DNA of 64,000 nt, from contig CAITQP010000005.1 in NCBI GenBank assembly GCA_903894565.1, positions 28,971 through 92,970 on the forward strand, written 5' to 3'. The stretch comes from an uncultured bacterium (GTDB taxonomy: Bacteria > Patescibacteriota > Minisyncoccia > Phycocordibacterales > UBA9973). The first letter of the stretch is position 1, and each line of letters begins with the position of its first letter. The notes under the pieces were generated by a model. That model saw only the letters and a list, made by a program, of their open reading frames with translations, did no database searches and was not told the origin of the DNA. The translations under genes were made by a program, and so were the position numbers. Below are positions 1-64,000 of this stretch, piece after piece.

Positions 1-164
1 TCTGGGAAACAACAATGGATCCTGCTCGTCGTATTTTGCGACAAGTCGCGATCGAAGACGGAGCTGAAGCAGATCGTGTATTTGATATGCTCATGGGCTC
101 CGATGTCGCTCCACGCAAATCGTTTATTCAGACATACGCTCATACTGCAGATATCGACATCTAA
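1..164 (+). CDS. gyrB: DNA gyrase subunit B, C-terminal end (5' truncated by the window edge)
   Basis: Frame from nt 3 translates to ...[48 protein letters not shown], matching the conserved GyrB C-terminus (LMGD.VEPRR.FIE.NA...DI). Stop TAA at 162-164. Confidence 0.7.
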
Positions 165-421
165 TGACTATACAGTTTCTCACGGAGACGGCAGGATGGA
201 TTGGTACAGGGCTTGTTGTGCTCGCATATGTATTGGTATCGACCAAGCGAGTACAAGGTTCAAGTACTTCATATCAATTACTTAATCTTTTTGGATCGAT
301 TGGTGTTGGTGCGAATGTGCTCTATCAACACGCAATTCCGTCGCTTGTACTTCAAGCGATCTGGGCATGCATTGCCGTGTTTACTCTTTCAAAGGCAATT
401 CTGGCAAAAATCATTAGATAA
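164..421 (+). CDS. Small (85 aa) two-helix membrane protein, possibly LAB_N-like; function unknown
   Basis: ATG overlaps the gyrB stop (TAATG). Hydrophobic segments LVVLAYVLV and IWACIAVFTL. Followed by a strong hairpin terminator. Confidence 0.45.
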   Translation: MTIQFLTETAGWIGTGLVVLAYVLVSTKRVQGSSTSYQLLNLFGSIGVGANVLYQHAIPSLVLQAIWACIAVFTLSKAILAKIIR

Positions 422-477
422 AAATACGCACAAAAAAACACGGAGGGTCATCCTTCGTGTTTTTTTGTGCGTATTTT
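421..477. terminator. Bidirectional intrinsic terminator: 22-bp perfect inverted repeat with A-tract and T-tract
   Basis: AAAATACGCACAAAAAAACACG (421-442) / loop / CGTGTTTTTTTGTGCGTATTTT (456-477). Lies between the convergent small ORF (+) and thrS (-). Confidence 0.65.
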
Positions 478-483
478 ATTTTG

Positions 484-2232
484 TTAGTTTAACGTCCTTT
501 CTTCAATTTCTTTTTCGAGGCGTGCTACAAATTCTTCAGGAGAGATATTTTCGATTTTTTCTGCGCGGGTCTCGACGGTGAGTACATTTGCATCGCGTTC
601 TTTGTCTCCAATAACAATGACGTAGGGAGTCTTCATGTTCTTGGCTTCGCGGATGCGCTTGCCCATTGAGTCCTTGCCATCATCGAGTTTTACGCGAATG
701 TTTTTTGCTTTCAACATTGCGTAAACTTTGTTTGCATATTCCTCATGAACATCTTTGATCGGCACGATGACGACTTGTGTTGGCGAAAGCCAAACAGGGA
801 AATTCCCAGCGAGGTGCTCGATGAGTGTACTCATAAAGCGTTCGATTGATCCCATGATGGCTGCGTGGATCATCACAACTTGTTCCTTTTCACCTTTTTC
901 ATTGATACAGGTGAGTTTGAAATTCTTTGGCTGATTGAAATCGAGCTGGATTGTGGCGACTTGGAGTACTCGTCCGATTGAGTCGCGAGAAATGAAGTCA
1001 ATTTTTGGTCCATAGAATGCTGCCTCACCAATACCATCAATCCATGTCACGTTGCGTGATTCCATGAGTTTTTGGAGCGCGTCCTCAGCTTTTTTCCAGA
1101 CGTCTGCGCCTCCGAGGTATTTTTCTGGTGTTGCTGGGTCGTGGCGAGAAAAGCGTACTTGGAGTTTAAACCCAAACGTATTGTAGAATGTTTCGATGAT
1201 GTCCCAGATGGCGAGTGCTTCTTGTTCAATCTGAATTTCACGACAGAATACGTGTGCGTCATCTTGGGTGATTGAGAGCACGCGTGAGAGTCCTGAGAGC
1301 TCACCAGACTGTTCGTCACGGTAGACCATCGTAGTCTCAGCATAACGCTGAGGCATATCACGGTAACTGCGAAGTTCGCTATCAAAAATTTGTGTATGAT
1401 GCGGACAGTTCATTGGCTTCATCGCGTAGAGGTGATCTTCGCGTGTATGAATCTTGAAGAGGTCATCGGCGTATTTTGCCCAATGGCCACTTGTTTCATA
1501 GAGTTCTTTTTTTGTGATGTGTGGAATTGTAACTTTTTCATATCCACGATCTTTACGAAGACTCCAGACATAGTCATTGAGTGCTTCACGGATCAGTGTG
1601 CCACGTGGGGTCCAAAGAGGGAGTCCTGGACCAACGAGTTCGGAGAATACGAAGAGGCCAAGCTCTTTGCCGAGTTTGCGGTGGTCTCGTTTCTTGGCTT
1701 CTTCTTGTTGTGTGATGTATGCGTCGAGTTCCTCTTTGGTGCTAAAAGCAAGACCATAAATGCGAGTGAGCATTTTGTTTTTCTCATCACCACGCCAATA
1801 TGCACCAGCAACGTGATCGAGTTTGAATGCATCAGCGGAAATTTCTTGACTTGGATTTTCTGAGTGACCTCCACGACAAAGGTCTTCAAAACCGCCACAG
1901 GTATAGAGTGTAATTTTCTCACCACGTCCGGCAATCTCTTCTATAAGTTCAAGTTTGTATTCGTTGCCGGCGAAGACTGTGCGTGCTTCCTCCGGACTTA
2001 CTTCGCGGTGCGTAAAAGCTGTCCATTTTGAAAGATTTTTTCGCATGGATTTTTGGAGATCTTTGAGGTTTTCGTCACTTACTTTATCATTGCCAAAATC
2101 GATGTCGTAATAGAAACCATTGTCGACAGCGGGTCCGAGAGTCAATTTTGCGCTTGGATATTGGTCTTTTACCGCTTGGGCGAGTAGGTGCGCAAGTGTA
2201 TGGCGGGCATGGGCGAGTTGTTCTTGGTTCAT
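484..2232 (-). CDS. thrS: Threonyl-tRNA synthetase (lacks N-terminal TGS/N1 domain)
   Basis: 582 aa with class II aaRS motifs and a ThrRS catalytic plus anticodon-binding region. Stop TAA. Confidence 0.9.
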   Translation of the reverse strand: MNQEQLAHARHTLAHLLAQAVKDQYPSAKLTLGPAVDNGFYYDIDFGNDKVSDENLKDLQKSMRKNLSKWTAFTHREVSPEEARTVFAGNEYKLELIEEIAGRGEKITLYTCGGFEDLCRGGHSENPSQEISADAFKLDHVAGAYWRGDEKNKMLTRIYGLAFSTKEELDAYITQQEEAKKRDHRKLGKELGLFVFSELVGPGLPLWTPRGTLIREALNDYVWSLRKDRGYEKVTIPHITKKELYETSGHWAKYADDLFKIHTREDHLYAMKPMNCPHHTQIFDSELRSYRDMPQRYAETTMVYRDEQSGELSGLSRVLSITQDDAHVFCREIQIEQEALAIWDIIETFYNTFGFKLQVRFSRHDPATPEKYLGGADVWKKAEDALQKLMESRNVTWIDGIGEAAFYGPKIDFISRDSIGRVLQVATIQLDFNQPKNFKLTCINEKGEKEQVVMIHAAIMGSIERFMSTLIEHLAGNFPVWLSPTQVVIVPIKDVHEEYANKVYAMLKAKNIRVKLDDGKDSMGKRIREAKNMKTPYVIVIGDKERDANVLTVETRAEKIENISPEEFVARLEKEIEERTLN

Positions 2233-2480
2233 ACTGAAATCCTAGCACGCTATAGGCTTTGGGAAAAGGTGTTGCGGATAATTCGAATAGGGGTATAGTG
2301 ATTCAAAACTTGCCACATGGAGATTCTTCAGAACGTTTTAATTATATGGCTTTGCTTTAATGGCACATTGATAGTGTGCGCTTTAGTAAGCTATGGAGTT
2401 TTTGTTGAAAAATAAAGGACTCCGCTCTATATCATCTTAACCTCGAAAGCGTAGAAATACGTGAGTAGAGGTTTTGTTTT

Positions 2481-5400
2481 TTATACAGCCTTGGCTTTTT
2501 CGATAACGAGACTCTTTTCGCCGTTGCGCTCGCTCACGCGAGCTTGTACTGCAACGACCGTATCAACCAAAAGAATATTTTGTAGTTCCGCGAACGCTTT
2601 GGTGAAGAGGACACCTTCAATTGAGCTTGTGAGATCGCCGACTTTGATGAATGCCATTTGTTCATTCTTCTTTGTGAAGATAACTTTCACCTCTTCGACG
2701 ATACAGGCGAACGTGACAGGGAAGCCAGGCTTCACTTCGTCGCGAATTTTCTTGATGGTCATGCCACTTTTTTCGATGCGATCACGGATGCGTTCGAGTG
2801 GATGTCCGGATACATACAATCCGAGCAATTCTTTTTCCCATTTCAATTTTTCAATTGTTTCAGCTTTTGGAGCTGGTGCGAGGGTGAGCGAGAGCGATTG
2901 AGTGGGGAGATCTCCAAACAGTGAGACTTGTGATCCAATATTTTGACGTTCTTTGTTGTATGCGAGCATGATTTCCATGTTGGCGAGCAGTTGTCCTCGT
3001 TCGCCGAAATGATCGAAGGCTCCGGCTTTGATGAGCGCCTCCATTGATTTCTTGTTGAGATTTTTGTGTGTGATGCGTTCGAGGAATTCAGTTACCGATT
3101 TGAAATCGCCACGCAGTCTGCGTTCTTCGATGATGGCGTTTGCGATATCTGCACCGAAGTTTTTGATGGTAAGCAAGCCGAAACGAATGATGCCTTCACC
3201 GGAGACATTTGAATTGTTGACCACAGTGAAGTCGGCGAAGCTCGCATTGATTTCTGGAGGGAGAACAGTGATGCCCATTTTGACGGCCTCGTTGATTATT
3301 TCGGCGACCTTCTCTGTGTCACCTGACTCGGCCGTCAAAATCGCACACAAATATTCCACAGGGAAATTCGCCTTCATATACGCCGTCTGATATGCCACGC
3401 GTCCATACGAAGCGGCGTGCGCCTTGTTGAATCCGTACGCTGCGAATGGTTCGATGAGAGCCCAGAGTTCCTGTGCTTTTTTTTCTGTGAGACCGTGCTC
3501 AACAAAACCTTCGAGCAAATGTTTTTTCTGCGCTTCCATTTCGGCTGGAATTTTTTTCCCCATTGCCTTACGGAGTTTGTCGGCTTCAAGCCATGAATAT
3601 CCGGCGAGCTTAATCGCAATCATCATGACGTCGTCCTGATACGTGATGACTCCGTATGATTGATCGAGAATATCTTTCATTCGTGGATCGAGATATCGCA
3701 CGAGTGATGGATTTTCTTTACGTTCAATATATTGTGGAATCATTTCCATCGGACCTGGGCGATACAGTGCGACCATGGCATTGATGTCGTGAATCGTTGT
3801 TGGTTTGAGTTGCTTGAGGTATGCAGTCATACCCGAGCCATTGAGCTGGAAGAGCCCCATCGTTTCTCCACGTGCGAGGATTTCAAATGTGCGTGCATCT
3901 TCGAGGGGAACTTTGTCGAGGTTCACATCAATATCACGAAGCTCCTTTACGAGACGCACAGCATCAGCGAGAATGGCAAGGTTGCGAATACCGAGGAAGT
4001 CGAATTTTGGCAGGCCCACATCTTCGATGTAGTGCATGTCATATTGAGTGATGATTGAACCACCTTTTGGATCAAACTGCACAGGTGCAAATTCGTAGAG
4101 TGGTTTTGGCGCGATAACGACACCTGCAGCATGAACAGACACGTGGCGTACACAGCCTTCGAGTTTGAGGGCGAGATCGATGATGTGCTTGGTGTCAGCT
4201 TCTTTTTTGTATGCATCAGCAAGTTCTGGAATGAGTTCCATCGCGTGCGTAATTGTCATAGGGAATCCCTGCGAGCCCATTGGAATGAGAGCCGAAATTC
4301 GGTCGCCAATCGCATACGGATATCCGAGTGCGCGGGCTACGTCACGCACTGAACCTTTGGCCATCATCGTTCCGAATGTTCCAATTTGCGCGACACGATC
4401 TTCACCATAGCGACGCTTGGCGTATTCAATCATTTCACCACGTCGGTTATCGGCGTAGTCCATATCAATATCGGGAAGCGACGGACGCTCTGGGTTGAGG
4501 AAACGTTCAAACGGAAGTTTGTATACGAGCGGATCAACGTTCGTAATTCCGATCAGATATGTCGTGAGCGATCCCGCGACCGATCCTCGAATATTTGTGA
4601 GAATACCGTTTTCACGCGCGAATTTGAGCAAGTCTCCCACGACGAGGAAGTATCCTGCGTAGCCTTTTTGTTTGATGACACTGAGCTCGTATTCGAGACG
4701 ATCGAGATATGGTTTCGTTTGTTCGAGATCGCGAAAAGCGAAACCGTCGTATGACAGTTCGCGTAATTTCATGTCCGCCGTAATTCCTTCAGGAAGGGGA
4801 AATTCAGGGAAGTAGGCGACACCGAGTTCAATCTCGTAATTCTCGCATAGGTCTGCGACTTTGGATGTGTTTGCAACAGCTTCGGGAATATCTGAAAAAT
4901 ATTCGAGCGCGGTTTTTTCATCGATGAGCGAAAAGTCGTCGTCAGGGAATTCAAATTTGCCCGTGTTGCCATCACCTTGTGTGTTGATTGCAAGGAGCGT
5001 GTGATGTGCCTCGTGGTCGTCACGACATGGATAGTGTGAGTCTTGTGTTGCGACGATAGTGACGTCGTGTTTTCGTGCAAGCTCAATGAGACGCTCGCGC
5101 ACGAGTTTGTCGTTTTCAATATGTGGATGGCTTTGTACTTCGATGAAATAATTTTCTTTGCCGAAGATGTCGAGGTGCTCGCGAACGATATCATCCGCTT
5201 TATCCATATCGTTCGCGAGCACTGCCTGCGAAAGTTCTCCGCCGAGACACGCCGAAAGACACACGATACCTTCGTGATATTTTCGCAAGATTTCTTTGTC
5301 CATGCGTGGCTTGTAGTAATAGCCTTCGAGGTTTGCAATCGTGACGAGACGAATGAGATTTTTGTATCCTTGCAGATTTTTGGCGAGGAGGATGAGGTGA

Positions 5401-5666
5401 TAGTAACGCTTGCCGTTACTGACCGCGACTTTGTCGAGGCGTGAGCCGGATGTGACATATGCCTCTACACCGATGATTGGTTTGATGCCTGCCTTGCGCG
5501 CAACTTTGTAGAATTCAATCGCCCCGTACATGTTTCCATGGTCAGTCAGAGCCACCGCTGTTTGGCTGTTCTTTTTTGCGATATCTACCATGTCCTCAAG
5601 TTTGGTCAGACCGTCGAGCAGGGAATAGTGCGAGTGCGTGTGGAGGTGGACGAATTTGGAGCTCAT
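2481..5666 (-). CDS. dnaE: DNA polymerase III alpha subunit
   Basis: PHP-domain start MSSKFVHLHTHSHYSLLDG at ATG 5664-5666 (the ORF track extends to TTG at 5684). ~1060 aa Pol III alpha architecture. Stop TAA. Confidence 0.9.
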   Translation of the reverse strand: MSSKFVHLHTHSHYSLLDGLTKLEDMVDIAKKNSQTAVALTDHGNMYGAIEFYKVARKAGIKPIIGVEAYVTSGSRLDKVAVSNGKRYYHLILLAKNLQGYKNLIRLVTIANLEGYYYKPRMDKEILRKYHEGIVCLSACLGGELSQAVLANDMDKADDIVREHLDIFGKENYFIEVQSHPHIENDKLVRERLIELARKHDVTIVATQDSHYPCRDDHEAHHTLLAINTQGDGNTGKFEFPDDDFSLIDEKTALEYFSDIPEAVANTSKVADLCENYEIELGVAYFPEFPLPEGITADMKLRELSYDGFAFRDLEQTKPYLDRLEYELSVIKQKGYAGYFLVVGDLLKFARENGILTNIRGSVAGSLTTYLIGITNVDPLVYKLPFERFLNPERPSLPDIDMDYADNRRGEMIEYAKRRYGEDRVAQIGTFGTMMAKGSVRDVARALGYPYAIGDRISALIPMGSQGFPMTITHAMELIPELADAYKKEADTKHIIDLALKLEGCVRHVSVHAAGVVIAPKPLYEFAPVQFDPKGGSIITQYDMHYIEDVGLPKFDFLGIRNLAILADAVRLVKELRDIDVNLDKVPLEDARTFEILARGETMGLFQLNGSGMTAYLKQLKPTTIHDINAMVALYRPGPMEMIPQYIERKENPSLVRYLDPRMKDILDQSYGVITYQDDVMMIAIKLAGYSWLEADKLRKAMGKKIPAEMEAQKKHLLEGFVEHGLTEKKAQELWALIEPFAAYGFNKAHAASYGRVAYQTAYMKANFPVEYLCAILTAESGDTEKVAEIINEAVKMGITVLPPEINASFADFTVVNNSNVSGEGIIRFGLLTIKNFGADIANAIIEERRLRGDFKSVTEFLERITHKNLNKKSMEALIKAGAFDHFGERGQLLANMEIMLAYNKERQNIGSQVSLFGDLPTQSLSLTLAPAPKAETIEKLKWEKELLGLYVSGHPLERIRDRIEKSGMTIKKIRDEVKPGFPVTFACIVEEVKVIFTKKNEQMAFIKVGDLTSSIEGVLFTKAFAELQNILLVDTVVAVQARVSERNGEKSLVIEKAKAV

Positions 5667-5774
5667 GTGCGCGTAGTATACCAACGATTGATGCCTTTAG
5701 ACAAAGATATTTTTTATTGTATAATTTTACTTTGTTTAGTTCGTTCGAAATTGTATTTGTTATATACTTACAGT

Positions 5775-6374
5775 ATGAAAGTAATCGTCGGCATCGACGA
5801 AGTCGGTCGCGGGCCACTGGCGGGGCCGGTGGCAGTTGGAGCTTTTGTTCTTCTCGAACCGACTACTGAAAAAGAAATTCAAACGTTTCGAATTCCGCTC
5901 CGTGATTCAAAACAACTTTCGCGCGCTCAGCGAGAAGAATGGTTTACTCAAATCGAATCGTGGCAGAAAGCGGGGAAGTGCGATTTCGCCGTGTCCATGG
6001 TGAGTGCTAAAGAAATCGATGCGCACGGCATTTCTCGCGCGATCAAAAAAGCACTCGCCGAAACACTTGAGACGCTTGAGTGTTCGACCGATGCACTTAT
6101 TCTCCTTGATGGTTCACTCCACGCTCCAGAACATTTTCACAATCAAATTACGATTATCAAAGGTGACGAAAAAGAACCAATTATTTCACTCGCCTCAATC
6201 GTAGCGAAGGTCACACGCGATCGATATATGACACGCTTCGCCGAACGCTACCCACACTATGGATTTGAGCGACACATGGGCTATGGTACCGCAGAGCATT
6301 ACACAGCACTGAAGAAATACGGTCTGTGTCCGATTCACCGCAAGAGCTTTTTGAAAAATATGAGTAAGGTATAG
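5775..6374 (+). CDS. rnhB: Ribonuclease HII
   Basis: MKVIVGIDEVGRGPLAGPVAVGAFVL... canonical RNase HII N-terminus. Stop TAG. Confidence 0.9.
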   Translation: MKVIVGIDEVGRGPLAGPVAVGAFVLLEPTTEKEIQTFRIPLRDSKQLSRAQREEWFTQIESWQKAGKCDFAVSMVSAKEIDAHGISRAIKKALAETLETLECSTDALILLDGSLHAPEHFHNQITIIKGDEKEPIISLASIVAKVTRDRYMTRFAERYPHYGFERHMGYGTAEHYTALKKYGLCPIHRKSFLKNMSKV

Positions 6375-6419
6375 AGACGCCCTTGCATTTTTAAAAATAT
6401 TTGCTACTATGTTCCCTGT

Positions 6420-6635
6420 ATGGTTATTCGAATGCGTCACACGCGAGCCCACACGGGCAATCGCCGAAGTCATCACGCTCTTAAAAGTGCGGCATTTTCT
6501 AAGTGTTCCCACTGTGGAACCCTTCGTCCGCCTCACACAGTGTGTGTAGCTTGTGGTTATTACCGTGGCCGCAAAGTTCTCGACGTCGTAAAGAAAGTCG
6601 AGAAAAAGCAGGCAAAGCGCAAGACCTCTAAATAA
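6420..6635 (+). CDS. rpmF: 50S ribosomal protein L32
   Basis: RMRHTRAHTGNRRSHHALK... with a CxxC...CxxC zinc ribbon, 71 aa. Confidence 0.8.
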   Translation: MVIRMRHTRAHTGNRRSHHALKSAAFSKCSHCGTLRPPHTVCVACGYYRGRKVLDVVKKVEKKQAKRKTSK

Positions 6636-6743
6636 GCATACGTTTTACGTAGTGCAGAGAGGAGAGATTTAGAAATGGGCAGAACCCGTTCTATGATTGT
6701 CTTCTCTACGTTTCGTATTTGAACGCAATAATTTTTATTTACA

Positions 6744-7661
6744 ATGGCAAATAGGCACCTTTCACGGTCAATCGTTCTCCAAACCCTCTTCGAGTGGGAT
6801 TTTAAAGGTCACCAAACAGAAGGCGTCGAAGAGATGCTTGAGCGCAATGAAGGCGAGTTTGCACCCGGAAACGAAGATTTGCAGTTCATGAAAAAGATTC
6901 TCAGCTATGTCATCGACAAGCGTGAGATTATTGATCAGATCATCGAGAAAGCTGCGCCTGAATGGCCAATTGAAAAGATTAATGCGGTTGATCGAAACAT
7001 TCTTCGTATGGGTCTTGGTGAATTGCTCTTTGGTGATCACAACGAAGTGCCACCAAAGGTTGCTATAAACGAGGCAATCGAACTCGCGAAAACATTCGGA
7101 GGTGATAGTTCGTCACGATTTGTGAACGGAGTACTTGGCGCTGTCTACAAAGAAATCGGCGAACCGGGCAAGGACCAGACATCGAAGCGTCAAAAGAAAC
7201 TCGACGAAGTAGATATTGCGAAGCTTCCTGTTGAACAAAAAGCAGGTGCTCTCATTTATGCACGCGACGGCGAGGAATTGTATTTCGCACTCGTGCATGA
7301 CATTTTTGGATACTGGACCCTTTCGAAGGGTGGCGTTGAAGGGGATGAGACAGCTGAGCAAGCTGCAATTCGTGAGATCAAAGAAGAGTGTAATCTCGAT
7401 ATTACAATCAAAGAAAAAATTGGTGAGAGTGAGTACGTCGCGTCGCATCCAGAAAAAGGCAAAATCAAAAAGCGTGTTACATTCTTCCTTGCAGAATCTC
7501 CTTACGTTCCGGTCACACTCGAAAATCATTCTGGAGGACTCGACGATGTACGATGGTTTACGCTTGCTGAAGTTGCAAGTCTCAAAATGTATGATGACGT
7601 GACTGGGTATATGGCGAATGCCATCACGACTCTCGTTGGAGACAATAGTGGTGCTGAATAA
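6744..7661 (+). CDS. nusB: NusB antitermination factor fused to a C-terminal NUDIX hydrolase domain
   Basis: N-terminal ~140 aa NusB fold (ILRMGLGELLF..., VAINEAIELAKTFGGDSSSRFVNGVLGAV). C-terminal ~140 aa with Nudix box GGVEGDETAEQAAIREIKEECNL. Continuous 305-aa ORF, stop TAA. Confidence 0.75.
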   Translation: MANRHLSRSIVLQTLFEWDFKGHQTEGVEEMLERNEGEFAPGNEDLQFMKKILSYVIDKREIIDQIIEKAAPEWPIEKINAVDRNILRMGLGELLFGDHNEVPPKVAINEAIELAKTFGGDSSSRFVNGVLGAVYKEIGEPGKDQTSKRQKKLDEVDIAKLPVEQKAGALIYARDGEELYFALVHDIFGYWTLSKGGVEGDETAEQAAIREIKEECNLDITIKEKIGESEYVASHPEKGKIKKRVTFFLAESPYVPVTLENHSGGLDDVRWFTLAEVASLKMYDDVTGYMANAITTLVGDNSGAE

Positions 7662-7687
7662 TAGACATTAATTTACGATTTACTCTT

Positions 7688-8398
7688 ATGCCTGAAAAAT
7701 TATCACGTGAATGGGAGACCTTTGAAAAGACTATTGGCGTAAGTTTTAAAAACCGCGACCTGCTTACGCAGGCGTTCATTCATCGTTCTTTTTTAAACGA
7801 GAACCCACGTACTGGTATTGAACACAACGAACGTCTCGAATTTCTTGGTGATGCAGTTCTTGAGCTTGCTGTTACTGATTATTTGTATCGAACATACCCA
7901 GAAAGTCCAGAAGGTGAGCTTACGTCATATCGCGCCGCACTCGTGAACGCAAATACGATGGCTGATTTTGCAAATGAGATCAACATGAATGAGTATTTGT
8001 TCCTTTCACGAGGAGAAGCCAAAGATACCGGCAAGGCACGTTTGTACATTCTCGCGAACGCGATTGAAGCACTCATTGGTGCACTCTACCTCGATCAGGG
8101 ATATGATGTCGCAGAGCAATTCATCGATCGATTTCTCTACAAGCGTGCTGCTGACGTGGTCAAAATGAAATTGTGGCGCGATTCGAAAAGTCTTGTGCAA
8201 GAAAAAGCTCAAGAGCACGTAAACGTGACGCCGAGCTATAAAGTCGTTCGGGAGACAGGTCCAGATCACGACAAGCATTTTACGATTGGTATTTTCTTTG
8301 GTGAAGAAAAAATTGCCGAGGGTCGAGGACACTCCAAACAGGAAGCAGAACAGGATGCTGCACGTGCAGCCCTTGTAGCAAAACACTGGCTCGATTAG
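7688..8398 (+). CDS. rnc: Ribonuclease III
   Basis: ERLEFLGDAVLEL RNase III signature plus C-terminal dsRBD. Stop TAG. Confidence 0.9.
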   Translation: MPEKLSREWETFEKTIGVSFKNRDLLTQAFIHRSFLNENPRTGIEHNERLEFLGDAVLELAVTDYLYRTYPESPEGELTSYRAALVNANTMADFANEINMNEYLFLSRGEAKDTGKARLYILANAIEALIGALYLDQGYDVAEQFIDRFLYKRAADVVKMKLWRDSKSLVQEKAQEHVNVTPSYKVVRETGPDHDKHFTIGIFFGEEKIAEGRGHSKQEAEQDAARAALVAKHWLD

Positions 8399-8415
8399 AA
8401 TAGAGGAGTCACTGT

Positions 8416-10656
8416 ATGCTCAAACGAATCGAACTATCTGGATTTAAATCTTTTGCGAAAAAAACAACGCTTACTTTTGATACGCCAATCACGGCAGTCG
8501 TCGGACCGAATGGTTCGGGAAAATCAAACGTCGTTGAGTCTATTCGCTTTGTGCTTGGAGAGCAGAGTATCAAAAGCATGCGAGGCAAGGGCTCTGCCGA
8601 CCTCATTTGGAAAGGTTCAAAATTACTTGCGGGTGGAACGAAGGCACGCGTCTCAATCGCGTTCGACAATTCTGATCGTAAGTTCGCTTTTTCAAATGCG
8701 AGTGGTGCATCCGCTGAACTTGGCTTCGATGAAATCACGCTTTCGCGTGAGGTGACCGCTGATGGGGGAAGTGATTACTTTATCAATGGTACGAATGTTC
8801 GTCTCAAGGATATTACGGAGCTTCTTGGTTCGGTAAATATTGGTTCTTCAGGTCACCATATCATTTCGCAAGGTGAGGCAGATCGACTGCTCAGCGCGTC
8901 TCCAAAGGATCGCCGTGGCATGGTAGAGGACGCACTGGGACTCAAGGTTTACCAGATGCGTATTCGCGACGCAGAACGCAAACTCGAAAAAACAGCGCTC
9001 AATATGCGTGAAGTCCAAGCACTGCGACGTGAACTTGCTCCGCACCTCATATTCCTCGGAAAGCAGGTTGAGAAAATTAAAATGGCAGAAGAACTGCGCA
9101 AGGAATTTGCGGGACTGTATCATGAGTATGCGACATTAGAATCTGCATCGATTCGATTTGCTGAACACGAGCTTCATACAGAGGAGTCACATATCAAACG
9201 TGAGATTGCGAGTATCGAAGATGTGGTGACAAGTAGCACTTCGGGTAAATACGATGCGGAACGTGGAGTGATCCTCGATGAAGTACGAACAGCAGAAAAT
9301 GAACAAAGTAAACTCTTTCGAGAGAAAGAAGAACTTGGTCGTGCACTTGGACGTATTGAAGGTAAGCTTGATGCACTTACAGTTGTCCACGAAGAGACTC
9401 GTGGAGTGACAGTCGTGCCTGTGCGAGACGTGCAGTCACTCTGTGCAGATATCATCGCAACAATAGATACAACGGAGACGATAGAAGAATTGTCTGGCGT
9501 TCGTTCGGCGCTTCTCTCTATGAAGCACAAAATTGCGACATTTACGGATTCACTCAAAGGGCAGAAAGCTCCAGAGATTGATCGCGATTCGATACGAGCT
9601 TCGATTGATCATGAAAAGCAAGCACTCGAATCACGCATGCGCGAGATCGATGTGCTTGTGAGTGCCGTGCGTGATCACGTACAGGTTGCTCGCGAAAAGC
9701 TTGCGAAACTCGAGCAAGAAATTCGTGACAGTGAACGAAGTTCCTACGCAGGTGTCGCCCGTCGAGCTACGCTCGACGGGCAGCTTCGCGAGTGCGCTAT
9801 CCGCATGGAGAATCTCACTCGTCGCAAATCGGTACTTGCCGAAGAGACACGCGAAGCTGAAGCATTGCTCGGTGTGTTGATGCATGGTGTGACTGATGGC
9901 CCGATGAGCGAAGATACGAATGAGAAATTCGCTGAGCGTGAGGCACTTCATCGAAAACTCGAACGTATTAAAATCAAACTCGAAGATGCAGGAGCTGCGA
10001 GTGGGGCAGAAGTCCTCAAAGAATTTGAAGACACTCGTGATCGTGATGCGTTTCTCGCGCGCGAGCTTGTTGATATCGAGGCAAGTATTACTTCGCTTCG
10101 CGCCCTCATTCATGAATTGCGCGATACAATTGAACGTACCTTCAAAGAAGGTATTGAGAAAATCAACGTACAGTTTGGAGACTTTTTCAAACTCATGTTT
10201 GGCGGGGGAGGAGCATTTCTTTCTATCGTTGTTGAACACAAGGCACGTCGTGATGAAGATGGCGATATGATTGATCAGGATTCTGATGCGCTCCCATTTG
10301 AACACGGCATTGAAATCAACGTAAATCTTCCACACAAAAAAGTCCGCGATCTCAATATGCTCTCAGGAGGCGAGCGTTCACTCATTTCGATTGCGCTTCT
10401 CTTTGCGATGAGTCAGGTCAATCCACCACCATTCCTCGTACTCGATGAGACAGACGCTGCGCTCGACGAAGCCAACTCGCGCAAGTACGGCGACATGCTC
10501 ACGCACCTCTCACAGCACTCCAAACTCATCGTGGTCACTCACAATCGTGAGACGATGTCTCGTGCACAAGTACTCTACGGAGTCACGATGGGCCTTGAAG
10601 GCGCATCAAAATTACTCTCCATCAAGTTTGATGAAGCAGTATTGATTGCAAAATAA
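8416..10656 (+). CDS. smc: Chromosome segregation protein SMC (compact, 746 aa)
   Basis: N-terminus MLKRIELSGFKSFAKK...GPNGSGKSN (Walker A). C-terminus LSGGERSLISIALLFAM signature, FLVLDETDAALD Walker B, and the LYGVTM tail. Coiled-coil middle is shortened. Confidence 0.85.
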   Translation: MLKRIELSGFKSFAKKTTLTFDTPITAVVGPNGSGKSNVVESIRFVLGEQSIKSMRGKGSADLIWKGSKLLAGGTKARVSIAFDNSDRKFAFSNASGASAELGFDEITLSREVTADGGSDYFINGTNVRLKDITELLGSVNIGSSGHHIISQGEADRLLSASPKDRRGMVEDALGLKVYQMRIRDAERKLEKTALNMREVQALRRELAPHLIFLGKQVEKIKMAEELRKEFAGLYHEYATLESASIRFAEHELHTEESHIKREIASIEDVVTSSTSGKYDAERGVILDEVRTAENEQSKLFREKEELGRALGRIEGKLDALTVVHEETRGVTVVPVRDVQSLCADIIATIDTTETIEELSGVRSALLSMKHKIATFTDSLKGQKAPEIDRDSIRASIDHEKQALESRMREIDVLVSAVRDHVQVAREKLAKLEQEIRDSERSSYAGVARRATLDGQLRECAIRMENLTRRKSVLAEETREAEALLGVLMHGVTDGPMSEDTNEKFAEREALHRKLERIKIKLEDAGAASGAEVLKEFEDTRDRDAFLARELVDIEASITSLRALIHELRDTIERTFKEGIEKINVQFGDFFKLMFGGGGAFLSIVVEHKARRDEDGDMIDQDSDALPFEHGIEINVNLPHKKVRDLNMLSGGERSLISIALLFAMSQVNPPPFLVLDETDAALDEANSRKYGDMLTHLSQHSKLIVVTHNRETMSRAQVLYGVTMGLEGASKLLSIKFDEAVLIAK

Positions 10657-10660
10657 TTTT

Positions 10661-11698
10661 TTACTTTGTGCTGAGCGAAGGAGCGTAGTTTGAATCGAGA
10701 ATAGTTTCATGAGGCGTCACATCAGTGACGTTTTTTCCTGTGAGCGTTGCGGTGACATAGAGACCATGCGTTGTGTTCGTAGAGAACGGTTGATCGAAGA
10801 TGAAGTTTCCGAGACTGTAGAGGATCGGTGCGCCGTTGTATGCGGCGATATCCTCAGCGACATGAGGATGCGCTCCGACAATCATAACTGCGCCATCATC
10901 AATCGCTTTTTGGGCGAGTGTTTCTTGGCGTGCATTGTGTTTGGTTTGATACTCAACACCAAAGTGGAATGAGACAATCAGTGAGTCGACTTTGGTCGAA
11001 GCCGTGCGTACGATCGAATCGAAATCTGGATCGTTTGCAAGGAGTACGCCAGCCTTTGTGTCTGTTGCAGCACCATCGTCTGGTCCAACATCAGTAAAGC
11101 ACAAGAACCCAACAGTGCGGTCTCCTTTGGTAAAGATTGCTGGAGTCTCTGCTTCTGTTTTGTTCATACCAATACCACATGTTTGTATTCCTCCCGCGCG
11201 AAGTCGCTCGAGTGTATCGACAAGTGCGGGCTCGCCCCAATCTTTGATGTGATTGTTTGCTGATGAGACAACATCGACGCCCGCATCTTTGAGTATGGAA
11301 ACAACTTTTGGATCCATACGGAATGAATACAAGTTGTGACGATCTGCACCGACGTCGCTCACAGGACCTTCGAGGTTTGCAAAAGTAATATCTGTATCTT
11401 TGAGAAAACTGGCATTCGCAAATAGTTTGGAATAATCACCATCAAGATTTTTGTTTACTTTAAACTTTACACCACGGTCGAGCATGATATCTCCGACCAT
11501 ACCGATAGTGATTGAAGTTGGCGCGGGGAGTGATGGAACAAGATTTTGTTGTGTCGCAATAACTGCAGCGGCTTGGTTTAGATCGTTTGTGGCAGGAAAA
11601 GAGAATTGGATATGTTCAAAACCACGCCCTAAAAAGCCTGCGGACAGACCGAGGAAAAGTAATCCAAACAAAAGTTGTTTATCCTTGTACGACTTCAT
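10661..11698 (-). CDS. CapA-family (PGA-biosynthesis / metallophosphatase-like) membrane-anchored protein
   Basis: N-terminal TM anchor, then the CapA-like pattern (MVGDIMLDRGV..., SSANNHIKDWG, GAHPHV). Start taken at MKSYKDK. Confidence 0.7.
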   Translation of the reverse strand: MKSYKDKQLLFGLLFLGLSAGFLGRGFEHIQFSFPATNDLNQAAAVIATQQNLVPSLPAPTSITIGMVGDIMLDRGVKFKVNKNLDGDYSKLFANASFLKDTDITFANLEGPVSDVGADRHNLYSFRMDPKVVSILKDAGVDVVSSANNHIKDWGEPALVDTLERLRAGGIQTCGIGMNKTEAETPAIFTKGDRTVGFLCFTDVGPDDGAATDTKAGVLLANDPDFDSIVRTASTKVDSLIVSFHFGVEYQTKHNARQETLAQKAIDDGAVMIVGAHPHVAEDIAAYNGAPILYSLGNFIFDQPFSTNTTHGLYVTATLTGKNVTDVTPHETILDSNYAPSLSTK

Positions 11699-13763
11699 AG
11701 TCAATCTGTCGGCGCTCTGGATCAGCACGAACGATTTTCACTTGTATTGTATCACCAATTCGATATTTTTTTTGCGAAATTTGTCCGGTCAATGTAGCGA
11801 GTCGAGGATTGAGACTGAATGGTTCATTCGCAAGTGTGCGAAGAGAGATGAGGCCTTCAGCTGTGGTCTCCTTGTCTCGTACATAGATGCCCCATTCAGC
11901 GATACCGGTAATCATTCCAGTAATTGTTTCGCCAACTTTTGTTGCCATGTATTCAGTGAGTTTGAATTTTACACTCTCGCGTTCTGCGTCAGCTGCGCGC
12001 ACTTCTGCCATCGAACACAGTCGCGCTACGCGCTCGTACGTCTTGCGTGCATTTGCAGGAGCTGGTTTGCCTGCGAGTGCATAGCGGAGCAAGCGATGAA
12101 TGACGAGGTCAGGATAGCGACGAATTGGGGAAGTAAAATGCGTGTAGTGTTTGAATTGCAAACCGTAGTGACCAATATTTTTGGTTGTGTACACAGCTTT
12201 GGCCATGGAACGAATCACAAAAGTGAGCGCGGTTTGTTTCAAGTCACCAGCTTCGAATGCATGAATGACATCACTGATCGCGCGAGGATCGAGCGATCCA
12301 TCTTTGCGGAGCGGAATCGGGTGACCGATTGAGCGCATGAAGAAGGCGAGGTCCTCGGCCTTTTCTGTTGTTGGCTGGTCGTGTGTTCGGTAGATGACAG
12401 AGTATTCACATTCGCCGTTCGGATTTGGTTTTCCTCCAGCTTTTTTAGATTTGCCACCACGCTCGAGGAATTCGGCGATGCGACGATTGGCAAGGAGCAT
12501 GAGCTCTTCAATCAATGTGTGACTTTCGGTGCGGATTTTTTTTACAATTTTGATTGGCTTGCCCGTCTCATCAATGATGACTTTGATTTCTTCTTGTTCG
12601 AGGATGAGTGCGCCTTCGTCGATACGTCCTTTGCCAAGCTTGCGTGCGATGCCGGCTGCAATCATTACTTCCTCGCGGAATTTGTGCGGTGCGCCATCAA
12701 GGACTTCTTGAGCTGATTCATACGTGAAGCGTTGTGCAGAATGAATGACGGTTGGTCCAAACCACGCGCCTTTTTCTTCGCCATCTGGTCCGAAGGTAAC
12801 GACGGCACTCATCGTGAGGCGGTCAACATCGGGAAGCAGGGAACACAAGTCGTCAGAGAGTACGCGTGGGAGCATTGGGATCGTGCGGTCGACGAGATAC
12901 ACAGACGTGCCACGTTCTATCGCTTCACGATCAAGTTCAGTTTTGGGCTGTACGTAATGCGAAACGTCGGCAATATGAATTCCGATTTCGACGTCACCGT
13001 TTGCAAGTTTCTCAACGGAAATTGCGTCGTCAAAATCTTTTGCATCGTATGGATCAATCGTGAATGTTACAATCTTGCGAAAATCACGACGATCGCGGAG
13101 GTCGTCGAGGGTTATACCACGCGCGTCGATAGCTTTTGCTTCGACGAGAACTTCGTCAGGAAATGCTTCGGTGAATCCGCGCTCAAGTGCAATGGCCTGC
13201 ATTTCTGTTTCGTGTTCACCTGGTTTGCCGAGGAGACGAACGACGCGACCAATCGGCGCAACATTTTGATTTTTCCATTCAGTCATTTCGACATACACAC
13301 GATCTCCCGGACGCGCATCAAGTGCCATGTCTTTTTGGATCGAAATATTTGCGTACATTTTTGGATCGGAAGCTTTGAGGATGTATGAATTGCCGAGTTG
13401 CGCGAGTACGCCAGTGAATTGTGTTTTGGCACGCATTACGATCTCGGTAATTCGACCGATGGTTTCTTTGGTAGGAGCACCTGTCGTGATTGATGGGCGA
13501 GTGGCTTTTGATCCCGTCACAACGACTTTGACTTCGTCGCCATGGAGTGCCATATTCATGTCGTTTTCAAACACACGAATGCCATCTTTGTATTCTTCGC
13601 ATTTGACGATACCACCTCCGCGACCAAGTACGACGAGCGTACCCTCAATGATTTTCTGAGGTCGGGCATGGTTCTTTGTTTGCGTTTTGTTTTCGTGAGA
13701 GGCTCGAGCGGAATGGTGCGGACGAGGGGCGTGCTTGTCTCCGCCTTGATGAGGTTTTTTCAT
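11679..13763 (-). CDS. rnr: Ribonuclease R (RNB-family 3'-5' exoribonuclease)
   Basis: RNB catalytic region, C-terminal S1 domain, His/Lys-rich basic N-terminal tail. Stop TAA. Confidence 0.85.
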   Translation of the reverse strand: MKKPHQGGDKHAPRPHHSARASHENKTQTKNHARPQKIIEGTLVVLGRGGGIVKCEEYKDGIRVFENDMNMALHGDEVKVVVTGSKATRPSITTGAPTKETIGRITEIVMRAKTQFTGVLAQLGNSYILKASDPKMYANISIQKDMALDARPGDRVYVEMTEWKNQNVAPIGRVVRLLGKPGEHETEMQAIALERGFTEAFPDEVLVEAKAIDARGITLDDLRDRRDFRKIVTFTIDPYDAKDFDDAISVEKLANGDVEIGIHIADVSHYVQPKTELDREAIERGTSVYLVDRTIPMLPRVLSDDLCSLLPDVDRLTMSAVVTFGPDGEEKGAWFGPTVIHSAQRFTYESAQEVLDGAPHKFREEVMIAAGIARKLGKGRIDEGALILEQEEIKVIIDETGKPIKIVKKIRTESHTLIEELMLLANRRIAEFLERGGKSKKAGGKPNPNGECEYSVIYRTHDQPTTEKAEDLAFFMRSIGHPIPLRKDGSLDPRAISDVIHAFEAGDLKQTALTFVIRSMAKAVYTTKNIGHYGLQFKHYTHFTSPIRRYPDLVIHRLLRYALAGKPAPANARKTYERVARLCSMAEVRAADAERESVKFKLTEYMATKVGETITGMITGIAEWGIYVRDKETTAEGLISLRTLANEPFSLNPRLATLTGQISQKKYRIGDTIQVKIVRADPERRQIDYEVVQG

Positions 13764-13844
13764 ATATATGTACTATACCATTTTAGGAGACAAAAACACG
13801 ATTTCTTGCCTTTTTTCTGAATTCTGGTAGTATACCTCTCACAT

Positions 13845-14150
13845 ATGTTAATGATCCGAATGCAACGAATAGGTCGCAAGAACGAGGCGCATTTCCGCAT
13901 CGTTTTGACCGATCACAAGAACGCAGCAAAGTCTGGTAAATTCCAGGAGATTCTTGGTGCCTACAACCCAAAGGCTGGGGAGGTCACTATCAAAGAAGAT
14001 CGTGTAAAGCACTGGATGAGTGTTGGTGCTCAGCCATCTGACACTGTTTATAACTTCCTCGTCACAAAGGGTATCGTTGTCGGAAAGAAAAAGAACGTAC
14101 TCTCACGCAAGGCTCCAACTAAGAAGCGCAAAGAACTCAAAGCTGCGTAA
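13845..14150 (+). CDS. rpsP: 30S ribosomal protein S16
   Basis: MIRMQRIGRKNEAHFRIVLTDHKNAAKSGKFQEILGAYNP... canonical S16. Confidence 0.9.
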   Translation: MLMIRMQRIGRKNEAHFRIVLTDHKNAAKSGKFQEILGAYNPKAGEVTIKEDRVKHWMSVGAQPSDTVYNFLVTKGIVVGKKKNVLSRKAPTKKRKELKAA

Positions 14151-14164
14151 TTGTAACGCAGTGT

Positions 14165-14247
14165 GGGCGCGAAAAAAATAAAGGTACTAAAAAACACGGT
14201 CGACCCATTCCTCCGTGTTTTTTAGTACCTTTATTTTTTTCGCGCCC
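14165..14247. repeat. 35-bp perfect inverted repeat (hairpin) with a 13-nt spacer, between rpsP and the KH-protein gene
   Basis: GGGCGCGAAAAAAATAAAGGTACTAAAAAACACGG (14165-14199) and its exact reverse complement (14213-14247). Shares the core AAAAAACACGG...CCGTGTTTTTT with the terminator at 421-477. Confidence 0.85.
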
Positions 14248-14357
14248 AAACGACTTTCCAAAAATGCTGATGTGAGGTATTATGCTTCCTAAGCAGTAGG
14301 GTCGGAACTATTGCATAGTATATGTATTGCATTAACAGAATTTCAGTTTAGTACACC

Positions 14358-14669
14358 ATGGAACAGGATACAGCATTTCTTGAATACGTAGTAAAAGCAC
14401 TCGTCGACAACCCTAATGATGTGAAGATCGAGCGTACCGTCGATGAGATGGGCGTGCTCGTGAAGCTCACCGTCAACCCCGCAGATATGGGCAAGATCAT
14501 CGGCCGCCAAGGCAACACAGCTAAGGCTATCCGCACATTGCTCCGTGTCATCGGCATGAAGAATAATTCGCGCGTCAATTTGAAGATCAACGAACCAGAT
14601 GGCGGTACAAAAGCTGCTGGAATCGAAGAGACTTTTGATGAGGCAATGGCTGATTTGAAGAACATGTAG
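14358..14669 (+). CDS. KH-domain RNA-binding protein (YlqC/KhpA-like)
   Basis: GKIIGRQGNTAKAIRTLL KH motif. Located downstream of rpsP as in the rpsP-ylqC-rimM-trmD arrangement. Stop TAG. Confidence 0.8.
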   Translation: MEQDTAFLEYVVKALVDNPNDVKIERTVDEMGVLVKLTVNPADMGKIIGRQGNTAKAIRTLLRVIGMKNNSRVNLKINEPDGGTKAAGIEETFDEAMADLKNM

Positions 14670-14694
14670 TTTTGGAATTAGGAATATTTTTGAA

Positions 14695-14724
14695 GCAAAA
14701 GACACCCGTAAGGGTGTTTTTTGC
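14695..14724 (+). terminator. Intrinsic terminator after the KH gene
   Basis: GCAAAAGACACCC-GTAA-GGGTGTTTTTTGC hairpin followed by a T-tract. Confidence 0.55.
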
Positions 14725-14810
14725 TTGTGTAAAAAAAATGGAATAGTTACAATAGTAATTATTACTATTATTCCTTGCGAACCGTAGGTAGGTTCACAAG
14801 TCAGTATGAT

Positions 14811-16145
14811 ATGAGTTTTTGGAATAACCCCGAAAATAACGCAGTAAAGGTTTTGCTTCTTGTTGTTGTTTTGGCGGGTGCTGGTTTTTTTGTGGTAAAT
14901 GGTGCTCATTCGGGTACTGGAAGTGCGACTGGTCAAGTTATTGTTGCTTCACAAACAAGTACACAATCACCTGCAGGAATGCTTCCTCCTGGTGTTGGAG
15001 CTGTTAATTCAATTGGTGTACCAGCGAATGCTCCGACTACGCCAAGTGGCTCGTCTACAACTGGTACTACTACTGGTGGTGGAGTAGGTGCTGGTACGAG
15101 CGGTACTGGAGCTACACCACCAACAGCAACTCTCTTTCCAGCGATTAATATTGGAGCAAATCCTACTGGATCACTCGCTTCTGCAATGAAGGTCTTGTAC
15201 GTTCAAGGAACGTCAGTCTTTGCAGGTGGTGTAGGCATCCGCGGACAGCTCGGTGTGGCTCAGAATGATGGGAGTACTGTCTCAACGAGCGCTCCTGGAT
15301 ATAACACTATCTATGTACAAGGCGTTCCTGTTTGTTTGAGAGATGGTTCAAACTGTCCTCAGTCAGGCGCTTCGATGGGATCAAATAATGCAGGTACAGC
15401 AGCTGCTCCTTCATCTGTTTTGCCTTTTACATCAAAAGGACCAGTCACTTCACAAGGAGCTTGGATTGGTTGGAATAATCTTACCGGTGGTACTGGTGAG
15501 ACAGATTTCATTAATAATAAAGGTGAGGGTACGGGAGGATTCGCATTTATGAATGGAGGCAATGGTAGTCCATCTGCACCATCTGAGAAAGTTCTCGGTA
15601 CGCTCGATGACACAGGAACATTGTCTGTCCCTGGTTCAGTAAATGCTTTGAACGAATCTCATTTTGGAGTTGGAGGAAAATATATCGATCCAGCTCCAGG
15701 TGTTCCAGTTGCATTGAAGGCAAATTCAATCGCGACAGGAAAATTGGTTGTGGATGGTGAAGTACCAATTATGCGTATTAACCCTGCTTGTTTTGAAGGG
15801 GACACAAAATGGTTTAATCCGTTTCCTATGCCTTTTGATTCAAATACTCTCTCGAATATGTTTATTGGTACGGTTTCTCTTCCGTTTCAGATATTAAATC
15901 AAGCCGGAATTCTTGCTAAAAATTTATTGAACGTAGTTTTTGGCGGAGGAAATAACTGGAACGACAGCATCTTGAAATCTTCAGTTATACTTACAACAAG
16001 TACTGGTTGTTATAACAAGAATGGAACATATTATAGTAATGCCGATTATGGAATTTTCGGGTTCGTTCTTCCTGGTATTCCACCAAAGAATGCTAGTACA
16101 GATATAATCAATAAATACACATTACTTGGTACGGGGCATAAATAA
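14811..16145 (+). CDS. Membrane-anchored Gly/Thr/Ser-rich low-complexity surface protein
   Basis: N-terminal hydrophobic anchor (VKVLLLVVVLAGAGFFVV), then long G/T/S/A/P-rich low-complexity region and a C-terminal globular part. No recognisable enzymatic motif. Start at ATG 14811 (ORF track starts 14775). Confidence 0.6.
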   Translation: MSFWNNPENNAVKVLLLVVVLAGAGFFVVNGAHSGTGSATGQVIVASQTSTQSPAGMLPPGVGAVNSIGVPANAPTTPSGSSTTGTTTGGGVGAGTSGTGATPPTATLFPAINIGANPTGSLASAMKVLYVQGTSVFAGGVGIRGQLGVAQNDGSTVSTSAPGYNTIYVQGVPVCLRDGSNCPQSGASMGSNNAGTAAAPSSVLPFTSKGPVTSQGAWIGWNNLTGGTGETDFINNKGEGTGGFAFMNGGNGSPSAPSEKVLGTLDDTGTLSVPGSVNALNESHFGVGGKYIDPAPGVPVALKANSIATGKLVVDGEVPIMRINPACFEGDTKWFNPFPMPFDSNTLSNMFIGTVSLPFQILNQAGILAKNLLNVVFGGGNNWNDSILKSSVILTTSTGCYNKNGTYYSNADYGIFGFVLPGIPPKNASTDIINKYTLLGTGHK

Positions 16146-16161
16146 AGAGAGGTAGTTGAGG

Positions 16162-16193
16162 AAAAAAGGCCGCGCGTACGCGCGGCCTTTTGT
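16162..16193 (+). terminator. Intrinsic terminator
   Basis: AAAAAAGGCCGCGCG-TA-CGCGCGGCCTTTT. Confidence 0.65.
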
Positions 16194-16262
16194 ATTTGCG
16201 TATTCGAGGAAATAGTGTTATTGTTGTAGGGTAATTGGCCCCACGGGGCTCTTATTTTATAT

Positions 16263-18056
16263 ATGGACAAAAAAGATATCAGAAATATAGCTATTATCGC
16301 ACACGTTGACCACGGCAAGACCACTCTTACCGATGCTCTTTTGAAGTTTACGGGAGCCGTCGACGCAACCGCTTCAAGTATGGATTCGAACGATCTTGAA
16401 AAGGAGCGTGGTATCACGATCTATTCAAAGAACTGTTCACTCATGTACAAGGGCACAAAGATCAACATCGTTGATACTCCAGGACACGCCGACTTCGGTT
16501 CTGAAGTTGAACGCGTGCTCCGCTCAATCGATACTGTCCTTCTCATTGTTGACGCACAAGAAGGTCCAATGCCACAGACACGATTCGTGCTCAAGAAGTC
16601 ACTCGAACTCGGTCTCAAGCCAATCGTCGTTGTGAACAAAATCGACAAGCCAGCTGCAAACCCAGAACAAGTTCATGAACAAGTCCTCGAACTCTTTCTT
16701 GAGCTTGGAGCAAACGATGAACAGCTCGATTTCAAAACTATCTTCGCAATCGGACGACAGGGAATCGCAAAGCGCAATCTCGCTGATGATTCAAAAGATC
16801 TCGCACCGCTTCTTGATATGGTTCTCGAACTTGTTCCATCAGCGACTCGTGATGTGAATGCTCCAGCATGTGCACAAGTATTCAACCTTGCATATGACTC
16901 ATTCCTCGGACGTCTCGCTATTGCGCGTGTCTATGATGGAACGCTCAAAGATGGCTCCACTATTTTTGTAAAACATGGAGACACAACTCGTCAGGCAAAA
17001 ATCACAAAAATGTTTTCATTCATAGGACAGAAACGTGAACCAGTTACTGAGCTCGTCTCAGGAGACATTGGTATCGTTGCTGGTATTTCAGATGTGTACA
17101 TCGGAGAAACAATCGCCGGAGACAATTCTGTCACCGCGCTTCCAACAATCTCGATTGACGAACCAACAATCACACTCAGTTTCCTCGTGAACGACTCACC
17201 ATTCGCAGGACGCGATGGAAAATTTGTTACATCACGTCAGATTCGCGATCGTCTCGAACGTGAACTGCAGGTCAACGTTGGTCTCAAAGTTGACTTTGAT
17301 TCTGAAGCAACATTTCAAGTATCAGGTCGTGGAGAACTCCACGTTGCTGTGCTCCTCGAACAGATGCGTCGTGAAGGATTTGAAATGCAAGTATCTCAGC
17401 CAAAGGCAATCACCAAAGAGGTTGATGGCGTAAAGAACGAACCATACGAAGAAGCAACTGTTGATGTTCCAATGGAATTTTCAGGAGCAGTTATCGAAAC
17501 ACTTACCAAGCGTCGTGGTTTGCTCACTTCAATGACAGAAAAAGAAGGCATTGCGCGTATCCTTATCGAAATCCCAACTCGTGGATTGCTCGGTTACCGA
17601 AACCAATTCGTGATTGATACAAAGGGAGAAGGAATTCTTGCTTCACGCGTGATCGGGTTCCGTCCATGGGCGGGTGAGATTAAGAAGAAGGAAGTTGGTG
17701 CTATGGTCTCGATGATCACAGGGTTTGCCGCTGGATTCTCCATCTGGAATCTTCAAGATCGCGGTGTGATGTATATCGTCCACAACACTGAAGTGTACGA
17801 AGGAATGATCGTTGGAAACACATCGAAGGGCGAAGATATGATGGTGAATCCGATCAAAGGAAAGGCACTTTCAAACGTTCGTTCATCAGGAACCGACGAG
17901 GCAATGTATCTCAACCCAGCATGGGAACTCACGATCGAACGCGGTCTTGAAGTCATGAACCATGACGAATATCTCGAAGTTACTCCTCATTTTGTGCGCT
18001 TGCGCAAAAAGTTACTCACAGAGACTGAGCGATCACGTGGATCTCGAAATCAATAA
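16263..18056 (+). CDS. typA: Translational GTPase TypA/BipA
   Basis: [20 protein letters not shown]-domain and EF-G-like domain layout, 597 aa. Confidence 0.9.
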
Positions 18057-18066
18057 ATTATAAGTG

Positions 18067-18092
18067 AAAAATTCCGCGTACGCGGAATTTTT
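18067..18092 (+). terminator. Intrinsic terminator
   Basis: AAAAATTCCGCG-TA-CGCGGAATTTTT; same CGCGTACGCG core as the terminator at 16162. Confidence 0.65.
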
Positions 18093-18113
18093 CGTAACTG
18101 TTATACTCATATT

Positions 18114-18734
18114 ATGTCATTCATCAACAATCTCAACTGGCGTTACGCCACCAAACAATTTAATGGAAATATTGTAGGCGATGTACAGCTCGATACAATT
18201 CTCGAGGCAATTCGTCTCGCTCCATCGGCAACGGGGATGCAACCATATCATATCGTTGTTGCACACGGTGCAATGAAGGACAAACTCATTGAGTCTTCAG
18301 GACAGGTTGCGAAAATGGGTGCTTCACATCTTCTTGTTTTTTGTTCACGTACAGATTATCCCGCACGCGGAGAGCAGCAGATTGCGAATACAGCACAGAT
18401 ACAAGGAGTGACGACTGAATCACTCGAGGGACTTAAGAAGATGGTGTGGATGTCCTTTGAGTCAAAAACTCCTGAAAAGCTTATTGCCTGGGCAGAACGA
18501 CAAGTCTATATTGCACTTGGATTCGCTCTTGCTGCATGTGCTGAGCTTGAGATCGACGCAGCTCCTATGGAAGGATTTAAGCCTGACGCATTTCAAGAAA
18601 TACTCGGGTTGCCCGCGTCAATCCACCCTGTTGTGATTATGGCTATTGGTCATCGTGATCCAGAAGATAGTGCTCAGCCAAGCAAACGCGCGAAAGTTCG
18701 ATTTCCAAAAGACGACTTGTTTTCGTTTCAGTAA
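18114..18734 (+). CDS. Nitroreductase-family (NfsB-like) oxidoreductase
   Basis: Nitroreductase fold pattern (RYATKQF..., LAPSATGMQPYH), 206 aa. Confidence 0.75.
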   Translation: MSFINNLNWRYATKQFNGNIVGDVQLDTILEAIRLAPSATGMQPYHIVVAHGAMKDKLIESSGQVAKMGASHLLVFCSRTDYPARGEQQIANTAQIQGVTTESLEGLKKMVWMSFESKTPEKLIAWAERQVYIALGFALAACAELEIDAAPMEGFKPDAFQEILGLPASIHPVVIMAIGHRDPEDSAQPSKRAKVRFPKDDLFSFQ

Positions 18735-18776
18735 AACTCTTTATTATTCATAACTCAATTGATATACTAAATTCAC

Positions 18777-20312
18777 ATGAAAAATATTTTTCTTTCGATC
18801 AAGACGTATTATGAGTCTCACCCAAAACGATTTTGGGTTCTTGGCGCGGTTGTCGTAGTTGCGATTTTGTATGCGATATTCCATACAACCCCTAGCACAG
18901 TGACAGTCTATCCTGTCGCAAAGGCTGATTTGCAATCTACGATCCTTGCAACAGGACAAGTAACAAGCGCAACTGATCTCAGTTTGTCATTTTCTACAAA
19001 TGGGACGATTGAGACACTTCCAGTTGCTGTCGGCGACAGAGTTACGAAAGGTCAGATTATTGCAACATTAAACAATGCAAGTGAGTATGCCGCTCTCAAG
19101 TCTGCCCAAGCAAATTACCAAAAGGTGGTTCAAGGATCTTCGAACGAAGAAATCGCTGTTGCGCAAGCAGGACTTGCTTCAGCACAATCAAGTCTCGAAA
19201 GTGCAAAAAAAGTACAAGGCAATTTGGTTGCAAGTGCATATTCAGCGATGCTCAATGGTGATCTTTCACCTGAGTCAGTATCGGGAACTGTAACGATTGC
19301 TCCACTCTTGTCGGGAACATATTCAGGAAGCGGAGAGGGAGCATATACTATTACTACGTACTCAACAGGGAATGGTGGATACTTTTCATATGACGGAATT
19401 GAATCGGGGACTGGTCAGATCAATTCTGGGACAACGAGCGCTTTGGGGACACACGGTCTCTTCCTCCAGTTTCCCGCAAACTATCCGTTCGGAACGAACA
19501 CTCTTTGGAAAGTAACAATTCCGAATACAAAATCATCCAACTATCTTACTCGTTACAACGCATATCAAGATGCATTAAAAATGCAAGATAGTACGGTAGC
19601 TGCAGCTCAAGCTGCTGTTGTCCAAGCTCAGGCAAATCTTGATTTGAAGAAGGCGGGTGCACGATCTGCTGACCTCGATATCGCGAATGCGCAAGTGCTT
19701 TCTGCTCAAGCAACGTATGATAAGACGATCCTTGTTGCACCAGCGGGAGGTACTGTCGTTCATGTGGACTCAAAGATTGGTGAACAGGCCAAAGCGCAAC
19801 AGGAAGTTGTTACGATTCAGGACGTTGGCAATCTCTATGTTGAGGCGGATATCAATGAAACAAACATCGCACGTGTCGCGCTCGGTCAGCCTGTGCGCAT
19901 GACACTCGATGCATTTGGCCCAGACACTATTTTTACTGGATCAGTTATTCATATTGATCCATCTTCTACGACAGCTGATGGAGTCGTGAATTACAAAATG
20001 AAAGCATCAATTCAAAATCCAGTTTGTAAGGATACACAGGACTGCGTTGATCTGATCAAGGACAAGGTTCGCCCAGGCATGAATGCGAATATGATCATCA
20101 CAGCGTGGGACAAACCTGATGCTATTGCGATACCCAAAGCTGCGCTTATCAAGGAGAGCGATGGAACAACGAGCGTCAATTTGATTGTTGACGATAAGAC
20201 AGGTGAATACAAAAAACAAACAGTTGTCGTCGGCCTTGTCGGTGATGGCGAACTCGTCGAGGTCGTGAGCGGCCTCTCCGGTGGAGAGAAGATTGCAGTG
20301 GGTGCGAAGTAA
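18777..20312 (+). CDS. HlyD/MacA-family periplasmic adaptor (membrane-fusion protein)
   Basis: N-terminal TM anchor, biotin-lipoyl-like hairpin (GDRVTKGQIIATL), coiled-coil and beta-barrel regions. Confidence 0.8.
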   Translation: MKNIFLSIKTYYESHPKRFWVLGAVVVVAILYAIFHTTPSTVTVYPVAKADLQSTILATGQVTSATDLSLSFSTNGTIETLPVAVGDRVTKGQIIATLNNASEYAALKSAQANYQKVVQGSSNEEIAVAQAGLASAQSSLESAKKVQGNLVASAYSAMLNGDLSPESVSGTVTIAPLLSGTYSGSGEGAYTITTYSTGNGGYFSYDGIESGTGQINSGTTSALGTHGLFLQFPANYPFGTNTLWKVTIPNTKSSNYLTRYNAYQDALKMQDSTVAAAQAAVVQAQANLDLKKAGARSADLDIANAQVLSAQATYDKTILVAPAGGTVVHVDSKIGEQAKAQQEVVTIQDVGNLYVEADINETNIARVALGQPVRMTLDAFGPDTIFTGSVIHIDPSSTTADGVVNYKMKASIQNPVCKDTQDCVDLIKDKVRPGMNANMIITAWDKPDAIAIPKAALIKESDGTTSVNLIVDDKTGEYKKQTVVVGLVGDGELVEVVSGLSGGEKIAVGAK

Positions 20313-20315
20313 CCT

Positions 20316-21593
20316 ATGGCGGACCGCACACGCATCGAAAATTCATTTTCCCAAAACATTAAAGTCGGTTGGTATCTTGCCAAACGCGATATTAAGCGTG
20401 CCAATATTTGGACGACTGGACTCATCGTGCTCGTCATGACGTTTACGTTTCTTAATCTTGTCGTCGTTGCTGGAATTCTCGTCGGACTTATACAAGGCTC
20501 CGAGGATGCACAAAAAAAATATGCGATTGGAGACATTGTGATCTCATCTTTTTTGGATCACGCCTTTATTGAGCAGTCACCCAAAGTCGCAGATATTGCG
20601 AAAACAATCCCTGGATTTAAAGACGAAACTGTTCGCTATAGTGGGTCAGCAAAAGTGGAGAGTAACTATCGTAAGACACTTGCTCCAGGCGAAATTGCAG
20701 ATGGTGCAGGAGGTTCTTTCCTGGGTATTGATCCTGTTGCAGAAGAAAATTTTTCTGGTGTTTCAAAATTTGTCATTCGTGGACAATATCTCACACCGGA
20801 AGATCAGGACAGTGTTTTGATTGGTAAAAATTTACTCTATGAGTTTACTCCGATTGATGCACCTGGTTTTCAAACACTCAAAAATGTTTCGATTGGTTCG
20901 CGTATTCGTATTACGGTTGGGAATAACCAAAAAGAATATTATGTGAAAGGAATCGTGTCTTCAAAAGTCGATGTGTTTGATACGTCGGTGATTGGACTTG
21001 CAAGTGAAGTTCGCAAGATGACAGGCAGAACGGATTTGAACGCATCATCGATCGCGATTCAGCTTCTTCCGAACACCGATCCTATTGCAGCCAAACAATT
21101 CTTGCTTGATAGTGGTGTTGGTTCGTATGGGCGTGTGCAAACTGCTGCTGAAGCATTTCCAAAATTCTTGCAGGATATCAAGACCACATTCGCGATTCTT
21201 GGAAACGCGATCAGTGGTATTGGTTTGATTGTGGCATCAATCACAATTTTCATTGTTATTTTTGTCAACGCAATCACTCGTCGTAGATTCATTGGAATTT
21301 TGAAGGGGATTGGTATCAACCGTCGTGCGATATTATATTCCTACATGTTTCAAGCACTGATTTATGCATTGATTGGTGTGACGATTGGTATGTTTCTTGT
21401 ATTCGTGATTATCAAACCATATTTCTCTGCAAACCCGATCAACTTCCCATTCTCGGATGGTATTCTTGTTGCTACTGTTTCGGGTACATTCTTGCGCGCT
21501 GGAATCCTTATGGTGACGACGATAATCGCTGGATATATTCCTGCACGTATCGTTATTAAACAAAACACGTTGAGCGCGATTCTCGGAAGATAA
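20316..21593 (+). CDS. ABC transporter permease, MacB/FtsX family
   Basis: N-terminal TM, large periplasmic domain, C-terminal FtsX-like 3-TM bundle. Confidence 0.8.
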   Translation: MADRTRIENSFSQNIKVGWYLAKRDIKRANIWTTGLIVLVMTFTFLNLVVVAGILVGLIQGSEDAQKKYAIGDIVISSFLDHAFIEQSPKVADIAKTIPGFKDETVRYSGSAKVESNYRKTLAPGEIADGAGGSFLGIDPVAEENFSGVSKFVIRGQYLTPEDQDSVLIGKNLLYEFTPIDAPGFQTLKNVSIGSRIRITVGNNQKEYYVKGIVSSKVDVFDTSVIGLASEVRKMTGRTDLNASSIAIQLLPNTDPIAAKQFLLDSGVGSYGRVQTAAEAFPKFLQDIKTTFAILGNAISGIGLIVASITIFIVIFVNAITRRRFIGILKGIGINRRAILYSYMFQALIYALIGVTIGMFLVFVIIKPYFSANPINFPFSDGILVATVSGTFLRAGILMVTTIIAGYIPARIVIKQNTLSAILGR

Positions 21594-21594
21594 T

Positions 21595-22275
21595 ATGATA
21601 GAAGTAAAAAAACTCACCAAAATATTTATATCAGGCGAACAAAGGATAGTAGCGCTTGATAACCTTACTTTTAGTGTGCCAGAAGGACAATTCCTCACGG
21701 TCACAGGAAAATCTGGCTCAGGAAAATCAACATTACTGTATCAGCTTGGGTTGCTTGATTTGCCCACAAGCGGGGAAGTCCTCATTGACGGAGTTGATAT
21801 GATACCCGTATCTGAGAACGAACGAACAATGACCCGACTGAACGATCTTGGATATATTTTTCAAGACTACGCGATTATTCCTTCACTGACAGCACTTGAA
21901 AATACTGTTGTGCCACTTCTGATGCAAGGATACCCACTTCCTGAAGCCGAAGAGAAAGCAAAGAAAGCACTTATTCGAGTTGGTCTCGGCGATCGTATGA
22001 ACAATCTGCCAAGCCAGCTTTCGGGAGGTCAGCAACAACGTGTTGCGATCGCACGCGCGATTGGTCACAGTCCAAAAATTATTTTTGCCGATGAACCAAC
22101 TGCCAACCTTGATTCAGAAACATCTGATCAAGTTATTCAAACATTCATCGACCTCAACAAGGAAGGGCAGACTATCGTCATGGTGACGCATGAGCCGGAA
22201 TATGCTAAATTGGCGCATCGCACAATCACGATGGCTGACGGCAAAGTCCTGAGTGATGTCATGAACAAAAAGTAA
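21595..22275 (+). CDS. ABC transporter ATP-binding protein (MacB/LolD-like)
   Basis: Walker A GKSGSGKST, signature LSGGQQQRVAIARA, Walker B IFADEPTANLD. Confidence 0.9.
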   Translation: MIEVKKLTKIFISGEQRIVALDNLTFSVPEGQFLTVTGKSGSGKSTLLYQLGLLDLPTSGEVLIDGVDMIPVSENERTMTRLNDLGYIFQDYAIIPSLTALENTVVPLLMQGYPLPEAEEKAKKALIRVGLGDRMNNLPSQLSGGQQQRVAIARAIGHSPKIIFADEPTANLDSETSDQVIQTFIDLNKEGQTIVMVTHEPEYAKLAHRTITMADGKVLSDVMNKK

Positions 22276-22297
22276 TTGGGCGCTCCCGTTCAAACCT

Positions 22298-22996
22298 ATG
22301 CATTTCTACGTTATAACACTATTTCCCGAAGCCTTTGATTCATATCTCAATGAGTCAATCATTGGTCGTGCAATCAAAGAAAAACGGATCAAAGTCACGT
22401 TTGTAAATCCGCGAATGTTCGTCTCGGGCAAGAAGTACAAACGCGTATGGCCTGACGGCAACGTGTCACGCATCGTGGATGATCGTCCATTCGGTGGAGG
22501 CCCGGGAATGATTATCCGCGCGGAACCTGTCTTGAAAGCGGTTGAAAGTATTGCGAAGAAAATTGCAAAAAAAGAGAATCGAAAAACAAAAATCATTCAC
22601 TTCAGTCCGAGCGGAACAAAATTTACAACGAGCTACGCGAAAGCGACCGTGAAGAAATATACCGATGTCGTTATGCTGTGCGGACGATATGAGGGGATCG
22701 ATGCGCGTGTTGCGAAGATATTGAAAGCAGAAGATGTTTCAATTGGAGATTATGTGCTCACGGGAGGGGAGCTTCCAGCGATGGTGCTCATCGATTCGAT
22801 GGCGCGCCAAATCCCTGGCGTGCTCGGCACATTCGATTCGCTCGAAGAAGAGCGTGTCTCGTCGAGCGAATTCTATACTCGCCCAGAAGTGCTCGAATGG
22901 AAGAAAAAAAAATATGCAGTGCCACCCGTCCTCCTCTCAGGCGACCACAAGAAAATTGAAGCATGGAAAATGGAACACAATAAAAAAGAACCGTAA
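22298..22996 (+). CDS. trmD: tRNA (guanine37-N1)-methyltransferase
   Basis: MHFYVITLFPEAF... SPOUT/TrmD motifs, 232 aa. Confidence 0.9.
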   Translation: MHFYVITLFPEAFDSYLNESIIGRAIKEKRIKVTFVNPRMFVSGKKYKRVWPDGNVSRIVDDRPFGGGPGMIIRAEPVLKAVESIAKKIAKKENRKTKIIHFSPSGTKFTTSYAKATVKKYTDVVMLCGRYEGIDARVAKILKAEDVSIGDYVLTGGELPAMVLIDSMARQIPGVLGTFDSLEEERVSSSEFYTRPEVLEWKKKKYAVPPVLLSGDHKKIEAWKMEHNKKEP

Positions 22997-23021
22997 TATT
23001 TATCTATTACGGTTCTTTTTT
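22982..23021. terminator. Bidirectional hairpin terminator overlapping the trmD stop
   Basis: AAAAAAGAACCGTAAT-ATTTATCT-ATTACGGTTCTTTTTT, between trmD (+) and the convergent gene 23028-23579 (-). Confidence 0.5.
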
Positions 23022-23027
23022 GATTTC

Positions 23028-23579
23028 TTAGAAAATGTTAGAACGATATTCGTCCTCTTTTGTAATCAAGGCGAGATAACCGTTTTTTAACATAAGGTTT
23101 TTTTTCATATCAACAAAAGGCCACAGGTATAAAAGTGCGTTCGCAATTGTAATACTTGTAATTACAAGAATGTGTACTTCGTCTCTCGAATTAAATGTAT
23201 CGAGACACAGGGTGAATGCTGACGTTGCTTCCATCCAGTAATCACTTGCCCGCATATCATTCATGTATTCAAGACGCTTGCCATTAGGATCCAAATCCAC
23301 GTTTATTTGGTTAAATAATGAAGTACCGGTGAGTTGATATCTTCCATTGTATCCTTGAAGCACTTCCATTGAGATTGTGAACAGAGGATCATTCGCTTGA
23401 CCTGTCAGCAAATGGGTGATAACAGGTGTTGATTTCGTAATTTTTCCAGCTAGATGATTTTTCGTTTCTAAATCTAGATTTTGCGGATTTACCGCGACGA
23501 TTGTTATTGTTGATTTTATCATTGGTACAAGTTTTGATACTTTATACAACATTTTTATAAATTTAGCAAGCATGGGCAA
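23028..23579 (-). CDS. Hypothetical protein (183 aa, C-terminal hydrophobic segment)
   Basis: ORF with no recognisable motif. Divergent from the Cys-rich gene. Confidence 0.45.
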   Translation of the reverse strand: MPMLAKFIKMLYKVSKLVPMIKSTITIVAVNPQNLDLETKNHLAGKITKSTPVITHLLTGQANDPLFTISMEVLQGYNGRYQLTGTSLFNQINVDLDPNGKRLEYMNDMRASDYWMEATSAFTLCLDTFNSRDEVHILVITSITIANALLYLWPFVDMKKNLMLKNGYLALITKEDEYRSNIF

Positions 23580-23627
23580 AAATAGTATTCACTAGAACAC
23601 GAACTGCGCTCATGGTACTGTTAGTGC

Positions 23628-23792
23628 ATGCAAGAAACACACACGTGTCGTATCTGCTCACATGACTTCGCTATAACCGAGGAGGATTTTGGATTTTATG
23701 AGAAGATGGCCGTGCCTGCGCCAACACTTTGTGCTGAGTGCCGTCAACAACGTCGCTACGCATGGCGCAACGAGCGCACATTGTATCGCTGA
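23628..23792 (+). other. 54-codon zinc-ribbon module (CxxC-x27-CxxC) ending at an in-frame TGA; apparent N-terminal part of the downstream Cys-rich gene
   Basis: ATG 23628: MQETHTCRICSHDFAITEEDFGFYEKMAVPAPTLCAECRQQRRYAWRNERTLYR-TGA(23790-23792)-TCDFCGK... Same frame as the 23820 ORF. Homologous to the C-terminal module of that ORF. Confidence 0.55.
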
Positions 23793-23819
23793 ACGTGCGA
23801 CTTTTGTGGCAAAAGTACG

Positions 23820-25319
23820 GTGACAATTTATTCTCCAAACAAACCATTCAAAGTATATTGTGTTCCGTGTTGGTGGAGTGACGGTTGGGATCCCGCAAGC
23901 TTCGGACGTGACTACGATTTCTCACGACCGTTTTTTGAACAATTTAGCGGGCTCCAACATGAGGTGCCACGCATGGCATTACTCACGAAAAATAGTATCA
24001 ATTCTGAATACACAAATCATTCCGGTGATAATAAAAATGTGTATCTTTCCTTTGCTGCTTTTGGATCAGAGAATGTATGGTACAGCACCTGGGCCATGAA
24101 GTCTCGTGACTGCATGGACTGTAGTTTTATTGCCGACAAAGGTGAGCGTTTATATTTTGTTTCTGATTCTCGCACTTCGTATAAGTGTCAGTACGGAATT
24201 TTCTTGAAAGACTGTTCCTCGTGTCACTACGTATACGATGCTCACGGATGTACTAATTGTTTTATGTCGTCGAATATGCGAAACAAGAGCTACATGTTTC
24301 GGAATGAGCAATGCACTCGAGAAGAATATTTTCAAAAAATGCAGGAAATTGATTTGTCTTCATTCGAGACGAGAGAAACATTGAGTGAAGAGTTCGAAGT
24401 GCTAATGGAAATTGGTTCCATACATCGTTATGTCGTTAGTGAGCGCAATGCTAACTCAATTGGGTCTCTTATGTACGATTGTAAAAACGTTACTGATTCT
24501 TTTGAAACAAACAAATGTGAGGACTCTAAATATATTTATGGTGGAATAGAAAATAGAAACTGCGCGGATATTTACCATGTTGGCTATAACGTTGAACTTT
24601 GTTACGAACTGCAAGGCTGTACTCGAGTGACGAATTCAGCGTTTTGTCATTTGTGCTACGACAATACGTTTTTGCAGTATTGTGATTCCTGCCAGAATAG
24701 TCAGAATTTGTTTGGGTGTGTATCGATAAAAAAAGGTGAGTACATGATTCTCAATAAAAAATATTCCAAAGAGGAATATACTTATCTTCGCGCGAGAATC
24801 ATCGAGCAGATGAAATCGACTGGTGAGTATGGTGAATTTTTCCCACCAAATATTGCACCTGTGTATTACAACGAAACACAAGGCGCACTCTATATGCCAC
24901 TCTCGAAAGAGGAAACGCTTGCTCGTGGCTGGCAGTGGGAAGACAACCTTCCAGGGACATACGGCAAAGAGACGGTCACTCCGGAGAATGTACCTGATTC
25001 GATTCTCGAGGTGTCAGACTCAGCGACCAAAGAAATTTATCGTTGCATGACGTGCACGAAGAATTTTAATATCGTACCTGATGAACTCGCGTTCTATCGT
25101 CGAGAAATAATTCCACTTCCGCGCCGCTGCCCTGATTGTAGATACAAACGTCGTTTTGCACTTCGTCCACCACGCAAGCTCTGGCCGAGGACATGTATGT
25201 GTACACGGACGAATCACGAACACGGAGATACGTGTCCGAACACATTCGAGACTCCATTTGCCCCCGAACGACCTGAACAGGTATTTTGTGAAGCGTGTTA
25301 TCAGCAGGAAGTGATATAA
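23820..25319 (+). CDS. Cys-rich multi-zinc-ribbon protein (about 28 Cys, about 4 CxxC-pair ribbons); no Met start of its own unless translation continues from the upstream segment
   Basis: 499-aa ORF from GTG 23820: ...CDFCGK..CVPCWW..., many CxxC pairs. C-terminal module CMTCTKNFNIVPDELAFYRREIIPLPRRCPDCRYKRR. Stop TAA. Confidence 0.7.
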   Translation: MTIYSPNKPFKVYCVPCWWSDGWDPASFGRDYDFSRPFFEQFSGLQHEVPRMALLTKNSINSEYTNHSGDNKNVYLSFAAFGSENVWYSTWAMKSRDCMDCSFIADKGERLYFVSDSRTSYKCQYGIFLKDCSSCHYVYDAHGCTNCFMSSNMRNKSYMFRNEQCTREEYFQKMQEIDLSSFETRETLSEEFEVLMEIGSIHRYVVSERNANSIGSLMYDCKNVTDSFETNKCEDSKYIYGGIENRNCADIYHVGYNVELCYELQGCTRVTNSAFCHLCYDNTFLQYCDSCQNSQNLFGCVSIKKGEYMILNKKYSKEEYTYLRARIIEQMKSTGEYGEFFPPNIAPVYYNETQGALYMPLSKEETLARGWQWEDNLPGTYGKETVTPENVPDSILEVSDSATKEIYRCMTCTKNFNIVPDELAFYRREIIPLPRRCPDCRYKRRFALRPPRKLWPRTCMCTRTNHEHGDTCPNTFETPFAPERPEQVFCEACYQQEVI

Positions 25320-25357
25320 TACAAGTCTACTAGCGTGCGTAGCGAGCTCTCTATTTC

Positions 25358-26725
25358 ATGAAAGTATTCATCTCAAGCATTGTTATTGTGTTCTTGATTG
25401 TCTCAGGGTATTTTTTGTTCCACCGCGCAACTGCGCCAAAGACTGCTCCAGCGCCTGCTGTTGGGAAAACGTCGTTTTCAGTTTTGATTGCTGTTCCGCT
25501 TCCAGGGTCGCTTTTGACGGCGACACAGTCAGTCGTCGCGATAGCGACGACGAATAGTACGCTCAAGGATATCGTTCTTCAAATCGATGGCATTACGGTG
25601 GCGACATGCACAACATCGCCGTGTTCGTATGATTGGGATACAACGAAGTCTGCGAATGGTAGGCACACCATTCTAGCAACGGCGAGCGACGAGACTCTGG
25701 CTGTCATAAAAACGGAACCACTGTTCGTTACGGTCAGCAATCAACCAGTCACACAGAATGCCACTCCAAAAAATACACCGGCCAAATCAGAGACCCGAGC
25801 AACACCCGTCGTGACGCATCCGATTGTGTCAAAACCTACACCAACCCCAGTACCGATTGTGCAAGTCAAAAAAGCAGGAACACCTGATCCATTGCCCACA
25901 ATCACGCAAAGTCCGCTCGTGAATGATTCGTCGAGCACAGAAATGCTTTCGTGGAAAACGAATGTGCCGACGACATCACATGTGCAATATGGTACGACGA
26001 GTTCAACGACGAGCACGTATCCAATGACGACACCTGAAGAGACTGTTCTGTCGACCGATCACACCGTCAAACTCACACAGCTCGTTGCTGGCAAGACGTA
26101 CTATTATCAAATCGTCGCGAGCGATGCGAGCGGACACGTGGTCACTTCGGCAGAAAAATCCTTTACGATTCCTGTGATGACGATTATGGCTATCACTGCG
26201 TCAGATTTGTTTGCGACGACGGCGACTATCAAGTGGACGACGAATTTTAAAACAGAAGGGCAGGTGATTTGGGGGCCGACGAGTTCGAGTGTCGGGCAGT
26301 ATAGTTATAGTACGGTGCAATCGAGTGATTTTACGACGGCACATACGGCCACAGTGACACAGGCGAGCGCGGGCACGACGTACTTCTATCGAGTCATCTC
26401 GATTGATTCTGCGGGCAACAAAGTCACCTCACCAGAGTCGACATTCACGACATCGAAGATTACGATTGGCTCGACTCATTATTCTGTGCAAGGGGAGACG
26501 ATTGAATGGCAGACGACGACTGCTGTCAAAAGCGAACTCAAGTACGGCACGCAGAGTCTGACGACGAATGCGTACCCATTTAACGTTACTGATGGCAATT
26601 TGGTTATTTCACACTCAACACTGCTTCCAGGAATAAGCTCAAACACGACATACTACTATCGCATCACAACGACAGATGCATCGGGTGTCAAGGTTACCTC
26701 GCCAGAGTATTCTTTCAACAGTTAG
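25358..26725 (+). CDS. Membrane-anchored surface protein with a bacterial Ig-like domain and three FN3-like repeats
   Basis: N-terminal TM anchor. Three repeats of the pattern W.T......V.YG.......H.V.L..L...T.YYY.V...D..G....S....FTT (purple-acid-phosphatase-N / FN3-like). Stop TAG. Confidence 0.75.
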   Translation: MKVFISSIVIVFLIVSGYFLFHRATAPKTAPAPAVGKTSFSVLIAVPLPGSLLTATQSVVAIATTNSTLKDIVLQIDGITVATCTTSPCSYDWDTTKSANGRHTILATASDETLAVIKTEPLFVTVSNQPVTQNATPKNTPAKSETRATPVVTHPIVSKPTPTPVPIVQVKKAGTPDPLPTITQSPLVNDSSSTEMLSWKTNVPTTSHVQYGTTSSTTSTYPMTTPEETVLSTDHTVKLTQLVAGKTYYYQIVASDASGHVVTSAEKSFTIPVMTIMAITASDLFATTATIKWTTNFKTEGQVIWGPTSSSVGQYSYSTVQSSDFTTAHTATVTQASAGTTYFYRVISIDSAGNKVTSPESTFTTSKITIGSTHYSVQGETIEWQTTTAVKSELKYGTQSLTTNAYPFNVTDGNLVISHSTLLPGISSNTTYYYRITTTDASGVKVTSPEYSFNS

Positions 26726-26754
26726 GGGATTAGGCTGTTTCCTCGAGAGAGATA

Positions 26755-26763
26755 TGGTATAAT
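26755..26763 (+). promoter_or_regulatory. Extended -10 promoter element TGGTATAAT upstream of the SWIB gene
   Basis: TGnTATAAT match, 45 nt upstream of ATG 26809. Confidence 0.45.
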
Positions 26764-26808
26764 GGCAGGAGTAGCATTTATTATAATCAGTAATTAAGAA
26801 TCAATATC

Positions 26809-27105
26809 ATGGCTGAGAAAAAAGTAGTAGCAAAAAAAACAGTTGCAAAAAAAGCAGGAGGAACATCTGCATTTATGAAACCAATGAACATCAGTGACGA
26901 GCTTGCGCTCGTTGTTGGAAAAGGCCCAATGCCTCGTTCAGAAGTAGTGAAGGCTCTCTGGGCTTACATCAAGAAGAATAAACTTCAGGATGAGAAAAAC
27001 AAGCGCAATATCAACGCTGACGACAAACTCAAGGCCGTCTTCGCAGGAAAGAAGGTCGTGAACATGTTCGAAATGACAAAGCTCGTTTCTGCACACCTTT
27101 CCTAA
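26809..27105 (+). CDS. Standalone SWIB/MDM2-domain protein with a Lys/Ala-rich N-terminal tail
   Basis: LALVVGKGPMPRSEVVKALWAYIKKNKLQDEKNKRNINADDKLKAVFAGKKVVNMFEMTKLVSAHL matches the SWIB-domain consensus. N-terminus MAEKKVVAKKTVAKKAGG. Confidence 0.8.
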   Translation: MAEKKVVAKKTVAKKAGGTSAFMKPMNISDELALVVGKGPMPRSEVVKALWAYIKKNKLQDEKNKRNINADDKLKAVFAGKKVVNMFEMTKLVSAHLS

Positions 27106-27122
27106 TCAGAGGCATGCGATGT

Positions 27123-27155
27123 AAAAACCACAAGAGGTAATCTCTTGTGGTTTTT
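27123..27155 (+). terminator. Intrinsic terminator after the SWIB gene
   Basis: AAAAACCACAAGAG-GTAAT-CTCTTGTGGTTTTT. Confidence 0.65.
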
Positions 27156-27190
27156 AGTTTTCGTTTAACATGCAGTGATACAGTATCAAT

Positions 27191-27499
27191 ATGAATATCG
27201 AAACGATCACTTCGCAAATCGATGACTTCATTTTGAAGCTTAAACCGGAAACGCGAGCTCGGGTGATTCGAGTCATAGAATTGCTCGAAAAATACGAAAA
27301 TAAGCTTGGCATGCCTTTCAGTAAAAGCATCGGGAATGCCTTGTTTGAACTTCGTATAATAGGAAAGGAACATATTCGCATTGTGTATTGTTTCCATAAG
27401 AATACTATTTTCTTACTTACTGTTTTTAACAAGAAAACAAGCAAGATTCCTCGATCTGAAATTGAACTCGCAAAGAAAAGAAGAAAAATGCTTGTATAA
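27191..27499 (+). CDS. Type II toxin, RelE/ParE superfamily (HigB/Gp49-like)
   Basis: 102 aa, ...SIGNALFELRIIGKEHIRIVYCFHKNTIFLLTVFNKKTSKIP... typical of HigB-like mRNA interferases. Upstream of an XRE antitoxin. Confidence 0.75.
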   Translation: MNIETITSQIDDFILKLKPETRARVIRVIELLEKYENKLGMPFSKSIGNALFELRIIGKEHIRIVYCFHKNTIFLLTVFNKKTSKIPRSEIELAKKRRKMLV

Positions 27500-27527
27500 C
27501 GTATATGGTATATGGTATCATATACAA

Positions 27528-27797
27528 ATGACACGATTTAAAAAAGTAAAAAAAATTGCACTCAAAGACCCCGGTACTCGAAAAGCATACAGAGAAATGG
27601 ATCTTGAGTTTTCGATAGTCAGCCAAATCATTGAAAAACGAATTCAGCTCGGATTGTCTCAAAAGGACCTTGCACTTAAAATTGGTACGAAGCAACCCTC
27701 GATTGCGCGATTTGAGTCGGGTACATACAACCCAACAGTCGTATTTTTACAGAAGGTTTCAAGAGCGCTCGGCGGAGAACTGAAAATAACCATATAA
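27528..27797 (+). CDS. HTH XRE-family antitoxin (HigA-like)
   Basis: LGLSQKDLALKIGTKQPSIARFESG helix-turn-helix, 90 aa, immediately downstream of the toxin. Confidence 0.75.
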   Translation: MTRFKKVKKIALKDPGTRKAYREMDLEFSIVSQIIEKRIQLGLSQKDLALKIGTKQPSIARFESGTYNPTVVFLQKVSRALGGELKITI

Positions 27798-27800
27798 CAA

Positions 27801-27823
27801 CTCTTGACTCTTGACTCTTGACC
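27801..27823 (+). repeat. Tandem heptamer (CTCTTGA) x3 creating three overlapping TTGACT/TTGACC -35-like hexamers upstream of rpoB
   Basis: ctcttgaCTCTTGACTCTTGAcc; a TAATAT -10-like hexamer lies 16 nt after the second TTGACT. About 190-nt structured leader before the rpoB ATG. Confidence 0.7.
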
Positions 27824-28008
27824 AAAAATAAGTAATATACATACCACTACGGACAGATTGAGTTTTAGCTGCGATCCGGAGCTTTAGTAGCTAAATTGGC
27901 GCTCCACGCCAAGGTGAACACAAACGAATAAACTGGATGATAGAAGCCCCGACGAAGGAGGAGGTTTCTCTCGTCCCATTTTTGTTTGTGTTCGCGGAAA
28001 AATAATCT

Positions 28009-31000
28009 ATGTCGATTCACACGACTGCGCGGCCAAAAAAGTACTTCCAAAAGTACAAGGCCCCGCTCACGGAGTTTCCGAATTTGCTTGAAATGCAAAT
28101 TCATTCGTTCAAAGAATTGGTCGAGAAAGGTCTCGGAGAAGTGTTCAAGGAATTTTCTCCAATTCCAGATTACTCGGGTAAGAAATTCCAACTTGAGTTC
28201 ACCTCGTTTAGTCTTGGTGAACCAAAGTGTGATGAGTTCTACGCAAAAGAGAACAAGCTCTCATACGAAGCTCCACTCAAAGTGCAGGTTCGTTTGACGA
28301 ACAAGCTCTCAGGTGGACAGGCAAAGGAACAAGAAATTTTCCTTTCTGATCTTCCAATGATGACGGCTCACGGTACGTTCATCATCAATGGTGTTGAACG
28401 TGTCATCGTTCCACAGCTTGCACGAAGTTTCGGTATTTTCTTCACAGAAAATGAATTGAAAGGCAAGCGATTTTTCGGTGCCAAAATCATCCCAGCACGT
28501 GGTGTCTGGATTGAAATTGATGCTGAAACAGACGGTGTTATCTACGTTCGTATCGACAAGAAGCGCAAATTCCCAGTGACTTCACTTTTGCGCAGTTTTG
28601 GCATGGTTTCAGATGATGAAATCCGAGCCGCTTTTACTGATCACGAAACAGCAGCCGCTGTTGTCGCGACCTGTCTCGCCAAGGACACTGCGAAGACTCC
28701 TTCAGAAGCAAACATTGAAATGTACAAGCGTCTCCGTGATGGTGACCTTGCAACAGCAGACAACGCGCGTGAATTCATCACGGCGCTCTTTTCAAAAGAT
28801 CGTTACGACCTTTCACCAGTTGGACGTTTCCGTTTCAACAAGCGCTTCAATCTCTCAATGGATGAGAAAGAACTTGAGCGTCGCACGATCTCACGCGAAG
28901 ACCTCATTCAGGTTATCAAGCACATCGTTGATCTCTCAAATACTCCAAATGCAAAGGCTGACGACATCGACCACCTTGCACAGCGTCGCGTTCGTTACGT
29001 TGGGGAACTCCTCGCCCAGAAAATCCGTGTCGGTATGACGCAGATCAAGCGTAATGTTCAGGACCGCATGTCGACTATCGACACTGCTGCTGCACTTCCA
29101 ATTCAAATCATCAACCAGCGTCCGCTCCAGGCTCGTATTAAGGAATTCTTTACGACCAACCAGCTCTCGCAGTTCATGAACCAAGAAAACCTCCTCGCTG
29201 AGGTGGAACATCTCCGTACATTGTCTGCTCTTGGACCCGGCGGTCTCACTCGTGAGCGCGCAGGTCTCGAAGTGCGTGACGTGCACACATCGCACTATGG
29301 TCGCGTGTGTCCAATCCATACTCCTGAAGGTCCGAACATCGGTCTTATTCTTCACCTTTCGATCTATGCGCGTATCAATGATTTTGGAATCATCGAGACT
29401 CCATACGTCAAAGTGAAGGATGGAAAAGTTACGAATGAAATCGTGTACTTGAACGCCCTTGAAGAAGAAAAGTACAACATCGCGCACGCTGCAGTTGCAA
29501 CAAATGAACAAGGTCTCATCATGGAAGAGTTTGTAGAAGCTCGTCTTAAGACTGAGCCAGGTCTCATCAAGCGTGATGAAATTCATTTCATCGACGTTGC
29601 TCCATATCAGGCATTCTCAATCGCAACAGCGATGGTTCCATTCCTCGAACACAACGACGCAAACCGCGCGCTCATGGGAAGTAACATGCAGAAGCAAGCT
29701 ACTCCATGTCTCATACCAAACGCTCCACTCGTGGCTACAGGTATCGAAGAATTCGCAGCACCATACTCAGGTCGTCTCGTTCTTGCTTCTGAAGCAGGTG
29801 AGGTTACCAAAGTTGATGCTCGTCATATCGTCATCAAGGGCAAGTCTGGCGTGAAGGAATATCCTCTCGTTAACTTCTCACGTACCAACAACTTCACGGC
29901 CTTTCATCAGCGCCCAGTCGTTTCAGTTGGTCAGGAAGTCAAAAAGGGAACATTGCTCGCCGACATGTCGAGTTCGGATAACGGACAGATTGCACTTGGA
30001 CAAAACGTTCTCGTTGCGTTCATGTCATGGGCTGGAAACAACTACGAAGACGCGATCATTCTTTCTGACCGTCTCGTGAAAGATTCAGTATTCACTTCGA
30101 TTCACGTTGAAGAATTCGTTTGTATCGTTCGTGATACAAAACTTGGACCTGAAGTTACGACACGCGACATTCCAAACGTTGGTGAAGGTAAACTCAAGGA
30201 TCTCGACGAAGAAGGTATTATTCGTATCGGTGCAGAAATTCGTGAGAACGATATTCTTGTCGGTAAGATCACACCAAAGGGCGAAACAGAACTCACTCCT
30301 GAAGAGCGATTGCTCCGCAGTATCTTTGCTGAAAAAGCACGTGATGTGAAGGACACTTCACTCCGTCTTGAACACGGAAAGCGCGGACGCATCATCGGCG
30401 TGAAAGTATTTTCTCGTGCAGAAGGTCATCAGCTCGAAAGTGGAATCATCAAGAAAGTTGTTATCGAAGTTGCTCAGCTTCGTAACGTGTCTGTGGGTGA
30501 CAAGCTCGCAGGTCGTCACGGAAACAAGGGAGTCATCTCAACAATCCTTCCACAAGAAGAAATGCCATTCATGGCAGACGGTACACCAGTTGATGTGATC
30601 CTCACACCACTCGGAGTTCCATCACGTATGAACCTTGGACAGATTCTTGAAATGCACCTTGGACTCGCAGCAAACTCGCTTGGCTACCAAGCAATCGTGC
30701 CACCATTCTCTGGTGCACGTGATACAGAAATCAAAGCTGAACTCGTCAAAGCTGGATACCCAGAAACAGGAACACTTCCTCTTTACGACGGACGCACTGG
30801 CGACAAATTCGAACAAGATGTTGCCGTTGGTATCATGTACATGCTCAAGCTGCACCACATGGTTGAAGACAAGATTCACATGCGCAGTATTGGTCCTTAC
30901 AGTCTCATCACGCAACAGCCACTCGGAGGAAAAGCTCAAGGTGGAGGTCAGCGCTTTGGAGAAATGGAAGTGTGGGCTCTCGAAGGTTACGGTGCAGCGC

Positions 31001-31224
31001 ACACCCTTCGCGAAATGCTCACGGTTAAGTCAGACGACATCATGGGACGTTCACAGGCCTTCGATGCCATCATCAAGGGTGAAGAAATTCCAATTCCGAA
31101 TACACCAGCATCATTCAGTGTCATGTTGAACTACCTCCGTGGTCTTGCACTTGATGTTGATTTGCAGAAACGCGGTACCGCTGGTCGAATCATAGAAGCA
31201 GCTTCGAAAGAGGTCGCTGAGTAA
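28009..31224 (+). CDS. rpoB: DNA-directed RNA polymerase beta subunit
   Basis: 1071 aa with conserved beta motifs (GRHGNKGV..., NMQRQAVP-like NMQKQATP). Confidence 0.95.
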   Translation: MSIHTTARPKKYFQKYKAPLTEFPNLLEMQIHSFKELVEKGLGEVFKEFSPIPDYSGKKFQLEFTSFSLGEPKCDEFYAKENKLSYEAPLKVQVRLTNKLSGGQAKEQEIFLSDLPMMTAHGTFIINGVERVIVPQLARSFGIFFTENELKGKRFFGAKIIPARGVWIEIDAETDGVIYVRIDKKRKFPVTSLLRSFGMVSDDEIRAAFTDHETAAAVVATCLAKDTAKTPSEANIEMYKRLRDGDLATADNAREFITALFSKDRYDLSPVGRFRFNKRFNLSMDEKELERRTISREDLIQVIKHIVDLSNTPNAKADDIDHLAQRRVRYVGELLAQKIRVGMTQIKRNVQDRMSTIDTAAALPIQIINQRPLQARIKEFFTTNQLSQFMNQENLLAEVEHLRTLSALGPGGLTRERAGLEVRDVHTSHYGRVCPIHTPEGPNIGLILHLSIYARINDFGIIETPYVKVKDGKVTNEIVYLNALEEEKYNIAHAAVATNEQGLIMEEFVEARLKTEPGLIKRDEIHFIDVAPYQAFSIATAMVPFLEHNDANRALMGSNMQKQATPCLIPNAPLVATGIEEFAAPYSGRLVLASEAGEVTKVDARHIVIKGKSGVKEYPLVNFSRTNNFTAFHQRPVVSVGQEVKKGTLLADMSSSDNGQIALGQNVLVAFMSWAGNNYEDAIILSDRLVKDSVFTSIHVEEFVCIVRDTKLGPEVTTRDIPNVGEGKLKDLDEEGIIRIGAEIRENDILVGKITPKGETELTPEERLLRSIFAEKARDVKDTSLRLEHGKRGRIIGVKVFSRAEGHQLESGIIKKVVIEVAQLRNVSVGDKLAGRHGNKGVISTILPQEEMPFMADGTPVDVILTPLGVPSRMNLGQILEMHLGLAANSLGYQAIVPPFSGARDTEIKAELVKAGYPETGTLPLYDGRTGDKFEQDVAVGIMYMLKLHHMVEDKIHMRSIGPYSLITQQPLGGKAQGGGQRFGEMEVWALEGYGAAHTLREMLTVKSDDIMGRSQAFDAIIKGEEIPIPNTPASFSVMLNYLRGLALDVDLQKRGTAGRIIEAASKEVAE

Positions 31225-31245
31225 TCTAACGAAGGAAACATATAT

Positions 31246-34200
31246 ATGAAAACTATTGATACAAATTCGGATTTCGAATCGATCTCGCTCAAGCTCGCAA
31301 GTCCAGACCGCATCCGCGACTGGTCATACGGTGAAGTCACCAAGCCAGAAACAATCAACTACCGCACGGGACGTTCAGAACGTGGAGGTCTCTTTGACGA
31401 ACGCATCTTCGGACCAGAAAAAGACTACGAATGTTACTGTGGAAAATACCGCCGTATTCGTTACAAGGATATCGTGTGTGAGAAGTGTGGCGTTGAAGTT
31501 ACACGCAGTATTGTTCGTCGCGAACGCATGGGTCACATCGAGCTTGCAACACCAGTTGCGCACATTTGGTTCCTCCGTGGCGTGCCATCTCGCATGTCGA
31601 CACTCCTCAACATCACCGCAACTGATCTTGAAAAGGTGATCTACTTCGCTGGCTACATCATCATGAAGGTGTACCAAGAAGAAAAAGACAAACTCCTCAA
31701 GAATCTCGAAAATGAATACAAGACGAAGGTAAAGAGTTCAGCAGATGAAGAGACCAAGACAAAGCTCAAGGAGCTCCTCATGACTGCGAAGAAAGAAATC
31801 GGTGAAATTTACGAAGGTAAAGTGCTCACTGAAATCGCATACCACCGCTACAGTCTTAAGTACGGTACTTGTTTCGAAGCATCGATTGGTGCCGAAGCTA
31901 TTTACGCCGTGCTCAAGAATCTTGACCTCAAGAAGCTTCAGGAAATCAGTGAAGCTTCACATGAAAAAGCATCTGCAGTTGAGCGTGAGAAACTCGAAAA
32001 GCGTCTCTCACTCATTCGCTCAATGATCACGAGTGGTATTCGTCCAGAATGGATGTTCCTTACCGTCATCCCAGTTATTCCACCAGCACTTCGCCCAATG
32101 GTTGCGCTTGATGGAGGACGTCATGCAACAAGTGATATCAACGACCTCTATCGTCGTGTGATCAACCGCAATAACCGTCTTGCAAAATTGAAGGGCATCG
32201 GTGCACCAGATGTTATTCTTCGTAACGAAAAGCGTATTCTTCAGGAAGCAGTTGATGCACTCATCGACAACTCAATCGCTCGTCAGAATGATTCAGTCGC
32301 GATGAACCAGGCACAGCGCCGTGCATTGAAATCACTTTCAGACAACCTTAAATCAAAGCAGGGTCTCTTCCGTCAGAACCTTCTCGGAAAGCGCGTGGAC
32401 TACTCCGGTCGTTCCGTGATTGTCGTTGGACCATCACTCAAACTTTCACAGTGTGGACTTCCAAAGCACATGGCGCTTGAGCTCTTCCGCCCATTCGTCA
32501 TCAGTAAGCTCATCTCTCAAGAACTTGCATACAACATTCGTGGAGCGAACCGTCTCATCGAAGATGGTATTCCAGAAGTGTGGGCAATTCTCGAAGAAGT
32601 TATCAAGGGCAAGCGTGTGCTCCTCAACCGTGCACCAACGCTTCACCGTCTCGGTATTCAGGCCTTCCAGCCTGTGCTCATTGAAGGAAATGCTATTCAG
32701 GTTCACCCACTCGTGTGTCCAGCGTTCAACGCTGACTTCGACGGAGACCAAATGGCCGTTTACGTTCCGCTTTCAAAGGCTGCTCAAAATGAAGCCGAGG
32801 ATCGTATGGCTTCAAACAAGAACCTCCTCAAGCCACAAAACGGAGATCCAATCACAAGTCCTCGTATGGACATGGCGCTCGGTTGTTTCTGGATGACCAA
32901 AGTTGGTATCAACGAAACAGGCGAGGGTATGATGTTCAGTAGTCCAAACCAAGCAATCACTGCGTACGATTTCAAAGCAGTTTCACTTCGTGCAAAAATC
33001 AAAGTGCTTGGAACAGACAGTCAGAAATATCAGCCATTCAACAAACAGCCATTTGAAACGACTGTTGGACGATTGCTCTTCAACTCAATCCTTCCTGAAG
33101 ATTTCCCATTCTTGAACGAAACAATCAACCAAAAGCGTCTCAACGGACTCGTGGATGAATTCATCATGCACTACGGTATTGATGAGACACCAAAAGTACT
33201 CGACAAGATTAAGACATTTGGATTCACGTATTCAACAAAGTCTGGTATCAGTTGGGGTATTGATAACATTCATGTTCCAGCAGGCAAGCCTGAGGCTGTG
33301 AAGCGCGGACGTGCGAAGGAATTTGAAGTCATCAACCAATACAACGAAGGTCTTCTCTCTGAAGAAGAAAAGTACCGAAAGACAATTGAAATTTGGGAAG
33401 GAGTCAAGAAAGAAATTGAAGGTATGCTCCCAGCAACACTCGTTGAAGGAAGTTCTGCAAGTGACATGATCACTTCAGGAGCCCGCGGAAGTATGAGTAA
33501 CCTCTCGCAGATGGCGGGAATGAAGGGTCTCATTATTTCTCCAAGTGGACGTACTATTGATTTCCCAATTGTCCCATCGTTCAAAGAAGGATTTTCTCCA
33601 ATTGAATACTTCATTACGACTCACGGATCACGTAAAGGTCTCGCCGATACAGCGCTCAACACTGCAAAGGCTGGATACCTCACTCGTCGTCTCGTTGACG
33701 TTGCACAAGATGTTGTGATCACTGAAGAAGATTGTGGAACAAAGGATGGAAAGATGATGATCAAGGACAACGTGCTTGGTATCGAAATTCCAATCTCCAA
33801 AACACTTCGTGGACGCGTGCTTGCCGCTGACCTCAAAGACAAAGAAGGAAACATCATTCATAAGCGCGGATTCCTCGTCAACAAAGAAGAGGCAATGCGA
33901 CTTGAGAAAGTTGGTGTTACAGAAGCGTTTGTTCGTTCACCACTTACGTGTAAGACAACATACGGAATCTGTCAGGCATGTTACGGTCTCGACCTCGGAC
34001 GCAACACACTCGTCAAAGTCGGTGAAGCAGTCGGTATCGTCGCAGCGCAAGCTATCGGTGAACCAGGAACTCAGCTCACGCTCCGTACGTTCCACGCCGG
34101 AGGAGTCGCAGGAGTGGACATCACCGCAGGTCTTCCACGCGTCGAAGAAATCTTCGAGCGCCGTTTGCCAAAGAACCCAGCTGTCGTTTGTCATGAAGAT

Positions 34201-34878
34201 GGAACTGTTATCGAGGTTCGTCCAAATGGAGCAGAGCGTGCAATTGTTGTTCTCCATGACACAAAGGTAGATGGTAAGAGTAATGAAACAACATACGAAC
34301 TTCCACCACACCGTCTTCCAATCGTTTTGAAGGGTGCTGCGGTGAAGAAGGGTGAACTTATGACTGATGGATCAGCTGACATCGCAGAAATCTTCAAGTT
34401 TGGAGGTCGCGAGCGTGCAGAAGAATATATCATTCACGAAATCAACAAAGTGTATGAATTGCAGGGTGCCTCGATCGCGCGTAAGCACATCGAAATCATC
34501 ATTCGTCAGATGTTCAGTCGCAAGAAGGTGAAAGATGCTGGAGAGACAGGATTCTCACCAAGTGAGATTGTCGAAACAGTTGAACTTCTCGACGAGAACG
34601 CTCTTATGAAACTCCAAGGACGCACTGAAGCAAAGGCAGAATCGCTCGTACTTGGAATTTCTGAGACAGCGCTTACAACGAAGAGTTGGCTTTCTGCAGC
34701 TTCGTTCCAGAACACAAACCGTGTCCTCATCACCAATGCAATCCGCGGTGGTATCGACACACTTCGTGGACTCAAGGAGAATGTCATCATCGGACGTCTC
34801 ATCCCAGCAGGTACTGGATATGGTGCTCACGAGGAGCGACCAGTCGTTGTTGAATCAGATCAGAAGCAGGCAGAATAA
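31246..34878 (+). CDS. rpoC: DNA-directed RNA polymerase beta' subunit
   Basis: 1210 aa with Zn-finger CYCGKYRRIRYKDIVCEKCGVEV and the NADFDGDQM catalytic motif. Confidence 0.95.
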   Translation: MKTIDTNSDFESISLKLASPDRIRDWSYGEVTKPETINYRTGRSERGGLFDERIFGPEKDYECYCGKYRRIRYKDIVCEKCGVEVTRSIVRRERMGHIELATPVAHIWFLRGVPSRMSTLLNITATDLEKVIYFAGYIIMKVYQEEKDKLLKNLENEYKTKVKSSADEETKTKLKELLMTAKKEIGEIYEGKVLTEIAYHRYSLKYGTCFEASIGAEAIYAVLKNLDLKKLQEISEASHEKASAVEREKLEKRLSLIRSMITSGIRPEWMFLTVIPVIPPALRPMVALDGGRHATSDINDLYRRVINRNNRLAKLKGIGAPDVILRNEKRILQEAVDALIDNSIARQNDSVAMNQAQRRALKSLSDNLKSKQGLFRQNLLGKRVDYSGRSVIVVGPSLKLSQCGLPKHMALELFRPFVISKLISQELAYNIRGANRLIEDGIPEVWAILEEVIKGKRVLLNRAPTLHRLGIQAFQPVLIEGNAIQVHPLVCPAFNADFDGDQMAVYVPLSKAAQNEAEDRMASNKNLLKPQNGDPITSPRMDMALGCFWMTKVGINETGEGMMFSSPNQAITAYDFKAVSLRAKIKVLGTDSQKYQPFNKQPFETTVGRLLFNSILPEDFPFLNETINQKRLNGLVDEFIMHYGIDETPKVLDKIKTFGFTYSTKSGISWGIDNIHVPAGKPEAVKRGRAKEFEVINQYNEGLLSEEEKYRKTIEIWEGVKKEIEGMLPATLVEGSSASDMITSGARGSMSNLSQMAGMKGLIISPSGRTIDFPIVPSFKEGFSPIEYFITTHGSRKGLADTALNTAKAGYLTRRLVDVAQDVVITEEDCGTKDGKMMIKDNVLGIEIPISKTLRGRVLAADLKDKEGNIIHKRGFLVNKEEAMRLEKVGVTEAFVRSPLTCKTTYGICQACYGLDLGRNTLVKVGEAVGIVAAQAIGEPGTQLTLRTFHAGGVAGVDITAGLPRVEEIFERRLPKNPAVVCHEDGTVIEVRPNGAERAIVVLHDTKVDGKSNETTYELPPHRLPIVLKGAAVKKGELMTDGSADIAEIFKFGGRERAEEYIIHEINKVYELQGASIARKHIEIIIRQMFSRKKVKDAGETGFSPSEIVETVELLDENALMKLQGRTEAKAESLVLGISETALTTKSWLSAASFQNTNRVLITNAIRGGIDTLRGLKENVIIGRLIPAGTGYGAHEERPVVVESDQKQAE

Positions 34879-34954
34879 TGAAGAGATGCGCCGAGGACTT
34901 CGTCCTCGGCGCCGTGCGTGGGGTACTTGCGTAATTGCTTTCAAAAAACAAATC

Positions 34955-36751
34955 ATGTCTTCTTCAGTTGAAAAAATTAAGGAACGACTCTCCATTGTTG
35001 ATGTGATTTCTTCGTACTTAAAACTCGAAAAATCAGGAAGTAATTATAAAGCTCCATGTCCTTTTCACAACGAAAAAACACCGTCATTTTTTATTTCGCC
35101 GTCACGCAATAGTTACTATTGTTTCGGATGTGGTGCCAAAGGCGACATTTTTACGTTCGTCGAGCAGTTTGAGGGACTCGATTTCAAAGGATCCCTCAAG
35201 CAACTCGCCGCACGTGCTGGTGTTGATCTTGAACCATATCGTGGTAGTGACCCGAAAGAAAAAAATGAAAAGGATCGCCTTCACGAACTCATGGAAGCGG
35301 CGTGTGTGTTCTATCAATCAGAATTGAAGACATGTTCCGATGCACTTCTGTATCTCACGAAGCGTGGTGTCAAAGATATGACACTCGCAAGTTTCCGTAT
35401 CGGATATGCGCCAAAGGAATGGCGAGTACTTGCGAATGCACTCCGCAAACAAGGCTTCACTGATGCTGAGATTGTGCTCGCTGGTCTTGCGAAACATCCT
35501 GATGAAAATCCGACTGGCGATATCTATGATCGCTTTCGTGATCGAGTCATGTTTCCGATCAGTGACACGAGTGGACGCATCATCGCGTTCAGTGGACGAA
35601 TGCTTCATGATGATGGTTCTGGCATGCAAGGCAAATATATCAACTCACCAGAGACTCCCATTTTTAAAAAGGGAAGTACGCTCTATGGTCTTGATAAGGC
35701 AAAGTTTGAAATCAGAAAACGCGATGCTGCTATCCTTGTCGAAGGACAAATGGATTTAGTACTATCGCATCAGGCGGGATTTACGAATACAGTTGCTTCA
35801 AGCGGCACAGCACTTGGTGATTCACTCATCGCTGATACAGACAAAGGTTTGCTTTCAGGACTCGGTGCTGTGCACGCGCTCACCAAGAATCTCATTGTGG
35901 CATTTGATGCTGACAAAGCTGGACTCCGTGCAGCCGGTCGCGCTGAGAAGATTGGATTGTCGCTTGGGATGAATGTGAAGATCGCCAAACTTCCGTCTGG
36001 CCTCGATCCAGCAGATACCATTCTTGAAAAAGGTGCAGAAGAATGGAAAAAGATTGTTGATACAGCACAGCACATTGTCCTCTTATACCTCTCTGTGCTC
36101 ATGGAACATCCACTGAGTGAACTCACACGTACACGTGCGATTCGAGACAAGATTTTGCCGTATATTGCAGTTATGCCGAGTGCTGTCGAGCGAGTACACT
36201 TCATCCGTGAAATTGCGGTGAAGACGGGTATTCCTGAAGAAGCACTCGCTGAAGATGTCGTTCGATTGCTCGTTGCAACACCAGCACCTTCGCCAAAAAA
36301 TCAGTCACAATTGGTGCAACCAAATACAGTGAATGCAGGAATCGTGCGAACGACACGTATCCTCGATCGATTGCTCGGTGTTGTCTTTTGGCAAGAGACA
36401 CTTCCTCAGTCTGTCATCCCGCTCGATTCTGTGAAAGATCGAATCAAAAGTATCATTGGCGAAGAACAGCTCATCGGGATGCTCGCAATGCCAAATGACA
36501 AAAAGAATGAACGTATTTTCGAAGTCGAACTTGTGTATCAAGATTCAAAAGATTTGAAAGAAGACGTCGAGGAATTACTCGACAATTTAGAAGAAGAAAC
36601 GCTCGGAAGGGCACTCGAGGCTTTGATGGCGAAGATGTCGCACGCTGAGAGAGGTGAAGATGGCGAAGTCCTCCAATCATTACTCGCCGAATCACAGAAG
36701 ATAAGCACACGTCTCAACACCATTAAAAGCAGTCGATTTTTACATAATTAA
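34955..36751 (+). CDS. dnaG: DNA primase
   Basis: CHC2 zinc finger CPFHNEKTPSF, TOPRIM domain. Start at ATG 34955, the first in-frame ATG after the rpoC stop (34876-34878). Confidence 0.9.
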   Translation: MSSSVEKIKERLSIVDVISSYLKLEKSGSNYKAPCPFHNEKTPSFFISPSRNSYYCFGCGAKGDIFTFVEQFEGLDFKGSLKQLAARAGVDLEPYRGSDPKEKNEKDRLHELMEAACVFYQSELKTCSDALLYLTKRGVKDMTLASFRIGYAPKEWRVLANALRKQGFTDAEIVLAGLAKHPDENPTGDIYDRFRDRVMFPISDTSGRIIAFSGRMLHDDGSGMQGKYINSPETPIFKKGSTLYGLDKAKFEIRKRDAAILVEGQMDLVLSHQAGFTNTVASSGTALGDSLIADTDKGLLSGLGAVHALTKNLIVAFDADKAGLRAAGRAEKIGLSLGMNVKIAKLPSGLDPADTILEKGAEEWKKIVDTAQHIVLLYLSVLMEHPLSELTRTRAIRDKILPYIAVMPSAVERVHFIREIAVKTGIPEEALAEDVVRLLVATPAPSPKNQSQLVQPNTVNAGIVRTTRILDRLLGVVFWQETLPQSVIPLDSVKDRIKSIIGEEQLIGMLAMPNDKKNERIFEVELVYQDSKDLKEDVEELLDNLEEETLGRALEALMAKMSHAERGEDGEVLQSLLAESQKISTRLNTIKSSRFLHN

Positions 36752-36778
36752 TTAGTAACATTTATTTTGAACGATTTT

Positions 36779-38080
36779 ATGGCAAAGAAAAAAGAAGTAA
36801 AAAAGAAGATTGTTGCGAAGAAGCCTGCACCGAAAAAGGCAGTTGCAAAGGCTGTCAAAAAGCCAGCCAAAAAAGCTGTTGCCAAAAAGGCTCCAGCTCC
36901 AAAAGTGGCGAAGGCGAAGAAGGTTGTCGTCAAAAAACCAGCTCGTCAAAAGGCGCAAAAGGGTAGTGGTGCAATCGCTGCTGGACGTGTCGCTGCCAAG
37001 AAACAGCAGAAAGGCAAAATGACACCAACAGATCGCGCGGATGATCTCGTCATGAAAGGCAAGAAGCGTGGCTTCGTAACGTTCGACGAAATTTTGCGTT
37101 CGTTCCCAAACATTGAGACAAACATTGAATTTCTTGATGATTTGTACGAGAAGCTCACCACGGCTGGTATCGATGTGCTCGAAGGAGGAAATTTGCTCGA
37201 CATTGATCTTGCTGAAGGAGATCACAAGGACGAGAAGAGTGATTCGAGTTATGACTCAATCCAAATGTATCTCAAAGAGATTGGACAGTACCCGCTCATT
37301 CAAGCAGGTGAGGAAAAAGAACTCGCGAAGCGAATTCAAGCTGGAGATATGGAGGCCAAGAATTTGCTTGCACGTGCGAACCTTCGTCTCGTTGTTTCGA
37401 TTGCAAAGAAATATGTTGGACGCTCTAGTGATTTGACACTCCTTGACCTTATTCAAGAAGGAAACCTCGGTCTCTTTAAAGCCGTAGAAAAATTCGACTG
37501 GACCAAAGGATACAAATTCTCGACATACGCAACATGGTGGATTCGTCAATCAATTACTCGAGCGCTCGCCGACCAATCCCGCACGATTCGTATTCCTGTG
37601 CATATGGTTGAAACGATTTCAAAGTACAAGCAAGTCTACCGCCGTCTCGCGCAAGACCTCGGTCGTGATCCACTCGCCGAAGAAATCGCAACTGAAATGG
37701 GTATTGATGTTGAGAAAGTCCACGTCATTGAAAATATTTCTCAGGATACTGTATCGCTCGAACAGCCAATTGGTGACGATGATGAGAAATCAACTCGTGG
37801 AGAATTTATCGCCGATGACAAGATTCTTCGTCCAGACCAAGAAGCATCACGACGAATTCTTACGGATCAGATTCGTGGAGTGCTCGAAGAACTCTCACCA
37901 AAGGAGCGTAAGATTCTTGAGATGCGTTATGGTCTCTCCGATGGGGTACAGCACACACTCGAAGAAGTGGGCACAGAGTTCGGTGTGACGCGCGAACGTA
38001 TTCGTCAGATTGAGGCGAAGGTACATGAGAAGCTCCGCACACATGAGCGCATTCTCCGATTGAAGAATTATTTTGATTAA
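36779..38080 (+). CDS. rpoD: RNA polymerase sigma-70 factor with a histone-H1-like Lys/Ala-rich N-terminal extension
   Basis: Regions 1.2-4.2 present ([57 protein letters not shown]). N-terminal ~65 aa [49 protein letters not shown]. Confidence 0.9.
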
Positions 38081-38092
38081 AGCGTAGCGAAA

Positions 38093-38130
38093 GTACGAAA
38101 AAACCCTTCTATAGAAGGGTTTTTTCGTAC
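38093..38130 (+). terminator. Intrinsic terminator after rpoD
   Basis: GTACGAAAAAACCCTTCT-ATA-GAAGGGTTTTTTCGTAC. Confidence 0.65.
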
Positions 38131-38153
38131 TAATTGCGCATTTTGGTATTATA

Positions 38154-38165
38154 TGGTATTATAAT
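38154..38165 (+). promoter_or_regulatory. Extended -10 promoter (TGGTATTATAAT) for the proABC operon
   Basis: TGnTATTAT / TATAAT about 30 nt upstream of the proA ATG 38194. Confidence 0.4.
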
Positions 38166-38193
38166 AACGTATTTGTTCTCACCCAATGTCCGT

Positions 38194-39432
38194 ATGCACA
38201 CAGTGAAAGAACAAGCCGAAAAGGCAAAACAGGCATCTCATATTTTGCGCAAAGCTTCGAGCACCGCAAAAAACGAGTTTCTTCGAGTGCTCGCCACAGA
38301 GCTCGAACAGAAGCTTCCACTCATTCTTTCCGAAAACCAAATTGATCTCGACGAGAATCCAACCATCACAAGCGCTATGCGAAAGCGTTTGCTTTTGAGT
38401 GAGCAAGGACTTACCAGTATCATTGCTGGTGTTCGCGAGATGCTCGACTTTCCAGATCCTGTTGGATCAATCGTCAAAGATACTGTTCGCCCTGATGGGC
38501 TCCGTATCAAAAAGGTCCGCGCTCCGATCGGCGTCATTGCCTGTATTTTTGAGTCACGTCCAAACGTCATCATCGATGTCGCTATTTTGTGTGTCAAAAG
38601 TGGCAACGCCGTCATCGTTCGTGGTGGAAAGGAGGCAGCACACTCAAATACGATTTTGCTCTCATGTATCGAAACTGCACTTAAGGCCTCAGGTCTCCCA
38701 ACAGAATCTGTACAGCAACTCGAGGATCGTCGTCACGAAGCAGTCTATGAACTCGTCGCCATGGAAGAATATCTCGACCTCGTCATTCCGCGTGGACGCA
38801 AAGAGCTCATTGATGCAGTGTCGGCACACTCACGTGTGCCTGTCATGAAGCACTCTCGCGGACTCTGTCACTGTTATATCGATGTTGACGCAAATCCCGA
38901 GAAAGCAGTCGCGATTGCGGTGAACGCAAAGACTTCAAACCCAGCAACCTGTAACTCAATTGAAACGATTCTTGTGCACAAAGATATTGCGGACAGTGTT
39001 ATGCCCGAATTACTCAAACAATTGTTCGCTAAGAATGTTGAAGTGCGTGGTGATGAAAAAACTCGCGCATACTCACCTTTGTGTAAGGTTGCGACCGAAG
39101 ATGATTGGGCGGAAGAATATCTCGATCTCGTGGTCTCAATCAAAATCGTGGATTCATACGCCGATGCAATTCATCATATTGATACATACAGTTCACATCT
39201 TACAGACTCAATCGTGACTGAAAACAAAACAACAGCACAAACATTTGAGCTCGATATTGATAGTGCCTCAGTGCTCGTGAATGCTTCAAATCGATTGACC
39301 GACGGAGGAGTGTTCGGTCTCGGTGGCGAAATTGGTATCAGTACGTGTCGTATTCACATGCGCGGACCAATGGGGCTCGAAGACCTTACGGTAACGAAAT
39401 ATATCGTCGAGGGCGACGGTCATATTCGTTAA
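38194..39432 (+). CDS. proA: Gamma-glutamyl phosphate reductase
   Basis: Aldehyde-dehydrogenase-like ProA pattern. Start at MHTVKEQ. Confidence 0.85.
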   Translation: MHTVKEQAEKAKQASHILRKASSTAKNEFLRVLATELEQKLPLILSENQIDLDENPTITSAMRKRLLLSEQGLTSIIAGVREMLDFPDPVGSIVKDTVRPDGLRIKKVRAPIGVIACIFESRPNVIIDVAILCVKSGNAVIVRGGKEAAHSNTILLSCIETALKASGLPTESVQQLEDRRHEAVYELVAMEEYLDLVIPRGRKELIDAVSAHSRVPVMKHSRGLCHCYIDVDANPEKAVAIAVNAKTSNPATCNSIETILVHKDIADSVMPELLKQLFAKNVEVRGDEKTRAYSPLCKVATEDDWAEEYLDLVVSIKIVDSYADAIHHIDTYSSHLTDSIVTENKTTAQTFELDIDSASVLVNASNRLTDGGVFGLGGEIGISTCRIHMRGPMGLEDLTVTKYIVEGDGHIR

Positions 39433-39436
39433 TCCT

Positions 39437-40513
39437 ATGAACAAAGACCTCTACATCATTAAAATTGGAACGAATGCGTTGGTGAATACTGACGGCACGA
39501 TTATTGATTCGAGTGTTACTGAAATTTTGCAATCTGCAAAAGAAGCGATGAGTCGGGGAGTCAATGTGCTTGTCGTTACAAGTGGGGCAGCTCGTCTCGG
39601 AAGACTTGCTCTCAATGATCTTGCTACTCCCAAAAAAATTGCAACTTGTGTCGGTCAGCCGATTTTATTCAGCGCTTGGCAGGAACGCGCAAAAAAAGAA
39701 AATATTATACTCGCTGAATTTTTAATTTCACGTTCTTCAATCATCCGCAAAGAACTATTCATGTTGCTTCGCGATACATTCAATTGTTTGTTTGAGCGTG
39801 GCATTATTCCTGTCGTGAACGAAAACGATGTGATGGTCAACGGCACGAACCTTTCGTTTGGAGAGGGAGGCAACGACAGCCTCGCCCAAGTCCTTGCTGT
39901 CGCACTGAAAGCGACCAAGCTCATAATCGTCTCAGATATTGAAGGGCTGTGTGATAGTGATCCACGAGAGAATCCAAATGCAAAGGTGATCGCCGAGGTT
40001 GATGACATTACGGAGAAATTCATTAGTCTTTGTTCAAAGAGTAAATCGTCACACAGTACTGGAGGAATGCTTTCGAAGCTTAAATCAATTCGTATTTGTA
40101 CAGCAGTAGGTATTGAGTCATACATTGTGAGTGGCTTAAAATATGGAAATCTAACAAAGGTTGTTCGTGGAGAACAAGCTGGAACAAAGTTTCTTCCTCG
40201 GCCACTCGGTAAAAAAGTTACCGAACGTGAACGATGGATATTGGCTGCAAAAAGTTCGACAGGTTCACTTGTTATCGACAAAGGGGCAGTCGAGGCTGTT
40301 CAAAATGGGGCGAGCCTGCTCGCTGTTGGTGTGAAGAAAGTCTACGGATATTTTAATGAAAAAGAGGTGATCGAGATCGTAGACCAAAAAAATCAAGGCA
40401 TCGCTTTTGGTATTGTTGATATGTCGTGTGTCGATATCGACACCATGCTTCGCACGAAAGACATGCACCAAAAATTACTCGTGCATGCGAACAATTTATT
40501 TTTGTTAAAATAA
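39437..40513 (+). CDS. proB: Glutamate 5-kinase (with PUA domain)
   Basis: Amino-acid kinase fold (IIKIGTNAL..., VVTSGA) and a C-terminal PUA domain. Confidence 0.85.
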   Translation: MNKDLYIIKIGTNALVNTDGTIIDSSVTEILQSAKEAMSRGVNVLVVTSGAARLGRLALNDLATPKKIATCVGQPILFSAWQERAKKENIILAEFLISRSSIIRKELFMLLRDTFNCLFERGIIPVVNENDVMVNGTNLSFGEGGNDSLAQVLAVALKATKLIIVSDIEGLCDSDPRENPNAKVIAEVDDITEKFISLCSKSKSSHSTGGMLSKLKSIRICTAVGIESYIVSGLKYGNLTKVVRGEQAGTKFLPRPLGKKVTERERWILAAKSSTGSLVIDKGAVEAVQNGASLLAVGVKKVYGYFNEKEVIEIVDQKNQGIAFGIVDMSCVDIDTMLRTKDMHQKLLVHANNLFLLK

Positions 40514-40522
40514 AATTCCAAT

Positions 40523-41332
40523 ATGAAAAACCCACAACATATTTGTATTATCGGTGCTGGAGCAATGGGCGGAGCTATCGCGGGGGCTCTTGCTATCGGT
40601 GCAGTGAAGAATGATTGGAAGATTACGGTGATCGCTCGACATATGGAAAAGCTCGAGCAGCTAAAACGTGCTCATCGCTTGATTGGCATTTCAACTCAGT
40701 ACGATTCACTTACACATGCAGATATTGTGATTATTGCGGTTAAGCCGCAGTCATTTGATGAGTTGGCAAGTGAGATATCTTCAGCCTTGAATAAGAATGC
40801 GTTACTTGTCTCAGTAATGGCTGGCCGTTCGATCGGCAGTATAGCCAAAGTTTTTTCAAACAAGCGTATTGTTCGTGCTATGCCAAACCTCGGTGCACAA
40901 TTCTTTGAGTCAATGACTATCTGGACGGGAAGTGGTTTAACAAAGAAAGATACGACATTTACAAAAAAAGTTTTGTCGTCTATCGGTGAAGAATTGTGTG
41001 TCACAAATGAAGACCTTGTCGACAAAGCAACCGCAGTGTCAGCGAGTGGCGTTGGATTTTTGGCATACATGACTGAGGCCTATATCGAGGAGACTGAAGC
41101 ACTTGGATTTTCTCGCGAAGATGCGGAACGTGTTGTGCTCCAAACACTCAAGGCGACAAATACTATTTTACAAAAGAAAGAAAAAACGCCTGAGCAACTT
41201 CGTGTCGCGGTAACCTCGAAGGCAGGAACGACGGAAGCTGGACTTTCGGTTTTGATGGGTAAGTCACTTCGCTCGATTTTCGAGAGGACATTCAAAAAAG
41301 CATACCAGCGTGCAAAAGCGCTTGCACGATAA
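40523..41332 (+). CDS. proC: Pyrroline-5-carboxylate reductase
   Basis: Rossmann motif IGAGAMGGAI and the P5CR C-terminal dimerisation domain. Confidence 0.85.
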   Translation: MKNPQHICIIGAGAMGGAIAGALAIGAVKNDWKITVIARHMEKLEQLKRAHRLIGISTQYDSLTHADIVIIAVKPQSFDELASEISSALNKNALLVSVMAGRSIGSIAKVFSNKRIVRAMPNLGAQFFESMTIWTGSGLTKKDTTFTKKVLSSIGEELCVTNEDLVDKATAVSASGVGFLAYMTEAYIEETEALGFSREDAERVVLQTLKATNTILQKKEKTPEQLRVAVTSKAGTTEAGLSVLMGKSLRSIFERTFKKAYQRAKALAR

Positions 41333-41408
41333 AATGAGTACCGTATAATAGAAGGGAAACATGCCCAATCGGGTAATTTATTAGTAACGTTTCGAAAAAA
41401 TAAATTAT

Positions 41409-41663
41409 ATGATGAAAAAATGTATGTGTATGCCTGCGAAGGTCGGTGGTCTCCTTGTTTTCGTCGGAGGTTTGAACTGGGGTCTTGTTGGTCTCGGTAT
41501 GTTCTTCGGTGGTAATTGGAACCTCGTCACTTTGCTCCTTGGCTCATGGCCAAAGCTTGAGGCTCTCGTCTACGTTCTCGTAGGTGTTGCCGCTGTTATG
41601 ATGCTCTTCGGATGCAAGTGTGCAAAATGCAAGGCTTGTATGACTGGTGCTGCACAGCAGTAA
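41409..41663 (+). CDS. DUF378-like small membrane protein (GLNWGLVG motif) with a Cys-rich C-terminus
   Basis: LVFVGGLNWGLVGLGMFFGGNWNLVTLLLG... then CKCAKCKAC. Confidence 0.55.
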   Translation: MMKKCMCMPAKVGGLLVFVGGLNWGLVGLGMFFGGNWNLVTLLLGSWPKLEALVYVLVGVAAVMMLFGCKCAKCKACMTGAAQQ

Positions 41664-41680
41664 TTGACGGTTTTGCTTAG

Positions 41681-41719
41681 AAAAAGGCCGGTTTTCGCTC
41701 CGCGAAAACCGGCCTTTTT
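41681..41719 (+). terminator. Intrinsic terminator
   Basis: AAAAAGGCCGGTTTTCGC-TCC-GCGAAAACCGGCCTTTTT. Confidence 0.65.
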
Positions 41720-41742
41720 CAATGGATTTCGGAGCAATTTTG

Positions 41743-41751
41743 TGCTATAAT
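41743..41751 (+). promoter_or_regulatory. Extended -10 promoter TGCTATAAT for the GT2 gene
   Basis: TGnTATAAT, 14 nt upstream of ATG 41766. Confidence 0.4.
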
Positions 41752-41765
41752 ACAAAAATACCCTT

Positions 41766-43013
41766 ATGGAGCAAGTGTTTAGCTTTATATTCTATATTTT
41801 CACCTTTCTCGCCGTTTACGTCGAGGTTTTTTTTCTTGTCACATACCTTGAGCGCCGCAAAGACATCGTTGTTCGACTCGATGATAAGCCCAATCGTGTT
41901 TACCCAAGCGTAACGGTTATTGTTCCGTGCTGGAACGAACAGACAACTGTTCAAGGTACAGTTGAATCATTGCTCGCGCTTGATTACCCAAAAGACAAAA
42001 TCAAAATAATGCTTGTTGATGACGGCTCTACCGATAATACATGGAATGTATTACAACAATTTGCGCATACTCCTAATATCGAAGTGATCCACAAGGAGAA
42101 TGGTGGCAAACATACAGCAATGAATCTTGGTATCGAAAAAGCAACAACAGAAATGATTGGTTGTTTGGATGCTGACTCATATGTAACACCATCCGCTTTG
42201 AAGCGAATGATTCCATATTTTGATGAGCCAGGTGTGATGGCGGTTTCTCCTTCGATTATTGTCAAAGATCCAAAACGACCGATTGAGTGGGCACAAAAAA
42301 TCGAATACCAGCTCTCCGTATATATTAAAAAAATGCTTGGGTTGATGAATGGTATTCACGTAACCCCTGGGCCATTCTCTATCTATCGTATCGAAGTATT
42401 CCAGCAACTTGGCCCGTACCGCGAAGCTCACAAAACTGAAGATATGGAGATTGCGTATCGTATGCATGAGGCTGGTATGCGTATCGAGCAGTGTCATGAT
42501 GCACAAGTCTTTACCAAGACTCCGCCAACTGCTGTAGCGCTGTACAAACAACGCAAGCGTTGGATTTATGGTTTTATCAATAACACTATTGATTATCGCC
42601 GTTTGATATTTAAAGAAAAGTACGGCGCGTTCGCGCTCTTCACGATTCCAGCAGGAGTTGTTTCGATTTTTTCCGCAATATATCTGTTCATTTTTATGAT
42701 CTATACGTTTGTAAAATTTATTACAAATAAATTTGTTCAATTTCAAGCCGTTGGCGTTCATGTGAGTACCGTTGTTCAACCACAGCAATTTAGCTGGTTT
42801 TATGTAAGTACTCAAGCTGTATTTCTCATCACAGTCCTTTTGTATGGATTCGTATTTACTTCGCTTATGATTGGTGCAAGGATGTCGACGGGGAAGTGGA
42901 AGCCGTCATTCGCCATGGTGTGGTATATCGCAATCTATAGTATTATTGCACCACTGTGGATTATGCGGGCTGTGATTAATACCGTGTTCAGACGTGAGAC
43001 GGCGTGGAGATAA
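41766..43013 (+). CDS. Processive family-2 glycosyltransferase (polysaccharide synthase; PgaC/cellulose/chitin-synthase-like)
   Basis: N-terminal TM, GT-A core with DDGSTD, DAD, and Q(R)xRW motif (KQRKRW), then 3-4 C-terminal TM helices. Confidence 0.8.
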   Translation: MEQVFSFIFYIFTFLAVYVEVFFLVTYLERRKDIVVRLDDKPNRVYPSVTVIVPCWNEQTTVQGTVESLLALDYPKDKIKIMLVDDGSTDNTWNVLQQFAHTPNIEVIHKENGGKHTAMNLGIEKATTEMIGCLDADSYVTPSALKRMIPYFDEPGVMAVSPSIIVKDPKRPIEWAQKIEYQLSVYIKKMLGLMNGIHVTPGPFSIYRIEVFQQLGPYREAHKTEDMEIAYRMHEAGMRIEQCHDAQVFTKTPPTAVALYKQRKRWIYGFINNTIDYRRLIFKEKYGAFALFTIPAGVVSIFSAIYLFIFMIYTFVKFITNKFVQFQAVGVHVSTVVQPQQFSWFYVSTQAVFLITVLLYGFVFTSLMIGARMSTGKWKPSFAMVWYIAIYSIIAPLWIMRAVINTVFRRETAWR

Positions 43014-43032
43014 CAGAATTAATTTTATATAT

Positions 43033-43716
43033 ATGAATCAAAACAATACAACAAATGTAGAACATGATACTGGCTGGTCAAAATACCTCGTTGTTTTTCT
43101 TATTACCCTTGGTATTTTTGTAACTATTTTTTATGTAAGTGATGTATTAACCAAGCGAAAACTCGCTGAGCTTAATACTATTCAGAATAATATTTCTGTA
43201 GACCTTCTTTCAGCAGAAACTCAGTATTCGCTCCTTGGTGAATTAGATTGTTCTCAGGTAACAAGTACGGTACTTTCTGACCAATTGAATGATCTTTCAA
43301 AAAAGATTGAGTATCTTGAGAATTCGAGTGGTAAATCTGACGAACTTACACAGCTTGAAAAACAATATTCATTGCTTGAAATTAAAGACTACCTTCTCAT
43401 GAAAGAGATCACGAATCGTTGTGGTCAGAAATCAGTTTTTATCTTGTATTTCTATACAACAAGTGACAACTGTAGTGAGTGTGTGAAGCAAGGCTATGTA
43501 CTTACCGATCTTCGACAAAAATATCCAGCGCTCCGCGTGTACTCATTCGACTATGGATTGAACCTCTCTGCAGTTGAGACACTCATCAAGATTTATGATA
43601 TTAAGGACACCGAACTTCCAGCGCTTGTGTCTGATAGGCAGGTGTATACGGGATTCCATAGTGTTGCAGATATCGAAAAACTGATTCCGAAGCTGAAGGC
43701 GACGTTGCCGAAATAG
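43033..43716 (+). CDS. Membrane-anchored thioredoxin-like protein with CxxC (CSEC) motif
   Basis: TM anchor (YLVVFLITLGIFVTIFYV), then ...VFILYFYTTSDNCSECVKQGYVL... resembling a TlpA/ResA-like fold. Start at ATG 43033. Stop TAG. Confidence 0.5.
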   Translation: MNQNNTTNVEHDTGWSKYLVVFLITLGIFVTIFYVSDVLTKRKLAELNTIQNNISVDLLSAETQYSLLGELDCSQVTSTVLSDQLNDLSKKIEYLENSSGKSDELTQLEKQYSLLEIKDYLLMKEITNRCGQKSVFILYFYTTSDNCSECVKQGYVLTDLRQKYPALRVYSFDYGLNLSAVETLIKIYDIKDTELPALVSDRQVYTGFHSVADIEKLIPKLKATLPK

Positions 43717-43831
43717 GGAACTAATGCACAGATTTGTACCTTAATATACTTTCTATTTGCTATAATAGAAGGGTCAGATGTCCTAGGGGGCTTCTATTGA
43801 CTTTTTAGTATAATTAAGGTATAATATAAGT

Positions 43832-44122
43832 ATGAATAATATCGAACAGTTCGTAGACGAGCTCGTTTCGGCAAAAGGGTTCGATGAAAAAGATCCTGAA
43901 GTCCTCGCAGAAATAAAACGCGGGGTAATGAGTCGTTTAGAAGATAGAATCAATGCAATGGTGCTCGCCAATTTGCCAGAAGATTCTCTTGATGATTTCA
44001 ATAAAGTTCTCGATGCTGATAATGAGGAGCAGATGATTTCATTCGTCAAAAAATACGTTCCTGATCTCGATGAAAAGGTCGCAGGCGAAATGCTTGCTTT
44101 TAGAAGTGCTTACCTAGGATAA
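43832..44122 (+). CDS. Small acidic hypothetical protein (96 aa)
   Basis: ORF with a ribosome-binding-like context; no motif recognised. Confidence 0.4.
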   Translation: MNNIEQFVDELVSAKGFDEKDPEVLAEIKRGVMSRLEDRINAMVLANLPEDSLDDFNKVLDADNEEQMISFVKKYVPDLDEKVAGEMLAFRSAYLG

Positions 44123-44127
44123 TTTTT

Positions 44128-47100
44128 ATGTCAAATAAAGCACCCGCACCCGCACCCGCACCCGCACCTACACCTGCAAACGAAAAACAGGTTTTTAAGG
44201 CTGCTATCGTAAACACCACGAAGATGGTGGAAGCGCATATTACTGATGTTGCGGACGCTCGCATGACGGCCTCAAAAGAGGACCGAAACAAGAATTGGTT
44301 TAAACGAAAGATTGATAAAATTTGGAAGCATGATCTCATGCAGGAATTTTATCGTCAACGTGAAATATCAAAAGTTCGAAAGGAAATTGCGGATACGGGC
44401 AATTTTTATGCTGGAGACAAAGAGATCATTGATTCAAACGAAGCCAAGGAAGCGATGCTTGCAATTACAGATCGTTTTACCGACGAGCTTCGTGACGAAA
44501 TGTTGACAAAGGAAGAGAAAGATTCGATTGATGAGAATTCGCGTTCCAGCCAGGAAATGAATGATCTCGTACGCAAATATGCTGATACAACGCATGTAAT
44601 GTCAGATCAGGCATTTGAGGAAGAAAAGAAGCGTATAATCGCAAATCTTGACCCAACGTACAAAGACAAACGTGAGGTATATGCCGACAATATACTTGAG
44701 ATAGCAAAAAACGTTCGCCAAGCGGTTGCCAACGGTCAGAAGCTTGAAGAGCTCGACTTTGACGTTGATATTACACTCGGAAGTACCCGTGGACGCATGC
44801 AAACAGCAGCGCACCACAATGCCTTTGATAAGGGTGTTGAAAAACTACAGAATTCAAAACTCGGGAAGTTCCTTGTGAATACTCCAGGTGCTATCGCGCT
44901 CTCAGCAGCAGTTTATTCAGTGGGCAAATATGCATTTACAAAAGTTGCACGTACTGATGCAGCAAAAATTGCGAGTTTTGGTGGTACGGCAGTGATCTCA
45001 GGAACTGTTGCGGCTACAAAAGAAGCTGCACGTTTGAACCGCGAGCGTGCTCAGCATCATCGCGAAAAAGCCAAAGGAGTTACATTTGAGGGTGACGACA
45101 TGAAGCGTCGTAACTCAATGAATACTACTTCATACGAAACACAAAAAGCTACGGAAGTCACCACACTGCTTGCGGGTGATCTCGCGAAGGTTGAAGCTGG
45201 CAATATGCAGCCTGCTGACCTTGATATGATTATCGCGCACATCGCAAATCTTCGCGCTCGAAAGTCGCTTGGAGAAGATCGTCATATTGACCTTGTTACT
45301 TACTCTAGTTTAAAGATGATGGAGAAAGAGGGTAAAGAGCTCGACAAAACCGAGGCTAAATTGGTTGTGGCTCTTCGTAAAGGAGTCGAATCTGGAAAGA
45401 TAGTTTTCGACAAAGAGACAGATGATTTTGATACATATCTGAGTCAGCAAATATATACGCAAGAACGTGCGTTGCTTGGTGGTGAATCTGGTATCGAAAA
45501 AAAGGATCAAGCGTTTACTAAAATGAAAGCGAAGCGCACTGCTTGGGCTTTTGTGAAGTCAGCAACACTTGGTGCCGGTATCGGGGCTGTATTCCAAGAA
45601 GCGCATGCCCTCCTTTCTGACGATCTCGACGGAGTACTTGAGGGTATGAGTAAACACTTACATCAGGGCACGACAGGTGGCTTTACAGAGCACGCTACAG
45701 CGCTTGAGGCACTGCGTCGCCACTTCAACCACGAAGACGTTCCTCGACTTGCAGATACGGGTGCAGGTCACGAGTATCTTATGAATGGTGGTGCAACAAC
45801 AATGCACACTCCAGATGGAGCAACGGTTACCGTGAATCCAGATGGTACATACAATATCATGCGAGGTAATGACGTGCTTGAGAAGAATCTTCCACTAGAG
45901 TTTGATAAGACGACTGGAGATCTTCTGCCAACATCCCGTGCATTGCTTCAAAAAGATGGAATTTTTGCGAACTTCAGCCAGACGACACAGCATGGTAGTG
46001 GCCCAATGAGTGCGGAGGATTACATCAAGAGTCACAATGGTGATTTTACCAAAGTCCACCGACATACTTTCTATGACAATAATACTGCTGATAAACCAGA
46101 CTTGAACGAAAAACGCGAGTATTGGGGCGGCGAGAATGGAACCGGTGTCAATGCGAAAGGAAACTATGAATTTAGAACGGGCGTAAAGGCAGGTGGATCA
46201 TTCCATGGGAATGATGCATTCGATGTACCTGAAGCAATCAAAAAAGGCGGAATCGTAAAGATGGCATTCTCGGTCACTCGTGGGACTCAGCATGAAGTTA
46301 TCATGCTTCCAGTGTCATCTGTTGATGAACACGGTAATGCAATATTTGAAATCGACAAGGACAGTGCTCTCGGTAAGGATTTGTTCGAAGTGAACGCGGA
46401 TGGACATGCCGTTTTCAAAGGCCAATTTGCCGAACTTATTGAAGACTCAGGCAAAGCAGCTGATGGAGCAGAGAACATCAATATCATTGCAACGCACATC
46501 GGACTTGGACAAGCTGATACTATTGTTGGAGGGGTAGACAAAGTCGTGCCACATCTTAAACTGGATATTCCTGGTTCGTGGGATTATGAAATGCCAATGG
46601 TTGTTCCAATCTTGGGACGTCGTCCACTTGAATCAGGCAAGGCGCCTGCTAAAAAGAAGCGACCAAATGAGGACCCACACGGACCAGCTGATCCAAACGC
46701 ACCAACGCCACATGGACCTGACGGCGTACCGCTCAAAGCTAAGGATAAACTTCCTCCAAGTAAGTTTACAATTCGAAAATTCGTTGGAGAAAAGCCTGAG
46801 GACAAATATTCTGGTCTTACACAGGACTTAGAAGTATATGAGAAAGCTCGATTGGCTGGTGGTTCTGAATTTTCTGTAAATAGTAAGGATTTGAAATCAA
46901 CAGGCTTCAAAGAAATTTTAAGAAAGCACGCTCAAGTGACTAAAACACCAGGATCGGATGAAGAGACGTATGCCGTTACGCTTGATGCACGCGGAAAAAT
47001 TGCTGATGCATTATATAAGGCAAATCAGGCTGAGGTCAAAAGAAGTAATCTAAAAGTCCAAGCAATGGGTCACAATCCGCTTTTGGAAGATCTCGATAAG

Positions 47101-47547
47101 TATGCCCACGAGACTATGAAACCTGTGTCAAAAGAAGATTTTACAAAAAAATATCTTCCAAAGTTGATTCAAGAAGCATTCCGCGGATATGGAAATATCG
47201 AGGTGCCTGATAATGCATTTTTGTCCTCGAAGTCACGTGTTCTGCCTGCGAATGAATTCGTCGGGAACCTTGATATCAAAGTGAAGCCTTCGAAAGGAAG
47301 CAAAAAGGTTGATGCCAAGATCGACAATCTTAAATTCATAATGAAGGACGGCAAATTGGAGGTAGCGAAAGGATATACATTTACGAATCCAGATGAAACG
47401 AAGGATGTTCGCGATACTGTAAATAAGGTATTAACGGACTTCGGAAGCGTTTTCGACAAGGATCTTTCAGGCCTATTCGGTGAAAAACTTAAGAGCTTGA
47501 AGATGAATGGAGGTAACGTTGATGTTCTTACAACCAAGAAAGTATAA
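44128..47547 (+). CDS. Giant (1139 aa) membrane-associated hypothetical protein with N-terminal (Ala-Pro)n repeat and a Pro-rich linker
   Basis: MSNKAPAPAPAPAPTPA..., hydrophobic helices near residues ~250-320 and ~515-540, linker KKKRPNEDPHGPADPNAPTPHGPDGVP. No known domain recognised. Confidence 0.65.
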   Translation: MSNKAPAPAPAPAPTPANEKQVFKAAIVNTTKMVEAHITDVADARMTASKEDRNKNWFKRKIDKIWKHDLMQEFYRQREISKVRKEIADTGNFYAGDKEIIDSNEAKEAMLAITDRFTDELRDEMLTKEEKDSIDENSRSSQEMNDLVRKYADTTHVMSDQAFEEEKKRIIANLDPTYKDKREVYADNILEIAKNVRQAVANGQKLEELDFDVDITLGSTRGRMQTAAHHNAFDKGVEKLQNSKLGKFLVNTPGAIALSAAVYSVGKYAFTKVARTDAAKIASFGGTAVISGTVAATKEAARLNRERAQHHREKAKGVTFEGDDMKRRNSMNTTSYETQKATEVTTLLAGDLAKVEAGNMQPADLDMIIAHIANLRARKSLGEDRHIDLVTYSSLKMMEKEGKELDKTEAKLVVALRKGVESGKIVFDKETDDFDTYLSQQIYTQERALLGGESGIEKKDQAFTKMKAKRTAWAFVKSATLGAGIGAVFQEAHALLSDDLDGVLEGMSKHLHQGTTGGFTEHATALEALRRHFNHEDVPRLADTGAGHEYLMNGGATTMHTPDGATVTVNPDGTYNIMRGNDVLEKNLPLEFDKTTGDLLPTSRALLQKDGIFANFSQTTQHGSGPMSAEDYIKSHNGDFTKVHRHTFYDNNTADKPDLNEKREYWGGENGTGVNAKGNYEFRTGVKAGGSFHGNDAFDVPEAIKKGGIVKMAFSVTRGTQHEVIMLPVSSVDEHGNAIFEIDKDSALGKDLFEVNADGHAVFKGQFAELIEDSGKAADGAENINIIATHIGLGQADTIVGGVDKVVPHLKLDIPGSWDYEMPMVVPILGRRPLESGKAPAKKKRPNEDPHGPADPNAPTPHGPDGVPLKAKDKLPPSKFTIRKFVGEKPEDKYSGLTQDLEVYEKARLAGGSEFSVNSKDLKSTGFKEILRKHAQVTKTPGSDEETYAVTLDARGKIADALYKANQAEVKRSNLKVQAMGHNPLLEDLDKYAHETMKPVSKEDFTKKYLPKLIQEAFRGYGNIEVPDNAFLSSKSRVLPANEFVGNLDIKVKPSKGSKKVDAKIDNLKFIMKDGKLEVAKGYTFTNPDETKDVRDTVNKVLTDFGSVFDKDLSGLFGEKLKSLKMNGGNVDVLTTKKV
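44140..44163 (+). repeat. Hexanucleotide tandem repeat (GCACCC) x4 encoding the (Ala-Pro)n stretch
   Basis: gcacccgcacccgcacccgcaccc, in frame (2 codons per unit). Confidence 0.8.
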
Positions 47548-47570
47548 GGTACATAGATAGACACACAAAT

Positions 47571-47599
47571 AAAAAACCGGCACTTTGTGCCGGTTTTTT
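47571..47599. terminator. Bidirectional intrinsic terminator between the giant ORF and tRNA-Thr
   Basis: AAAAAACCGGCAC-TTTG-TGCCGGTTTTTT. Confidence 0.7.
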
Positions 47600-47609
47600 A
47601 TTTAACTTG

Positions 47610-47682
47610 AGCCGCTTCTCGGACTCGAACCGAGGACCCACGCTTTACAAAAGCGTTGCTCTACCAACTGAGCTAAAGCGGC
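47610..47682 (-). tRNA. tRNA-Thr (anticodon UGU), 73 nt, no encoded CCA
   Basis: Reverse complement GCCGCTTTAGCTCAGTTGGTAGAGCAACGCTTTTGTAAAGCGTGGGTCCTCGGTTCGAGTCCGAGAAGCGGCT. 7-bp acceptor stem, D stem GCTC/GAGC, anticodon stem ACGCT/AGCGT with loop TTTGTAA, T arm CTCGG-TTCGAGT-CCGAG. Confidence 0.85.
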
Positions 47683-47715
47683 TTGGTCGGTCGCGTGAGC
47701 GACCGAATCATCCTA

Positions 47716-48135
47716 CTATATTTCTTCTTTTTTTGCTAGCCCCGCCTCACCACCTTCTTTACGAATCGCATCTGTTACTTTGTCTTTGTGTGCACGGATG
47801 TTTTTGAGGAATCCTGATGGTCGTCCGCCTATAGGGTGGTGTCCATTCTTTGTGATCAGACGAGTGAGTCGATCTTTCACTTTGCCGTCAGTTTTTCGTA
47901 CCCAAGTTGAGATGAGAATCCACGCCTTGAGTGTAAGAAGCACGATGTGGTGAACAGTAAACTTGGCAAATTCGATGAGACGCATACGAATGCTTTCGAT
48001 AGAAAGATCATGCCAATCTGCTTCCTCATATGATCCGGTAATAATTTTACCGGTACGGAAAAGCCAGACCTTGTGCCCAATGAGAGCGAAAGCGACTGCT
48101 ACTGAAAGGAAAAAGAGAATAATAGTGAATACCAT
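47716..48135 (-). CDS. Hypothetical membrane protein (139 aa)
   Basis: N-terminal TM helix (IILFFLSVAVAFALI) and a second hydrophobic segment. No motif recognised. Stop TAG. Confidence 0.5.
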   Translation of the reverse strand: MVFTIILFFLSVAVAFALIGHKVWLFRTGKIITGSYEEADWHDLSIESIRMRLIEFAKFTVHHIVLLTLKAWILISTWVRKTDGKVKDRLTRLITKNGHHPIGGRPSGFLKNIRAHKDKVTDAIRKEGGEAGLAKKEEI

Positions 48136-48156
48136 GTGAGTATTGTACCGCGTCTA

Positions 48157-48933
48157 TTACGCAGTTGCTACACGAACGAATCCGACGAGTGTCGCACCAT
48201 TTGCTGCGAGGAGCTTCTCGATCGTTTGGTCAGGATTCTTGATGAATGGCTGGTCAAGCAATGTGCGTTCTTTGAAGAATGTATCAAGCTTTCCTGCGAG
48301 CATCTTTTCTTGAATATCTGCTGGTTTACCTGATTTTGCAACCTCCTCCGCGAAGAGTGCTTTGACATTCGTCTTTGCATCTTCAGGAACATCGGCGCGA
48401 GTCTTGTATTCAGGATTCATTGCAGCAACATGCATCGCGATGTCTTTTGCGACCTCCTGATTGCCTCCACTGAGACCAACCATTGTGCCAACGCGTCCAT
48501 CGTGGACATAGACACCGACGACAGGAGCTTCCATAACAACGATTTCTCCGAGCTGAAGATTCTCTCCAAGCTTTTGGATACCAGTTGAGATGAGTTCAGG
48601 AGCCATTGCTTCAGCGGCTGCCTTACCTTTTTCGATTGCCTCGTTTGCAAGTGTTGTTGCGATTGCAACGAAGTCTGCATTTTTAGCAACGAAATCTGTC
48701 TCACAGCGGAGTGTCAAAAGGAGAGCGAATCCGTTCTTTTCAGCTTTGACGATAACGCCAGCAGTTGCCTCACGGTCAGACTTTTTGGCTGCAATTTCTG
48801 TTGATTTCTTTTTGAGGATGAGGAGCGCTTTTTCCATGTCTCCGCCCGCCTCTTCAAGTGCCTTTTTGCACTGCATAACTGAAACGCCCGTCTTGTCTCG
48901 CAATTCTTTGACCTGTTCCGTTGTGATAGCCAT
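48157..48933 (-). CDS. tsf: Elongation factor Ts
   Basis: MAITTEQVKELRDKTGVSVMQCKKALEEAGGDMEKALLILKKK UBA-like N-terminus plus EF-Ts core. Confidence 0.9.
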   Translation of the reverse strand: MAITTEQVKELRDKTGVSVMQCKKALEEAGGDMEKALLILKKKSTEIAAKKSDREATAGVIVKAEKNGFALLLTLRCETDFVAKNADFVAIATTLANEAIEKGKAAAEAMAPELISTGIQKLGENLQLGEIVVMEAPVVGVYVHDGRVGTMVGLSGGNQEVAKDIAMHVAAMNPEYKTRADVPEDAKTNVKALFAEEVAKSGKPADIQEKMLAGKLDTFFKERTLLDQPFIKNPDQTIEKLLAANGATLVGFVRVATA

Positions 48934-48949
48934 AGATATAGTTTTTTAA

Positions 48950-49645
48950 TTACTGCTTGTAAGCATCGGCAAGATGTTTGACGATGAATTCGATTGCTGC
49001 ACGTGATGCATCGTTGGCGAGGATTGGGTAGGTGATTGTAGTGAGGTCACAGTCTGTACTACCGAGGGCGATGACTGGGATACCGAGACGCTGAGCTTCG
49101 AGGACTGCGATTTCTTCCTTCTTAGGGTCTACGATGAAGAGTGCATCTGGAAGTCCTTTGAGAGAAACGATACCACTGAAGAGTTCTTCCATCTTCGCAA
49201 CTTCACGCGCGATGAGGAGCTGTTCTTTCTTGGTGTATTTTTTCTGAAGGTCTCCAGAAATTTTGGCTGCACGGAGTTCTTCGAGACGAGTGAGACGCTT
49301 TTTGATCTCAGGGAAGTTTGTAAGGATACCTCCAACCCAGCGACTTGTAACGAATGGAAGATCGAGACTTTCTGCGGCTGTGCGAGTAGCATCTTTTGCT
49401 TCTGGCTTCGTACCGACGAAGATAACAGTCTTGCCTTTCTGGCCGAGAGTCTTCATGTACTCAGCAGCTTTTTGGAGCATGACTTCTGTCTGCTCGATAT
49501 CAATGATGTCGACCTTGTTTTTGGTGCCGAACAAATGTCGGGCGACCGATGGGTGACGGCGAGTTCGGGAATACCCGAAGTGAGCGCCGACACTAAAGAG
49601 CTCCTTGAGGAGCGGGGATGCACTGGTGTTCTCTGACATAGACAC
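48950..49645 (-). CDS. rpsB: 30S ribosomal protein S2
   Basis: LLKELFSVGAHFGYSRTRRHPSVARHLFG... canonical S2. Confidence 0.9.
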   Translation of the reverse strand: MSMSENTSASPLLKELFSVGAHFGYSRTRRHPSVARHLFGTKNKVDIIDIEQTEVMLQKAAEYMKTLGQKGKTVIFVGTKPEAKDATRTAAESLDLPFVTSRWVGGILTNFPEIKKRLTRLEELRAAKISGDLQKKYTKKEQLLIAREVAKMEELFSGIVSLKGLPDALFIVDPKKEEIAVLEAQRLGIPVIALGSTDCDLTTITYPILANDASRAAIEFIVKHLADAYKQ

Positions 49646-49906
49646 AATAGCTTGGTTTCTCGGTTCATGACCGGAAAACCTTAATTATAAAGCCGAGCGT
49701 AGCTCGGCGCGATCCGTTTTTAAGCATTTCAGCTTGGCATTTCTGCCGATACAGGGAAGGTGACTAGTGTCGGGACTCCCCACGGAAAGCCCAATTACTA
49801 TAGCAGAAAAATTGGTTTTGGGCAAATGTCTGATGCCAGCATCAGTTCATTTGTAAAAGGCACTTTTTTCCTGTAGTATCCGTATATAGCATAATCTAAA
49901 AAACAG

Positions 49907-51364
49907 ATGGCAAATCCTCAAAATCAATCAACTGAAGAGTCGTTCCACATCACTCCTCGCGCAGAGGATTATTCTGCATGGTATCTCGATATTATTCGTG
50001 CAGCTGGGCTTGCCGAGCATGGTCCTGCAAAGGGAACGATGGTTATCAAGCCATACGGCTATGCAATTTGGGAAAAAGTACAGACAGTATTGAACGCAAA
50101 ATTCAAAGAATCAAATGTTGAGAATGCATATTTCCCGATGCTCATTCCGGAAAGTCTTTTGAAGCGCGAGGCTGATCATATTGAAGGCTTCGCTCCAGAA
50201 GTTGCAGTTGTGACCCATGCTGGTGGCAAAGATTTGGAAGAGCGCCTCATCATTCGACCGACTTCGGAGACTATCATGTACGAAGTGTTTTCAAATTGGA
50301 TTCACTCATACCGAGATTTGCCACTGCTCATCAACCAATGGGCAAACGTTGTGCGTTGGGAAATGCGTCCTCGACTTTTTTTGCGTACGACAGAATTTTT
50401 GTGGCAGGAAGGACACACGGTGCATGCGAGCGAGGCGCTTGCCGACGAGCGTGCTCGAATGATGCTTGAGGTGTATCGAGATTTTGCAGAAACGTACATG
50501 GCTATTCCTGTTATCCCAGGACAAAAATCTGATTCAGAAAAATTTGCAGGAGCACTTCGTACCTATACATGTGAGGCAATGATGCAAGACGGCAAGGCGC
50601 TTCAGTTTGCAACATCACACAACCTTGGTGATCATTTTGCAAAAGCATTTCATATTCAATTCCTCGATGAAAACAATGAACAACAGTTTGGTTGGCAAAC
50701 AAGCTGGGGACTTTCGACTCGCTCAATTGGCGGACTTATCATGACACATAGTGATGATAAGGGTCTCGTGCTTCCTCCAAAGATGGCTTCTATTCAAGCA
50801 GTGCTTGTGCCAATTCTCATTGGCAAAGATGTTGATACTGATGTGCTCTCAAAAATGAAAGAACTTGATGCGCAGATTCGCGGACTTTCAATTAGTACAA
50901 AAATCGATGATCGCGCACTGCGCCCTGGTGAGAAATTTTATGAATGGGAACGCAAAGGTGTGCCTGTACGTGTTGAATTCGGACCAAAAGATCTTGCAGC
51001 AAATCATGCTGTACTTGTGCGTCGCGATACAGGCGAAAAAGAAACAGTCACGCTCAGTGATGTACCAGAACGTATCGGTCAGCTTCTCGAAACAATTCAG
51101 AAATCTCTCTACGAGCGTGCAGTACAACTTCGTACTTCAAAAACAAAAACACTCGATACCTGGGATGAATTTAAACAGGCAATCGAAGAAGGAAATTTTG
51201 TTCTCGGTCATTGGGACGGTACGCGCGAAACAGAAGCGTTGATCAAAGAAGAAACAGGAGCAACGATTCGCTGCATCCCATTTGATTCAAAAGACGAAGT
51301 TGGTATGTGTATTAAGTCTGGTAAGCCATCGAAGCGCCGCGTTATTTTTGCGAAAGCATATTAA
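49907..51364 (+). CDS. proS: Prolyl-tRNA synthetase, archaeal/eukaryotic-type (no INS editing domain, C-terminal Zn-binding domain)
   Basis: 485 aa; class II motifs; N-terminus FHITPRAEDYSAWYLDII and a C-terminal domain ending ...AKAY, typical of the archaeal-like ProRS form. Confidence 0.85.
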   Translation: MANPQNQSTEESFHITPRAEDYSAWYLDIIRAAGLAEHGPAKGTMVIKPYGYAIWEKVQTVLNAKFKESNVENAYFPMLIPESLLKREADHIEGFAPEVAVVTHAGGKDLEERLIIRPTSETIMYEVFSNWIHSYRDLPLLINQWANVVRWEMRPRLFLRTTEFLWQEGHTVHASEALADERARMMLEVYRDFAETYMAIPVIPGQKSDSEKFAGALRTYTCEAMMQDGKALQFATSHNLGDHFAKAFHIQFLDENNEQQFGWQTSWGLSTRSIGGLIMTHSDDKGLVLPPKMASIQAVLVPILIGKDVDTDVLSKMKELDAQIRGLSISTKIDDRALRPGEKFYEWERKGVPVRVEFGPKDLAANHAVLVRRDTGEKETVTLSDVPERIGQLLETIQKSLYERAVQLRTSKTKTLDTWDEFKQAIEEGNFVLGHWDGTRETEALIKEETGATIRCIPFDSKDEVGMCIKSGKPSKRRVIFAKAY

Positions 51365-51369
51365 GTTTT

Positions 51370-52416
51370 ATGTTTGAACGGGTCTACAACACATTCTCAA
51401 ACGACATCGGTATCGACCTTGGTACTGCCAATACGCTCGTGTACCTCAAGGGGCATGGGATTGTGATTAATGAACCTTCTGTCGTTGCGGTGAATCAAAA
51501 GACTGGACGCATTGTGGCTGTCGGGACTGAGGCGAAGAACATGCTCGGACGAACTCCAGGGCATATTCGTGCGGTGCGACCGATCATTGATGGCGTGATT
51601 TCGGATTTTGAGGTGACCGAGGAGATGCTTTCGTATTTGATTGCGAAGGCCGAAAAAATTTCGAAGAAATTTTTTCGGCCCCGTGTCGTCGTCGGTGTCC
51701 CATCAGGAATCACCAATGTCGAAATTCGAGCCGTGTATGACGCGGCAAAATCTGCCGGAGCTCGCGAAGTATTCATTATCGAAGAACCAATGGCTGCAGC
51801 GATTGGCATTCGTCTCCCCGTCAAAGAACCAGTCGGTTCGATGATCGTTGATATTGGCGGAGGTACGACAGACATCGCTATCATTTCTCTTGGAGGAATT
51901 GTGCGAAGCAAGAATTCAAAAGTCGCTGGCGACAGACTCAACTCAGATATATCTTCATACCTTCGCGATGAATTCAAATTACTCATCGGAGAAAAGACTG
52001 CTGAGAATGTAAAAATTGCAATTGCGAGCGCGACGGAAGGCAAATTTCAAGAAGCTCAAGTTCGTGGACGCGATCTTGTCACAGGACTTCCACGTGAAGT
52101 TATCATAACTGATAGTGATATCCGTGAAGCGATCGCGCCTGCGGTGAATGAACTCGTTGATAGTATCAAAGAGGTACTCGAAACAACGCCACCAGAAATT
52201 CTCTCTGATGTAATGCATCGAGGCATTGTCCTCTCTGGTGGCGGAGCGCTTCTGACAGGCCTCGACTCACTGCTTGAAGGAGTGCTTAAAATTCCAATTT
52301 TCGTCGCAGAGGATCCGCTCACGGCTGTTGCTCGTGGTGCCGGCGTTGTGCTTGATGCAGTAGATGAATACGAAGAACAACTCGTGAGCTCGACGAACGA
52401 TCTGCCTCCACGATAG
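51370..52416 (+). CDS. mreB: Rod-shape-determining protein MreB
   Basis: IGIDLGTANTLVY..., actin-like ATPase motifs. Confidence 0.9.
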   Translation: MFERVYNTFSNDIGIDLGTANTLVYLKGHGIVINEPSVVAVNQKTGRIVAVGTEAKNMLGRTPGHIRAVRPIIDGVISDFEVTEEMLSYLIAKAEKISKKFFRPRVVVGVPSGITNVEIRAVYDAAKSAGAREVFIIEEPMAAAIGIRLPVKEPVGSMIVDIGGGTTDIAIISLGGIVRSKNSKVAGDRLNSDISSYLRDEFKLLIGEKTAENVKIAIASATEGKFQEAQVRGRDLVTGLPREVIITDSDIREAIAPAVNELVDSIKEVLETTPPEILSDVMHRGIVLSGGGALLTGLDSLLEGVLKIPIFVAEDPLTAVARGAGVVLDAVDEYEEQLVSSTNDLPPR

Positions 52417-52457
52417 TCGGGTATCTGCTTAAGCACCTTTTGTGCTATTCTAGAAAA

Positions 52458-53252
52458 ATGATTCCGCGTCAGCGACAATTTGCTCCAACTCATACAAAGA
52501 CTCGCCAATTGCGCGTCATTGGGGCCCTTCTTTTTCTTGTTATTATTTTTGCGATCCCCACTGTTCGTTCGGTCACGCGTCGAAGTGTGAGCGCTGTTGG
52601 TATAACCATCGCACGGAGTACACATGCTATTGGAGGATTGTTTGTCACTATCGGCACAACGGTGCGATCAAAGTATTCACTCGCGAATGAAAATGATGCA
52701 CTCAAAGCACAAGTTTCAGAATTGAACGCACGACTCGCACAAAGTGATCAGACAGCACGAGAGAATGTTAATTTAAAATCTGCGATGGGAAGGAATGAAA
52801 GTGCCCATTTCATTCTTGCTACCGTTATCGAAAAACCGCCACATTCACTGTACGACACACTGGTGATTGACGGAGGAAGTTCTGTTGGATTTTCTGTTGG
52901 ACAGATTGTGTATGCGAATGGCGAAACACCGATTGGTTCGATTGAGCAAGTGTTGCCGAGTACTGCGATTGTTAAATTGTACTCTGCTCCAGGAGAAGAA
53001 ACAGAAGCTCGACTTATGCCATCAAATATTGACGTAACACTTACGGGAAAAGGGGGAGGTAATTTTTATACAACAATACCTCACGATGTTACTGTTTCAG
53101 ACGGCGCGACTGTGATGACAAAGGAAACGAATGCGAGCACTATTGCTGTGTTTCAAAAAGTCGTATCAGATGCGCGAGATTCGTTTCAGACAATTCTCCT
53201 TGGAGCACCACTTAATATTTATGAATTGAATTTTGTTGAAGTAAGACAATAA
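52458..53252 (+). CDS. mreC: Rod-shape-determining protein MreC
   Basis: N-terminal TM, coiled-coil (LKAQVSELNARLAQ), beta-rich C-terminus. Immediately after mreB. Start at ATG 52458 (the ORF track begins at TTG 52440). Confidence 0.75.
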   Translation: MIPRQRQFAPTHTKTRQLRVIGALLFLVIIFAIPTVRSVTRRSVSAVGITIARSTHAIGGLFVTIGTTVRSKYSLANENDALKAQVSELNARLAQSDQTARENVNLKSAMGRNESAHFILATVIEKPPHSLYDTLVIDGGSSVGFSVGQIVYANGETPIGSIEQVLPSTAIVKLYSAPGEETEARLMPSNIDVTLTGKGGGNFYTTIPHDVTVSDGATVMTKETNASTIAVFQKVVSDARDSFQTILLGAPLNIYELNFVEVRQ

Positions 53253-53256
53253 TTTT

Positions 53257-54486
53257 GTGAAGCCAATCCAATTTACGATTACAAAAAAAATTCCGAATGC
53301 GCTTGGACGAGCCGGAGTATTAGAAACACCTCACGGCACAGTACAGACACCGGCGTTTGTTTCTGTGGGAACGAAAGCAACAGTGAAAGGAATGACGCCT
53401 GAAATGTTGAAAGATATGGGCGGGCAAATCACACTTTGTAATACGTACCATTTGTATTTGCAGCCTGGGGATGAATTGATTGCGCGCGCAGGAGGACTCC
53501 ACACATTCATGGGATGGAACGGACCGATGATGACAGACTCAGGAGGTTTTCAAGTATTTTCACTTGGTGCCGCGTATGGCAAGGGAATTTCAAAAGTGCT
53601 ACATCCAGCCGAACCATCACAACAAATTCCTGAGCGTTCAAGTGCTGATGATGGTGTTCCTCGTCTCGCGACGGTTGGTAATGATGGCGTGTCGTTTCGT
53701 TCGCACATTGATGGAAGTTTGCATTACATTACGCCTGAGAAGTCGATGGAGATCCAACACAATCTTGGGGCTGATCTTATTTTTGCGTTCGATGAATGTA
53801 CCTCGCCGACAGAAGAACGCAGATATCAGGAAGAGGCGCTCATGCGTACTCATGCGTGGGCGAAGCGAAGTCTTGAGTATCATCATGCACGACCGAATGC
53901 TGAGAGACAGGCACTGCTTGGGATTGTACAAGGTGGACGTGATGAGGAATTGCGCCGCCGGTCGGCACGCGAAATATCTCTGATGCGCTCGACCGGCGGC
54001 GCCGAATTCGACGGCTTTGGCATCGGAGGTTCATTTGAAAAAGACGATCTACATAGTGCGGTGCAGTGGGTGAATGAAGAATTGCCTGAAGACAAACCGC
54101 GTCACTTGCTCGGTATCGGCGAACCAGAAGATTTATTTATGGGAGTTGAGAATGGTGTTGACCTTTTTGATTGTGTCGCACCCACGCGCAATGCTCGCTC
54201 AACGGGAACACTCTATACCAAAGAAGGGCGAATGCGTATTATGAACACAAAATATCGCGAAGATTTCACTCCCATCGAAAGTGATTGTGGATGCTATACG
54301 TGTACACATTTTACTCGTGCATATCTCGCGCATCTTTTTCATGCGAAAGAAATGCTTGGCAGCATGCTCGCAAGCGTTCACAATTTATACTTTCTGACAC
54401 ATCTCGTTGATCAAATGCGTGAGGCGATTATTGCCGGAACTTTTTATGAACTCAAGGAATCGTTCATGAAATCGTATGCAAAATAA
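53257..54486 (+). CDS. tgt: Queuine tRNA-ribosyltransferase
   Basis: TPHGTVQTPAFVSVGT..., DSGGFQ, and zinc motif CGCYTCTHFTRAYLAHL. GTG start. Confidence 0.9.
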   Translation: MKPIQFTITKKIPNALGRAGVLETPHGTVQTPAFVSVGTKATVKGMTPEMLKDMGGQITLCNTYHLYLQPGDELIARAGGLHTFMGWNGPMMTDSGGFQVFSLGAAYGKGISKVLHPAEPSQQIPERSSADDGVPRLATVGNDGVSFRSHIDGSLHYITPEKSMEIQHNLGADLIFAFDECTSPTEERRYQEEALMRTHAWAKRSLEYHHARPNAERQALLGIVQGGRDEELRRRSAREISLMRSTGGAEFDGFGIGGSFEKDDLHSAVQWVNEELPEDKPRHLLGIGEPEDLFMGVENGVDLFDCVAPTRNARSTGTLYTKEGRMRIMNTKYREDFTPIESDCGCYTCTHFTRAYLAHLFHAKEMLGSMLASVHNLYFLTHLVDQMREAIIAGTFYELKESFMKSYAK

Positions 54487-54487
54487 C

Positions 54488-54802
54488 ATGGATATCGAAA
54501 AAGGATTTTACTATCATTACAAGCACGATCCAGCGGGTGAGATAAACAACTATGCGTATGAGGTGATGGGTATCGCACATCACTCTGAAATTGATGGTCT
54601 CGCCGAGAGTGCAATGGTCATGTATCGACCCCTTTATAATGCGCCGATATACCAAGCGGGGAAGCATTGGAACGTACGACCGCGCGCGATGTTCGCAGAA
54701 ATTGTGACGAAAAATGATATCAACAAGCCACGTTTTCAAAAAATTACTGATGCTACAATACTCGGTGAGCTTGAGAAAATTCGCGATGCCATGTATAACT
54801 AA
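54488..54802 (+). CDS. DUF1653-family protein
   Basis: MDIEKGFYYHYKHDPAGEINNYAYEVMGIAHHSEIDG...MYRPLY matches the DUF1653 pattern. ATG 1 nt after the tgt stop. Confidence 0.6.
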   Translation: MDIEKGFYYHYKHDPAGEINNYAYEVMGIAHHSEIDGLAESAMVMYRPLYNAPIYQAGKHWNVRPRAMFAEIVTKNDINKPRFQKITDATILGELEKIRDAMYN

Positions 54803-54810
54803 CAGCTACG

Positions 54811-56835
54811 ATGTCAAAGAATATTTTTACTATAGAGAGTGACTGGGCGCCGTCAGGCGATCAGCCAGAGGCAATCAAAGCACTCGTCAAAGGACTTGAT
54901 TCAGGTATGCAAAAGCAGACCCTTCTTGGTGCTACCGGTACAGGAAAAACATTCACGATAGCGAATGTCATTCAACAACACAACAAACCGACGCTCATCA
55001 TCGCCCACAACAAAACACTCGCCGCACAGCTCGCACAGGAATTTCGAGAATTTTTTCCAAACCACGCAGTGCACTATTTTGTCTCATACTATGACTTCTA
55101 TCAACCAGAAGCATATCTTCCGACGAGTGATACCTATATTGAAAAAGACGCACAGATTAATAAAGAAATTGATCGTCTTCGTCACGCGACGACACAGTCC
55201 CTCCTGCTCAGGAAAGATGTGATTATCGTTGCGTCGGTTTCGTGTATTTATGGTCTTGGAAGTCCAGCTGAATATCAGAAAGTGAATATGAAATTGTCTG
55301 TTGGTGACACGATCGATCGTACAGCACTCATGCGCCGACTTATTGAAGTACATTTTACTCGTACGAATGCCGATCTTGAACCGGGAACATTTCGTTCTGT
55401 CGGGAATAAAATCGACATCATGCCAATCTCAGAAACGATGATGTACCAGATTTCAGTTGGTGCTCGTGGTATCGAACGTATTACAAAGATTGATCCTGTT
55501 TCATCCAAATCACTTGGTGATCAAGAACATTTGTTCGTATTTCCTGCGAAGCACTTCATCACGAATGATGAGAGCAAGACACGTGCCGTCAAAAGTATAA
55601 AAGCGGAACTCGCTACTCAGCTCAAGAAATTCGAAAAAGAAGGAAAGCTTCTCGAAGCAGAACGATTGAAGCGACGCACAACATATGATCTCGCGATGAT
55701 TGATGAAATGGGTTACTGTAACGGAATTGAAAACTATTCACGTCATCTCTCGGGTAAAAAAGCAGGGGATCCACCAGAAACATTACTCTCATATTTTCCA
55801 CACAAGGCTGATGGCTCGCCAGATTTTCTGACGATCATTGATGAGTCCCACGTGACCTTGCCACAGATTGGTGGTATGTATGCAGGTGATCAAGCTCGCA
55901 AGAAAAATCTTGTGGAATTCGGTTTTCGTTTGCCGAGCGCCTGTGACAACAGACCGCTCACATTTCCAGAATTTGAACAACGTATTGGACAAGTCGTCTT
56001 CGTTTCGGCGACTCCCGCTATCCGCGAAAAAGAAATGAGTGAACAAATTGTTCAGCAGATTATTCGTCCCACCGGACTTGTTGACCCAGAAGTTATCGTG
56101 CGTCCAATTTTGGAAAAGGGAAGTTACCCAGGACAAATTCAAGATTTTATTCGCGAAACGGAACTCACGGTGAAGAAAGGTGATCGTGTTCTTGCCACGA
56201 CACTCACCAAGAAAATGGCCGAAGATCTTGCCACGTATCTCAAAGACAAAAAAATCAATGCGGAGTATCTGCATAGTGAAATCAAAACAATCGATCGTAT
56301 TCGTATTCTCACTCAATTCCGCAAAGGTGAATTTGATGTGCTTGTCGGTGTGAACTTGCTTCGAGAAGGTCTCGACCTCCCAGAAGTTTCTTTTATCGGA
56401 ATTCTTGACGCTGACAAGGAAGGATTTCTTCGTTCAGAAACTTCTCTCATTCAAACGATCGGTCGTGCTGCTCGTAACGTTGATGGTCACGTTATTCTTT
56501 ATGCAGATGTGATGACCGGTTCGCTCGAAAAAGCGATCGGCGAAACGAATCGCCGTCGTGCGATTCAAGTTGCGTACAATACGAAGCATGGTATTACGCC
56601 GATGACTATCAAGAAGGCCATTCGTGATATTGCACAAGAACTTGAAAGTGAACACGAAAAGGCCCTCGGGGAAGAATTGTCGATTGACATGGCAATGCTT
56701 GGCACAAAAGGACCAAAGGCATATGCAAAACTCATCAAAATAAAAGAAAAAGAAATGAACGCTGCGGTGAAAGATCTTGATTTTGAGACAGCTGCAATCT
56801 TGCGCGATGAGATCCAAGCTCTCCGAGCACGGTAA
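54811..56835 (+). CDS. uvrB: Excinuclease ABC subunit B
   Basis: GATGTGKTFT Walker A, helicase motifs, C-terminal UVR domain (AAILRDEIQALRAR). Confidence 0.95.
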   Translation: MSKNIFTIESDWAPSGDQPEAIKALVKGLDSGMQKQTLLGATGTGKTFTIANVIQQHNKPTLIIAHNKTLAAQLAQEFREFFPNHAVHYFVSYYDFYQPEAYLPTSDTYIEKDAQINKEIDRLRHATTQSLLLRKDVIIVASVSCIYGLGSPAEYQKVNMKLSVGDTIDRTALMRRLIEVHFTRTNADLEPGTFRSVGNKIDIMPISETMMYQISVGARGIERITKIDPVSSKSLGDQEHLFVFPAKHFITNDESKTRAVKSIKAELATQLKKFEKEGKLLEAERLKRRTTYDLAMIDEMGYCNGIENYSRHLSGKKAGDPPETLLSYFPHKADGSPDFLTIIDESHVTLPQIGGMYAGDQARKKNLVEFGFRLPSACDNRPLTFPEFEQRIGQVVFVSATPAIREKEMSEQIVQQIIRPTGLVDPEVIVRPILEKGSYPGQIQDFIRETELTVKKGDRVLATTLTKKMAEDLATYLKDKKINAEYLHSEIKTIDRIRILTQFRKGEFDVLVGVNLLREGLDLPEVSFIGILDADKEGFLRSETSLIQTIGRAARNVDGHVILYADVMTGSLEKAIGETNRRRAIQVAYNTKHGITPMTIKKAIRDIAQELESEHEKALGEELSIDMAMLGTKGPKAYAKLIKIKEKEMNAAVKDLDFETAAILRDEIQALRAR

Positions 56836-56896
56836 CTTGCGCAAAACCAAAAAGTGATGTATTGTGCGACTATAATAATTAACGCAGGAATTCAGT

Positions 56897-57391
56897 ATGA
56901 AAACAATGGATAAGAAATGGTGGTGGGTTGTTGGCGGAGCTGTCGTACTCGTGATTGTGCTCGCAATTGCGCTTCGTCCAAATCGTAAAGTAGAAGCTCC
57001 CGCAACAGCACCATCAACTCACGACCTCGAGACCTCAGTACTTCAATCGACTGAAGATTTTAGTAGCGGTAGTGTGCATCAGACACCTACTCCAACTGCT
57101 CCTGTATTGACGTACGCCGAGGCACTTACTCAGTACGCGGATGCACGTCTTGAATTTGACTCAGGGTGTCAGGTAAGACCCGTCAACCAAACATGGAAGA
57201 ATAATACTGAACTCATGCTTGATAATCGTTCGGGAGAAAATCGTTTGATTCACATGGATGTCCTTGGAGATGTTACAATCAAACCGTGGGGATTTAAAAT
57301 TGTGAAGTTCTCAAGTCTTACAACTCCAGATACAATCATGATCGACTGTGGAAATTTGCAAAATGTTACGACTGTGCTTCTTCAAAAATAA
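56897..57391 (+). CDS. Membrane-anchored hypothetical protein (164 aa)
   Basis: N-terminal TM (WWWVVGGAVVLVIVLAIAL). No motif recognised. Lies between uvrB and uvrA. Confidence 0.5.
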   Translation: MKTMDKKWWWVVGGAVVLVIVLAIALRPNRKVEAPATAPSTHDLETSVLQSTEDFSSGSVHQTPTPTAPVLTYAEALTQYADARLEFDSGCQVRPVNQTWKNNTELMLDNRSGENRLIHMDVLGDVTIKPWGFKIVKFSSLTTPDTIMIDCGNLQNVTTVLLQK

Positions 57392-59992
57392 TTGAAAGAT
57401 AAAGAACATCAAAACTGGATACGTGTGCGTGGCGCAAAAACGCACAATCTCAAAAACGTCGATGTTGATATGCCTCGAGACAAAATGGTCGCAGTGACCG
57501 GAATGTCTGGTTCAGGAAAATCATCACTCGCGTTTGATACGATATTTGCAGAGGGTCAACGTCGATACGTTGAGTCGTTGTCTTCGTATGCCCGTCAATT
57601 CTTGCAACAAATGCCAAAGCCTGAGGTGGAAGAAATTACCGGACTTTCTCCTGCTATTTCGATCGATCAAAAATCTCGCTCGAACAATCCTCGTTCGACA
57701 GTCGCAACAATTACTGAAATTTACGATTATCTTCGTGTGCTCTATGCGCGTATCGGCCGACCATTTTCGCCGATCTCAGGACTCGAAGTAAAAAAACTTT
57801 CCAACCAAGAAATTTCTGATTTCGTTCTGAAGAAAGTAAAAGATGTTCTTAAGAATTCAAAAGGAAAAGAAAAAACAGTAATGGGTGTTTCATGGGTTGA
57901 TGCTCCGATTTCAATTTACGCACCACTCGTGCGTGGACGAAAAGGTGAGTACTATCAGTTGCTCTATGACATGCTTTCAAAGGGATATGAGAAGGCGCGT
58001 ATTGATGGAGCAGAACACAATCTCCGCGATCGAATCGAATTGTCCAAGAATGCAAAACATGAGATTGATATTCTCGTGGATTCGTTTGCCGTGCATGAAT
58101 TTACTGACCGACCAGCTGATATGGAAATGCGTTTGGCTGAAGCAATCGAGCGCGCGATTCTTGAGAGCGATGGATTGATCCGCATCGTAACCCCAGAAGA
58201 AGATTCACTTCTTTCTGCGAAACTCGTGTGTCCAGAAGATGGCTATGTATTTCCTGAAATCGAACCACGTTTGTTCTCCTTCAATTCACCATACGGTGCA
58301 TGTCCGTCATGTAACGGTCTTGGAACAAAACATTTTCTTGGAGGTGAACCATGTCCTGATTGTAAAGGAGCACGTCTTCGTGAAGAAGCACTCAATGTAT
58401 TTCTTGGCGGAAAAGAAAATGGAAAGAATATTGTTGATTTTACCAAGATGACTGTTCGTGATGCGCATGAATTTCTAAAGACACTCAAACTCACACCAAA
58501 AGAAAAAGAAATTGCAGCAGCTATATTGAAAGAGATCGGAGACCGTGTACAATTCATGCTCAACGTGGGTCTTGATTATCTTGGTCTTGATCGTCGAGCG
58601 AATACACTCAGTGGTGGAGAATCACAACGTATTCGCCTCGCATCTCAACTCGGCTCACGCCTTGTCGGTGCCATGTACGTCCTCGACGAACCAACGATAG
58701 GTCTCCATCAACGCGACAACGACAAACTCATTGCCACATTGCTCGAACTTCGCGATCTCGGAAACACGATCATCGTCGTTGAACATGACGAAGATACTAT
58801 TTACGCATCGGACTATATCGTTGATATTGGTCCGGCTGCTGGAGTACACGGCGGAAATATTATCGAAAGTGGCTGGCTCGATACGTTGCTTACGGCAAAA
58901 ACAAATCCATCAGGCAGTCGTACACTTGCGTATTTGCGTGGAGAAGCAAAAATTCCTGTACCAGAAAAACGTCGCGAAGCAGACAAAGGCAAATTGCAAA
59001 TTGTCGGTGCGAAGATTCACAATATTGATAATGTGAATGTAGATATTCCGCTTGGTCGCCTCGTGTGTATCACGGGAGTATCAGGTGCGGGGAAGTCGTC
59101 ATTCATGGACGACGTACTTGCTGCGAACCTGTCTGCTCAATTCGACAAAAAATATCGTTCAAACAATATTTATAATTGTTCAAAATTCCTCGGCCGTGAA
59201 TACCTCACTCGTGCAATTTTGATTGATCAAAGTCCAATTGGACGTACTCCTCGATCCAATATCGCGACGTATACAGGCGCATGGAGTCATATTCGTGATA
59301 TGTTTGCTGAGACGGAGGAAGCCCGACTTCGCGGATGGAAGGCAAATCGATTCTCTTTTAATGTGAAAGGTGGACGTTGTGAAGCGTGTGAAGGTCGCGG
59401 AGTCATTGCTGTTGAGATGCACTTTTTGCCGACAGTATATGTCACTTGCGATGTGTGTAATGGCAAACGTTTCGACAAAGAAACACTCAAAATAAAATTC
59501 AAAAAGAAGAATGTGTTTGAAGTATTGGAAATGACTGTTGAAGAAGCAAATATATTTTTCCGTGATATTCCAGCGATTAGTGATCGTTTACAAACATTGC
59601 TCGACGTAGGTCTCGGGTATATCAAAATCGGACAAAATGCGACAACACTCTCTGGTGGAGAAGCACAGCGTGTCAAAATAGCGAGTGAATTGTACCGCCC
59701 GTTTATTCACAAGGCGATGTATTTGCTCGATGAGCCGACAGTCGGACTTCACTATGACGACGTCGCGAATCTTGTTGATGTACTCCAGAAGCTCGTCGAT
59801 CGTGGTAACACTGTCGTCGTGATTGAACACAATCTAGACCTCATCAAATGCGCCGATCATCTCATCGACTTTGGTCCAGAAGGAGGAGACAAAGGAGGAA
59901 AGATTGTTGCAAAGGGAACACCCGAAGAAGTAGCAAACAATGCAAAGTCGCATACTGGCTACTATCTCAAGAAAGTACTGAAGAAAAAATAA
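57392..59992 (+). CDS. uvrA: Excinuclease ABC subunit A
   Basis: Two ABC modules ([48 protein letters not shown]) plus Zn fingers. TTG start. Confidence 0.95.
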
Positions 59993-60000
59993 TTGATCGT

Positions 60001-60996
60001 TTATCGTACGACAAGCATATCGTGGTGATACATACTCCACTCTTTTTCAAAAAGTGATTGGCTTATTTCGAGACGTCCGTATTCAGGATCGTTGACGAGA
60101 AGTATCATTTCTCCATTTATTTTTGTTTTATATCCAACAATTACATTTACGTGTGTTGGGATAAAAGGAATTGTTTTACCGCTCGGTGATTGATAGGTGA
60201 GGAGTGTTTCGTGCGGGAGATCATCAAGTGACGCAGTCCACACAATCACAGGATTATTGGAATCGATTTCATGAGTTATTGATGCAATGGTATTTTGTGT
60301 TGTTGCTTCGCTATTCGGGCGGTATTTTTGTGCGACACTGAGGACTGGTTCTTTGTCTGCTCCCCATCCAGTTGCTCCGAGTGTGCCTAGGCTATTGAAA
60401 AACCAACCTCTGACGTCACCGACGAATCCGAGTGACGGATCGCCCCAAATGTACTGTCCGCTTGTTTGTTTTTGTTTTTGAAACGGAAGAGCTTGAGGAA
60501 TTTCTTTTATGATGTCATCTTGGTTTTTGATTACTCCTTTATACGCGAGTGCCATTTCAAGACTTGCTGCCTCGCACGACAGCGGATAGATTTGTTCAAA
60601 AAGGGGAACTGAAAGAACGTGGGTTACCTCGTCAATTTTTGTGAGTGAGAAATTTCCGTTGATGGTAAATTTTGAATCGGAGATCGGTGTGTTGGTATTT
60701 GCGGTTAATTCTGTATTCATCATGGCGCGCGTGAGCGCGCCAATAGTACCGGTTGGCTCCATTTCGTGGATCATTTGATACTGTAATACAGCTGATGTTG
60801 TGAGTGTCCCATATGTTCCTGTTGGAGAAGGAATAGCAAGAAGATTCTCCCGAATGAGAATAGTTTGAGCACTGATGATTGATTGCTGTGCAAAATGATA
60901 GGGAATACCTTGCCAGAGAGAATACACAACGCTCGCGTTTGCGCTACGCGCAAACGCGAGCGTGCAGAACACAATCACAATGAGAGTTCGACGCAT
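60001..60996 (-). CDS. Secreted protein: signal peptide, peptidoglycan-binding domain, C39-like cysteine peptidase domain
   Basis: MRRTLIVIVFCTLAFARSANA signal; PG_binding_1-like LTTSAVLQYQMIHEMEPTGTIGALT; C39-like region with catalytic-type Cys context (PLSCEAASLEMALAYKG) and downstream His. Confidence 0.6.
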   Translation of the reverse strand: MRRTLIVIVFCTLAFARSANASVVYSLWQGIPYHFAQQSIISAQTILIRENLLAIPSPTGTYGTLTTSAVLQYQMIHEMEPTGTIGALTRAMMNTELTANTNTPISDSKFTINGNFSLTKIDEVTHVLSVPLFEQIYPLSCEAASLEMALAYKGVIKNQDDIIKEIPQALPFQKQKQTSGQYIWGDPSLGFVGDVRGWFFNSLGTLGATGWGADKEPVLSVAQKYRPNSEATTQNTIASITHEIDSNNPVIVWTASLDDLPHETLLTYQSPSGKTIPFIPTHVNVIVGYKTKINGEMILLVNDPEYGRLEISQSLFEKEWSMYHHDMLVVR

Positions 60997-61022
60997 CGTA
61001 AACTCAATGGTAGTATGCAGAC

Positions 61023-62252
61023 ATGAAAAGTCAAGACGTGGCCAAAGCGAAATTGCCAGATACTCCAGGAGTATATTTTTTTCGCTTGGGCAGTGAAATT
61101 CTCTATATCGGCAAAGCAACATCCCTCCGTGACCGAACGAAGAGCTATTTTGCCAAAGACCTCATTGCTACTCGTGGTCCACTCATCGTCGATATGGTGT
61201 TCAAGGCTGACACGATTACATTCGAACAAACAGACTCCGTACTTGAAGCACTTATTCTTGAAGCAAATCTGATCAAGAAATATCAGCCGTATTACAATAC
61301 AAAAGAAAAGGACGATAAAAGTTGGAACTATGTTTGTATTACCAAAGGGGACTGTCCGATGGTGTTAGTTGAGCGCGGAAAGAATATCAATTTTGAGACG
61401 GGGACTACCTCAAATAGTGTGGTGTTGAGTGATTGGTACGGACCATTCACGAGCGGGACACAGCTCAAAGAAGCACTCAAAATTATTCGCAAAATTTTCC
61501 CTTTTGTCGATGCCTCGAGCGCGAAGCGCGACAACTATGAATTTTATCGGCAGCTTGGACTCACGCCCGATGTCTCGGGTGAGGAAAAGCTCACGGCATA
61601 TAAACGCAGTGTTCGTAACCTGAAGTTATTTTTTGAAGGAAAGAAAAAAACAATAGTGACCGAACTTGAACGAGAAATGAAGCTTGCTGCAAAGGCTGAG
61701 CGTTTTGAGGATGCGTCGCATATTCGCAATCAACTTTTTGCACTTGGTCATATCAATGATATCGCACTGCTAAAAAGTGATCCAAGTATTCGAAAAGAAA
61801 AAGCTGGTTTTCGGATCGAAGCATATGATGTTGCGCATATGAGCGGAAAAAACATGGTCGGTGTCATGACGGTCATGGAAGATGGTGAGGTAAACAAAAA
61901 AGAATACCGTACATTTACCGTGCGAGGATTTACGAAAGCAAACGATACGGGTGCTCTCGAGGAAATTCTCTCACGCAGACTTCGCCATACGGAATGGGGC
62001 ATGCCCGATCTCGTGGTGGCCGATGGAGGAGAGGCTCAGCTTCGTGTTGCTCGTCAGGTGCTTGATCGGTATCAACTAAAAGTTCCCGTTGTGTCTGTGG
62101 TCAAAGATGATCATCACAAGCCAAAAGATTTTTTGGGTGATATGGATATGGTAGAAAAACACAAAAAAGAAATCCTGTTAATGAATTCTGAGGCGCATCG
62201 TTTTTCGATTCGTCTACATAAAAACAAACGAGACAAGAATTTTTTGCCGTAA
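61023..62252 (+). CDS. uvrC: Compact UvrC-like excinuclease subunit (GIY-YIG, UVR and RNase-H-like endonuclease domains; no HhH)
   Basis: GVYFFRLGSEILYIGKATSLRDR (GIY-YIG), UVR motif ELEREMKLAAKAERFEDASHIRNQLFAL, C-terminal endonuclease domain (RIEAYDVAHMSG...PDLVVADGGEAQ...EAHRFSI). 409 aa. Confidence 0.75.
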   Translation: MKSQDVAKAKLPDTPGVYFFRLGSEILYIGKATSLRDRTKSYFAKDLIATRGPLIVDMVFKADTITFEQTDSVLEALILEANLIKKYQPYYNTKEKDDKSWNYVCITKGDCPMVLVERGKNINFETGTTSNSVVLSDWYGPFTSGTQLKEALKIIRKIFPFVDASSAKRDNYEFYRQLGLTPDVSGEEKLTAYKRSVRNLKLFFEGKKKTIVTELEREMKLAAKAERFEDASHIRNQLFALGHINDIALLKSDPSIRKEKAGFRIEAYDVAHMSGKNMVGVMTVMEDGEVNKKEYRTFTVRGFTKANDTGALEEILSRRLRHTEWGMPDLVVADGGEAQLRVARQVLDRYQLKVPVVSVVKDDHHKPKDFLGDMDMVEKHKKEILLMNSEAHRFSIRLHKNKRDKNFLP

Positions 62253-63202
62253 TGCGATATACTGAGTATATGATTCGTGTTGGAGTACTTCGTGGAGGAG
62301 CAGGAACAAATTACGAGCAATCACTCGCGAGTGGAGCCTACGTACTTAAACATCTTCCTTCTGATCGCTATGAATTGATTGATCTGTACATCGACACCGA
62401 GGGGACTTGGCATCTTGGAGGTCTTCCAGTTTCAGAAGAACGATTGCGTCATCGAGTAGATGTCATTTGGAATACACTGCTTGGTTATTTTGGAGCAGAT
62501 GGGAAAGTGCAACAATTGTTGGAACGGCTTGGAATTCAGTATACGGGGAGTGGCCCGCTCGCTTCAGCTATTGTCGCTAATCGCAAGTTACAAAAAGATC
62601 GACTCGCTACTCTCGGGATACTTACTCCCCGCGGAGTCTTTATTGAATCATGGGGAGAGGGATCATATGATGAAAAGGTTGTTGATGGTGTCGTTGGAAC
62701 AATTTCAAAAAAATTTTCTCCGCCATGGATTATCTCGCCACTGTATCCGAGTGACGATCCTTCGTCGGTGATTGCAAAAACCCGAGTTGACCTCACTGAC
62801 ATGCTTCAAGAGAAATGTCAGAACAAAATTCCAGTACTCGTTGAAGAAGCGGTATTCGGACAAAAAGTATCTGTTATTGCCTCGAGTGGTTTCCGCAAAC
62901 AAAAAACATATACATTTTTACCTGTTGAAAAAAAAGATGGTGCCTATCGAAAATTAAGTAAGAAAGAACGCGATAGTGTACAGCACATTGCGAAGCATTT
63001 GCATGAGAGCCTCGAGCTCGGTCCTTATTCGTGCGTACACGCGATTGTTTCTACGAAAGGGAAGGTATATATTCTCGGCATTGATACGGTGCCAGTCCTT
63101 CATTCAGAATCCGTACTTCATGAAATGCTCTCGTCCGTTGGCTCTTCGTTCGGTGAATTTTCGGAACATATGATCACTCATGCTCGTACGCGAAAGGTCT
63201 AG
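62252..63202 (+). CDS. ddl: D-alanine--D-alanine ligase-family ATP-grasp protein
   Basis: RVGVLRGGAGTNYEQSLASGAYVL Ddl-like N-terminus, ATP-grasp C-terminal half. Start overlaps the uvrC stop (TAATG). Confidence 0.65.
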   Translation: MRYTEYMIRVGVLRGGAGTNYEQSLASGAYVLKHLPSDRYELIDLYIDTEGTWHLGGLPVSEERLRHRVDVIWNTLLGYFGADGKVQQLLERLGIQYTGSGPLASAIVANRKLQKDRLATLGILTPRGVFIESWGEGSYDEKVVDGVVGTISKKFSPPWIISPLYPSDDPSSVIAKTRVDLTDMLQEKCQNKIPVLVEEAVFGQKVSVIASSGFRKQKTYTFLPVEKKDGAYRKLSKKERDSVQHIAKHLHESLELGPYSCVHAIVSTKGKVYILGIDTVPVLHSESVLHEMLSSVGSSFGEFSEHMITHARTRKV

Positions 63203-63281
63203 ACCTCTTTTCCACATCCGGGTCGAGTTTTTTATGCAAGAAGAGTATACTTATATTACTAGTAATTAATTAGCAGTATTT

Positions 63282-63749
63282 ATGAAAAACAAACAAGCTG
63301 GTTTTACCCTTATTGAACTTTTGGTTGTTATCGCTATCATTGGAATTCTCGCAACGATAGTCCTTACATCACTTGGAAGTGCTCGTGTGAAGGCAAACGA
63401 TGCGAAGGTCCAAGCACAACTTTCTTCCATGCGTGCACAAGGAGAAATGTTCTTTGGTGATAATTCTAGCTACGGCAGTTCACAGTCTTCATACGGAGAT
63501 TGCCACACAGGTGAGTTGTTCCTTGCTGGATCAAACACGCTCTTCTCACTTATTTCTGCAATACCATCAACATACACTGTTACTTGTTACGAAGATCCAT
63601 ATGGCTCAGGAAGTGCAACTGCTTGGGGCGTCACTGCTTCGAACGGGCTCGCGATTGGAGGTGCTTCGTGGTGCGCGGATAGTACTGGCCAGTTTAAGAA
63701 CTACTCAGGATCAACTCCTGCGACCCCGTTGCTTGCTGTTTGTCAGTAA
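63282..63749 (+). CDS. Type IV pilin / pseudopilin (prepilin-type N-terminal cleavage-methylation domain)
   Basis: MKNKQAGFTLIELLVVIAIIGILATIVL class III signal; two Cys pairs in the C-terminal region. Confidence 0.8.
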   Translation: MKNKQAGFTLIELLVVIAIIGILATIVLTSLGSARVKANDAKVQAQLSSMRAQGEMFFGDNSSYGSSQSSYGDCHTGELFLAGSNTLFSLISAIPSTYTVTCYEDPYGSGSATAWGVTASNGLAIGGASWCADSTGQFKNYSGSTPATPLLAVCQ

Positions 63750-63765
63750 TGAGATTTTTTGATTA

Positions 63766-63809
63766 ACACGCAGTAAAAAAACGCCATTAGGCGTTTTTTT
63801 ACTGCGTGT
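63766..63809. terminator. Bidirectional intrinsic terminator between the pilin gene and tRNA-Ala
   Basis: ACACGCAGTAAAAAAACGCC-ATTA-GGCGTTTTTTTACTGCGTGT. Confidence 0.7.
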
Positions 63810-63836
63810 ATCGTGTTGTCGAGAATCGAACGGTTG

Positions 63837-63909
63837 TGGACCCTAGGAGATTCGAACTCCTGACCTCCTCTTTGCAAAAGAGGCGCTCTACCAACTAAGC
63901 TAAGGGCCC
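63837..63909 (-). tRNA. tRNA-Ala (anticodon UGC), 73 nt, G3:U70 identity pair present, no encoded CCA
   Basis: Reverse complement GGGCCCTTAGCTTAGTTGGTAGAGCGCCTCTTTTGCAAAGAGGAGGTCAGGAGTTCGAATCTCCTAGGGTCCA. Anticodon loop TTTGCAA. Acceptor stem GGGCCCT/AGGGTCC with a G3-U70 wobble. Confidence 0.85.
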
Positions 63910-64000
63910 AAAAAATAACTTCGGTATTGTAGCTTAGATTTATCTTTTTCGCAAGAAATGACTATTTTAATCAGACTATTTTAGGGCAAGAAATTCACTT

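Follow-up and report, generated by a model that had tools for sequence, protein, structure and literature searches.

The 4.8 kb of DNA between trmD and rpoB (approximately positions 22997-27804) of the 64,000-nucleotide stretch analysed here, which we call the window, appears to be a composite flexible region and not one mobile element, a reading to which we assign a probability of roughly 70%. The host genome is Nomurabacteria-like (CPR). The block would occupy an insertion-tolerant slot between two conserved Paceibacteria transcription units (...FtsX-ABC-trmD and rpoB-rpoC-dnaG-rpoD), the left of which would end at a bidirectional terminator and the right of which would begin with a structured leader behind a promoter of its own. 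The block would consist of four or more modules that differ in history; most of them carry their own promoter or terminator signal, and they may have entered or been remodelled at different times: a low-GC ORFan that runs against the other genes; this lineage's copy of a Cys-rich zinc-finger gene, interrupted by a nonsense mutation of very recent date, together with a fast-evolving Ig/FN3 gene with its own extended -10 element; a SWIB gene flanked by a promoter and a terminator of its own; and a low-GC HigB(Gp49)/XRE toxin-antitoxin cassette. All of the genes and both of the hairpins listed in the original prediction, which described the block as an accessory island, are present at the coordinates given there (Table 1).

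Table 1. Features of the trmD-rpoB interval and its edges (window positions).
Feature	Position	Strand	Remarks
trmD	22298-22996	+	PF01746, 126 bits; last gene of left conserved flank
Putative recent recombination tract	22860-23900		1,041 nt, 97.5% identical to L084
Bidirectional terminator-like hairpin	22981-23022	both	Shared by trmD (+) and ORFan (-)
ORFan	23028-23579	-	183 codons, GC 0.36, one predicted hydrophobic helix; convergent to trmD
Cys-rich multi-zinc-finger (treble-clef) protein gene	23628-25319	+	563 codons, one nonsense codon
In-frame TGA	23790-23792	+	Codon 55 of Cys-rich gene, CGA-to-TGA change
Extended -10 element TGATATAAT	25312-25320	+	38 nt 5' of Ig/FN3 start codon
Ig/FN3 membrane-anchored surface protein	25358-26725	+	Pfam: Big_7, three FN3-like (Pur_ac_phosph_N) repeats
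Extended -10 element TGGTATAAT (perfect)	26755-26763	+	5' of SWIB
Standalone SWIB/MDM2-domain protein	26809-27105	+	98 aa; PF02201, 106 bits
Terminator-like hairpin	27122-27156		15-bp perfect arms, 5-nt loop, T-run; 3' of SWIB
Gp49/HigB-like toxin (RelE/ParE superfamily), predicted	27191-27499	+	102 aa, GC 0.36; PF05973, 80 bits
HTH_3 (XRE/HigA-like) antitoxin, predicted	27528-27797	+	89 aa, GC 0.39; PF01381, 53 bits
rpoB promoter and structured ~170-nt leader	27802-28008	+	Three overlapping TTGAC boxes, TAATAT -10 (promoter scan)
rpoB	28009-31224	+	First gene of right conserved flank rpoB-rpoC-dnaG-rpoD

We compared the region with 80 related loci, all from metagenome assemblies. In 62 of them rpoB is preceded by trmD, and across these 62 related Paceibacteria species the order trmD-rpoB-rpoC-dnaG-rpoD is conserved. 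The gap between trmD and rpoB has a median of 820 bp, with extremes of 89 bp and 8.3 kb (23 of the 62 loci fall below 500 bp, 12 exceed 2 kb and 6 exceed 4 kb); in the window it measures 5,012 bp. Gaps of more than 500 bp occur at 39 of 62 trmD|rpoB junctions, compared with 5 of 68 for rpoB|rpoC, 9 of 59 for rpoC|dnaG and 0 of 54 for dnaG|rpoD, and trmD|rpoB is the sole highly variable junction of the conserved backbone. The cargo found there differs in almost every one of the other genomes; it consists mainly of ORFs unique to one genome, and it includes 57 Pfam families, IS200 Y1 transposases among them.

L005 (rpoB 89%, typA 86% identity), one of the two closest species representatives, has the same left flank as the window and a 214-bp gap with no gene inside, the -35 box of its rpoB promoter beginning 14 nt past the trmD stop codon, and L004 (rpoB 90%) carries a different 7.1-kb cargo, including an IS30-like transposase, that has only one gene in common with the window, a 75%-identical SWIB gene in the same slot. 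A contig from a sister species, L084 (typA and trmD 97%), carries the ORFan, the Cys-rich gene and the Ig/FN3 gene but stops inside the last of these, such that the sister-species comparison covers the left half of the block and not the SWIB gene or the toxin-antitoxin pair. In L085 (typA 92%) the Cys-rich gene directly follows trmD without the ORFan. At this site, then, the Cys-rich gene occurs in L084 and L085, the ORFan in L084 only and the SWIB gene in L004 only, and the toxin-antitoxin pair was found in the slot in none of the relatives' loci examined. The synteny comparison proposed with the original prediction thus revealed no conservation of the same gene set in the same order in L005, L004 or the 62 species. 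The description of the interval as accessory and variable holds because the gap and its cargo turn over so strongly across the 62 species and because L005 has no gene there; the idea of an island survives as regards this content but not as regards a single unit, since the modules differ in their distribution across L004, L084 and L085.

The left conserved flank, typA-nitroreductase-HlyD-FtsX-ABC-trmD, ends at a hairpin that overlaps the stop codon of trmD and forms the left border of the variable slot. This hairpin has a 17-18 bp stem (17-bp perfect arms) and a 6-nt loop, with an A-run before it and a T-run after it, and its folding energy is -20.3 kcal/mol on one strand and -20.7 kcal/mol on the other (z about -7.5). 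Hairpin terminators had been predicted to bound the block on both sides, which is correct on the left but not on the right, where the rpoB promoter (about 27805-27838) forms the border. The second hairpin (-24.5 kcal/mol, z -6.3) is not a border and lies inside the block, between the SWIB gene and the toxin-antitoxin pair. The rpoB promoter and leader region is conserved with L004 and L005, the leader has a folding energy of -60.9 kcal/mol (z -5.7), and a GATTG[A/T]GT motif is present 5' of rpoB in 54 of the 80 loci.

Searches of Pfam, PHROG and PADLOC returned no match to the ORFan, and a search of 5.8 billion proteins recovered a single homolog cluster, the sister copy P0121 (93%), in agreement with its prediction as a divergent orphan gene; it is indeed restricted to this lineage. 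Its start is most likely Met20 (23522), giving 164 aa, because the sister copy carries a 1-nt indel upstream of that codon. An AF2 model of the protein was unusable (pLDDT 38). Between the window and L084 the ORFan has a dS of 0.014 and a dN/dS of about 2, whereas dS in the flanking genes is 0.55-1.7. It lies in a tract that differs from L084 at 26 of its 1,041 nt, compared with a mean identity of 0.81 in 100-nt windows of the backbone, and that runs from the 3' end of trmD through the shared hairpin and the ORFan into the Cys-rich gene, of which it includes the first ~90 codons. In the middle domain of the Cys-rich protein, L084 has another allele class (P0030, 78%) and the window has the majority class (P0001, 86%). 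This one tract and this one allele swap point to homologous recombination as their probable source. Identity to the sister species is mosaic. The Ig/FN3 protein is 70% identical (aa) to its L084 copy, compared with 97% for adjacent backbone genes, and it is fast-evolving.

The Cys-rich protein was predicted as a TGA-interrupted zinc-ribbon protein, and the gene indeed contains one in-frame TGA and encodes a zf_Tbcl N-terminus, with additional zf_Tbcl_2 and weak LIM matches. Its grouping with non-housekeeping or orphan genes had to be abandoned: with 6,703 full-length homologs at 65-78% identity, the gene is the ortholog of a strongly conserved Patescibacteria-wide family, not an orphan accessory gene. 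Homologs are found beside FAD synthetase and methyltransferase genes (L002), alone (L085 and L022) or as tandem paralog arrays after rpoC (L019). The Ig/FN3 gene begins 38 nt past the Cys-rich stop codon in the same orientation, and the two genes are neighbours in both the window and L084; the hydrophobic anchor at its N-terminus and the domains in Table 1 agree with the membrane-anchored repeat protein that had been proposed. A further extended -10 promoter element, not listed in the prediction, belongs to the Ig/FN3 gene itself. Only 4 TGnTATAAT sites occur in the 64 kb, all on the + strand and 15-70 nt 5' of a start codon.

The SWIB gene, related to 5,063 representative clusters, has the promoter element and terminator-like hairpin that had been ascribed to it. 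Passages of a study of groundwater Patescibacteria (PMC12455944) report that SWIB/MDM2 genes are transferred almost exclusively between Patescibacteria. Next to rpoB, both members of the expected RelE/ParE-XRE pair were recovered by Pfam, and the toxin also matches phrog_2523 (1e-24). The antitoxin begins 28 nt after the toxin stop codon, most likely at 27528, in agreement with the public gene call. The identical architecture (102 aa / 28 nt / 89 aa) recurs at unrelated loci (L163-L166), showing this predicted type II toxin-antitoxin pair to be a portable two-gene cassette. Like HigB/HigA-type modules (Gp49, PF05973, plus an XRE HTH protein), the pair is toxin-first, with ~100-aa and ~90-aa products and a short spacer, and it agrees with them in Pfam domains, patchy distribution and variable insertion sites; it differs in that the nearest homologs of the toxin, some of them named from Peregrinibacteria and Gracilibacteria, are just 60-64% identical, and it is predicted from sequence.

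In composition the block stands out only slightly. GC is 0.36-0.39 in the ORFan and both toxin-antitoxin genes, compared with about 0.45, but it is ordinary or higher and close to native in the Cys-rich, Ig/FN3 and SWIB genes, and the 4-mer distance of the block (z -0.1 to +2.0) is neither the window's maximum nor an outlier. With overall composition near native and three genes ordinary, composition therefore gives no proof of foreign origin for half of the block.

Acquisition of the whole block in a single step, whether as a horizontally transferred island or as a degraded prophage or integrative element, would fit its contiguity, its absence from L005 and its content of an ORFan and a toxin-antitoxin pair with phage-family matches. 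We consider this improbable, since GC within the block is heterogeneous (0.36 to 0.49), its parts differ in phyletic pattern as described above, the Ig/FN3 and SWIB genes have extended -10 elements of their own, SWIB and the toxin-antitoxin genes are set apart by an internal terminator-like hairpin, and the usual signs of mobility are absent: as predicted, the Pfam search revealed no integrase in the 64-kb window, no att-like direct repeats flank the block, and no tRNA lies nearer to it than 47.6 kb. The block could instead be ancestral, native DNA, and hence not accessory, that was deleted in relatives such as L005; the occurrence of the conserved Cys-rich family after trmD in three related contigs, the SWIB gene in the same slot of L004 and the near-native composition are in keeping with this. 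It is nonetheless unlikely, as in most of the 62 outgroup species the gap is short or its cargo unrelated, Cys-rich orthologs occupy unrelated contexts (L002), the ORFan lacks a homolog outside the sister species and relatives of the toxin-antitoxin pair are at most 64% identical and at other loci; many independent deletions would be required. The co-orientation of five of the six genes, their short spacers and the Cys-rich-Ig/FN3 adjacency shared with L084 might suggest that zinc-finger protein, surface protein, SWIB and toxin-antitoxin pair form one functional system (e.g., a surface-variation or defence locus). This is very doubtful, given that the contexts sampled (Cys-rich homologs in L002, L019, L085 and L022) show no conserved co-occurrence, PADLOC matched no system, the Ig/FN3 and SWIB genes have separate promoter elements, and SWIB is followed by its own terminator-like hairpin. 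Although the source is a metagenome assembly, we regard a chimeric join of unrelated DNA, through an assembly or binning artefact, as hardly credible: the Logan contig L001, assembled separately, matches at 100% identity over 15,938 bp, from typA to rpoB, and the gene order of the left half is the same in sister contig L084.

A separate alternative concerns the Cys-rich gene, which would be intact if its TGA were decoded as selenocysteine, by a reassigned or unassigned UGA, or through programmed readthrough. TGA is not used as a stop in the 57 genes of the contig (49 TAA, 8 TAG), in the long ORFs of L005 or in those ORFs of L084 and L085 that homology or a gene call supports; the allele recurs in several assemblies (L001 and further records), and the remainder of the gene is undamaged. 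We nevertheless give decoding very little credence. The affected position is Arg in 20 of 20 aligned homologs, the codon is CGA in both L084 and L085, and in L084 it lies within 33 flanking nucleotides identical to those of the window, as in a classic C-to-T nonsense change. It is the sole in-frame TGA among the real genes of the 64-kb window, and the FtsX ortholog of the close relative L004 ends with TGA. A short hairpin 3' of the TGA is present because the sequence encodes the conserved CDFCGKS, and it is missing in L085. Codon 55, where Arg is near-invariant, has thus recently changed from CGA to the nonsense codon TGA.

For the composite region that we favour, we infer that cargo enters or is exchanged mainly by homologous recombination via the conserved flanks after DNA uptake, with IS elements occasionally bringing cargo and a site-specific integrase not being the route. 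Donors would mostly belong to the Patescibacteria themselves, and the near-native composition would follow from that. Whether cargo was gained in the window or lost in L005 is judged by parsimony over the outgroups.

Flexible genomic islands and integration "hotspots" between conserved core genes are known in bacterial pangenomes. The trmD|rpoB slot is likewise one core-flank pair that holds differing, mostly unique cargo in dozens of species, and it resembles such hotspots in its frequent turnover, in often missing self-mobility genes and in its signs of exchange via the flanks by homologous recombination. It differs in that it is found in ultra-small Patescibacteria, across a class-level clade rather than strains of one species; it is very small and directly abuts the rpoB promoter, and part of its cargo is a relocated member of a conserved family, not purely accessory DNA. 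Closer in taxonomy, the keyword-matched passages of PMC12455944 (mSystems 2025) describe hundreds of genomic islands and gene-by-gene horizontal transfer in groundwater members of the same phylum; they do not mention the trmD|rpoB junction. Those islands were predicted by composition (IslandViewer), whereas the block in the window barely deviates and was recognised by synteny. The MAG collection of that study is probably also the source of L004 (nzgw482), which shares the "nzgw" isolate prefix with a genome named in those passages, and the SWIB gene in the trmD|rpoB slot fits the SWIB transfers they report. The trmD|rpoB slot is thus an ordinary instance of an already known type of flexible genome region.

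All six genes listed for the DNA between trmD (22298-22996) and rpoB (28009-31224) in the original prediction were confirmed at their positions in the window, as was the lack of an integrase: by ORF and Pfam searches, none of the ORFs in 22997-27804 encodes an integrase or recombinase domain. Around this block, no flanking direct repeats or att sites were found beyond A-rich matches of 12-14 nt, which are at chance level, and no tRNA gene lies near it (the closest is at 47.6 kb). The block is real and not an assembly join, since a contig from a separate assembly (L001, Logan ERR4193932) shares 15,938 bp with the window at 100% identity, a stretch that reaches from typA into rpoB and includes the in-frame TGA of the Cys-rich gene. 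Both hairpins in the table are stable, GC-containing structures at gene 3' ends that are followed by a T-run, features of intrinsic terminators, and they are predicted to be Rho-independent terminators. The description of the block as bounded by such terminators is correct for its left border (22981-23022) and incorrect for its right border, which is the rpoB promoter and not a hairpin. A perfect extended -10 element (TGnTATAAT) lies upstream of the Ig/FN3 surface-protein gene (25312) and another upstream of the SWIB gene (26755). There are only four such sites in 64 kb, all located 15-70 nt upstream of a start codon, and genes with their own transcription seem generally to have promoters of this type here. 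The other two sites (TGCTATAAT; 41743-41751 and 43758-43766) lie just upstream of gene starts at 41766 and 43832.

Features of the block between trmD and rpoB, in window coordinates (window gene mean GC, ~0.45)
Feature	Position	Strand	Match or property	GC
Bidirectional hairpin common to trmD and the convergent ORFan	22981-23022	both	-20.3 kcal/mol, z -7.5	
ORF without family match (ORFan)	23028-23579	-	no Pfam match	0.36
Cys-rich gene, 563 codons, one in-frame TGA at 23790	23628-25319	+	zf_Tbcl match	0.43
Membrane-anchored protein, Big_7 and three FN3-like domains (Ig/FN3)	25358-26725	+	Pfam matches	0.49
SWIB protein, 98 aa	26809-27105	+	PF02201, 105.7 bits, profile positions 1-74 of 74	0.43
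Hairpin 3' of SWIB	27122-27156		-24.5 kcal/mol, z -6.3	
Gp49/HigB-like toxin	27191-27499	+	PF05973, 80 bits (cutoff 23.9), profile positions 1-90 of 90	0.36
HTH_3 antitoxin	27528-27797	+	HTH_3, 53 bits	0.39
rpoB promoter, right border of block	27802-27824 (three overlapping TTGAC boxes); 27833-27838 (TAATAT)		structured leader next	

The host is Candidatus Nomurabacteria-like (Paceibacteria, CPR), its best rpoB matches (90% and 89%) being two Ca. Nomurabacteria MAGs. A scan for rpoB across one genome per GTDB species yielded 80 loci, each with as much as 10 kb of sequence 5' of the gene. trmD is located upstream of rpoB in 62 of them, and the order rpoB-rpoC-dnaG-rpoD is then near invariant. 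The distance from the trmD stop to the rpoB start ranges from 89 bp to 8.3 kb among these 62 loci, with a median of 820 bp (23 are <500 bp, 12 >2 kb and 6 >4 kb); in the window it is 5,012 bp. Gaps >500 bp occur at 39/62 trmD|rpoB junctions versus 5/68, 9/59 and 0/54 at the next three (rpoB|rpoC, rpoC|dnaG and dnaG|rpoD, respectively). The gaps of other genomes contain 135 ORFs, most of them singletons, and 57 Pfam families, including PIF1 helicases, S24 peptidases, NYN, MsrA/B, ABC-2 transporters and IS200 transposases. The secE-nusG-rplKAJL genes, considered as common cargo of some distant genomes, were ruled out by this Pfam census, which lists no ribosomal-protein or NusG families. Scanning metagenome contigs with trmD added only two Paceibacteria loci (L088 and L090), in both of which trmD adjoins rpoB; the other trmD matches were distant genes with no rpoB within the fetched stretch.

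Among close relatives, L005 (rpoB 89%, typA 86%, trmD 80%) shares the left flank typA-HlyD-FtsX-ABC-trmD with the window and carries no cargo, its gap being 214 bp. Its trmD stop is followed after 14 nt by the rpoB -35 box (L005:8403-8424) with no terminator hairpin in between, which suggests that read-through from trmD into rpoBC may be the default state where the slot is empty. L004 (rpoB 90%) carries a different cargo of 7.1 kb that includes a SWIB gene (75% identical to that of the window), an IS30-like transposase (HTH_38 and rve), an alpha/beta hydrolase and seven family-less ORFs. Two contigs that are closer to the window than L005 were reached via the Cys-rich protein. The sister species L084 (typA, FtsX and trmD 97% identical in amino acids, DNA ~81%) has trmD, the ORFan (94%), an intact Cys-rich gene and the Ig/FN3 gene (70%), after which the contig ends, and in L085 (typA 92%) trmD is followed after 70 nt by the Cys-rich gene (79%), without the ORFan. 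At this site, therefore, the Cys-rich gene is present in three contigs (the window included) and the ORFan in two, SWIB occurs elsewhere in L004 only, and the toxin-antitoxin pair is found in none of the other loci examined, although the L084 contig ends after Ig/FN3. Since neither the gene set nor its order is conserved in relatives, a comparison fixed beforehand as the one able to refute the accessory reading, that reading survives. The block is best described as a composite and not as a single island: the "accessory island" of the original prediction holds as an accessory, variable region, and the single island is set aside by the differing distribution of its parts and their heterogeneous GC.

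Base composition of 23.0-27.8 kb is mixed: the ORFan, toxin and antitoxin have GC of 0.36-0.39, but the Cys-rich, SWIB and Ig/FN3 genes have 0.43-0.49, and by 4-mer distance the block deviates only mildly (z -0.1 to +2.0), below the extreme of the window. Composition alone would not flag the block as an island. The stretches at ~14-16 kb (14500-16000) and 42000-44000, the latter with a gene of GC 0.37 (42994-43716), exceed it in GC or 4-mer deviation (z 2.2-2.7) and may be other acquired or unusual genes. Outside the window, ~4 kb past its start on the same contig, gyrB and pheT flank a gene (L167:14249-17182) for a 977-aa protein whose Peptidase_S74 domain is of the phage tail-fibre chaperone type.

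Alignment of the window with L084 revealed a mean backbone identity of 0.81 per 100 nt, against which the tract at 22860-23900 stands out with 26 differences in 1,041 nt (97.5% identity) and none in 22860-23100. Within this tract lie the 3' end of trmD, the hairpin and the ORFan, as well as ~90 codons at the start of the Cys-rich gene. Directly downstream (23972-24600), identity falls to 0.47-0.63 (45-50% in amino acids); here, the Cys-rich mid-domain of the window belongs to the majority allele class (P0001, 86%), and that of L084 to another class that it has in common with the homologs P0030 (78%), P0015 and P0041 (both 69%). At least two allele classes of this mid-domain are shuffled among orthologs, the L084 allele having 9 cysteines versus 12 per 200 residues. 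A near-identical tract beside a replaced allele would be the expected product of homologous recombination with other lineages. Between the window and L084, the ORFan has a dS of 0.014, while dS in the flanking genes is 0.55-1.7. About 11 of its ~12 substitutions change the amino acid (dN/dS ~2), and there is therefore no sign of purifying selection since the copies diverged. Its orphan status, as originally proposed for 23028-23579, holds, with a single homologous cluster, the L084 copy, among 5.8 billion proteins. It had no PHROG or PADLOC match, and its AlphaFold2 model (pLDDT 38.0) was unusable.

The Cys-rich protein, by contrast, is not an orphan and has 6,703 homologs. The best 120 of these match it along its entire ~563 aa at 63-78% identity and are named from Nomurabacteria, Minisyncoccia and "Patescibacteria group". 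Alignment with P0001 is collinear (78% identity, 100% coverage), the aligned homologs have invariant Cys columns, and treble-clef fingers (zf_Tbcl and zf_Tbcl_2) are present at both ends of the protein. The full-length similarity, Cys pattern and zf_Tbcl N-terminus of this unnamed Patescibacteria family (~563 aa) are thus all present in the window copy, which departs from it in its interrupted frame (TGA, codon 55). A profile search against PDB sequences gave no relative, and an AlphaFold2 model of the family from a 30-sequence alignment was unusable (mean pLDDT 49.8). From domain content, our guess would be a role in zinc-dependent binding of nucleic acid or protein. In other genomes, the gene has unrelated neighbours or lies in tandem paralog arrays (L002, L019 and L022). 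Four tandem family copies follow rpoC at L019:12080-18337, an ortholog and a 35% paralog flank a methyltransferase gene at L002:10001-14106, and a 36% paralog is located within the trmD|rpoB slot at L022:8018-9763.

Codon 55 is Arg in 20/20 aligned homologs (...LYRRNCDLCGKS...). The TGA position is CGA in L084 and L085, and the surrounding 33 nt are identical between the window and L084; the TGA is therefore a C-to-T nonsense substitution younger than the recent recombination event. Alternatively, UGA could have ceased to be a stop in this lineage, with the Cys-rich protein translated through it by readthrough or recoding. TGA is indeed absent as a stop from 57/57 genes of the contig (window plus L167; TAA 49, TAG 8), and no TGA stops were found in L005. 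We nevertheless consider readthrough very improbable, because the FtsX ortholog of the close relative L004 terminates in TGA and because the TGA at 23790 is the sole one in frame in a real gene of the 64 kb. Three long window ORFs that end in TGA can be dismissed as spurious, two of them lying antisense to dnaG and rnhB and the third, on the opposite strand, overlapping the toxin gene and the 3' end of SWIB. In L084 and L085, TGA-ending ORFs are only short (83-84 aa), on the minus strand and overlapping other ORFs. Avoidance of TGA stops is strong in this sub-lineage; a literature search on RF2 and stop-codon usage in Parcubacteria and Nomurabacteria returned nothing relevant. Selenocysteine insertion or other recoding was rejected, as the position is a near-invariant Arg with CGA in the sister species. 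The UGA of a selenoprotein or recoded gene aligns with Cys/Sec or a reassigned amino acid, and recoding is used elsewhere; neither is seen here. A polar effect of the nonsense substitution on Ig/FN3 would not be expected, because that gene has its own promoter element.

The remaining genes of the block differ in their histories. Ig/FN3 is 70% identical to its L084 copy versus 97% for neighbouring backbone genes, and is therefore fast-evolving. SWIB, with its full-length domain, has 5,063 related representative clusters and is thus a very common standalone domain; PMC12455944 reports that the transfer of SWIB genes is almost wholly confined to Patescibacteria. PADLOC matched no defence system in the block, and the only PHROG matches in it are the toxin-antitoxin genes. 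The toxins closest to that of the window share no more than 64% identity with it; Peregrinibacteria and Gracilibacteria are named as the source of some. The layout of the pair (102 aa, 28 nt, 89 aa) recurs at four other loci (L163-L166), where housekeeping genes unrelated to those of the window surround it, such as ruvX and a tRNA-binding-domain gene on either side in L165 and L166 and S1/KH genes beside it in L163. HigB/HigA-like type II systems combine a Gp49 toxin domain of the RelE/ParE superfamily with an adjacent small HTH (XRE) antitoxin in toxin-first order after a short spacer, all of which are present here (spacer, 28 nt); the pair is predicted from domains and layout to be such a system.

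At the right border, the rpoB -35 box is present three times, in tandem 7-nt units (CTCTTGA, 27802-27824) of which only one is properly spaced to the -10, and L004 and L005 have a single TTGAC. The triplication may reflect replication slippage at the island/promoter junction. The 5' leader (27840-28011) folds unusually well (-60.9 kcal/mol, z -5.7), with a long hairpin (27916-27928/27981-27993) that encloses a terminator-like GACGA..TCGTC stem and a T-run, just 5' of the start of rpoB. A GATTG[A/T]GT motif, at 27858-27865 in the window, is found 100-290 nt upstream of rpoB in 54/80 Paceibacteria loci (chance, ~0.05 per locus). Its flanks often pair when judged by eye; RNAalifold on the motif alignment gave zero consensus pairs, and the leader had no Rfam match. 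It may represent either a conserved element in the 5' UTR or an operator that acts on the rpoBC operon.

The near-identical tract, the replaced allele and the lack of an integrase or att sites lead us to infer homologous recombination as the mechanism of exchange. The 3' end of trmD and the rpoB promoter and leader (motif GATTGAGT), both conserved, would serve as homology anchors that let whole cassettes swap between species after DNA uptake, without an integrase, and the 1-kb tract common to sister species of ~81% identity would be a very recent swap of this kind. We propose tentatively, with a probability of about 0.35, that trmD|rpoB serves Paceibacteria as a site of cargo exchange throughout the class, independent of an integrase and with conserved flanks as homology anchors.

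PMC12455944 already describes genomic islands in Patescibacteria and the transfer of SWIB genes among them. The new points are the location (between trmD and rpoB, right at the promoter of the latter), the fact that this slot has stayed variable across a class-level clade, and a single clear tract of recent recombination. The block marks the place, directly upstream of the promoter of the RNA-polymerase operon, at which a CPR genome of very small size and high gene density tolerates and exchanges extra DNA, and shows that synteny can reveal flexible regions in these organisms where composition-based island finders would miss them. For uncultured Nomurabacteria, it adds a concrete instance of recent recombination between species; it also captures one datable, very recent inactivation of a strongly conserved, uncharacterised Patescibacteria protein. 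It is a clean example, without surprise, and leaves current understanding unchanged.

Compared with known systems, the block lacks defining features of an integrase-mediated island or integrative element: the terminal site-specific recombinase gene is missing from it, and the flanking att repeats, often at a tRNA gene, are missing around it. It behaves instead like a flexible region, or hotspot, between conserved core genes, every testable feature of which is seen here. Such regions have the same core flanks with differing content in many genomes (62 loci), are more variable than neighbouring backbone junctions (39/62 versus 5/68, 9/59 and 0/54), and are absent or different in the closest relatives, as in the 214-bp gap of L005 and the 7.1-kb cargo of L004. 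They are also exchanged by recombination via their flanks; the tract and the allele swap are both evidence of such exchange here, with homologous recombination as the probable mechanism.

What the first reader, a model, noticed from the sequence alone, without database searches (positions are those of the whole stretch)
23628..25319. A single in-frame TGA splits a Cys-rich multi-zinc-ribbon gene whose pre-TGA module duplicates its own C-terminal module
Seen in sequence: from ATG 23628 the frame reads MQETHTCRICSHDFAITEEDFGFYEKMAVPAPTLCAECRQQRRYAWRNERTLYR, then TGA (23790-23792), then TCDFCGKSTVTIYSPNKPFKVYCVPCWW... continuing in the same frame for 499 more codons to TAA at 25319. The 54-codon upstream piece is a CxxC-x27-CxxC zinc ribbon. 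The C-terminus of the long ORF carries the same module (CMTCTKNFNIVPDELAFYRREIIPLPRRCPDCRYKRR versus CRICSHDFAITEEDFGFYEKMAVPAPTLCAECRQQRR). A second CxxC..CxxC ribbon starts 2 codons after the TGA. The long ORF has no ATG of its own near its 5' end (the caller uses GTG 23820). This argues that the TGA interrupts one gene rather than separating two. Possible explanations are UGA recoding (selenocysteine or programmed/near-cognate readthrough), a recent nonsense pseudogene, or a base-call error. A 7-bp hairpin (ACTTTTG-TGG-CAAAAGT, 23800-23816) sits 7 nt downstream of the TGA, but it is short and AU-rich, so it is only weak support for a SECIS-like element. The protein family itself (about 28 Cys, about 4 zinc ribbons, internal repeats) has no assigned function.
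Basis: partly seen in the sequence, partly recalled or inferred. Interest (0 to 1): 0.8.

Follow-up and report, generated by a model that had tools for sequence, protein, structure and literature searches.

The report
Recent nonsense mutation in zinc-ribbon gene
A single recent C-to-T change turned a conserved arginine codon (CGA) into a TGA stop inside a conserved but uncharacterised zinc-ribbon gene of a Patescibacteria (CPR) genome, which makes it an ordinary young nonsense mutation and not selenocysteine or genetic-code recoding.

Summary
One in-frame TGA (23790-23792) interrupts a 563-codon gene (23628-25319). Its N-terminal double zinc ribbon duplicates its C-terminal one (E=2e-18).

The family has more than 6800 members in Patescibacteria, and almost all are about 563 aa and continuous through this site. 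The TGA position is Arg in 115 of 116 aligned homologs. It is never Cys, Trp or Gly.

The three closest relatives all read CGA there. In the nearest relative, the T/C at 23790 is the only difference in 183 nt.

No other lineage has a stop at this codon. That is 0 in the stop-codon scans of the species-genome and metagenome collections, against at least 120 genomes with Arg.

The claimed hairpin is no better than chance (z=+0.28). It is present unchanged next to CGA in the nearest relative and is not conserved further out. The rest of the gene shows no decay.

Family-wide, about 3-4% of gene copies carry sporadic stops (TAA, TAG and TGA mixed) or frameshifts at scattered sites.

Best reading: a very young CGA-to-TGA nonsense mutation. 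It is seen in three assemblies, but raw reads were not checked.

One thing remains unexplained. This genome and its two nearest relatives never use TGA as a stop (0 of about 50 genes here, against about 16-28% expected). That leaves a small chance (about 7%) that UGA terminates poorly here and is read through.

The parts
23628..23789 (+). Codons 1-54 of the interrupted gene. This is zinc ribbon 1 (C7, C10, C35, C38) plus the conserved linker RYAWRNERTLYR.
   Evidence: Translation. Weak PF13451 zf_Tbcl match at residues 4-43. Aligns to the N-termini of about 563-aa homologs.
23790..23792 (+). Premature TGA stop at codon 55. The ancestral codon was CGA (Arg), so this is a single C-to-T transition at 23790.
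   Evidence: Arg in 115/116 homologs. CGA in L129/L002, L130 and L128. It is the only difference from L129 across 23654-23836. In the scans, 0 genomes or metagenome contigs have a stop or Trp here, against at least 120 with Arg.
23793..25319 (+). Codons 56-563 plus the TAA stop. This is the intact remainder of the gene: zinc ribbon 2 (C57, C60, C78, C81), the central Cys-rich repeat region and the C-terminal double ribbon.
   Evidence: 8 mismatches at 270 columns that are at least 90% conserved, against a family median of 6. dN/dS of 0.06-0.10 against L002 outside the hypervariable centre.
23646..23882 (+). N-terminal double zinc-ribbon (treble-clef-like) module, residues 7-85. It spans the TGA.
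   Evidence: Homologous to the C-terminal module, E=2e-18. PF13451 and PF23477 matches below threshold. Model pLDDT 82-88.
23985..24737 (+). Central Cys-rich repeat region, residues about 120-370, modelled as beta-solenoid-like. Part of it (about 24100-24600) is hypervariable compared with the closest relative.
25044..25316 (+). C-terminal double zinc-ribbon module, residues 473-563. It is the internal duplicate of the N-terminal module.
   Evidence: pLDDT 80-95.
23800..23816 (+). It is a by-product of the codons for D-F-C-G-K-S and not a SECIS element.
   Evidence: z=+0.28. Same sequence in L129 beside CGA, and not conserved in L130 or L128. No Rfam hit.
22850..23905 (.). Tract that is about 97.5% identical to relative L129/L002, while the flanks are about 85% identical. 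It is a recent recombination or transfer tract and contains the TGA.
   Evidence: Sliding-window identity. dS=0.015 for codons 1-55, against 0.83-1.15 in flanking genes.
23028..23579 (-). 183-aa ORF of unknown function inside the near-identical tract. It is an insertion relative to L130.
   Evidence: No Pfam hit. Positive coding score. Present in L129 but absent in L130, where the TrmD-target spacer is 70 nt.

Best explanation
The TGA is a very recent C-to-T transition that changed the conserved Arg55 codon CGA into a premature stop. The gene it hits is a single ~563-codon gene, conserved across Patescibacteria, built from a double zinc ribbon, a Cys-rich solenoid-like core and a second double zinc ribbon.

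Shown: the gene is one unit. The ancestral codon is CGA. The change is private to this genome. It is the only substitution in its 183-nt neighbourhood, and the rest of the gene is undecayed.

Inferred: translation ends after 54 residues. Any product restarted at GTG 23820 or ATG 23973 would lack the invariant zinc ligands C57 and C60 and about 35 invariant or near-invariant N-terminal residues. This copy is therefore most likely a newly inactivated gene (a young pseudogene or strain-level loss-of-function allele), apart from whatever low-level UGA readthrough occurs.
For: - Homolog lengths of about 562-567 aa, continuous through the site.
- Arg in 115/116 homologs at the TGA column. Arg also at the matching position of the internal duplicate.
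- CGA in all three closest relatives, with identical flanking codons in L002/L129.
- T/C at 23790 is the only difference across 23654-23836, inside a tract that is 97.5% identical.
- No stop or Trp at this codon in the scans of species genomes or JGI metagenome contigs, against at least 120 with Arg.
- Three apparently truncated homologs turned out to be gene-caller or scaffold-gap artefacts.
- No decay elsewhere in the gene.
- The same sequence is found in the Logan ERR4193932 assembly (L001). The ERZ27313292 146-kb contig is 100% identical where it overlaps the window, and its length matches the longest contig carrying the truncated product P0001. No intact allele of this species exists in the protein collection: nothing lies between 79% and 100% identity.
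- Family-wide, about 3-4% of copies carry sporadic stops (5 TAA, 2 TAG, 3 TGA) or frameshift-like splits at scattered positions. Such disruptions are background events.
Against: - Raw reads were not inspected, and the three assemblies may derive from the same or related read sets. A consensus error or a mixed population is therefore not excluded.
- This genome and its two nearest relatives use no TGA stops at all (0/38 long ORFs, about 0/50 genes including short ones and the L126 extension, and 0/17 in L129+L130). The expectation is about 16-28%. It is therefore not certain that UGA terminates efficiently here.
- The gene's perfect preservation fits a very recent event, but it would equally fit continued expression.
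Confidence: 0.8

Rival explanations
1. UGA is a weak stop or no stop in this clade (RF2 lost or weak, codon nearly unassigned). The TGA at codon 55 is then read through by a near-cognate tRNA, for example tRNA-Arg(UCG) via a G-U pair at the first codon position, or tRNA-Trp. The gene would still yield full-length protein. This would be an incipient stage of UGA reassignment outside Gracilibacteria and Absconditabacteria.
For: - No TGA stops: 0/38 long ORFs and about 0/50 genes in the window plus L126, and 0/17 in relatives L129 and L130, all at GC of about 0.45. Expected: 28% for Patescibacteria of that GC and 16% (14/89) for relatives at 67-74% identity.
- The interrupted gene is otherwise perfectly conserved.
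- An intermediate-stage UGA reassignment has precedent in Ca. Providencia siddallii (PMC10540940).
Against: - Only one in-frame TGA exists in more than 16,000 confirmed codons. None falls at the 110 TGG, 146 CGA or 448 GGA codons, even though synonymous sites are near saturation against the closest relative (dS about 1). No reassignment is therefore established.
- The single case sits at an invariant Arg, and CGA-to-TGA is the classic transition that creates a nonsense codon.
- Low TGA usage (6-17%) is common in the wider group, and some 12-gene loci have none.
- The presence or absence of RF2 could not be tested. No release factor gene lies in the 74 kb seen.
Confidence: 0.07
2. Sequencing or assembly artefact, or a minority allele: the organism's real gene reads CGA and is intact.
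For: It is a single-base difference from the closest relative. All available assemblies may come from the same or related read sets. No raw-read inspection was possible.
Against: Independent assemblers give identical sequence: the window record, Logan L001, and a MEGAHIT-style contig in ERZ27313292. Only the truncated 448-aa product is on record for this species, on 4-5 contigs. Consensus substitution errors at normal coverage are rare.
Confidence: 0.08
3. Selenocysteine insertion at UGA, directed by a downstream SECIS-like hairpin.
For: There is an in-frame UGA in a Cys-rich protein, with a 7-bp hairpin starting 7 nt downstream.
Against: - The homologous residue is Arg and never Cys.
- The hairpin has z=+0.28, is present beside CGA in L129, and is not conserved in L130 or L128.
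- A 76-nt fold of the region gives z=-1.17.
- No Rfam family matches.
- No tRNA-Sec or sel genes lie in the window.
- No other family member has TGA at this codon.
Confidence: 0.01
4. A functional split: two separately translated products (a 54-aa ribbon peptide and a re-initiated protein of about 450-500 aa) that work together or independently.
For: GTG 23820 lies 27 nt after the TGA. Genes in this genome mostly lack Shine-Dalgarno motifs, so start sites are loosely defined. The public annotation calls a 448-aa product.
Against: - Any restart removes the invariant ligands C57 and C60 of ribbon 2.
- No homolog is naturally split here, and the apparent cases were artefacts.
- The 54-aa peptide is not called as a gene anywhere in the collection.
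Confidence: 0.04

Closest known systems
Ordinary premature-stop (nonsense) alleles and young pseudogenes in bacterial genomes, specifically CGA-to-TGA transitions
   Same: A single transition from the sense codon still present in all close relatives. It is private to one lineage. It leaves the rest of the ORF intact because the event is recent. Similar sporadic disruptions occur in about 3-4% of family copies.
   Different: Nothing substantive differs. The only unusual feature is the genomic background, which never uses TGA as a natural stop.
Bacterial selenoprotein genes (UGA-Sec with an adjacent SECIS hairpin)
   Same: An in-frame UGA in a Cys-rich protein, with a small hairpin downstream.
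   Different: Homologs have Arg and not Cys. The hairpin is not significant or conserved, and it is also present next to CGA. No Sec machinery was seen.
Genetic code 25 (UGA=Gly) of Gracilibacteria and Absconditabacteria, and code 4 (UGA=Trp)
   Same: The phylum is the same (Patescibacteria) and TGA is absent as a stop in this clade. One Absconditabacterales homolog (L013) shows the expected multiple in-frame TGAs.
   Different: In those codes TGA is frequent within most genes and sits at Gly or Trp positions. Here there is one TGA in more than 16,000 codons and it sits at an invariant Arg.
Intermediate-stage UGA reassignment in Ca. Providencia siddallii (Manzano-Marin et al. 2023, PMC10540940)
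   Same: A genome in which only some genes carry in-frame UGA. It serves as a model for an early stage of reassignment.
   Different: According to that paper's abstract and summary, the reassignment affects a portion of the proteome. Here there is a single instance at a non-Trp site, so no pattern supports reassignment.
Pfam zf_Tbcl (PF13451) and zf_Tbcl_2 (PF23477), 'probable treble clef' zinc-finger domains
   Same: The CxxC...CxxC modules at both ends match these profiles. Several homologs carry the precomputed annotation.
   Different: The window protein scores just below both gathering cut-offs (22.2 vs 24, and 16.8 vs 27). These domains have no assigned function, and the 563-aa architecture as a whole has no Pfam, NCBIfam or PDB relative.

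Membership tests
Premature-stop (nonsense) allele of an otherwise intact gene | Homologs are continuous through the stop position | tested here: met
   116 aligned homologs of about 562-567 aa span the site. Three apparently truncated ones are intact in their DNA or contain a scaffold gap.
Premature-stop (nonsense) allele of an otherwise intact gene | The stop is one substitution away from the sense codon found in the closest relatives | tested here: met
   CGA in L002/L129, L130 and L128, against TGA in the window.
Premature-stop (nonsense) allele of an otherwise intact gene | The stop is lineage-private, not conserved or recurrent at the site | tested here: met
   0 matches with TRR at codon 55 in the species-genome and JGI metagenome scans.
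Premature-stop (nonsense) allele of an otherwise intact gene | The base is real, i.e. supported by reads | tested here: inconclusive
   The locus sequence is identical in the Logan assembly (L001). The ERZ27313292 contig and the ENA/NCBI contig are on record as carrying the truncated 448-aa product. How independent the read sets are is unknown, and reads cannot be inspected with these tools.
Bacterial selenoprotein gene | UGA aligns with Cys (or Sec) in homologs | tested here: not met
   Arg in 115/116 and His in 1.
Bacterial selenoprotein gene | A stable, conserved SECIS stem-loop immediately 3' of the UGA | tested here: not met
   z=+0.28 for 41 nt and z=-1.17 for 76 nt. Not conserved in L130 or L128, and present with CGA in L129. 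No Rfam hit.
Bacterial selenoprotein gene | selA/selB/selD and tRNA-Sec in the genome | not testable with these tools
   None found in the 64-kb window plus the 9.5-kb extension.
UGA-reassigned genetic code (table 4 or 25) | In-frame TGA in many genes, at conserved Trp or Gly positions | tested here: not met
   This is the only real gene in the window with an in-frame TGA. 0 TGA in 16,381 confirmed codons elsewhere. The one site is Arg.
UGA-reassigned genetic code (table 4 or 25) | TGA is not used as a stop codon | tested here: met
   0/38 long ORFs. The apparent TGA-ending ORFs are antisense shadows of real genes. 0/6 further genes in L126 and 0/17 in L129+L130.
UGA-reassigned genetic code (table 4 or 25) | Loss of RF2 (prfB) and presence of a UGA-decoding tRNA | not testable with these tools
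   No release factor and only tRNA-Thr and tRNA-Ala in the window. The whole genome is unavailable.
Programmed stop-codon readthrough | The stop codon and its 3' context are conserved among orthologs | tested here: not met
   No ortholog has a stop at this site. The context is UGA-A. From general knowledge of E. coli, that is not the leakiest UGA context.
Pfam PF13451 zf_Tbcl / PF23477 zf_Tbcl_2 | Score at or above the Pfam gathering threshold | tested here: not met
   22.2 bits against a cut-off of 24, and 16.8 against 27. Some homologs carry these annotations precomputed, so the relationship is likely, but the window protein falls short of the threshold.

The most novel reading that the evidence does not exclude
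This small Patescibacteria clade (the window genome plus relatives L129 and L130, all at GC of about 45%) has stopped using UGA as a stop codon because RF2 is lost or ineffective. The CGA-to-UGA change at the invariant Arg55 would then be tolerated because UGA is decoded by a near-cognate tRNA. The result would be a snapshot of the unassigned-codon stage of stop-codon reassignment, in a CPR lineage outside Gracilibacteria and Absconditabacteria.
Probability: 0.07. Interest if true: 0.75.

Novelty: new member of a known kind. Interest (0 to 1): 0.17.

Why it matters
By itself it matters little. It is one more young nonsense allele in a metagenome-assembled genome, and annotators should mark the locus as a disrupted ~563-codon gene rather than as a 448/499-aa protein.

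Two by-products have some value:
- The interrupted gene belongs to a very large (>6800 members), strongly conserved (65-79% identity between species) and completely uncharacterised Patescibacteria family. Its architecture (double zinc ribbon, Cys-rich solenoid-like core, double zinc ribbon) has no solved or named relative.
- The host clade appears to avoid TGA stops entirely at 45% GC. That is cheap to check on the full MAG and would be interesting if it reflects loss of RF2.

Tried and rejected
- Selenocysteine/SECIS: rejected. The homologous residue is Arg. The hairpin is at chance level and not conserved. Rfam finds nothing.
- Recurrent or programmed stop at this site: rejected. 0 hits for TGA/TAA/TAG/TGG at codon 55 in the species-genome and JGI metagenome scans, against at least 120 for Arg.
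- Truncated homologs P0084, P0085 and P0105 as independent cases: rejected. They are intact in DNA, or interrupted by an N-run scaffold gap.
- A second TGA-terminated gene (14343-14936, minus strand): rejected. It is antisense to a KH-domain gene next to rpsP. The same applies to 27029-27397(-) and 35770-36204(-).
- Other in-frame TGA junctions in the window: all lie antisense to real genes.
- Established code change (UGA = Trp, Gly or Arg): rejected. No TGA occurs at any TGG, GGA or CGA position despite dS of about 1 against the closest relative.
- N-terminal clustering of stops in the family (which would suggest tolerated 5' truncation): not supported once the full length was surveyed. Stops fall at query positions 17, 38, 159, 196/205, 359, 401, 437 and 510, with mixed codons.
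- Finding RF2 or more of the genome: the right-flank look-up returned no DNA and one look-up found no record. The JGI scan found no clade member above 70% identity.
- Literature on RF2 loss or UGA status in non-Gracilibacteria CPR: nothing found.
Full report
**1. The observation**

The sequence is as described. ATG 23628 opens 54 codons and TGA follows at 23790-23792. The same frame then runs 508 more codons to TAA at 25317-25319. The conceptual product is 563 aa with 35 Cys and twelve CxxC motifs.

- 508 codons follow the TGA, not 499.
- The product is 563 aa, not 553.
- There are 35 Cys, not about 28.
- Ribbon 1 is CxxC-x24-CxxC, not x27.

The N-terminal/C-terminal duplication is real (BLASTP E=2e-18). 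The duplicated unit is the whole double ribbon (residues 1-85 against about 470-563). The N-terminal unit therefore runs across the TGA, and the C-terminal copy has Arg at the matching position (LWPR-TC against LYR*-TC). Pfam gives sub-threshold treble-clef matches, and one of them (zf_Tbcl_2, residues 50-82) spans the TGA.

**2. One gene, and what the TGA replaces**

A search of 5.8 billion proteins returned more than 6800 relatives. The source names point to Patescibacteria (Nomurabacteria, Minisyncoccia, Paceibacterota). Almost all of the best 120 are 547-582 aa.

In an alignment of 116 homologs, the TGA column is Arg in 115 and His in 1. It sits within the nearly invariant motif RYAWRNERTLYR-R-xCDLCxKS.

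Three hits that looked N-terminally truncated at this spot are not real cases. Two have intact upstream frames, so the gene caller simply started late. One has an N-run scaffold gap.

The closest relative is a syntenic ENA scaffold (L002/L129). It has CGA at codon 55 with identical flanking codons. The next two relatives (L130 at 79% and L128 at 74% protein identity) also have CGA. The window's TGA is therefore a derived C-to-T transition.

**3. Is the site special?**

I scanned for the conserved motif followed by TGA, TAA, TAG or TGG. It found nothing in 185,579 species genomes and nothing in the JGI metagenome collection.

I also surveyed about 330-450 family gene copies in all fetched loci. 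Sporadic internal stops occur at query positions 17, 38, 159, 196/205, 359, 401, 437 and 510/515. The codons are mixed (5 TAA, 2 TAG, 3 TGA). About five more genes show frameshift-like splits. Disruptions are therefore a scattered background of roughly 3-4%, with no preference for this site or for TGA.

**4. Age and state of the mutation**

Against L002, the flanking genes (FtsX, ABC ATPase, TrmD) have dS of 0.83-1.15 and dN/dS of 0.02. In contrast, codons 1-55 of the target have dS=0.015.

A sliding comparison shows a tract from about 22,850 to 23,905 that is about 97.5% identical. It sits between flanks of about 85% identity. Within 23,654-23,836 the only difference is the T/C at 23,790. The tract contains a 183-aa minus-strand ORF that is absent from L130. 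It therefore looks like a recently exchanged segment.

The rest of the gene shows no decay. It has 8 mismatches at 270 columns that are at least 90% conserved, against a family median of 6. About 40% of homologs have as many or more. dN/dS is 0.06-0.10 outside a hypervariable centre.

The same sequence, including the TGA, is in a Logan assembly of ERR4193932 (L001, 7347/7347 identical). A 146-kb contig of ENA assembly ERZ27313292 is 100% identical where it overlaps the window. Its length equals that of the longest contig on record carrying the truncated product P0001. The protein collection holds only this truncated 448-aa product for the species and no intact allele. I could not inspect reads, and I do not know whether the assemblies come from independent samples.

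**5. Recoding hypotheses**

Selenocysteine fails every test I could run:
- The homologous residue is Arg, not Cys.
- The hairpin at 23800-23816 folds at -6.1 kcal/mol with z=+0.28.
- The same hairpin sits beside CGA in L129 and is lost in L130 and L128.
- A 76-nt fold gives z=-1.17.
- Rfam finds only two tRNAs in the window, and ARAGORN finds no tRNA-Sec.

A functional split is unlikely. Any restart (GTG 23820 or ATG 23973) removes the invariant zinc ligands C57 and C60.

**6. An unexplained side observation**

No real gene in the window ends in TGA. With ORFs of at least 200 aa the count is 32 TAA, 6 TAG and 0 TGA. The TGA-ending ORFs that cruder lists produce are antisense shadows of rpsP/KH, SWIB/Gp49 and dnaG. 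Six further genes beyond the window's left end all end in TAA.

The two closest relatives, also at GC of about 0.45, give 14 TAA, 3 TAG and 0 TGA. With the same ORF picker, Patescibacteria loci at GC 0.43-0.47 use TGA for 28% of stops. Relatives at 67-74% identity use it for 16% (14/89).

This raises the possibility that UGA terminates poorly in this clade. Several points count against any established reassignment:
- There is no TGA among 16,381 confirmed codons. None falls at the 110 TGG, 146 CGA or 448 GGA positions.
- CGA codons turn over freely to CGT and CGC against L129, but never to TGA.
- The wider group tends towards low TGA use, and some 12-gene loci have none.
- No release factor gene lies in the 74 kb I could see, so RF2 status is untested.
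- The literature searches found no report of RF2 loss or a UGA change in non-Gracilibacteria CPR lineages. The best precedent for an intermediate stage is Ca. Providencia siddallii (PMC10540940).

**7. The protein**

The family has no PDB relative by profile search, no NCBIfam model and no literature under its Pfam names.

The architecture is therefore a double zinc ribbon, a Cys-rich solenoid-like core, and a second double zinc ribbon. Function remains unknown. By inference only, the paired treble-clef modules suggest nucleic-acid or protein binding.

Many genomes carry two or more paralogs, often in tandem. Redundancy could therefore cushion the loss of one copy. No paralog lies in the 74 kb seen here.

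**8. Verdict**

This is a single, very young CGA-to-TGA nonsense mutation in a conserved gene of unknown function (confidence about 0.8). It is an ordinary event and deserves a low interest score.

The residual rivals are a consensus error or minority allele (about 0.08), UGA readthrough in a clade that avoids TGA stops (about 0.07), a functional split (about 0.04) and Sec (about 0.01).

Noticed in passing
whole window 1-64000; L126 12233-21749; L129; L130: TGA is never used as a stop codon. The count is 0/38 ORFs of at least 200 aa (32 TAA, 6 TAG) and about 0/50 including short genes and the left-flank extension. The two closest relatives (GC about 0.45) give 0/17. The expectation is about 16-28% from other Patescibacteria loci. 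RF2 status is unknown.
   Followed up: partly
window 22850-23905: A tract of about 1 kb is about 97.5% identical to relative L129, while flanking genes are about 85% identical (dS about 1). It covers the 3' end of trmD, a 183-aa minus-strand ORF and the first ~90 codons of the target gene, and looks like a recent recombination or transfer tract.
   Followed up: partly
window 23028-23579 (-): A 183-aa ORF with no Pfam match lies between trmD and the target gene. It is present in L129 (164-aa call) but absent in L130, where the spacer is only 70 nt. It appears to be a lineage-specific insertion.
   Followed up: partly
window 24100-24600: The central part of the target gene is hypervariable against the closest relative: 46-60% nt identity, dN about 0.48 and synonymous sites saturated. 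Both ends of the gene are 80-100% identical. P0006/L129 seems to carry a central segment from a different subfamily, so the gene is mosaic.
   Followed up: partly
L155 (OCZT010035627.1), codon aligned to Cys38 of the family: A 61%-identical homolog has a single in-frame TGA exactly at the invariant zinc-ligand Cys (CPE-TGA-RQQRR), and the 525 downstream codons are intact. It is probably a nonsense mutation or an error, but a stop at a Cys is the pattern a Sec site would give.
   Followed up: no
L136 (SDBT01014435.1, GC 0.30): Two HSPs to family genes on this contig each contain an in-frame TGA, at query positions 196 and 205. The lineage may use an alternative code or carry pseudogenes.
   Followed up: no
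window 13845-14150 (+) and 14358-14669 (+): Two short genes, ribosomal protein S16 (rpsP, ends TAA) and a KH-domain protein (ends TAG), lie in a stretch that long-ORF lists leave empty. The 197-aa TGA-ending ORF at 14343-14936(-) is their antisense shadow.
   Followed up: yes
window 27191-27797 (+), next to 26809-27105: A Gp49-like toxin and HTH_3 antitoxin pair sits beside a SWIB-domain protein, immediately upstream of rpoB/rpoC.
   Followed up: no
window, upstream of about 22 ATG-start genes: Genes mostly lack recognisable Shine-Dalgarno motifs and the upstream regions are AT-rich. This suggests SD-independent initiation in this organism.
   Followed up: no
window 6744-7661 (+): NusB and a NUDIX hydrolase domain are fused in one 305-aa ORF.
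   Followed up: no
window 44128-47547 (+), 14775-16145 (+), 42994-43716 (+), 56897-57391 (+): Several ORFs have good coding potential but no Pfam match, including a 1139-aa protein and a Gly/Thr/Ser-rich 456-aa protein.
   Followed up: no
window 61023-62252 (+): The uvrC ORF is short (409 aa). Only the UVR and RNase H-like endonuclease domains were detected at E<=1e-5, and no GIY-YIG or HhH domain was reported.
   Followed up: no

What the first reader, a model, noticed from the sequence alone, without database searches (positions are those of the whole stretch)
41409..47547. Envelope-related island next to tRNA-Thr: DUF378, processive GT2 synthase, membrane CxxC thioredoxin-like protein, and a 1139-aa orphan membrane protein
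Five co-oriented genes lie between proC and the 3' end of tRNA-Thr; tRNA 3' ends are classic insertion sites. A GT2 with D,D,D and QRKRW (QxxRW) motifs plus C-terminal TM helices is the hallmark of processive beta-polysaccharide synthases (PgaC, cellulose, chitin, hyaluronan type). It is paired with a membrane-anchored CSEC thioredoxin-fold protein and a giant protein with an N-terminal (AP)n repeat, internal TM helices and a Pro-rich linker. Together these could form an uncharacterised exopolymer or surface-structure system. No export or polymerase accessory genes are recognisable, so the combination is not a known operon type.
Basis: partly seen in the sequence, partly recalled or inferred. 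Interest (0 to 1): 0.55.

Follow-up and report, generated by a model that had tools for sequence, protein, structure and literature searches.

The report
Two unrelated modules, not one island
The five genes are two unrelated units in an ultra-small (Patescibacteria) bacterium: a deeply conserved sugar-polymer synthase paired with a membrane thioredoxin-like protein, and a swappable two-gene cassette encoding a giant protein of unknown fold with its small acidic partner.

Summary

The five genes are not one system or one island.

Module A is (DUF378)-GT2-thioredoxin-like. It sits at the same place in a housekeeping backbone (rpoD ... tRNA-Thr-tsf-rpsB-proS-mreB). GT2 directly precedes the thioredoxin-like gene in 79/79 species-level genomes. 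DUF378 is upstream in 54/74.

Module B is DUF5663 plus the 1139-aa protein. It exactly fills the break in nucleotide synteny with the closest relative (43704-47566). None of 80 module-A loci carries the giant's core or DUF5663. None of 80 giant-homolog loci has GT2, Trx or DUF378 within 6 kb.

The giant is not an orphan. Its 820-aa core defines a family of about 1200 clusters. DUF5663 lies immediately upstream in 73 of 75 informative loci. There is no Pfam model and no solved structural relative.

The C-termini are swappable: GT2-like in about 60% of homologs, GT9-like in a few, others unidentified. The window's copy has a non-enzymatic one.

No integrase or tRNA repeat is present. The functions of both modules are inferred, not shown.

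The parts
41409..41663 (+). DUF378 small membrane protein (84 aa) with Cys-rich N- and C-terminal tails (CMCM...; GCKCAKCKAC). It is a frequent but not universal upstream partner of the GT2.
   Evidence: Pfam PF04070 at 39.9 bits, cutoff 25. The Cys-rich tails are conserved in L002, L006, L007 and L008. It lies upstream of GT2 on the same strand in 54 of 74 informative loci.
41680..41720 (.). Perfect 19-bp inverted repeat (terminator-like hairpin) between DUF378 and GT2. It is followed by a TATAAT at 41745-41750, 15 nt before the GT2 start codon.
   Evidence: (I1), the sequence, and conservation in L009. The terminator and promoter functions are inferred from consensus only.
41766..43013 (+). 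Membrane-embedded GT2 glycosyltransferase (415 aa) of the processive-synthase type. It has one N-terminal TM helix, a GT-A domain with D/DxD/TED/QRKRW motifs, and three C-terminal TM helices.
   Evidence: Pfam Glycos_transf_2 at 2.7e-36. NCBIfam PgaC_IcaA at 171 bits over 6-411, below the 422-bit cutoff. Motif positions. D85, D135, D137, E225, D226, Q262, R263, R265 and W266 are invariant in 37 orthologs. PDB profile hits. Hydropathy.
43033..43716 (+). Membrane-anchored thioredoxin-fold protein (227 aa). It has a TM helix at about aa 18-36, a helical region, then a beta-alpha-beta-alpha-beta-beta-alpha domain with invariant C147-S-E-C150 and P196. C73 and C130 are also invariant. It is the obligate downstream partner of the GT2.
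43704..47566 (.). Variable cassette. It is the segment missing from the nucleotide synteny with the closest relative, L009, which carries a different 2.0-kb insert here. It occupies the slot between the Trx-like gene and the terminator/tRNA-Thr 3' end.
   Evidence: blastn synteny blocks are 36002-43703 and 47567-53000. Slot contents differ in L002 and L006-L008. The slot has a median size of 1.0 kb and reaches 9.7 kb. Cargo elsewhere is listed.
43797..43825 (+). Promoter-like TTGACT-17-TATAAT, ending 6 nt before the DUF5663 start codon (a leaderless-type arrangement).
   Evidence: (11 of 12 matches) and the sequence. This is a consensus match only.
43832..44122 (+). DUF5663 protein (96 aa, pI 4.26). 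It is the obligate upstream partner of the giant protein family.
   Evidence: Pfam PF18908 at 33.7 bits, cutoff 23.7. It is immediately upstream in 73 of 80 homolog loci, 70 of them with a gap of 50 nt or less. Five of the other seven loci lack upstream DNA. It is also upstream in L002-L004. It is the only recurrent neighbour.
44128..47547 (+). Giant protein (1139 aa).
- aa 1-18: non-conserved (AP)n tail.
- aa 19-838: conserved core, made of a helical region to about aa 515 (with three marginally hydrophobic Gly/Ala-rich helices) and a beta-rich domain at aa 520-835. It ends in the conserved P..IPI..RRPLE.G motif.
- aa 839-880: Pro-rich linker.
- aa 881-1139: lineage-specific C-terminal module.
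46768..47544 (+). C-terminal module of the giant (aa 881-1139). It is shared with 7 of 31 homologs and with the unrelated 600-aa slot protein of L009. Most homologs carry a GT2-like domain here instead.
   Evidence: 31% identity over 247 aa to L009:10888-12687, E 1e-31. C-terminal classes. AF2 confidence is low here.
47567..47603 (.). Perfect 17-bp inverted repeat with flanking A/T runs. It is a bidirectional terminator-like hairpin between the giant gene and tRNA-Thr, and forms the right boundary of the cassette.
   Evidence: (I3), the sequence, and the resumption of synteny at 47567.
47609..47682 (-). tRNA-Thr(UGU). It is conserved at this backbone position in relatives.
   Evidence: ARAGORN. 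The same tRNA is present in L002, L006, L007, L008 and L009.
47716..48135 (-). Backbone gene, not part of either module: a conserved small membrane ORF (139 aa) upstream of tsf.
   Evidence: Homologous ORFs of 121-139 aa sit at the same position in L002 and L006-L009. There are no Pfam or NCBIfam hits.

Best explanation
The region holds two functionally independent modules. Both are embedded in a conserved housekeeping backbone of a Patescibacteria (CPR) genome. The nearest named relatives are labelled Nomurabacteria or Paceibacterota.

Module A (41409-43716):
- It is a vertically inherited envelope unit.
- Its invariant core is a membrane-embedded GT2 of the BcsA/PgaC/IcaA/HAS class, translationally adjacent to a single-pass membrane protein with a thioredoxin-fold CxxC domain.
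- A Cys-rich DUF378 micro-protein usually sits upstream.
- Inferred mechanism: the GT2 polymerises a beta-linked hexose or HexNAc glycan from a UDP-sugar on the cytoplasmic face. It then extrudes the chain through its own TM channel, without a lipid carrier. This would suit a genome with minimal biosynthetic capacity.
- The thioredoxin-like partner probably acts as an obligatory accessory subunit. It could couple synthase activity or assembly to thiol-disulfide state, or serve structurally in the way PgaD, IcaD or BcsB do.

Module B (43704-47566):
- It is a self-contained two-gene cassette sitting in a flexible slot next to the tRNA-Thr 3' end.
- It probably arrived by homologous replacement between the conserved flanks, not by integrase-mediated insertion.
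- DUF5663, a small acidic protein, is inferred to bind the conserved 820-aa core of the giant protein as a chaperone or adaptor.
- The core (N-terminus cytoplasmic, with weakly hydrophobic Gly/Ala helices and a beta-rich domain) acts as a membrane-associated platform. It presents an exchangeable C-terminal module through a Pro-rich linker.
- In most relatives that module is a glycosyltransferase-like domain. In this genome it is a non-enzymatic alpha/beta module.

Shown: gene content, motifs, the thioredoxin fold, synteny, co-occurrence and domain swapping.
Inferred: polymer synthesis, the redox role, DUF5663 binding, membrane association and any host-interaction role.
For: Module A:
- GT2 motifs are present and invariant.
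- The match to PgaC/IcaA is collinear over the full length.
- Only processive synthases align through the TED/QxxRW region.
- The thioredoxin fold is confirmed, with an invariant CxxC and Pro.
- GT2 directly precedes the Trx-like gene in 79/79 loci, and the same backbone is present in at least 57 loci.
- The Trx-like protein is found in at least 582 GTDB species.

Module B:
- The synteny break falls exactly at 43704-47566.
- DUF5663 is upstream in 73 of 80 loci, and five of the other seven lack upstream DNA.
- No other neighbour recurs.
- No GT2, Trx or DUF378 lies within 6 kb in 80 giant-homolog loci.
- None of 80 module-A loci has the giant's core or DUF5663. L009 shares only the giant's C-terminal module.
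- The core at aa 19-838 is conserved while the C-termini vary.

Transcription signals: a separate promoter-like element precedes DUF5663, and terminator-like hairpins bound the units.
Against: - No glycan product, redox activity or protein-protein contact has been shown.
- The GT2 scores far below the PgaC/IcaA equivalog cutoff (171 against 422 bits). No deacetylase or porter genes are nearby.
- The topology of the Trx-like domain (inside or outside the cell) is unresolved, because flanking charges are balanced.
- DUF378 is missing from about a quarter of loci and is separated from GT2 by a hairpin.
- For the giant, the hydrophobic segments are below usual TM thresholds. It may therefore be soluble.
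- An identical 13-mer (TATAATAGAAGGG) precedes both DUF378 and DUF5663 in this genome only. This could mean local co-regulation of the two modules.
Confidence: 0.75

Rival explanations
1. All five genes form one exopolymer or surface-structure system, carried on an island integrated at the tRNA-Thr 3' end.
For: The genes are co-oriented and adjacent. The same five (plus one extra gene) are adjacent in L002. An identical 13-mer precedes DUF378 and DUF5663. Most giant homologs carry a GT2-like domain, which is a thematic link to glycosylation.
Against: In 80 module-A loci none has the giant's core or DUF5663. L009 shares only the giant's C-terminal module. In 80 giant-homolog loci none has GT2, Trx or DUF378 within 6 kb. 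The three-gene unit lies in the conserved backbone. There is no integrase and no tRNA repeat. Separate promoter- and terminator-like signals are present.
Confidence: 0.04
2. The GT2 is not a polymer synthase. It is instead a membrane glycolipid or lipid-carrier glycosyltransferase, for example a processive diacylglycerol glycosyltransferase or a polyprenol-phosphate sugar transferase. The Trx-like protein is then an unrelated envelope redox enzyme that merely shares an operon.
For: There are Pfam Glyco_transf_21 and Glyco_tranf_2_3 hits. The score is well below the PgaC/IcaA cutoff. PcManGT (6yv7), a membrane GT2 that I recall as non-polymerising with a cellulose-synthase-like fold, aligns over 46-264. 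No polysaccharide modification or export genes are present.
Against: TED and QRxRW are invariant. These motifs are characteristic of processive synthases, by established knowledge of BcsA, HAS and CHS. ArnC-, GtrB- and DPMS-type enzymes align only with the N-terminal half. The 79/79 adjacency with the Trx-like gene argues for a functional pair.
Confidence: 0.15
3. Module B is a contact-dependent, polymorphic effector. The giant protein would be anchored N-in/C-out by its three hydrophobic helices. Its beta-rich domain and Pro-rich linker would span the wall. The exchangeable C-terminal enzyme (GT2-like, GT9-like or others) would be delivered to the host cell on which the epibiont lives. DUF5663 would be its export chaperone.
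For: - The boundary between core and variable region is sharp, at a conserved RRPLE.G motif followed by Pro-rich linkers.
- The C-terminal domains are diverse and of cytoplasmic-enzyme type.
- The charge distribution fits an N-in/C-out topology. The loop at aa 300-470 has pI 8.7, and aa 505-838 has pI 5.4.
- The N-terminal extensions are hydrophilic and lack signal peptides.
- The cassette sits in a hypervariable slot. Its C-terminal module is only 31% identical to that of a sister genome whose backbone DNA is 85-88% identical.
- The partner is small, acidic and tightly coupled, as secretion chaperones are.
Against: The hydrophobic helices are weak. No secretion-system or immunity gene is linked. 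The window's own C-terminal module has no recognisable enzymatic or toxin domain. The GT2-like domain is the majority and probably ancestral state, which also fits a housekeeping enzyme. There are no PADLOC or PHROG hits.
Confidence: 0.25
4. Module A matures or modifies the Cys-rich DUF378 protein, by analogy with glycocin clusters. The analogy is recalled from memory: a Cys-rich peptide plus a GT2 S-glycosyltransferase plus thioredoxin-like oxidoreductases, as in the sublancin or glycocin F clusters.
For: The Cys-rich tails of DUF378 are conserved in this lineage. A GT2 and a CxxC thioredoxin-fold protein are adjacent. DsbA-like genes lie next to DUF378 in L006 and L008.
Against: The GT2 is a TM protein with QxxRW and TED motifs, collinear with PgaC/IcaA, unlike soluble SunS-type enzymes. 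There is no C39-peptidase ABC exporter. DUF378 is an integral membrane protein and is absent from 20 of 74 loci.
Confidence: 0.04

Closest known systems
PNAG synthase PgaC-PgaD (E. coli) and IcaA-IcaD (staphylococci)
   Same: It is a roughly 410-aa GT2 with N- and C-terminal TM helices and D/DxD/(T)ED/QxxRW motifs. This is the best NCBIfam match, collinear over nearly the whole model. Like these systems, it works next to small membrane partner proteins.
   Different: It scores 171 bits against a 422-bit equivalog cutoff. No PgaB/IcaB deacetylase, PgaA porin or IcaC is present. The partner is a thioredoxin-fold CxxC protein (and DUF378), not PgaD or IcaD. The locus lies in a housekeeping gene cluster, not a biofilm operon.
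Cellulose synthase BcsA-BcsB and hyaluronan/chitin synthases
   Same: These are the only solved structures whose sequences align with the GT2 through the TED/QxxRW region. The inferred mechanism is the same: coupled synthesis and translocation.
   Different: The window's GT2 is much smaller and has no PilZ domain. There is no BcsB-like periplasmic partner. The product is unknown.
Membrane-anchored extracytoplasmic thioredoxin-like oxidoreductases (ResA/TlpA/StoA type, DsbA-like)
   Same: It has a single N-terminal TM anchor and a thioredoxin fold, with CxxC at the start of helix alpha-1 and a conserved Pro before beta-3.
   Different: It has no significant sequence match to any Pfam or NCBIfam thioredoxin family. 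PDB profile E-values are 0.16 or worse. It has an extra helical region of about 95 aa with two more invariant Cys. It is obligately linked to a GT2, which I know of for no characterised member of this class. Its topology is unresolved.
Polymorphic toxin/effector proteins with conserved N-terminal delivery regions and swappable C-termini (CdiA, Rhs, LXG with small helical partner proteins)
   Same: The giant has a conserved large N-terminal region, a sharp conserved boundary motif, a linker and variable C-terminal domains. A small helical partner gene is tightly coupled to it.
   Different: There is no sequence or fold similarity to any of them. The partner lies upstream and is conserved whatever the C-terminus, so it is not an immunity protein. 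No secretion system or immunity gene is linked. The commonest C-terminus is a GT2-like domain, not a nuclease or deaminase.

Membership tests
Processive membrane-embedded GT2 synthases (BcsA/PgaC/IcaA/HAS/CHS/NodC class) | GT-A catalytic domain with a nucleotide-binding D and a DxD motif | tested here: met
   DDGS85 and DAD135 are present. D85, D135 and D137 are invariant in 37 orthologs.
Processive membrane-embedded GT2 synthases (BcsA/PgaC/IcaA/HAS/CHS/NodC class) | TED (catalytic base) and QxxRW (acceptor-binding) motifs | tested here: met
   TED224 and QRKRW262 are present. E225, D226, Q262, R263, R265 and W266 are invariant. Only BcsA, HAS, CHS and PcManGT align across this region.
Processive membrane-embedded GT2 synthases (BcsA/PgaC/IcaA/HAS/CHS/NodC class) | TM helices flanking the GT domain that form a glycan channel | tested here: inconclusive
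   Four hydrophobic helices (7-25, 298-316, 351-369, 382-400) are collinear with the PgaC_IcaA model at positions 3-395 of 407. No structure of this protein was predicted, so a channel has not been shown.
Processive membrane-embedded GT2 synthases (BcsA/PgaC/IcaA/HAS/CHS/NodC class) | Makes a polymer | not testable with these tools
   This needs a biochemical assay.
PgaC/IcaA equivalog (PNAG synthase, TIGR03937) | Score at or above the curated cutoff of 422.3 bits, with pgaABD/icaDBC-type partner genes | tested here: not met
   The score is 171 bits. The neighbouring genes are DUF378 and a thioredoxin-like protein. No deacetylase or porin is in the locus.
Thioredoxin-fold thiol-disulfide oxidoreductases | Thioredoxin fold (beta-alpha-beta-alpha-beta-beta-alpha) | tested here: met
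Thioredoxin-fold thiol-disulfide oxidoreductases | CxxC at the N-terminus of helix alpha-1, and a conserved Pro preceding beta-3 | tested here: met
   C147, C150 and P196 are invariant in 36 homologs. Their positions match the model.
Thioredoxin-fold thiol-disulfide oxidoreductases | Significant sequence match to a curated thioredoxin, DsbA or TlpA family | tested here: not met
   No Pfam or NCBIfam hit. The best PDB profile E-value is 0.16.
Thioredoxin-fold thiol-disulfide oxidoreductases | Redox activity and cellular compartment | not testable with these tools
   Charges flanking the TM helix are balanced (sequences). No topology predictor was available.
Pfam DUF378 (PF04070) | Score above the gathering threshold | tested here: met
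   39.9 bits against a cutoff of 25.
Pfam DUF5663 (PF18908) | Score above the gathering threshold | tested here: met
   33.7 bits against a cutoff of 23.7.
tRNA-linked integrative genomic island | Integrase or recombinase gene in the island | tested here: not met
   None of the five proteins has such a domain. Cargo sampled in the same slot of five other genomes also has none.
tRNA-linked integrative genomic island | Direct repeat of the tRNA 3' end at the distal boundary | tested here: not met
   No such repeat is found in 41300-47750.
tRNA-linked integrative genomic island | Presence/absence polymorphism among close relatives | tested here: met
   This holds only for 43704-47566. The DUF378-GT2-Trx part is conserved.
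Polymorphic toxin/effector systems | Conserved N-terminal region with variable C-terminal domains | tested here: met
Polymorphic toxin/effector systems | Recognisable toxin domain, a cognate downstream immunity gene, and a linked secretion apparatus | tested here: not met
   The window's C-terminus has no Pfam hit. A terminator and the tRNA follow the gene. No neighbour other than DUF5663 recurs.

The most novel reading that the evidence does not exclude
DUF5663 plus the giant protein would be a previously unrecognised, Patescibacteria-wide delivery platform. The roughly 820-aa core of novel fold inserts into the membrane through weakly hydrophobic Gly/Ala helices. It displays, or translocates into the host cell, an exchangeable C-terminal enzyme module. 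DUF5663 acts as its dedicated chaperone. This would be a new kind of contact-dependent effector system used by epibiotic ultra-small bacteria. Separately, the GT2/thioredoxin-like pair would be a redox-gated, carrier-independent glycan synthase that builds a core envelope polymer of this lineage.
Probability: 0.2. Interest if true: 0.85.

Novelty: new variant of a known kind. Interest (0 to 1): 0.55.

Why it matters
Patescibacteria have tiny genomes and live attached to host cells. How they build their envelope and manipulate hosts is largely unknown.

- **The GT2/thioredoxin-like pair.** It is embedded next to rpoD, tsf and rpsB in hundreds of species. It is a strong candidate for a core envelope glycan pathway that needs no lipid carrier. 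I know of no described synthase system with this partner type.
- **The DUF5663/giant pair.** It defines a large family of about 1200 clusters. The giant has no Pfam model and no structural relative. Its exchangeable enzyme-like C-termini sit in flexible genome slots, which is the kind of architecture expected for host-interaction factors.
- **Testability.** Both modules give concrete hypotheses that can be tested in the few cultivable Patescibacteria-host systems.
- **Annotation.** Adjacency in a single genome suggested a five-gene system that comparative data do not support.

Tried and rejected
- **Repeat search for a copy of the tRNA-Thr 3' end, 41300-47750.** None was found, so the integrative-island model was dropped.
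- **PDB sequence-profile searches.** The whole family (A1) gave no hit at E of 1 or below. DUF5663 (A4) and the C-terminal GT-like domain (A6) gave nothing significant.
- **afdb50 fold search.** The library was unavailable.
- **Word-indexed homolog search with the giant's C-terminal 259 aa.** It returned nothing and the search was wasted. The L009 relationship came from local comparison instead.
- **PHROGs and PADLOC scans.** There was no phage or defence affiliation.
- **Literature searches for DUF5663, DUF378 with Saccharibacteria, DUF378 alone, and Patescibacteria with glycosyltransferase/thioredoxin or polymorphic toxin.** Nothing bears on these genes.
- **A DHH-phosphoesterase reading of one C-terminal class (L101, L121, L124, L125, L138, L162).** It rests only on motifs I recognised by eye. 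Pfam did not confirm it in either member scanned, L101 and L125, so it stays a lead.
- **Tandem giant paralogs.** None was found in the same locus.
- **The second giant ORF after a second DUF5663-like gene in L165.** It is unrelated to this family.

Full report
**1. What is in the sequence**

The five + strand ORFs are real. They lie at 41409-41663, 41766-43013, 43033-43716 (an alternative GTG start at 42994 overlaps the GT2 gene), 43832-44122 and 44128-47547. tRNA-Thr(UGU) is at 47609-47682 on the minus strand, so its 3' end faces the end of the giant gene.

The wider backbone runs rpoC-dnaG-rpoD-proA-proB-proC upstream. Downstream it runs tRNA-Thr, a small membrane ORF, tsf and rpsB on the minus strand, then proS, mreB, mreC and tgt. 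GC is about 0.44 across the region, with a dip to about 0.36 at 42600-43500.

The exact protein occurs on public contigs of up to 146 kb. The nearest named relatives are MAGs labelled Nomurabacteria, Paceibacterota, Parcubacteria or 'uncultured Saccharibacteria'. The organism is therefore a Patescibacteria (CPR) bacterium.

**2. The individual proteins**

*DUF378.* It matches Pfam at 39.9 bits against a cutoff of 25. In this lineage it carries Cys-rich tails (CMCM...; GCKCAKCKAC) that are conserved in relatives.

*GT2.*
- It matches Glycos_transf_2 at 2.7e-36.
- Its best NCBIfam match is PgaC/IcaA, collinear over residues 6-411 and model positions 3-395 of 407. The score of 171 bits is far below the 422-bit equivalog cutoff.
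- It has DDGS85, DAD135, TED224 and QRKRW262. These residues are invariant in 37 orthologs.
- It has one N-terminal and three C-terminal hydrophobic helices.
- With a family profile, only BcsA, hyaluronan synthase, chitin synthase and PcManGT (an archaeal membrane mannosyltransferase that I recall as cellulose-synthase-like) align beyond the DxD into the TED/QxxRW region. ArnC, GtrB-like, DPMS and PglI match only residues 47-155.
- The GT2 therefore groups with processive synthases, not with lipid-linked housekeeping transferases.

*The 227-aa protein.*
- It has no Pfam or NCBIfam hit but more than 1157 homologs at 53-95% identity.
- C73, C130, C147, C150 (the CxxC) and P196 are invariant.
- Its AF2 model shows a TM helix, a helical region, and then the beta-alpha-beta-alpha-beta-beta-alpha order of a thioredoxin fold.
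- Sequence-profile hits to PDB are individually insignificant (E of 0.16 or worse). The top six are all thioredoxin-fold proteins, and in the two alignments printed the match falls on the CxxC.

*The 96-aa protein.* It matches Pfam DUF5663 at 33.7 bits against a cutoff of 23.7. Its pI is 4.26.

**3. The giant protein is not an orphan**

- It has 32 homologs in the word-indexed search. A profile search finds 1203 cluster representatives at 50% identity, 749 of them at E of 1e-30 or better.
- Conservation covers residues 19-838 only. It ends at a conserved P..IPI..RRPLE.G motif.
- AF2 models this core with pLDDT of 70-95. It is a helical region to about residue 515, followed by a beta-rich domain at 520-835.
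- The 'TM helices' are three Gly/Ala-rich segments. Their median best 19-residue Kyte-Doolittle scores across homologs are 1.24, 1.25 and 1.47, so membrane insertion is possible but unproven.
- N-terminal extensions in homologs are hydrophilic and lack signal peptides. The (AP)n repeat lies in this non-conserved tail.

After the core comes a Pro-rich linker and a variable C-terminus. Among 112 family members:
- 68 carry one shared domain. It aligns with the GT2 family by hhalign at probability 61% and E 8e-5 over 230 columns, with the DxD and (G/T)ED motifs in register. A few members match Pfam GT2 models weakly.
- At least three carry a GT9-like domain at 33-38 bits.
- Others are unidentified.
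- The window's copy belongs to a minority class of 9 with a different, non-enzymatic-looking module.

**4. Co-occurrence: the decisive test**

*Starting from the thioredoxin-like protein.*
- At least 582 GTDB species encode it.
- In the best 80 loci, the GT2 is immediately upstream in 79 of 79 informative cases, at a median of 35 nt between hit ends.
- DUF378 is upstream in 54 of 74 informative loci.
- The backbone rpoD ... tsf-rpsB-proS-mreB is conserved.
- None of these 80 loci contains the giant's core or DUF5663.

*Starting from the giant.*
- In 80 metagenomic loci, a DUF5663 gene lies immediately upstream in 73, and 70 of those have a gap of 50 nt or less.
- Five of the remaining seven have no upstream DNA.
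- The same pairing is seen in L002, L003 and L004.
- DUF5663 is the only recurrent neighbour, in 72 loci against 8 or fewer for any other family.
- None of the 80 loci has GT2, Trx-like or DUF378 within 6 kb.

The five genes therefore split into two independent modules. Their juxtaposition here, and in L002, is lineage-specific.

**5. The 'island'**

- Nucleotide synteny with the closest relative, L009, runs over 36002-43703 (85% identity) and 47567-53000 (88% identity). It breaks exactly over 43704-47566.
- In L009 the slot holds a 600-aa ORF. It shares only the window giant's C-terminal module, at 31% identity over 247 aa (E 1e-31). It has no DUF5663 and no core.
- In other relatives the slot is empty or carries other cargo. 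The median distance from the Trx-like gene to tsf is 1.0 kb. Cargo includes copper-resistance genes, an acetyltransferase, a histidine kinase, and Gly-rich or ice-binding-like surface proteins.
- tRNA-Thr is conserved at this position.
- No integrase or tRNA-derived repeat is present.

It applies only to the 3.9-kb DUF5663-giant cassette, and nothing indicates integrase-mediated insertion.

proABC, upstream of DUF378, is also lineage-specific. proA and proB were found only in L009, and proC only in L009, L010 and L019.

**6. Transcription signals (consensus only)**

- A perfect 19-bp hairpin follows DUF378 (41680-41720), and a TATAAT sits 15 nt before the GT2 start codon.
- The GT2 and Trx-like genes are 19 nt apart.
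- A TTGACT-17-TATAAT ends 6 nt before the DUF5663 start codon.
- DUF5663 and the giant are 5 nt apart.
- A perfect 17-bp hairpin follows the giant.
- These signals fit three transcription units.
- An identical 13-mer, TATAATAGAAGGG, occurs only upstream of DUF378 and upstream of DUF5663. Chance expectation is 0.02 matches. It is absent from relatives.

**7. Interpretation**

*Module A.* It most likely encodes a carrier-independent, synthase-type glycan polymerase/exporter with an obligatory thioredoxin-fold membrane partner. The polymer and the redox role are inferences. I know of no described PgaCD, IcaAD or BcsAB-type system with this pairing.

*Module B.* It is a self-contained pair of unknown function. 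I favour a membrane-associated platform, with DUF5663 bound to the core, that presents exchangeable C-terminal modules.

- It is open whether this platform acts on the producer's own cytoplasmic face or is surface-exposed or delivered to a host.
- The charge distribution (pI 8.7 for aa 300-470, pI 5.4 for aa 505-838) and the Pro-rich linkers fit an N-in/C-out topology.
- The weak hydrophobicity of the helices and the lack of linked secretion or immunity genes argue for caution.

**8. Verdict**

- The single-system and island interpretation is not supported.
- Two conserved, uncharacterised gene pairs emerge. Each is of moderate to high interest for Patescibacteria biology.

Noticed in passing
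window 41409-41663; L002:4016-4273, L006:4340-4639, L007:4285-4581, L008:6326-6619: The DUF378 proteins of this lineage carry Cys-rich N- and C-terminal tails (MCxxC...; FGCKCxKCxxC...). I do not recall such tails in Firmicutes DUF378 proteins. They may bind metal or be redox-active, possibly in connection with the adjacent thioredoxin-like protein.
   Followed up: partly
window 38134-41332 (proA, proB, proC): A complete proABC proline-biosynthesis cluster sits between rpoD and DUF378. Among the 80 related loci, proA and proB were found only in L009, and proC only in L009, L010 and L019. An amino-acid pathway in a Patescibacteria genome is unusual, and this one looks like a lineage-specific acquisition. 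In L006 and L008 a DsbA-like gene occupies this position instead.
   Followed up: partly
window 41344-41356 and 43761-43773: An identical 13-mer, TATAATAGAAGGG, is part of a 30-nt repeat of 77% identity. It occurs only twice in the 64-kb window, 65 and 71 nt upstream of the DUF378 and DUF5663 start codons. Chance expectation is 0.02 matches. It is absent from all related loci, so it may be a duplicated promoter or regulatory element.
   Followed up: partly
L009:10888-12690: In the closest relative, the slot next to tRNA-Thr holds a 600-aa protein. It has an E/K-rich coiled N-terminus, a homolog of the window giant's C-terminal module (31% identity), and a His-rich tail (HDSHGGHHDTHGPGHAEHHGG). 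It has no Pfam, PHROG or PADLOC hit.
   Followed up: partly
L007:6737-10865; L058:10767-13052; L047, L063, L049 slots: The same tRNA-Thr-proximal slot carries other cargo in other genomes. Copper-resistance genes (CsoR, CopA, DsbD_2, cupredoxin) occur twice. Gly_rich_2 proteins, ice-binding-like plus DUF7507 surface proteins, and a HAMP histidine kinase also occur. No integrase was seen. This is a flexible-genome hotspot without recognisable mobility genes.
   Followed up: partly
window 47716-48135 (minus strand); L002:12595-12990, L006:7617-8036, L007:10951-11316, L008:9567-9959, L009:12861-13280: A small membrane protein of 121-139 aa lies immediately upstream of tsf and is conserved at this position across relatives. 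It has an N-terminal TM helix and a basic C-terminus, and matches no family.
   Followed up: no
L165:10088-10423 and 10555-14643; also L154, L160, L164, L094: Extra DUF5663-like genes occur near some giant homologs. In L165 a second DUF5663-like gene precedes a different giant ORF of at least 1363 aa that is unrelated to this family by hhalign. DUF5663-like proteins may therefore partner several giant-protein families.
   Followed up: partly
L101, L121, L124, L125, L138, L162 (C-terminal regions of giant homologs): One C-terminal class shares motifs that resemble DHH phosphoesterases (DLDG.SC ... DTS ... DHH). L125 additionally has a weak WipA-like phosphatase match, below the Pfam threshold. 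Pfam did not confirm the DHH reading in either member scanned (L101, L125).
   Followed up: partly
L039 and L055 (record titles): Two contigs labelled Gammaproteobacteria and Burkholderiales carry the Patescibacteria-type synteny rpoD-DUF378-GT2-Trx (L055 also tsf-rpsB-proS-mreB). They are probably mis-binned contigs.
   Followed up: no
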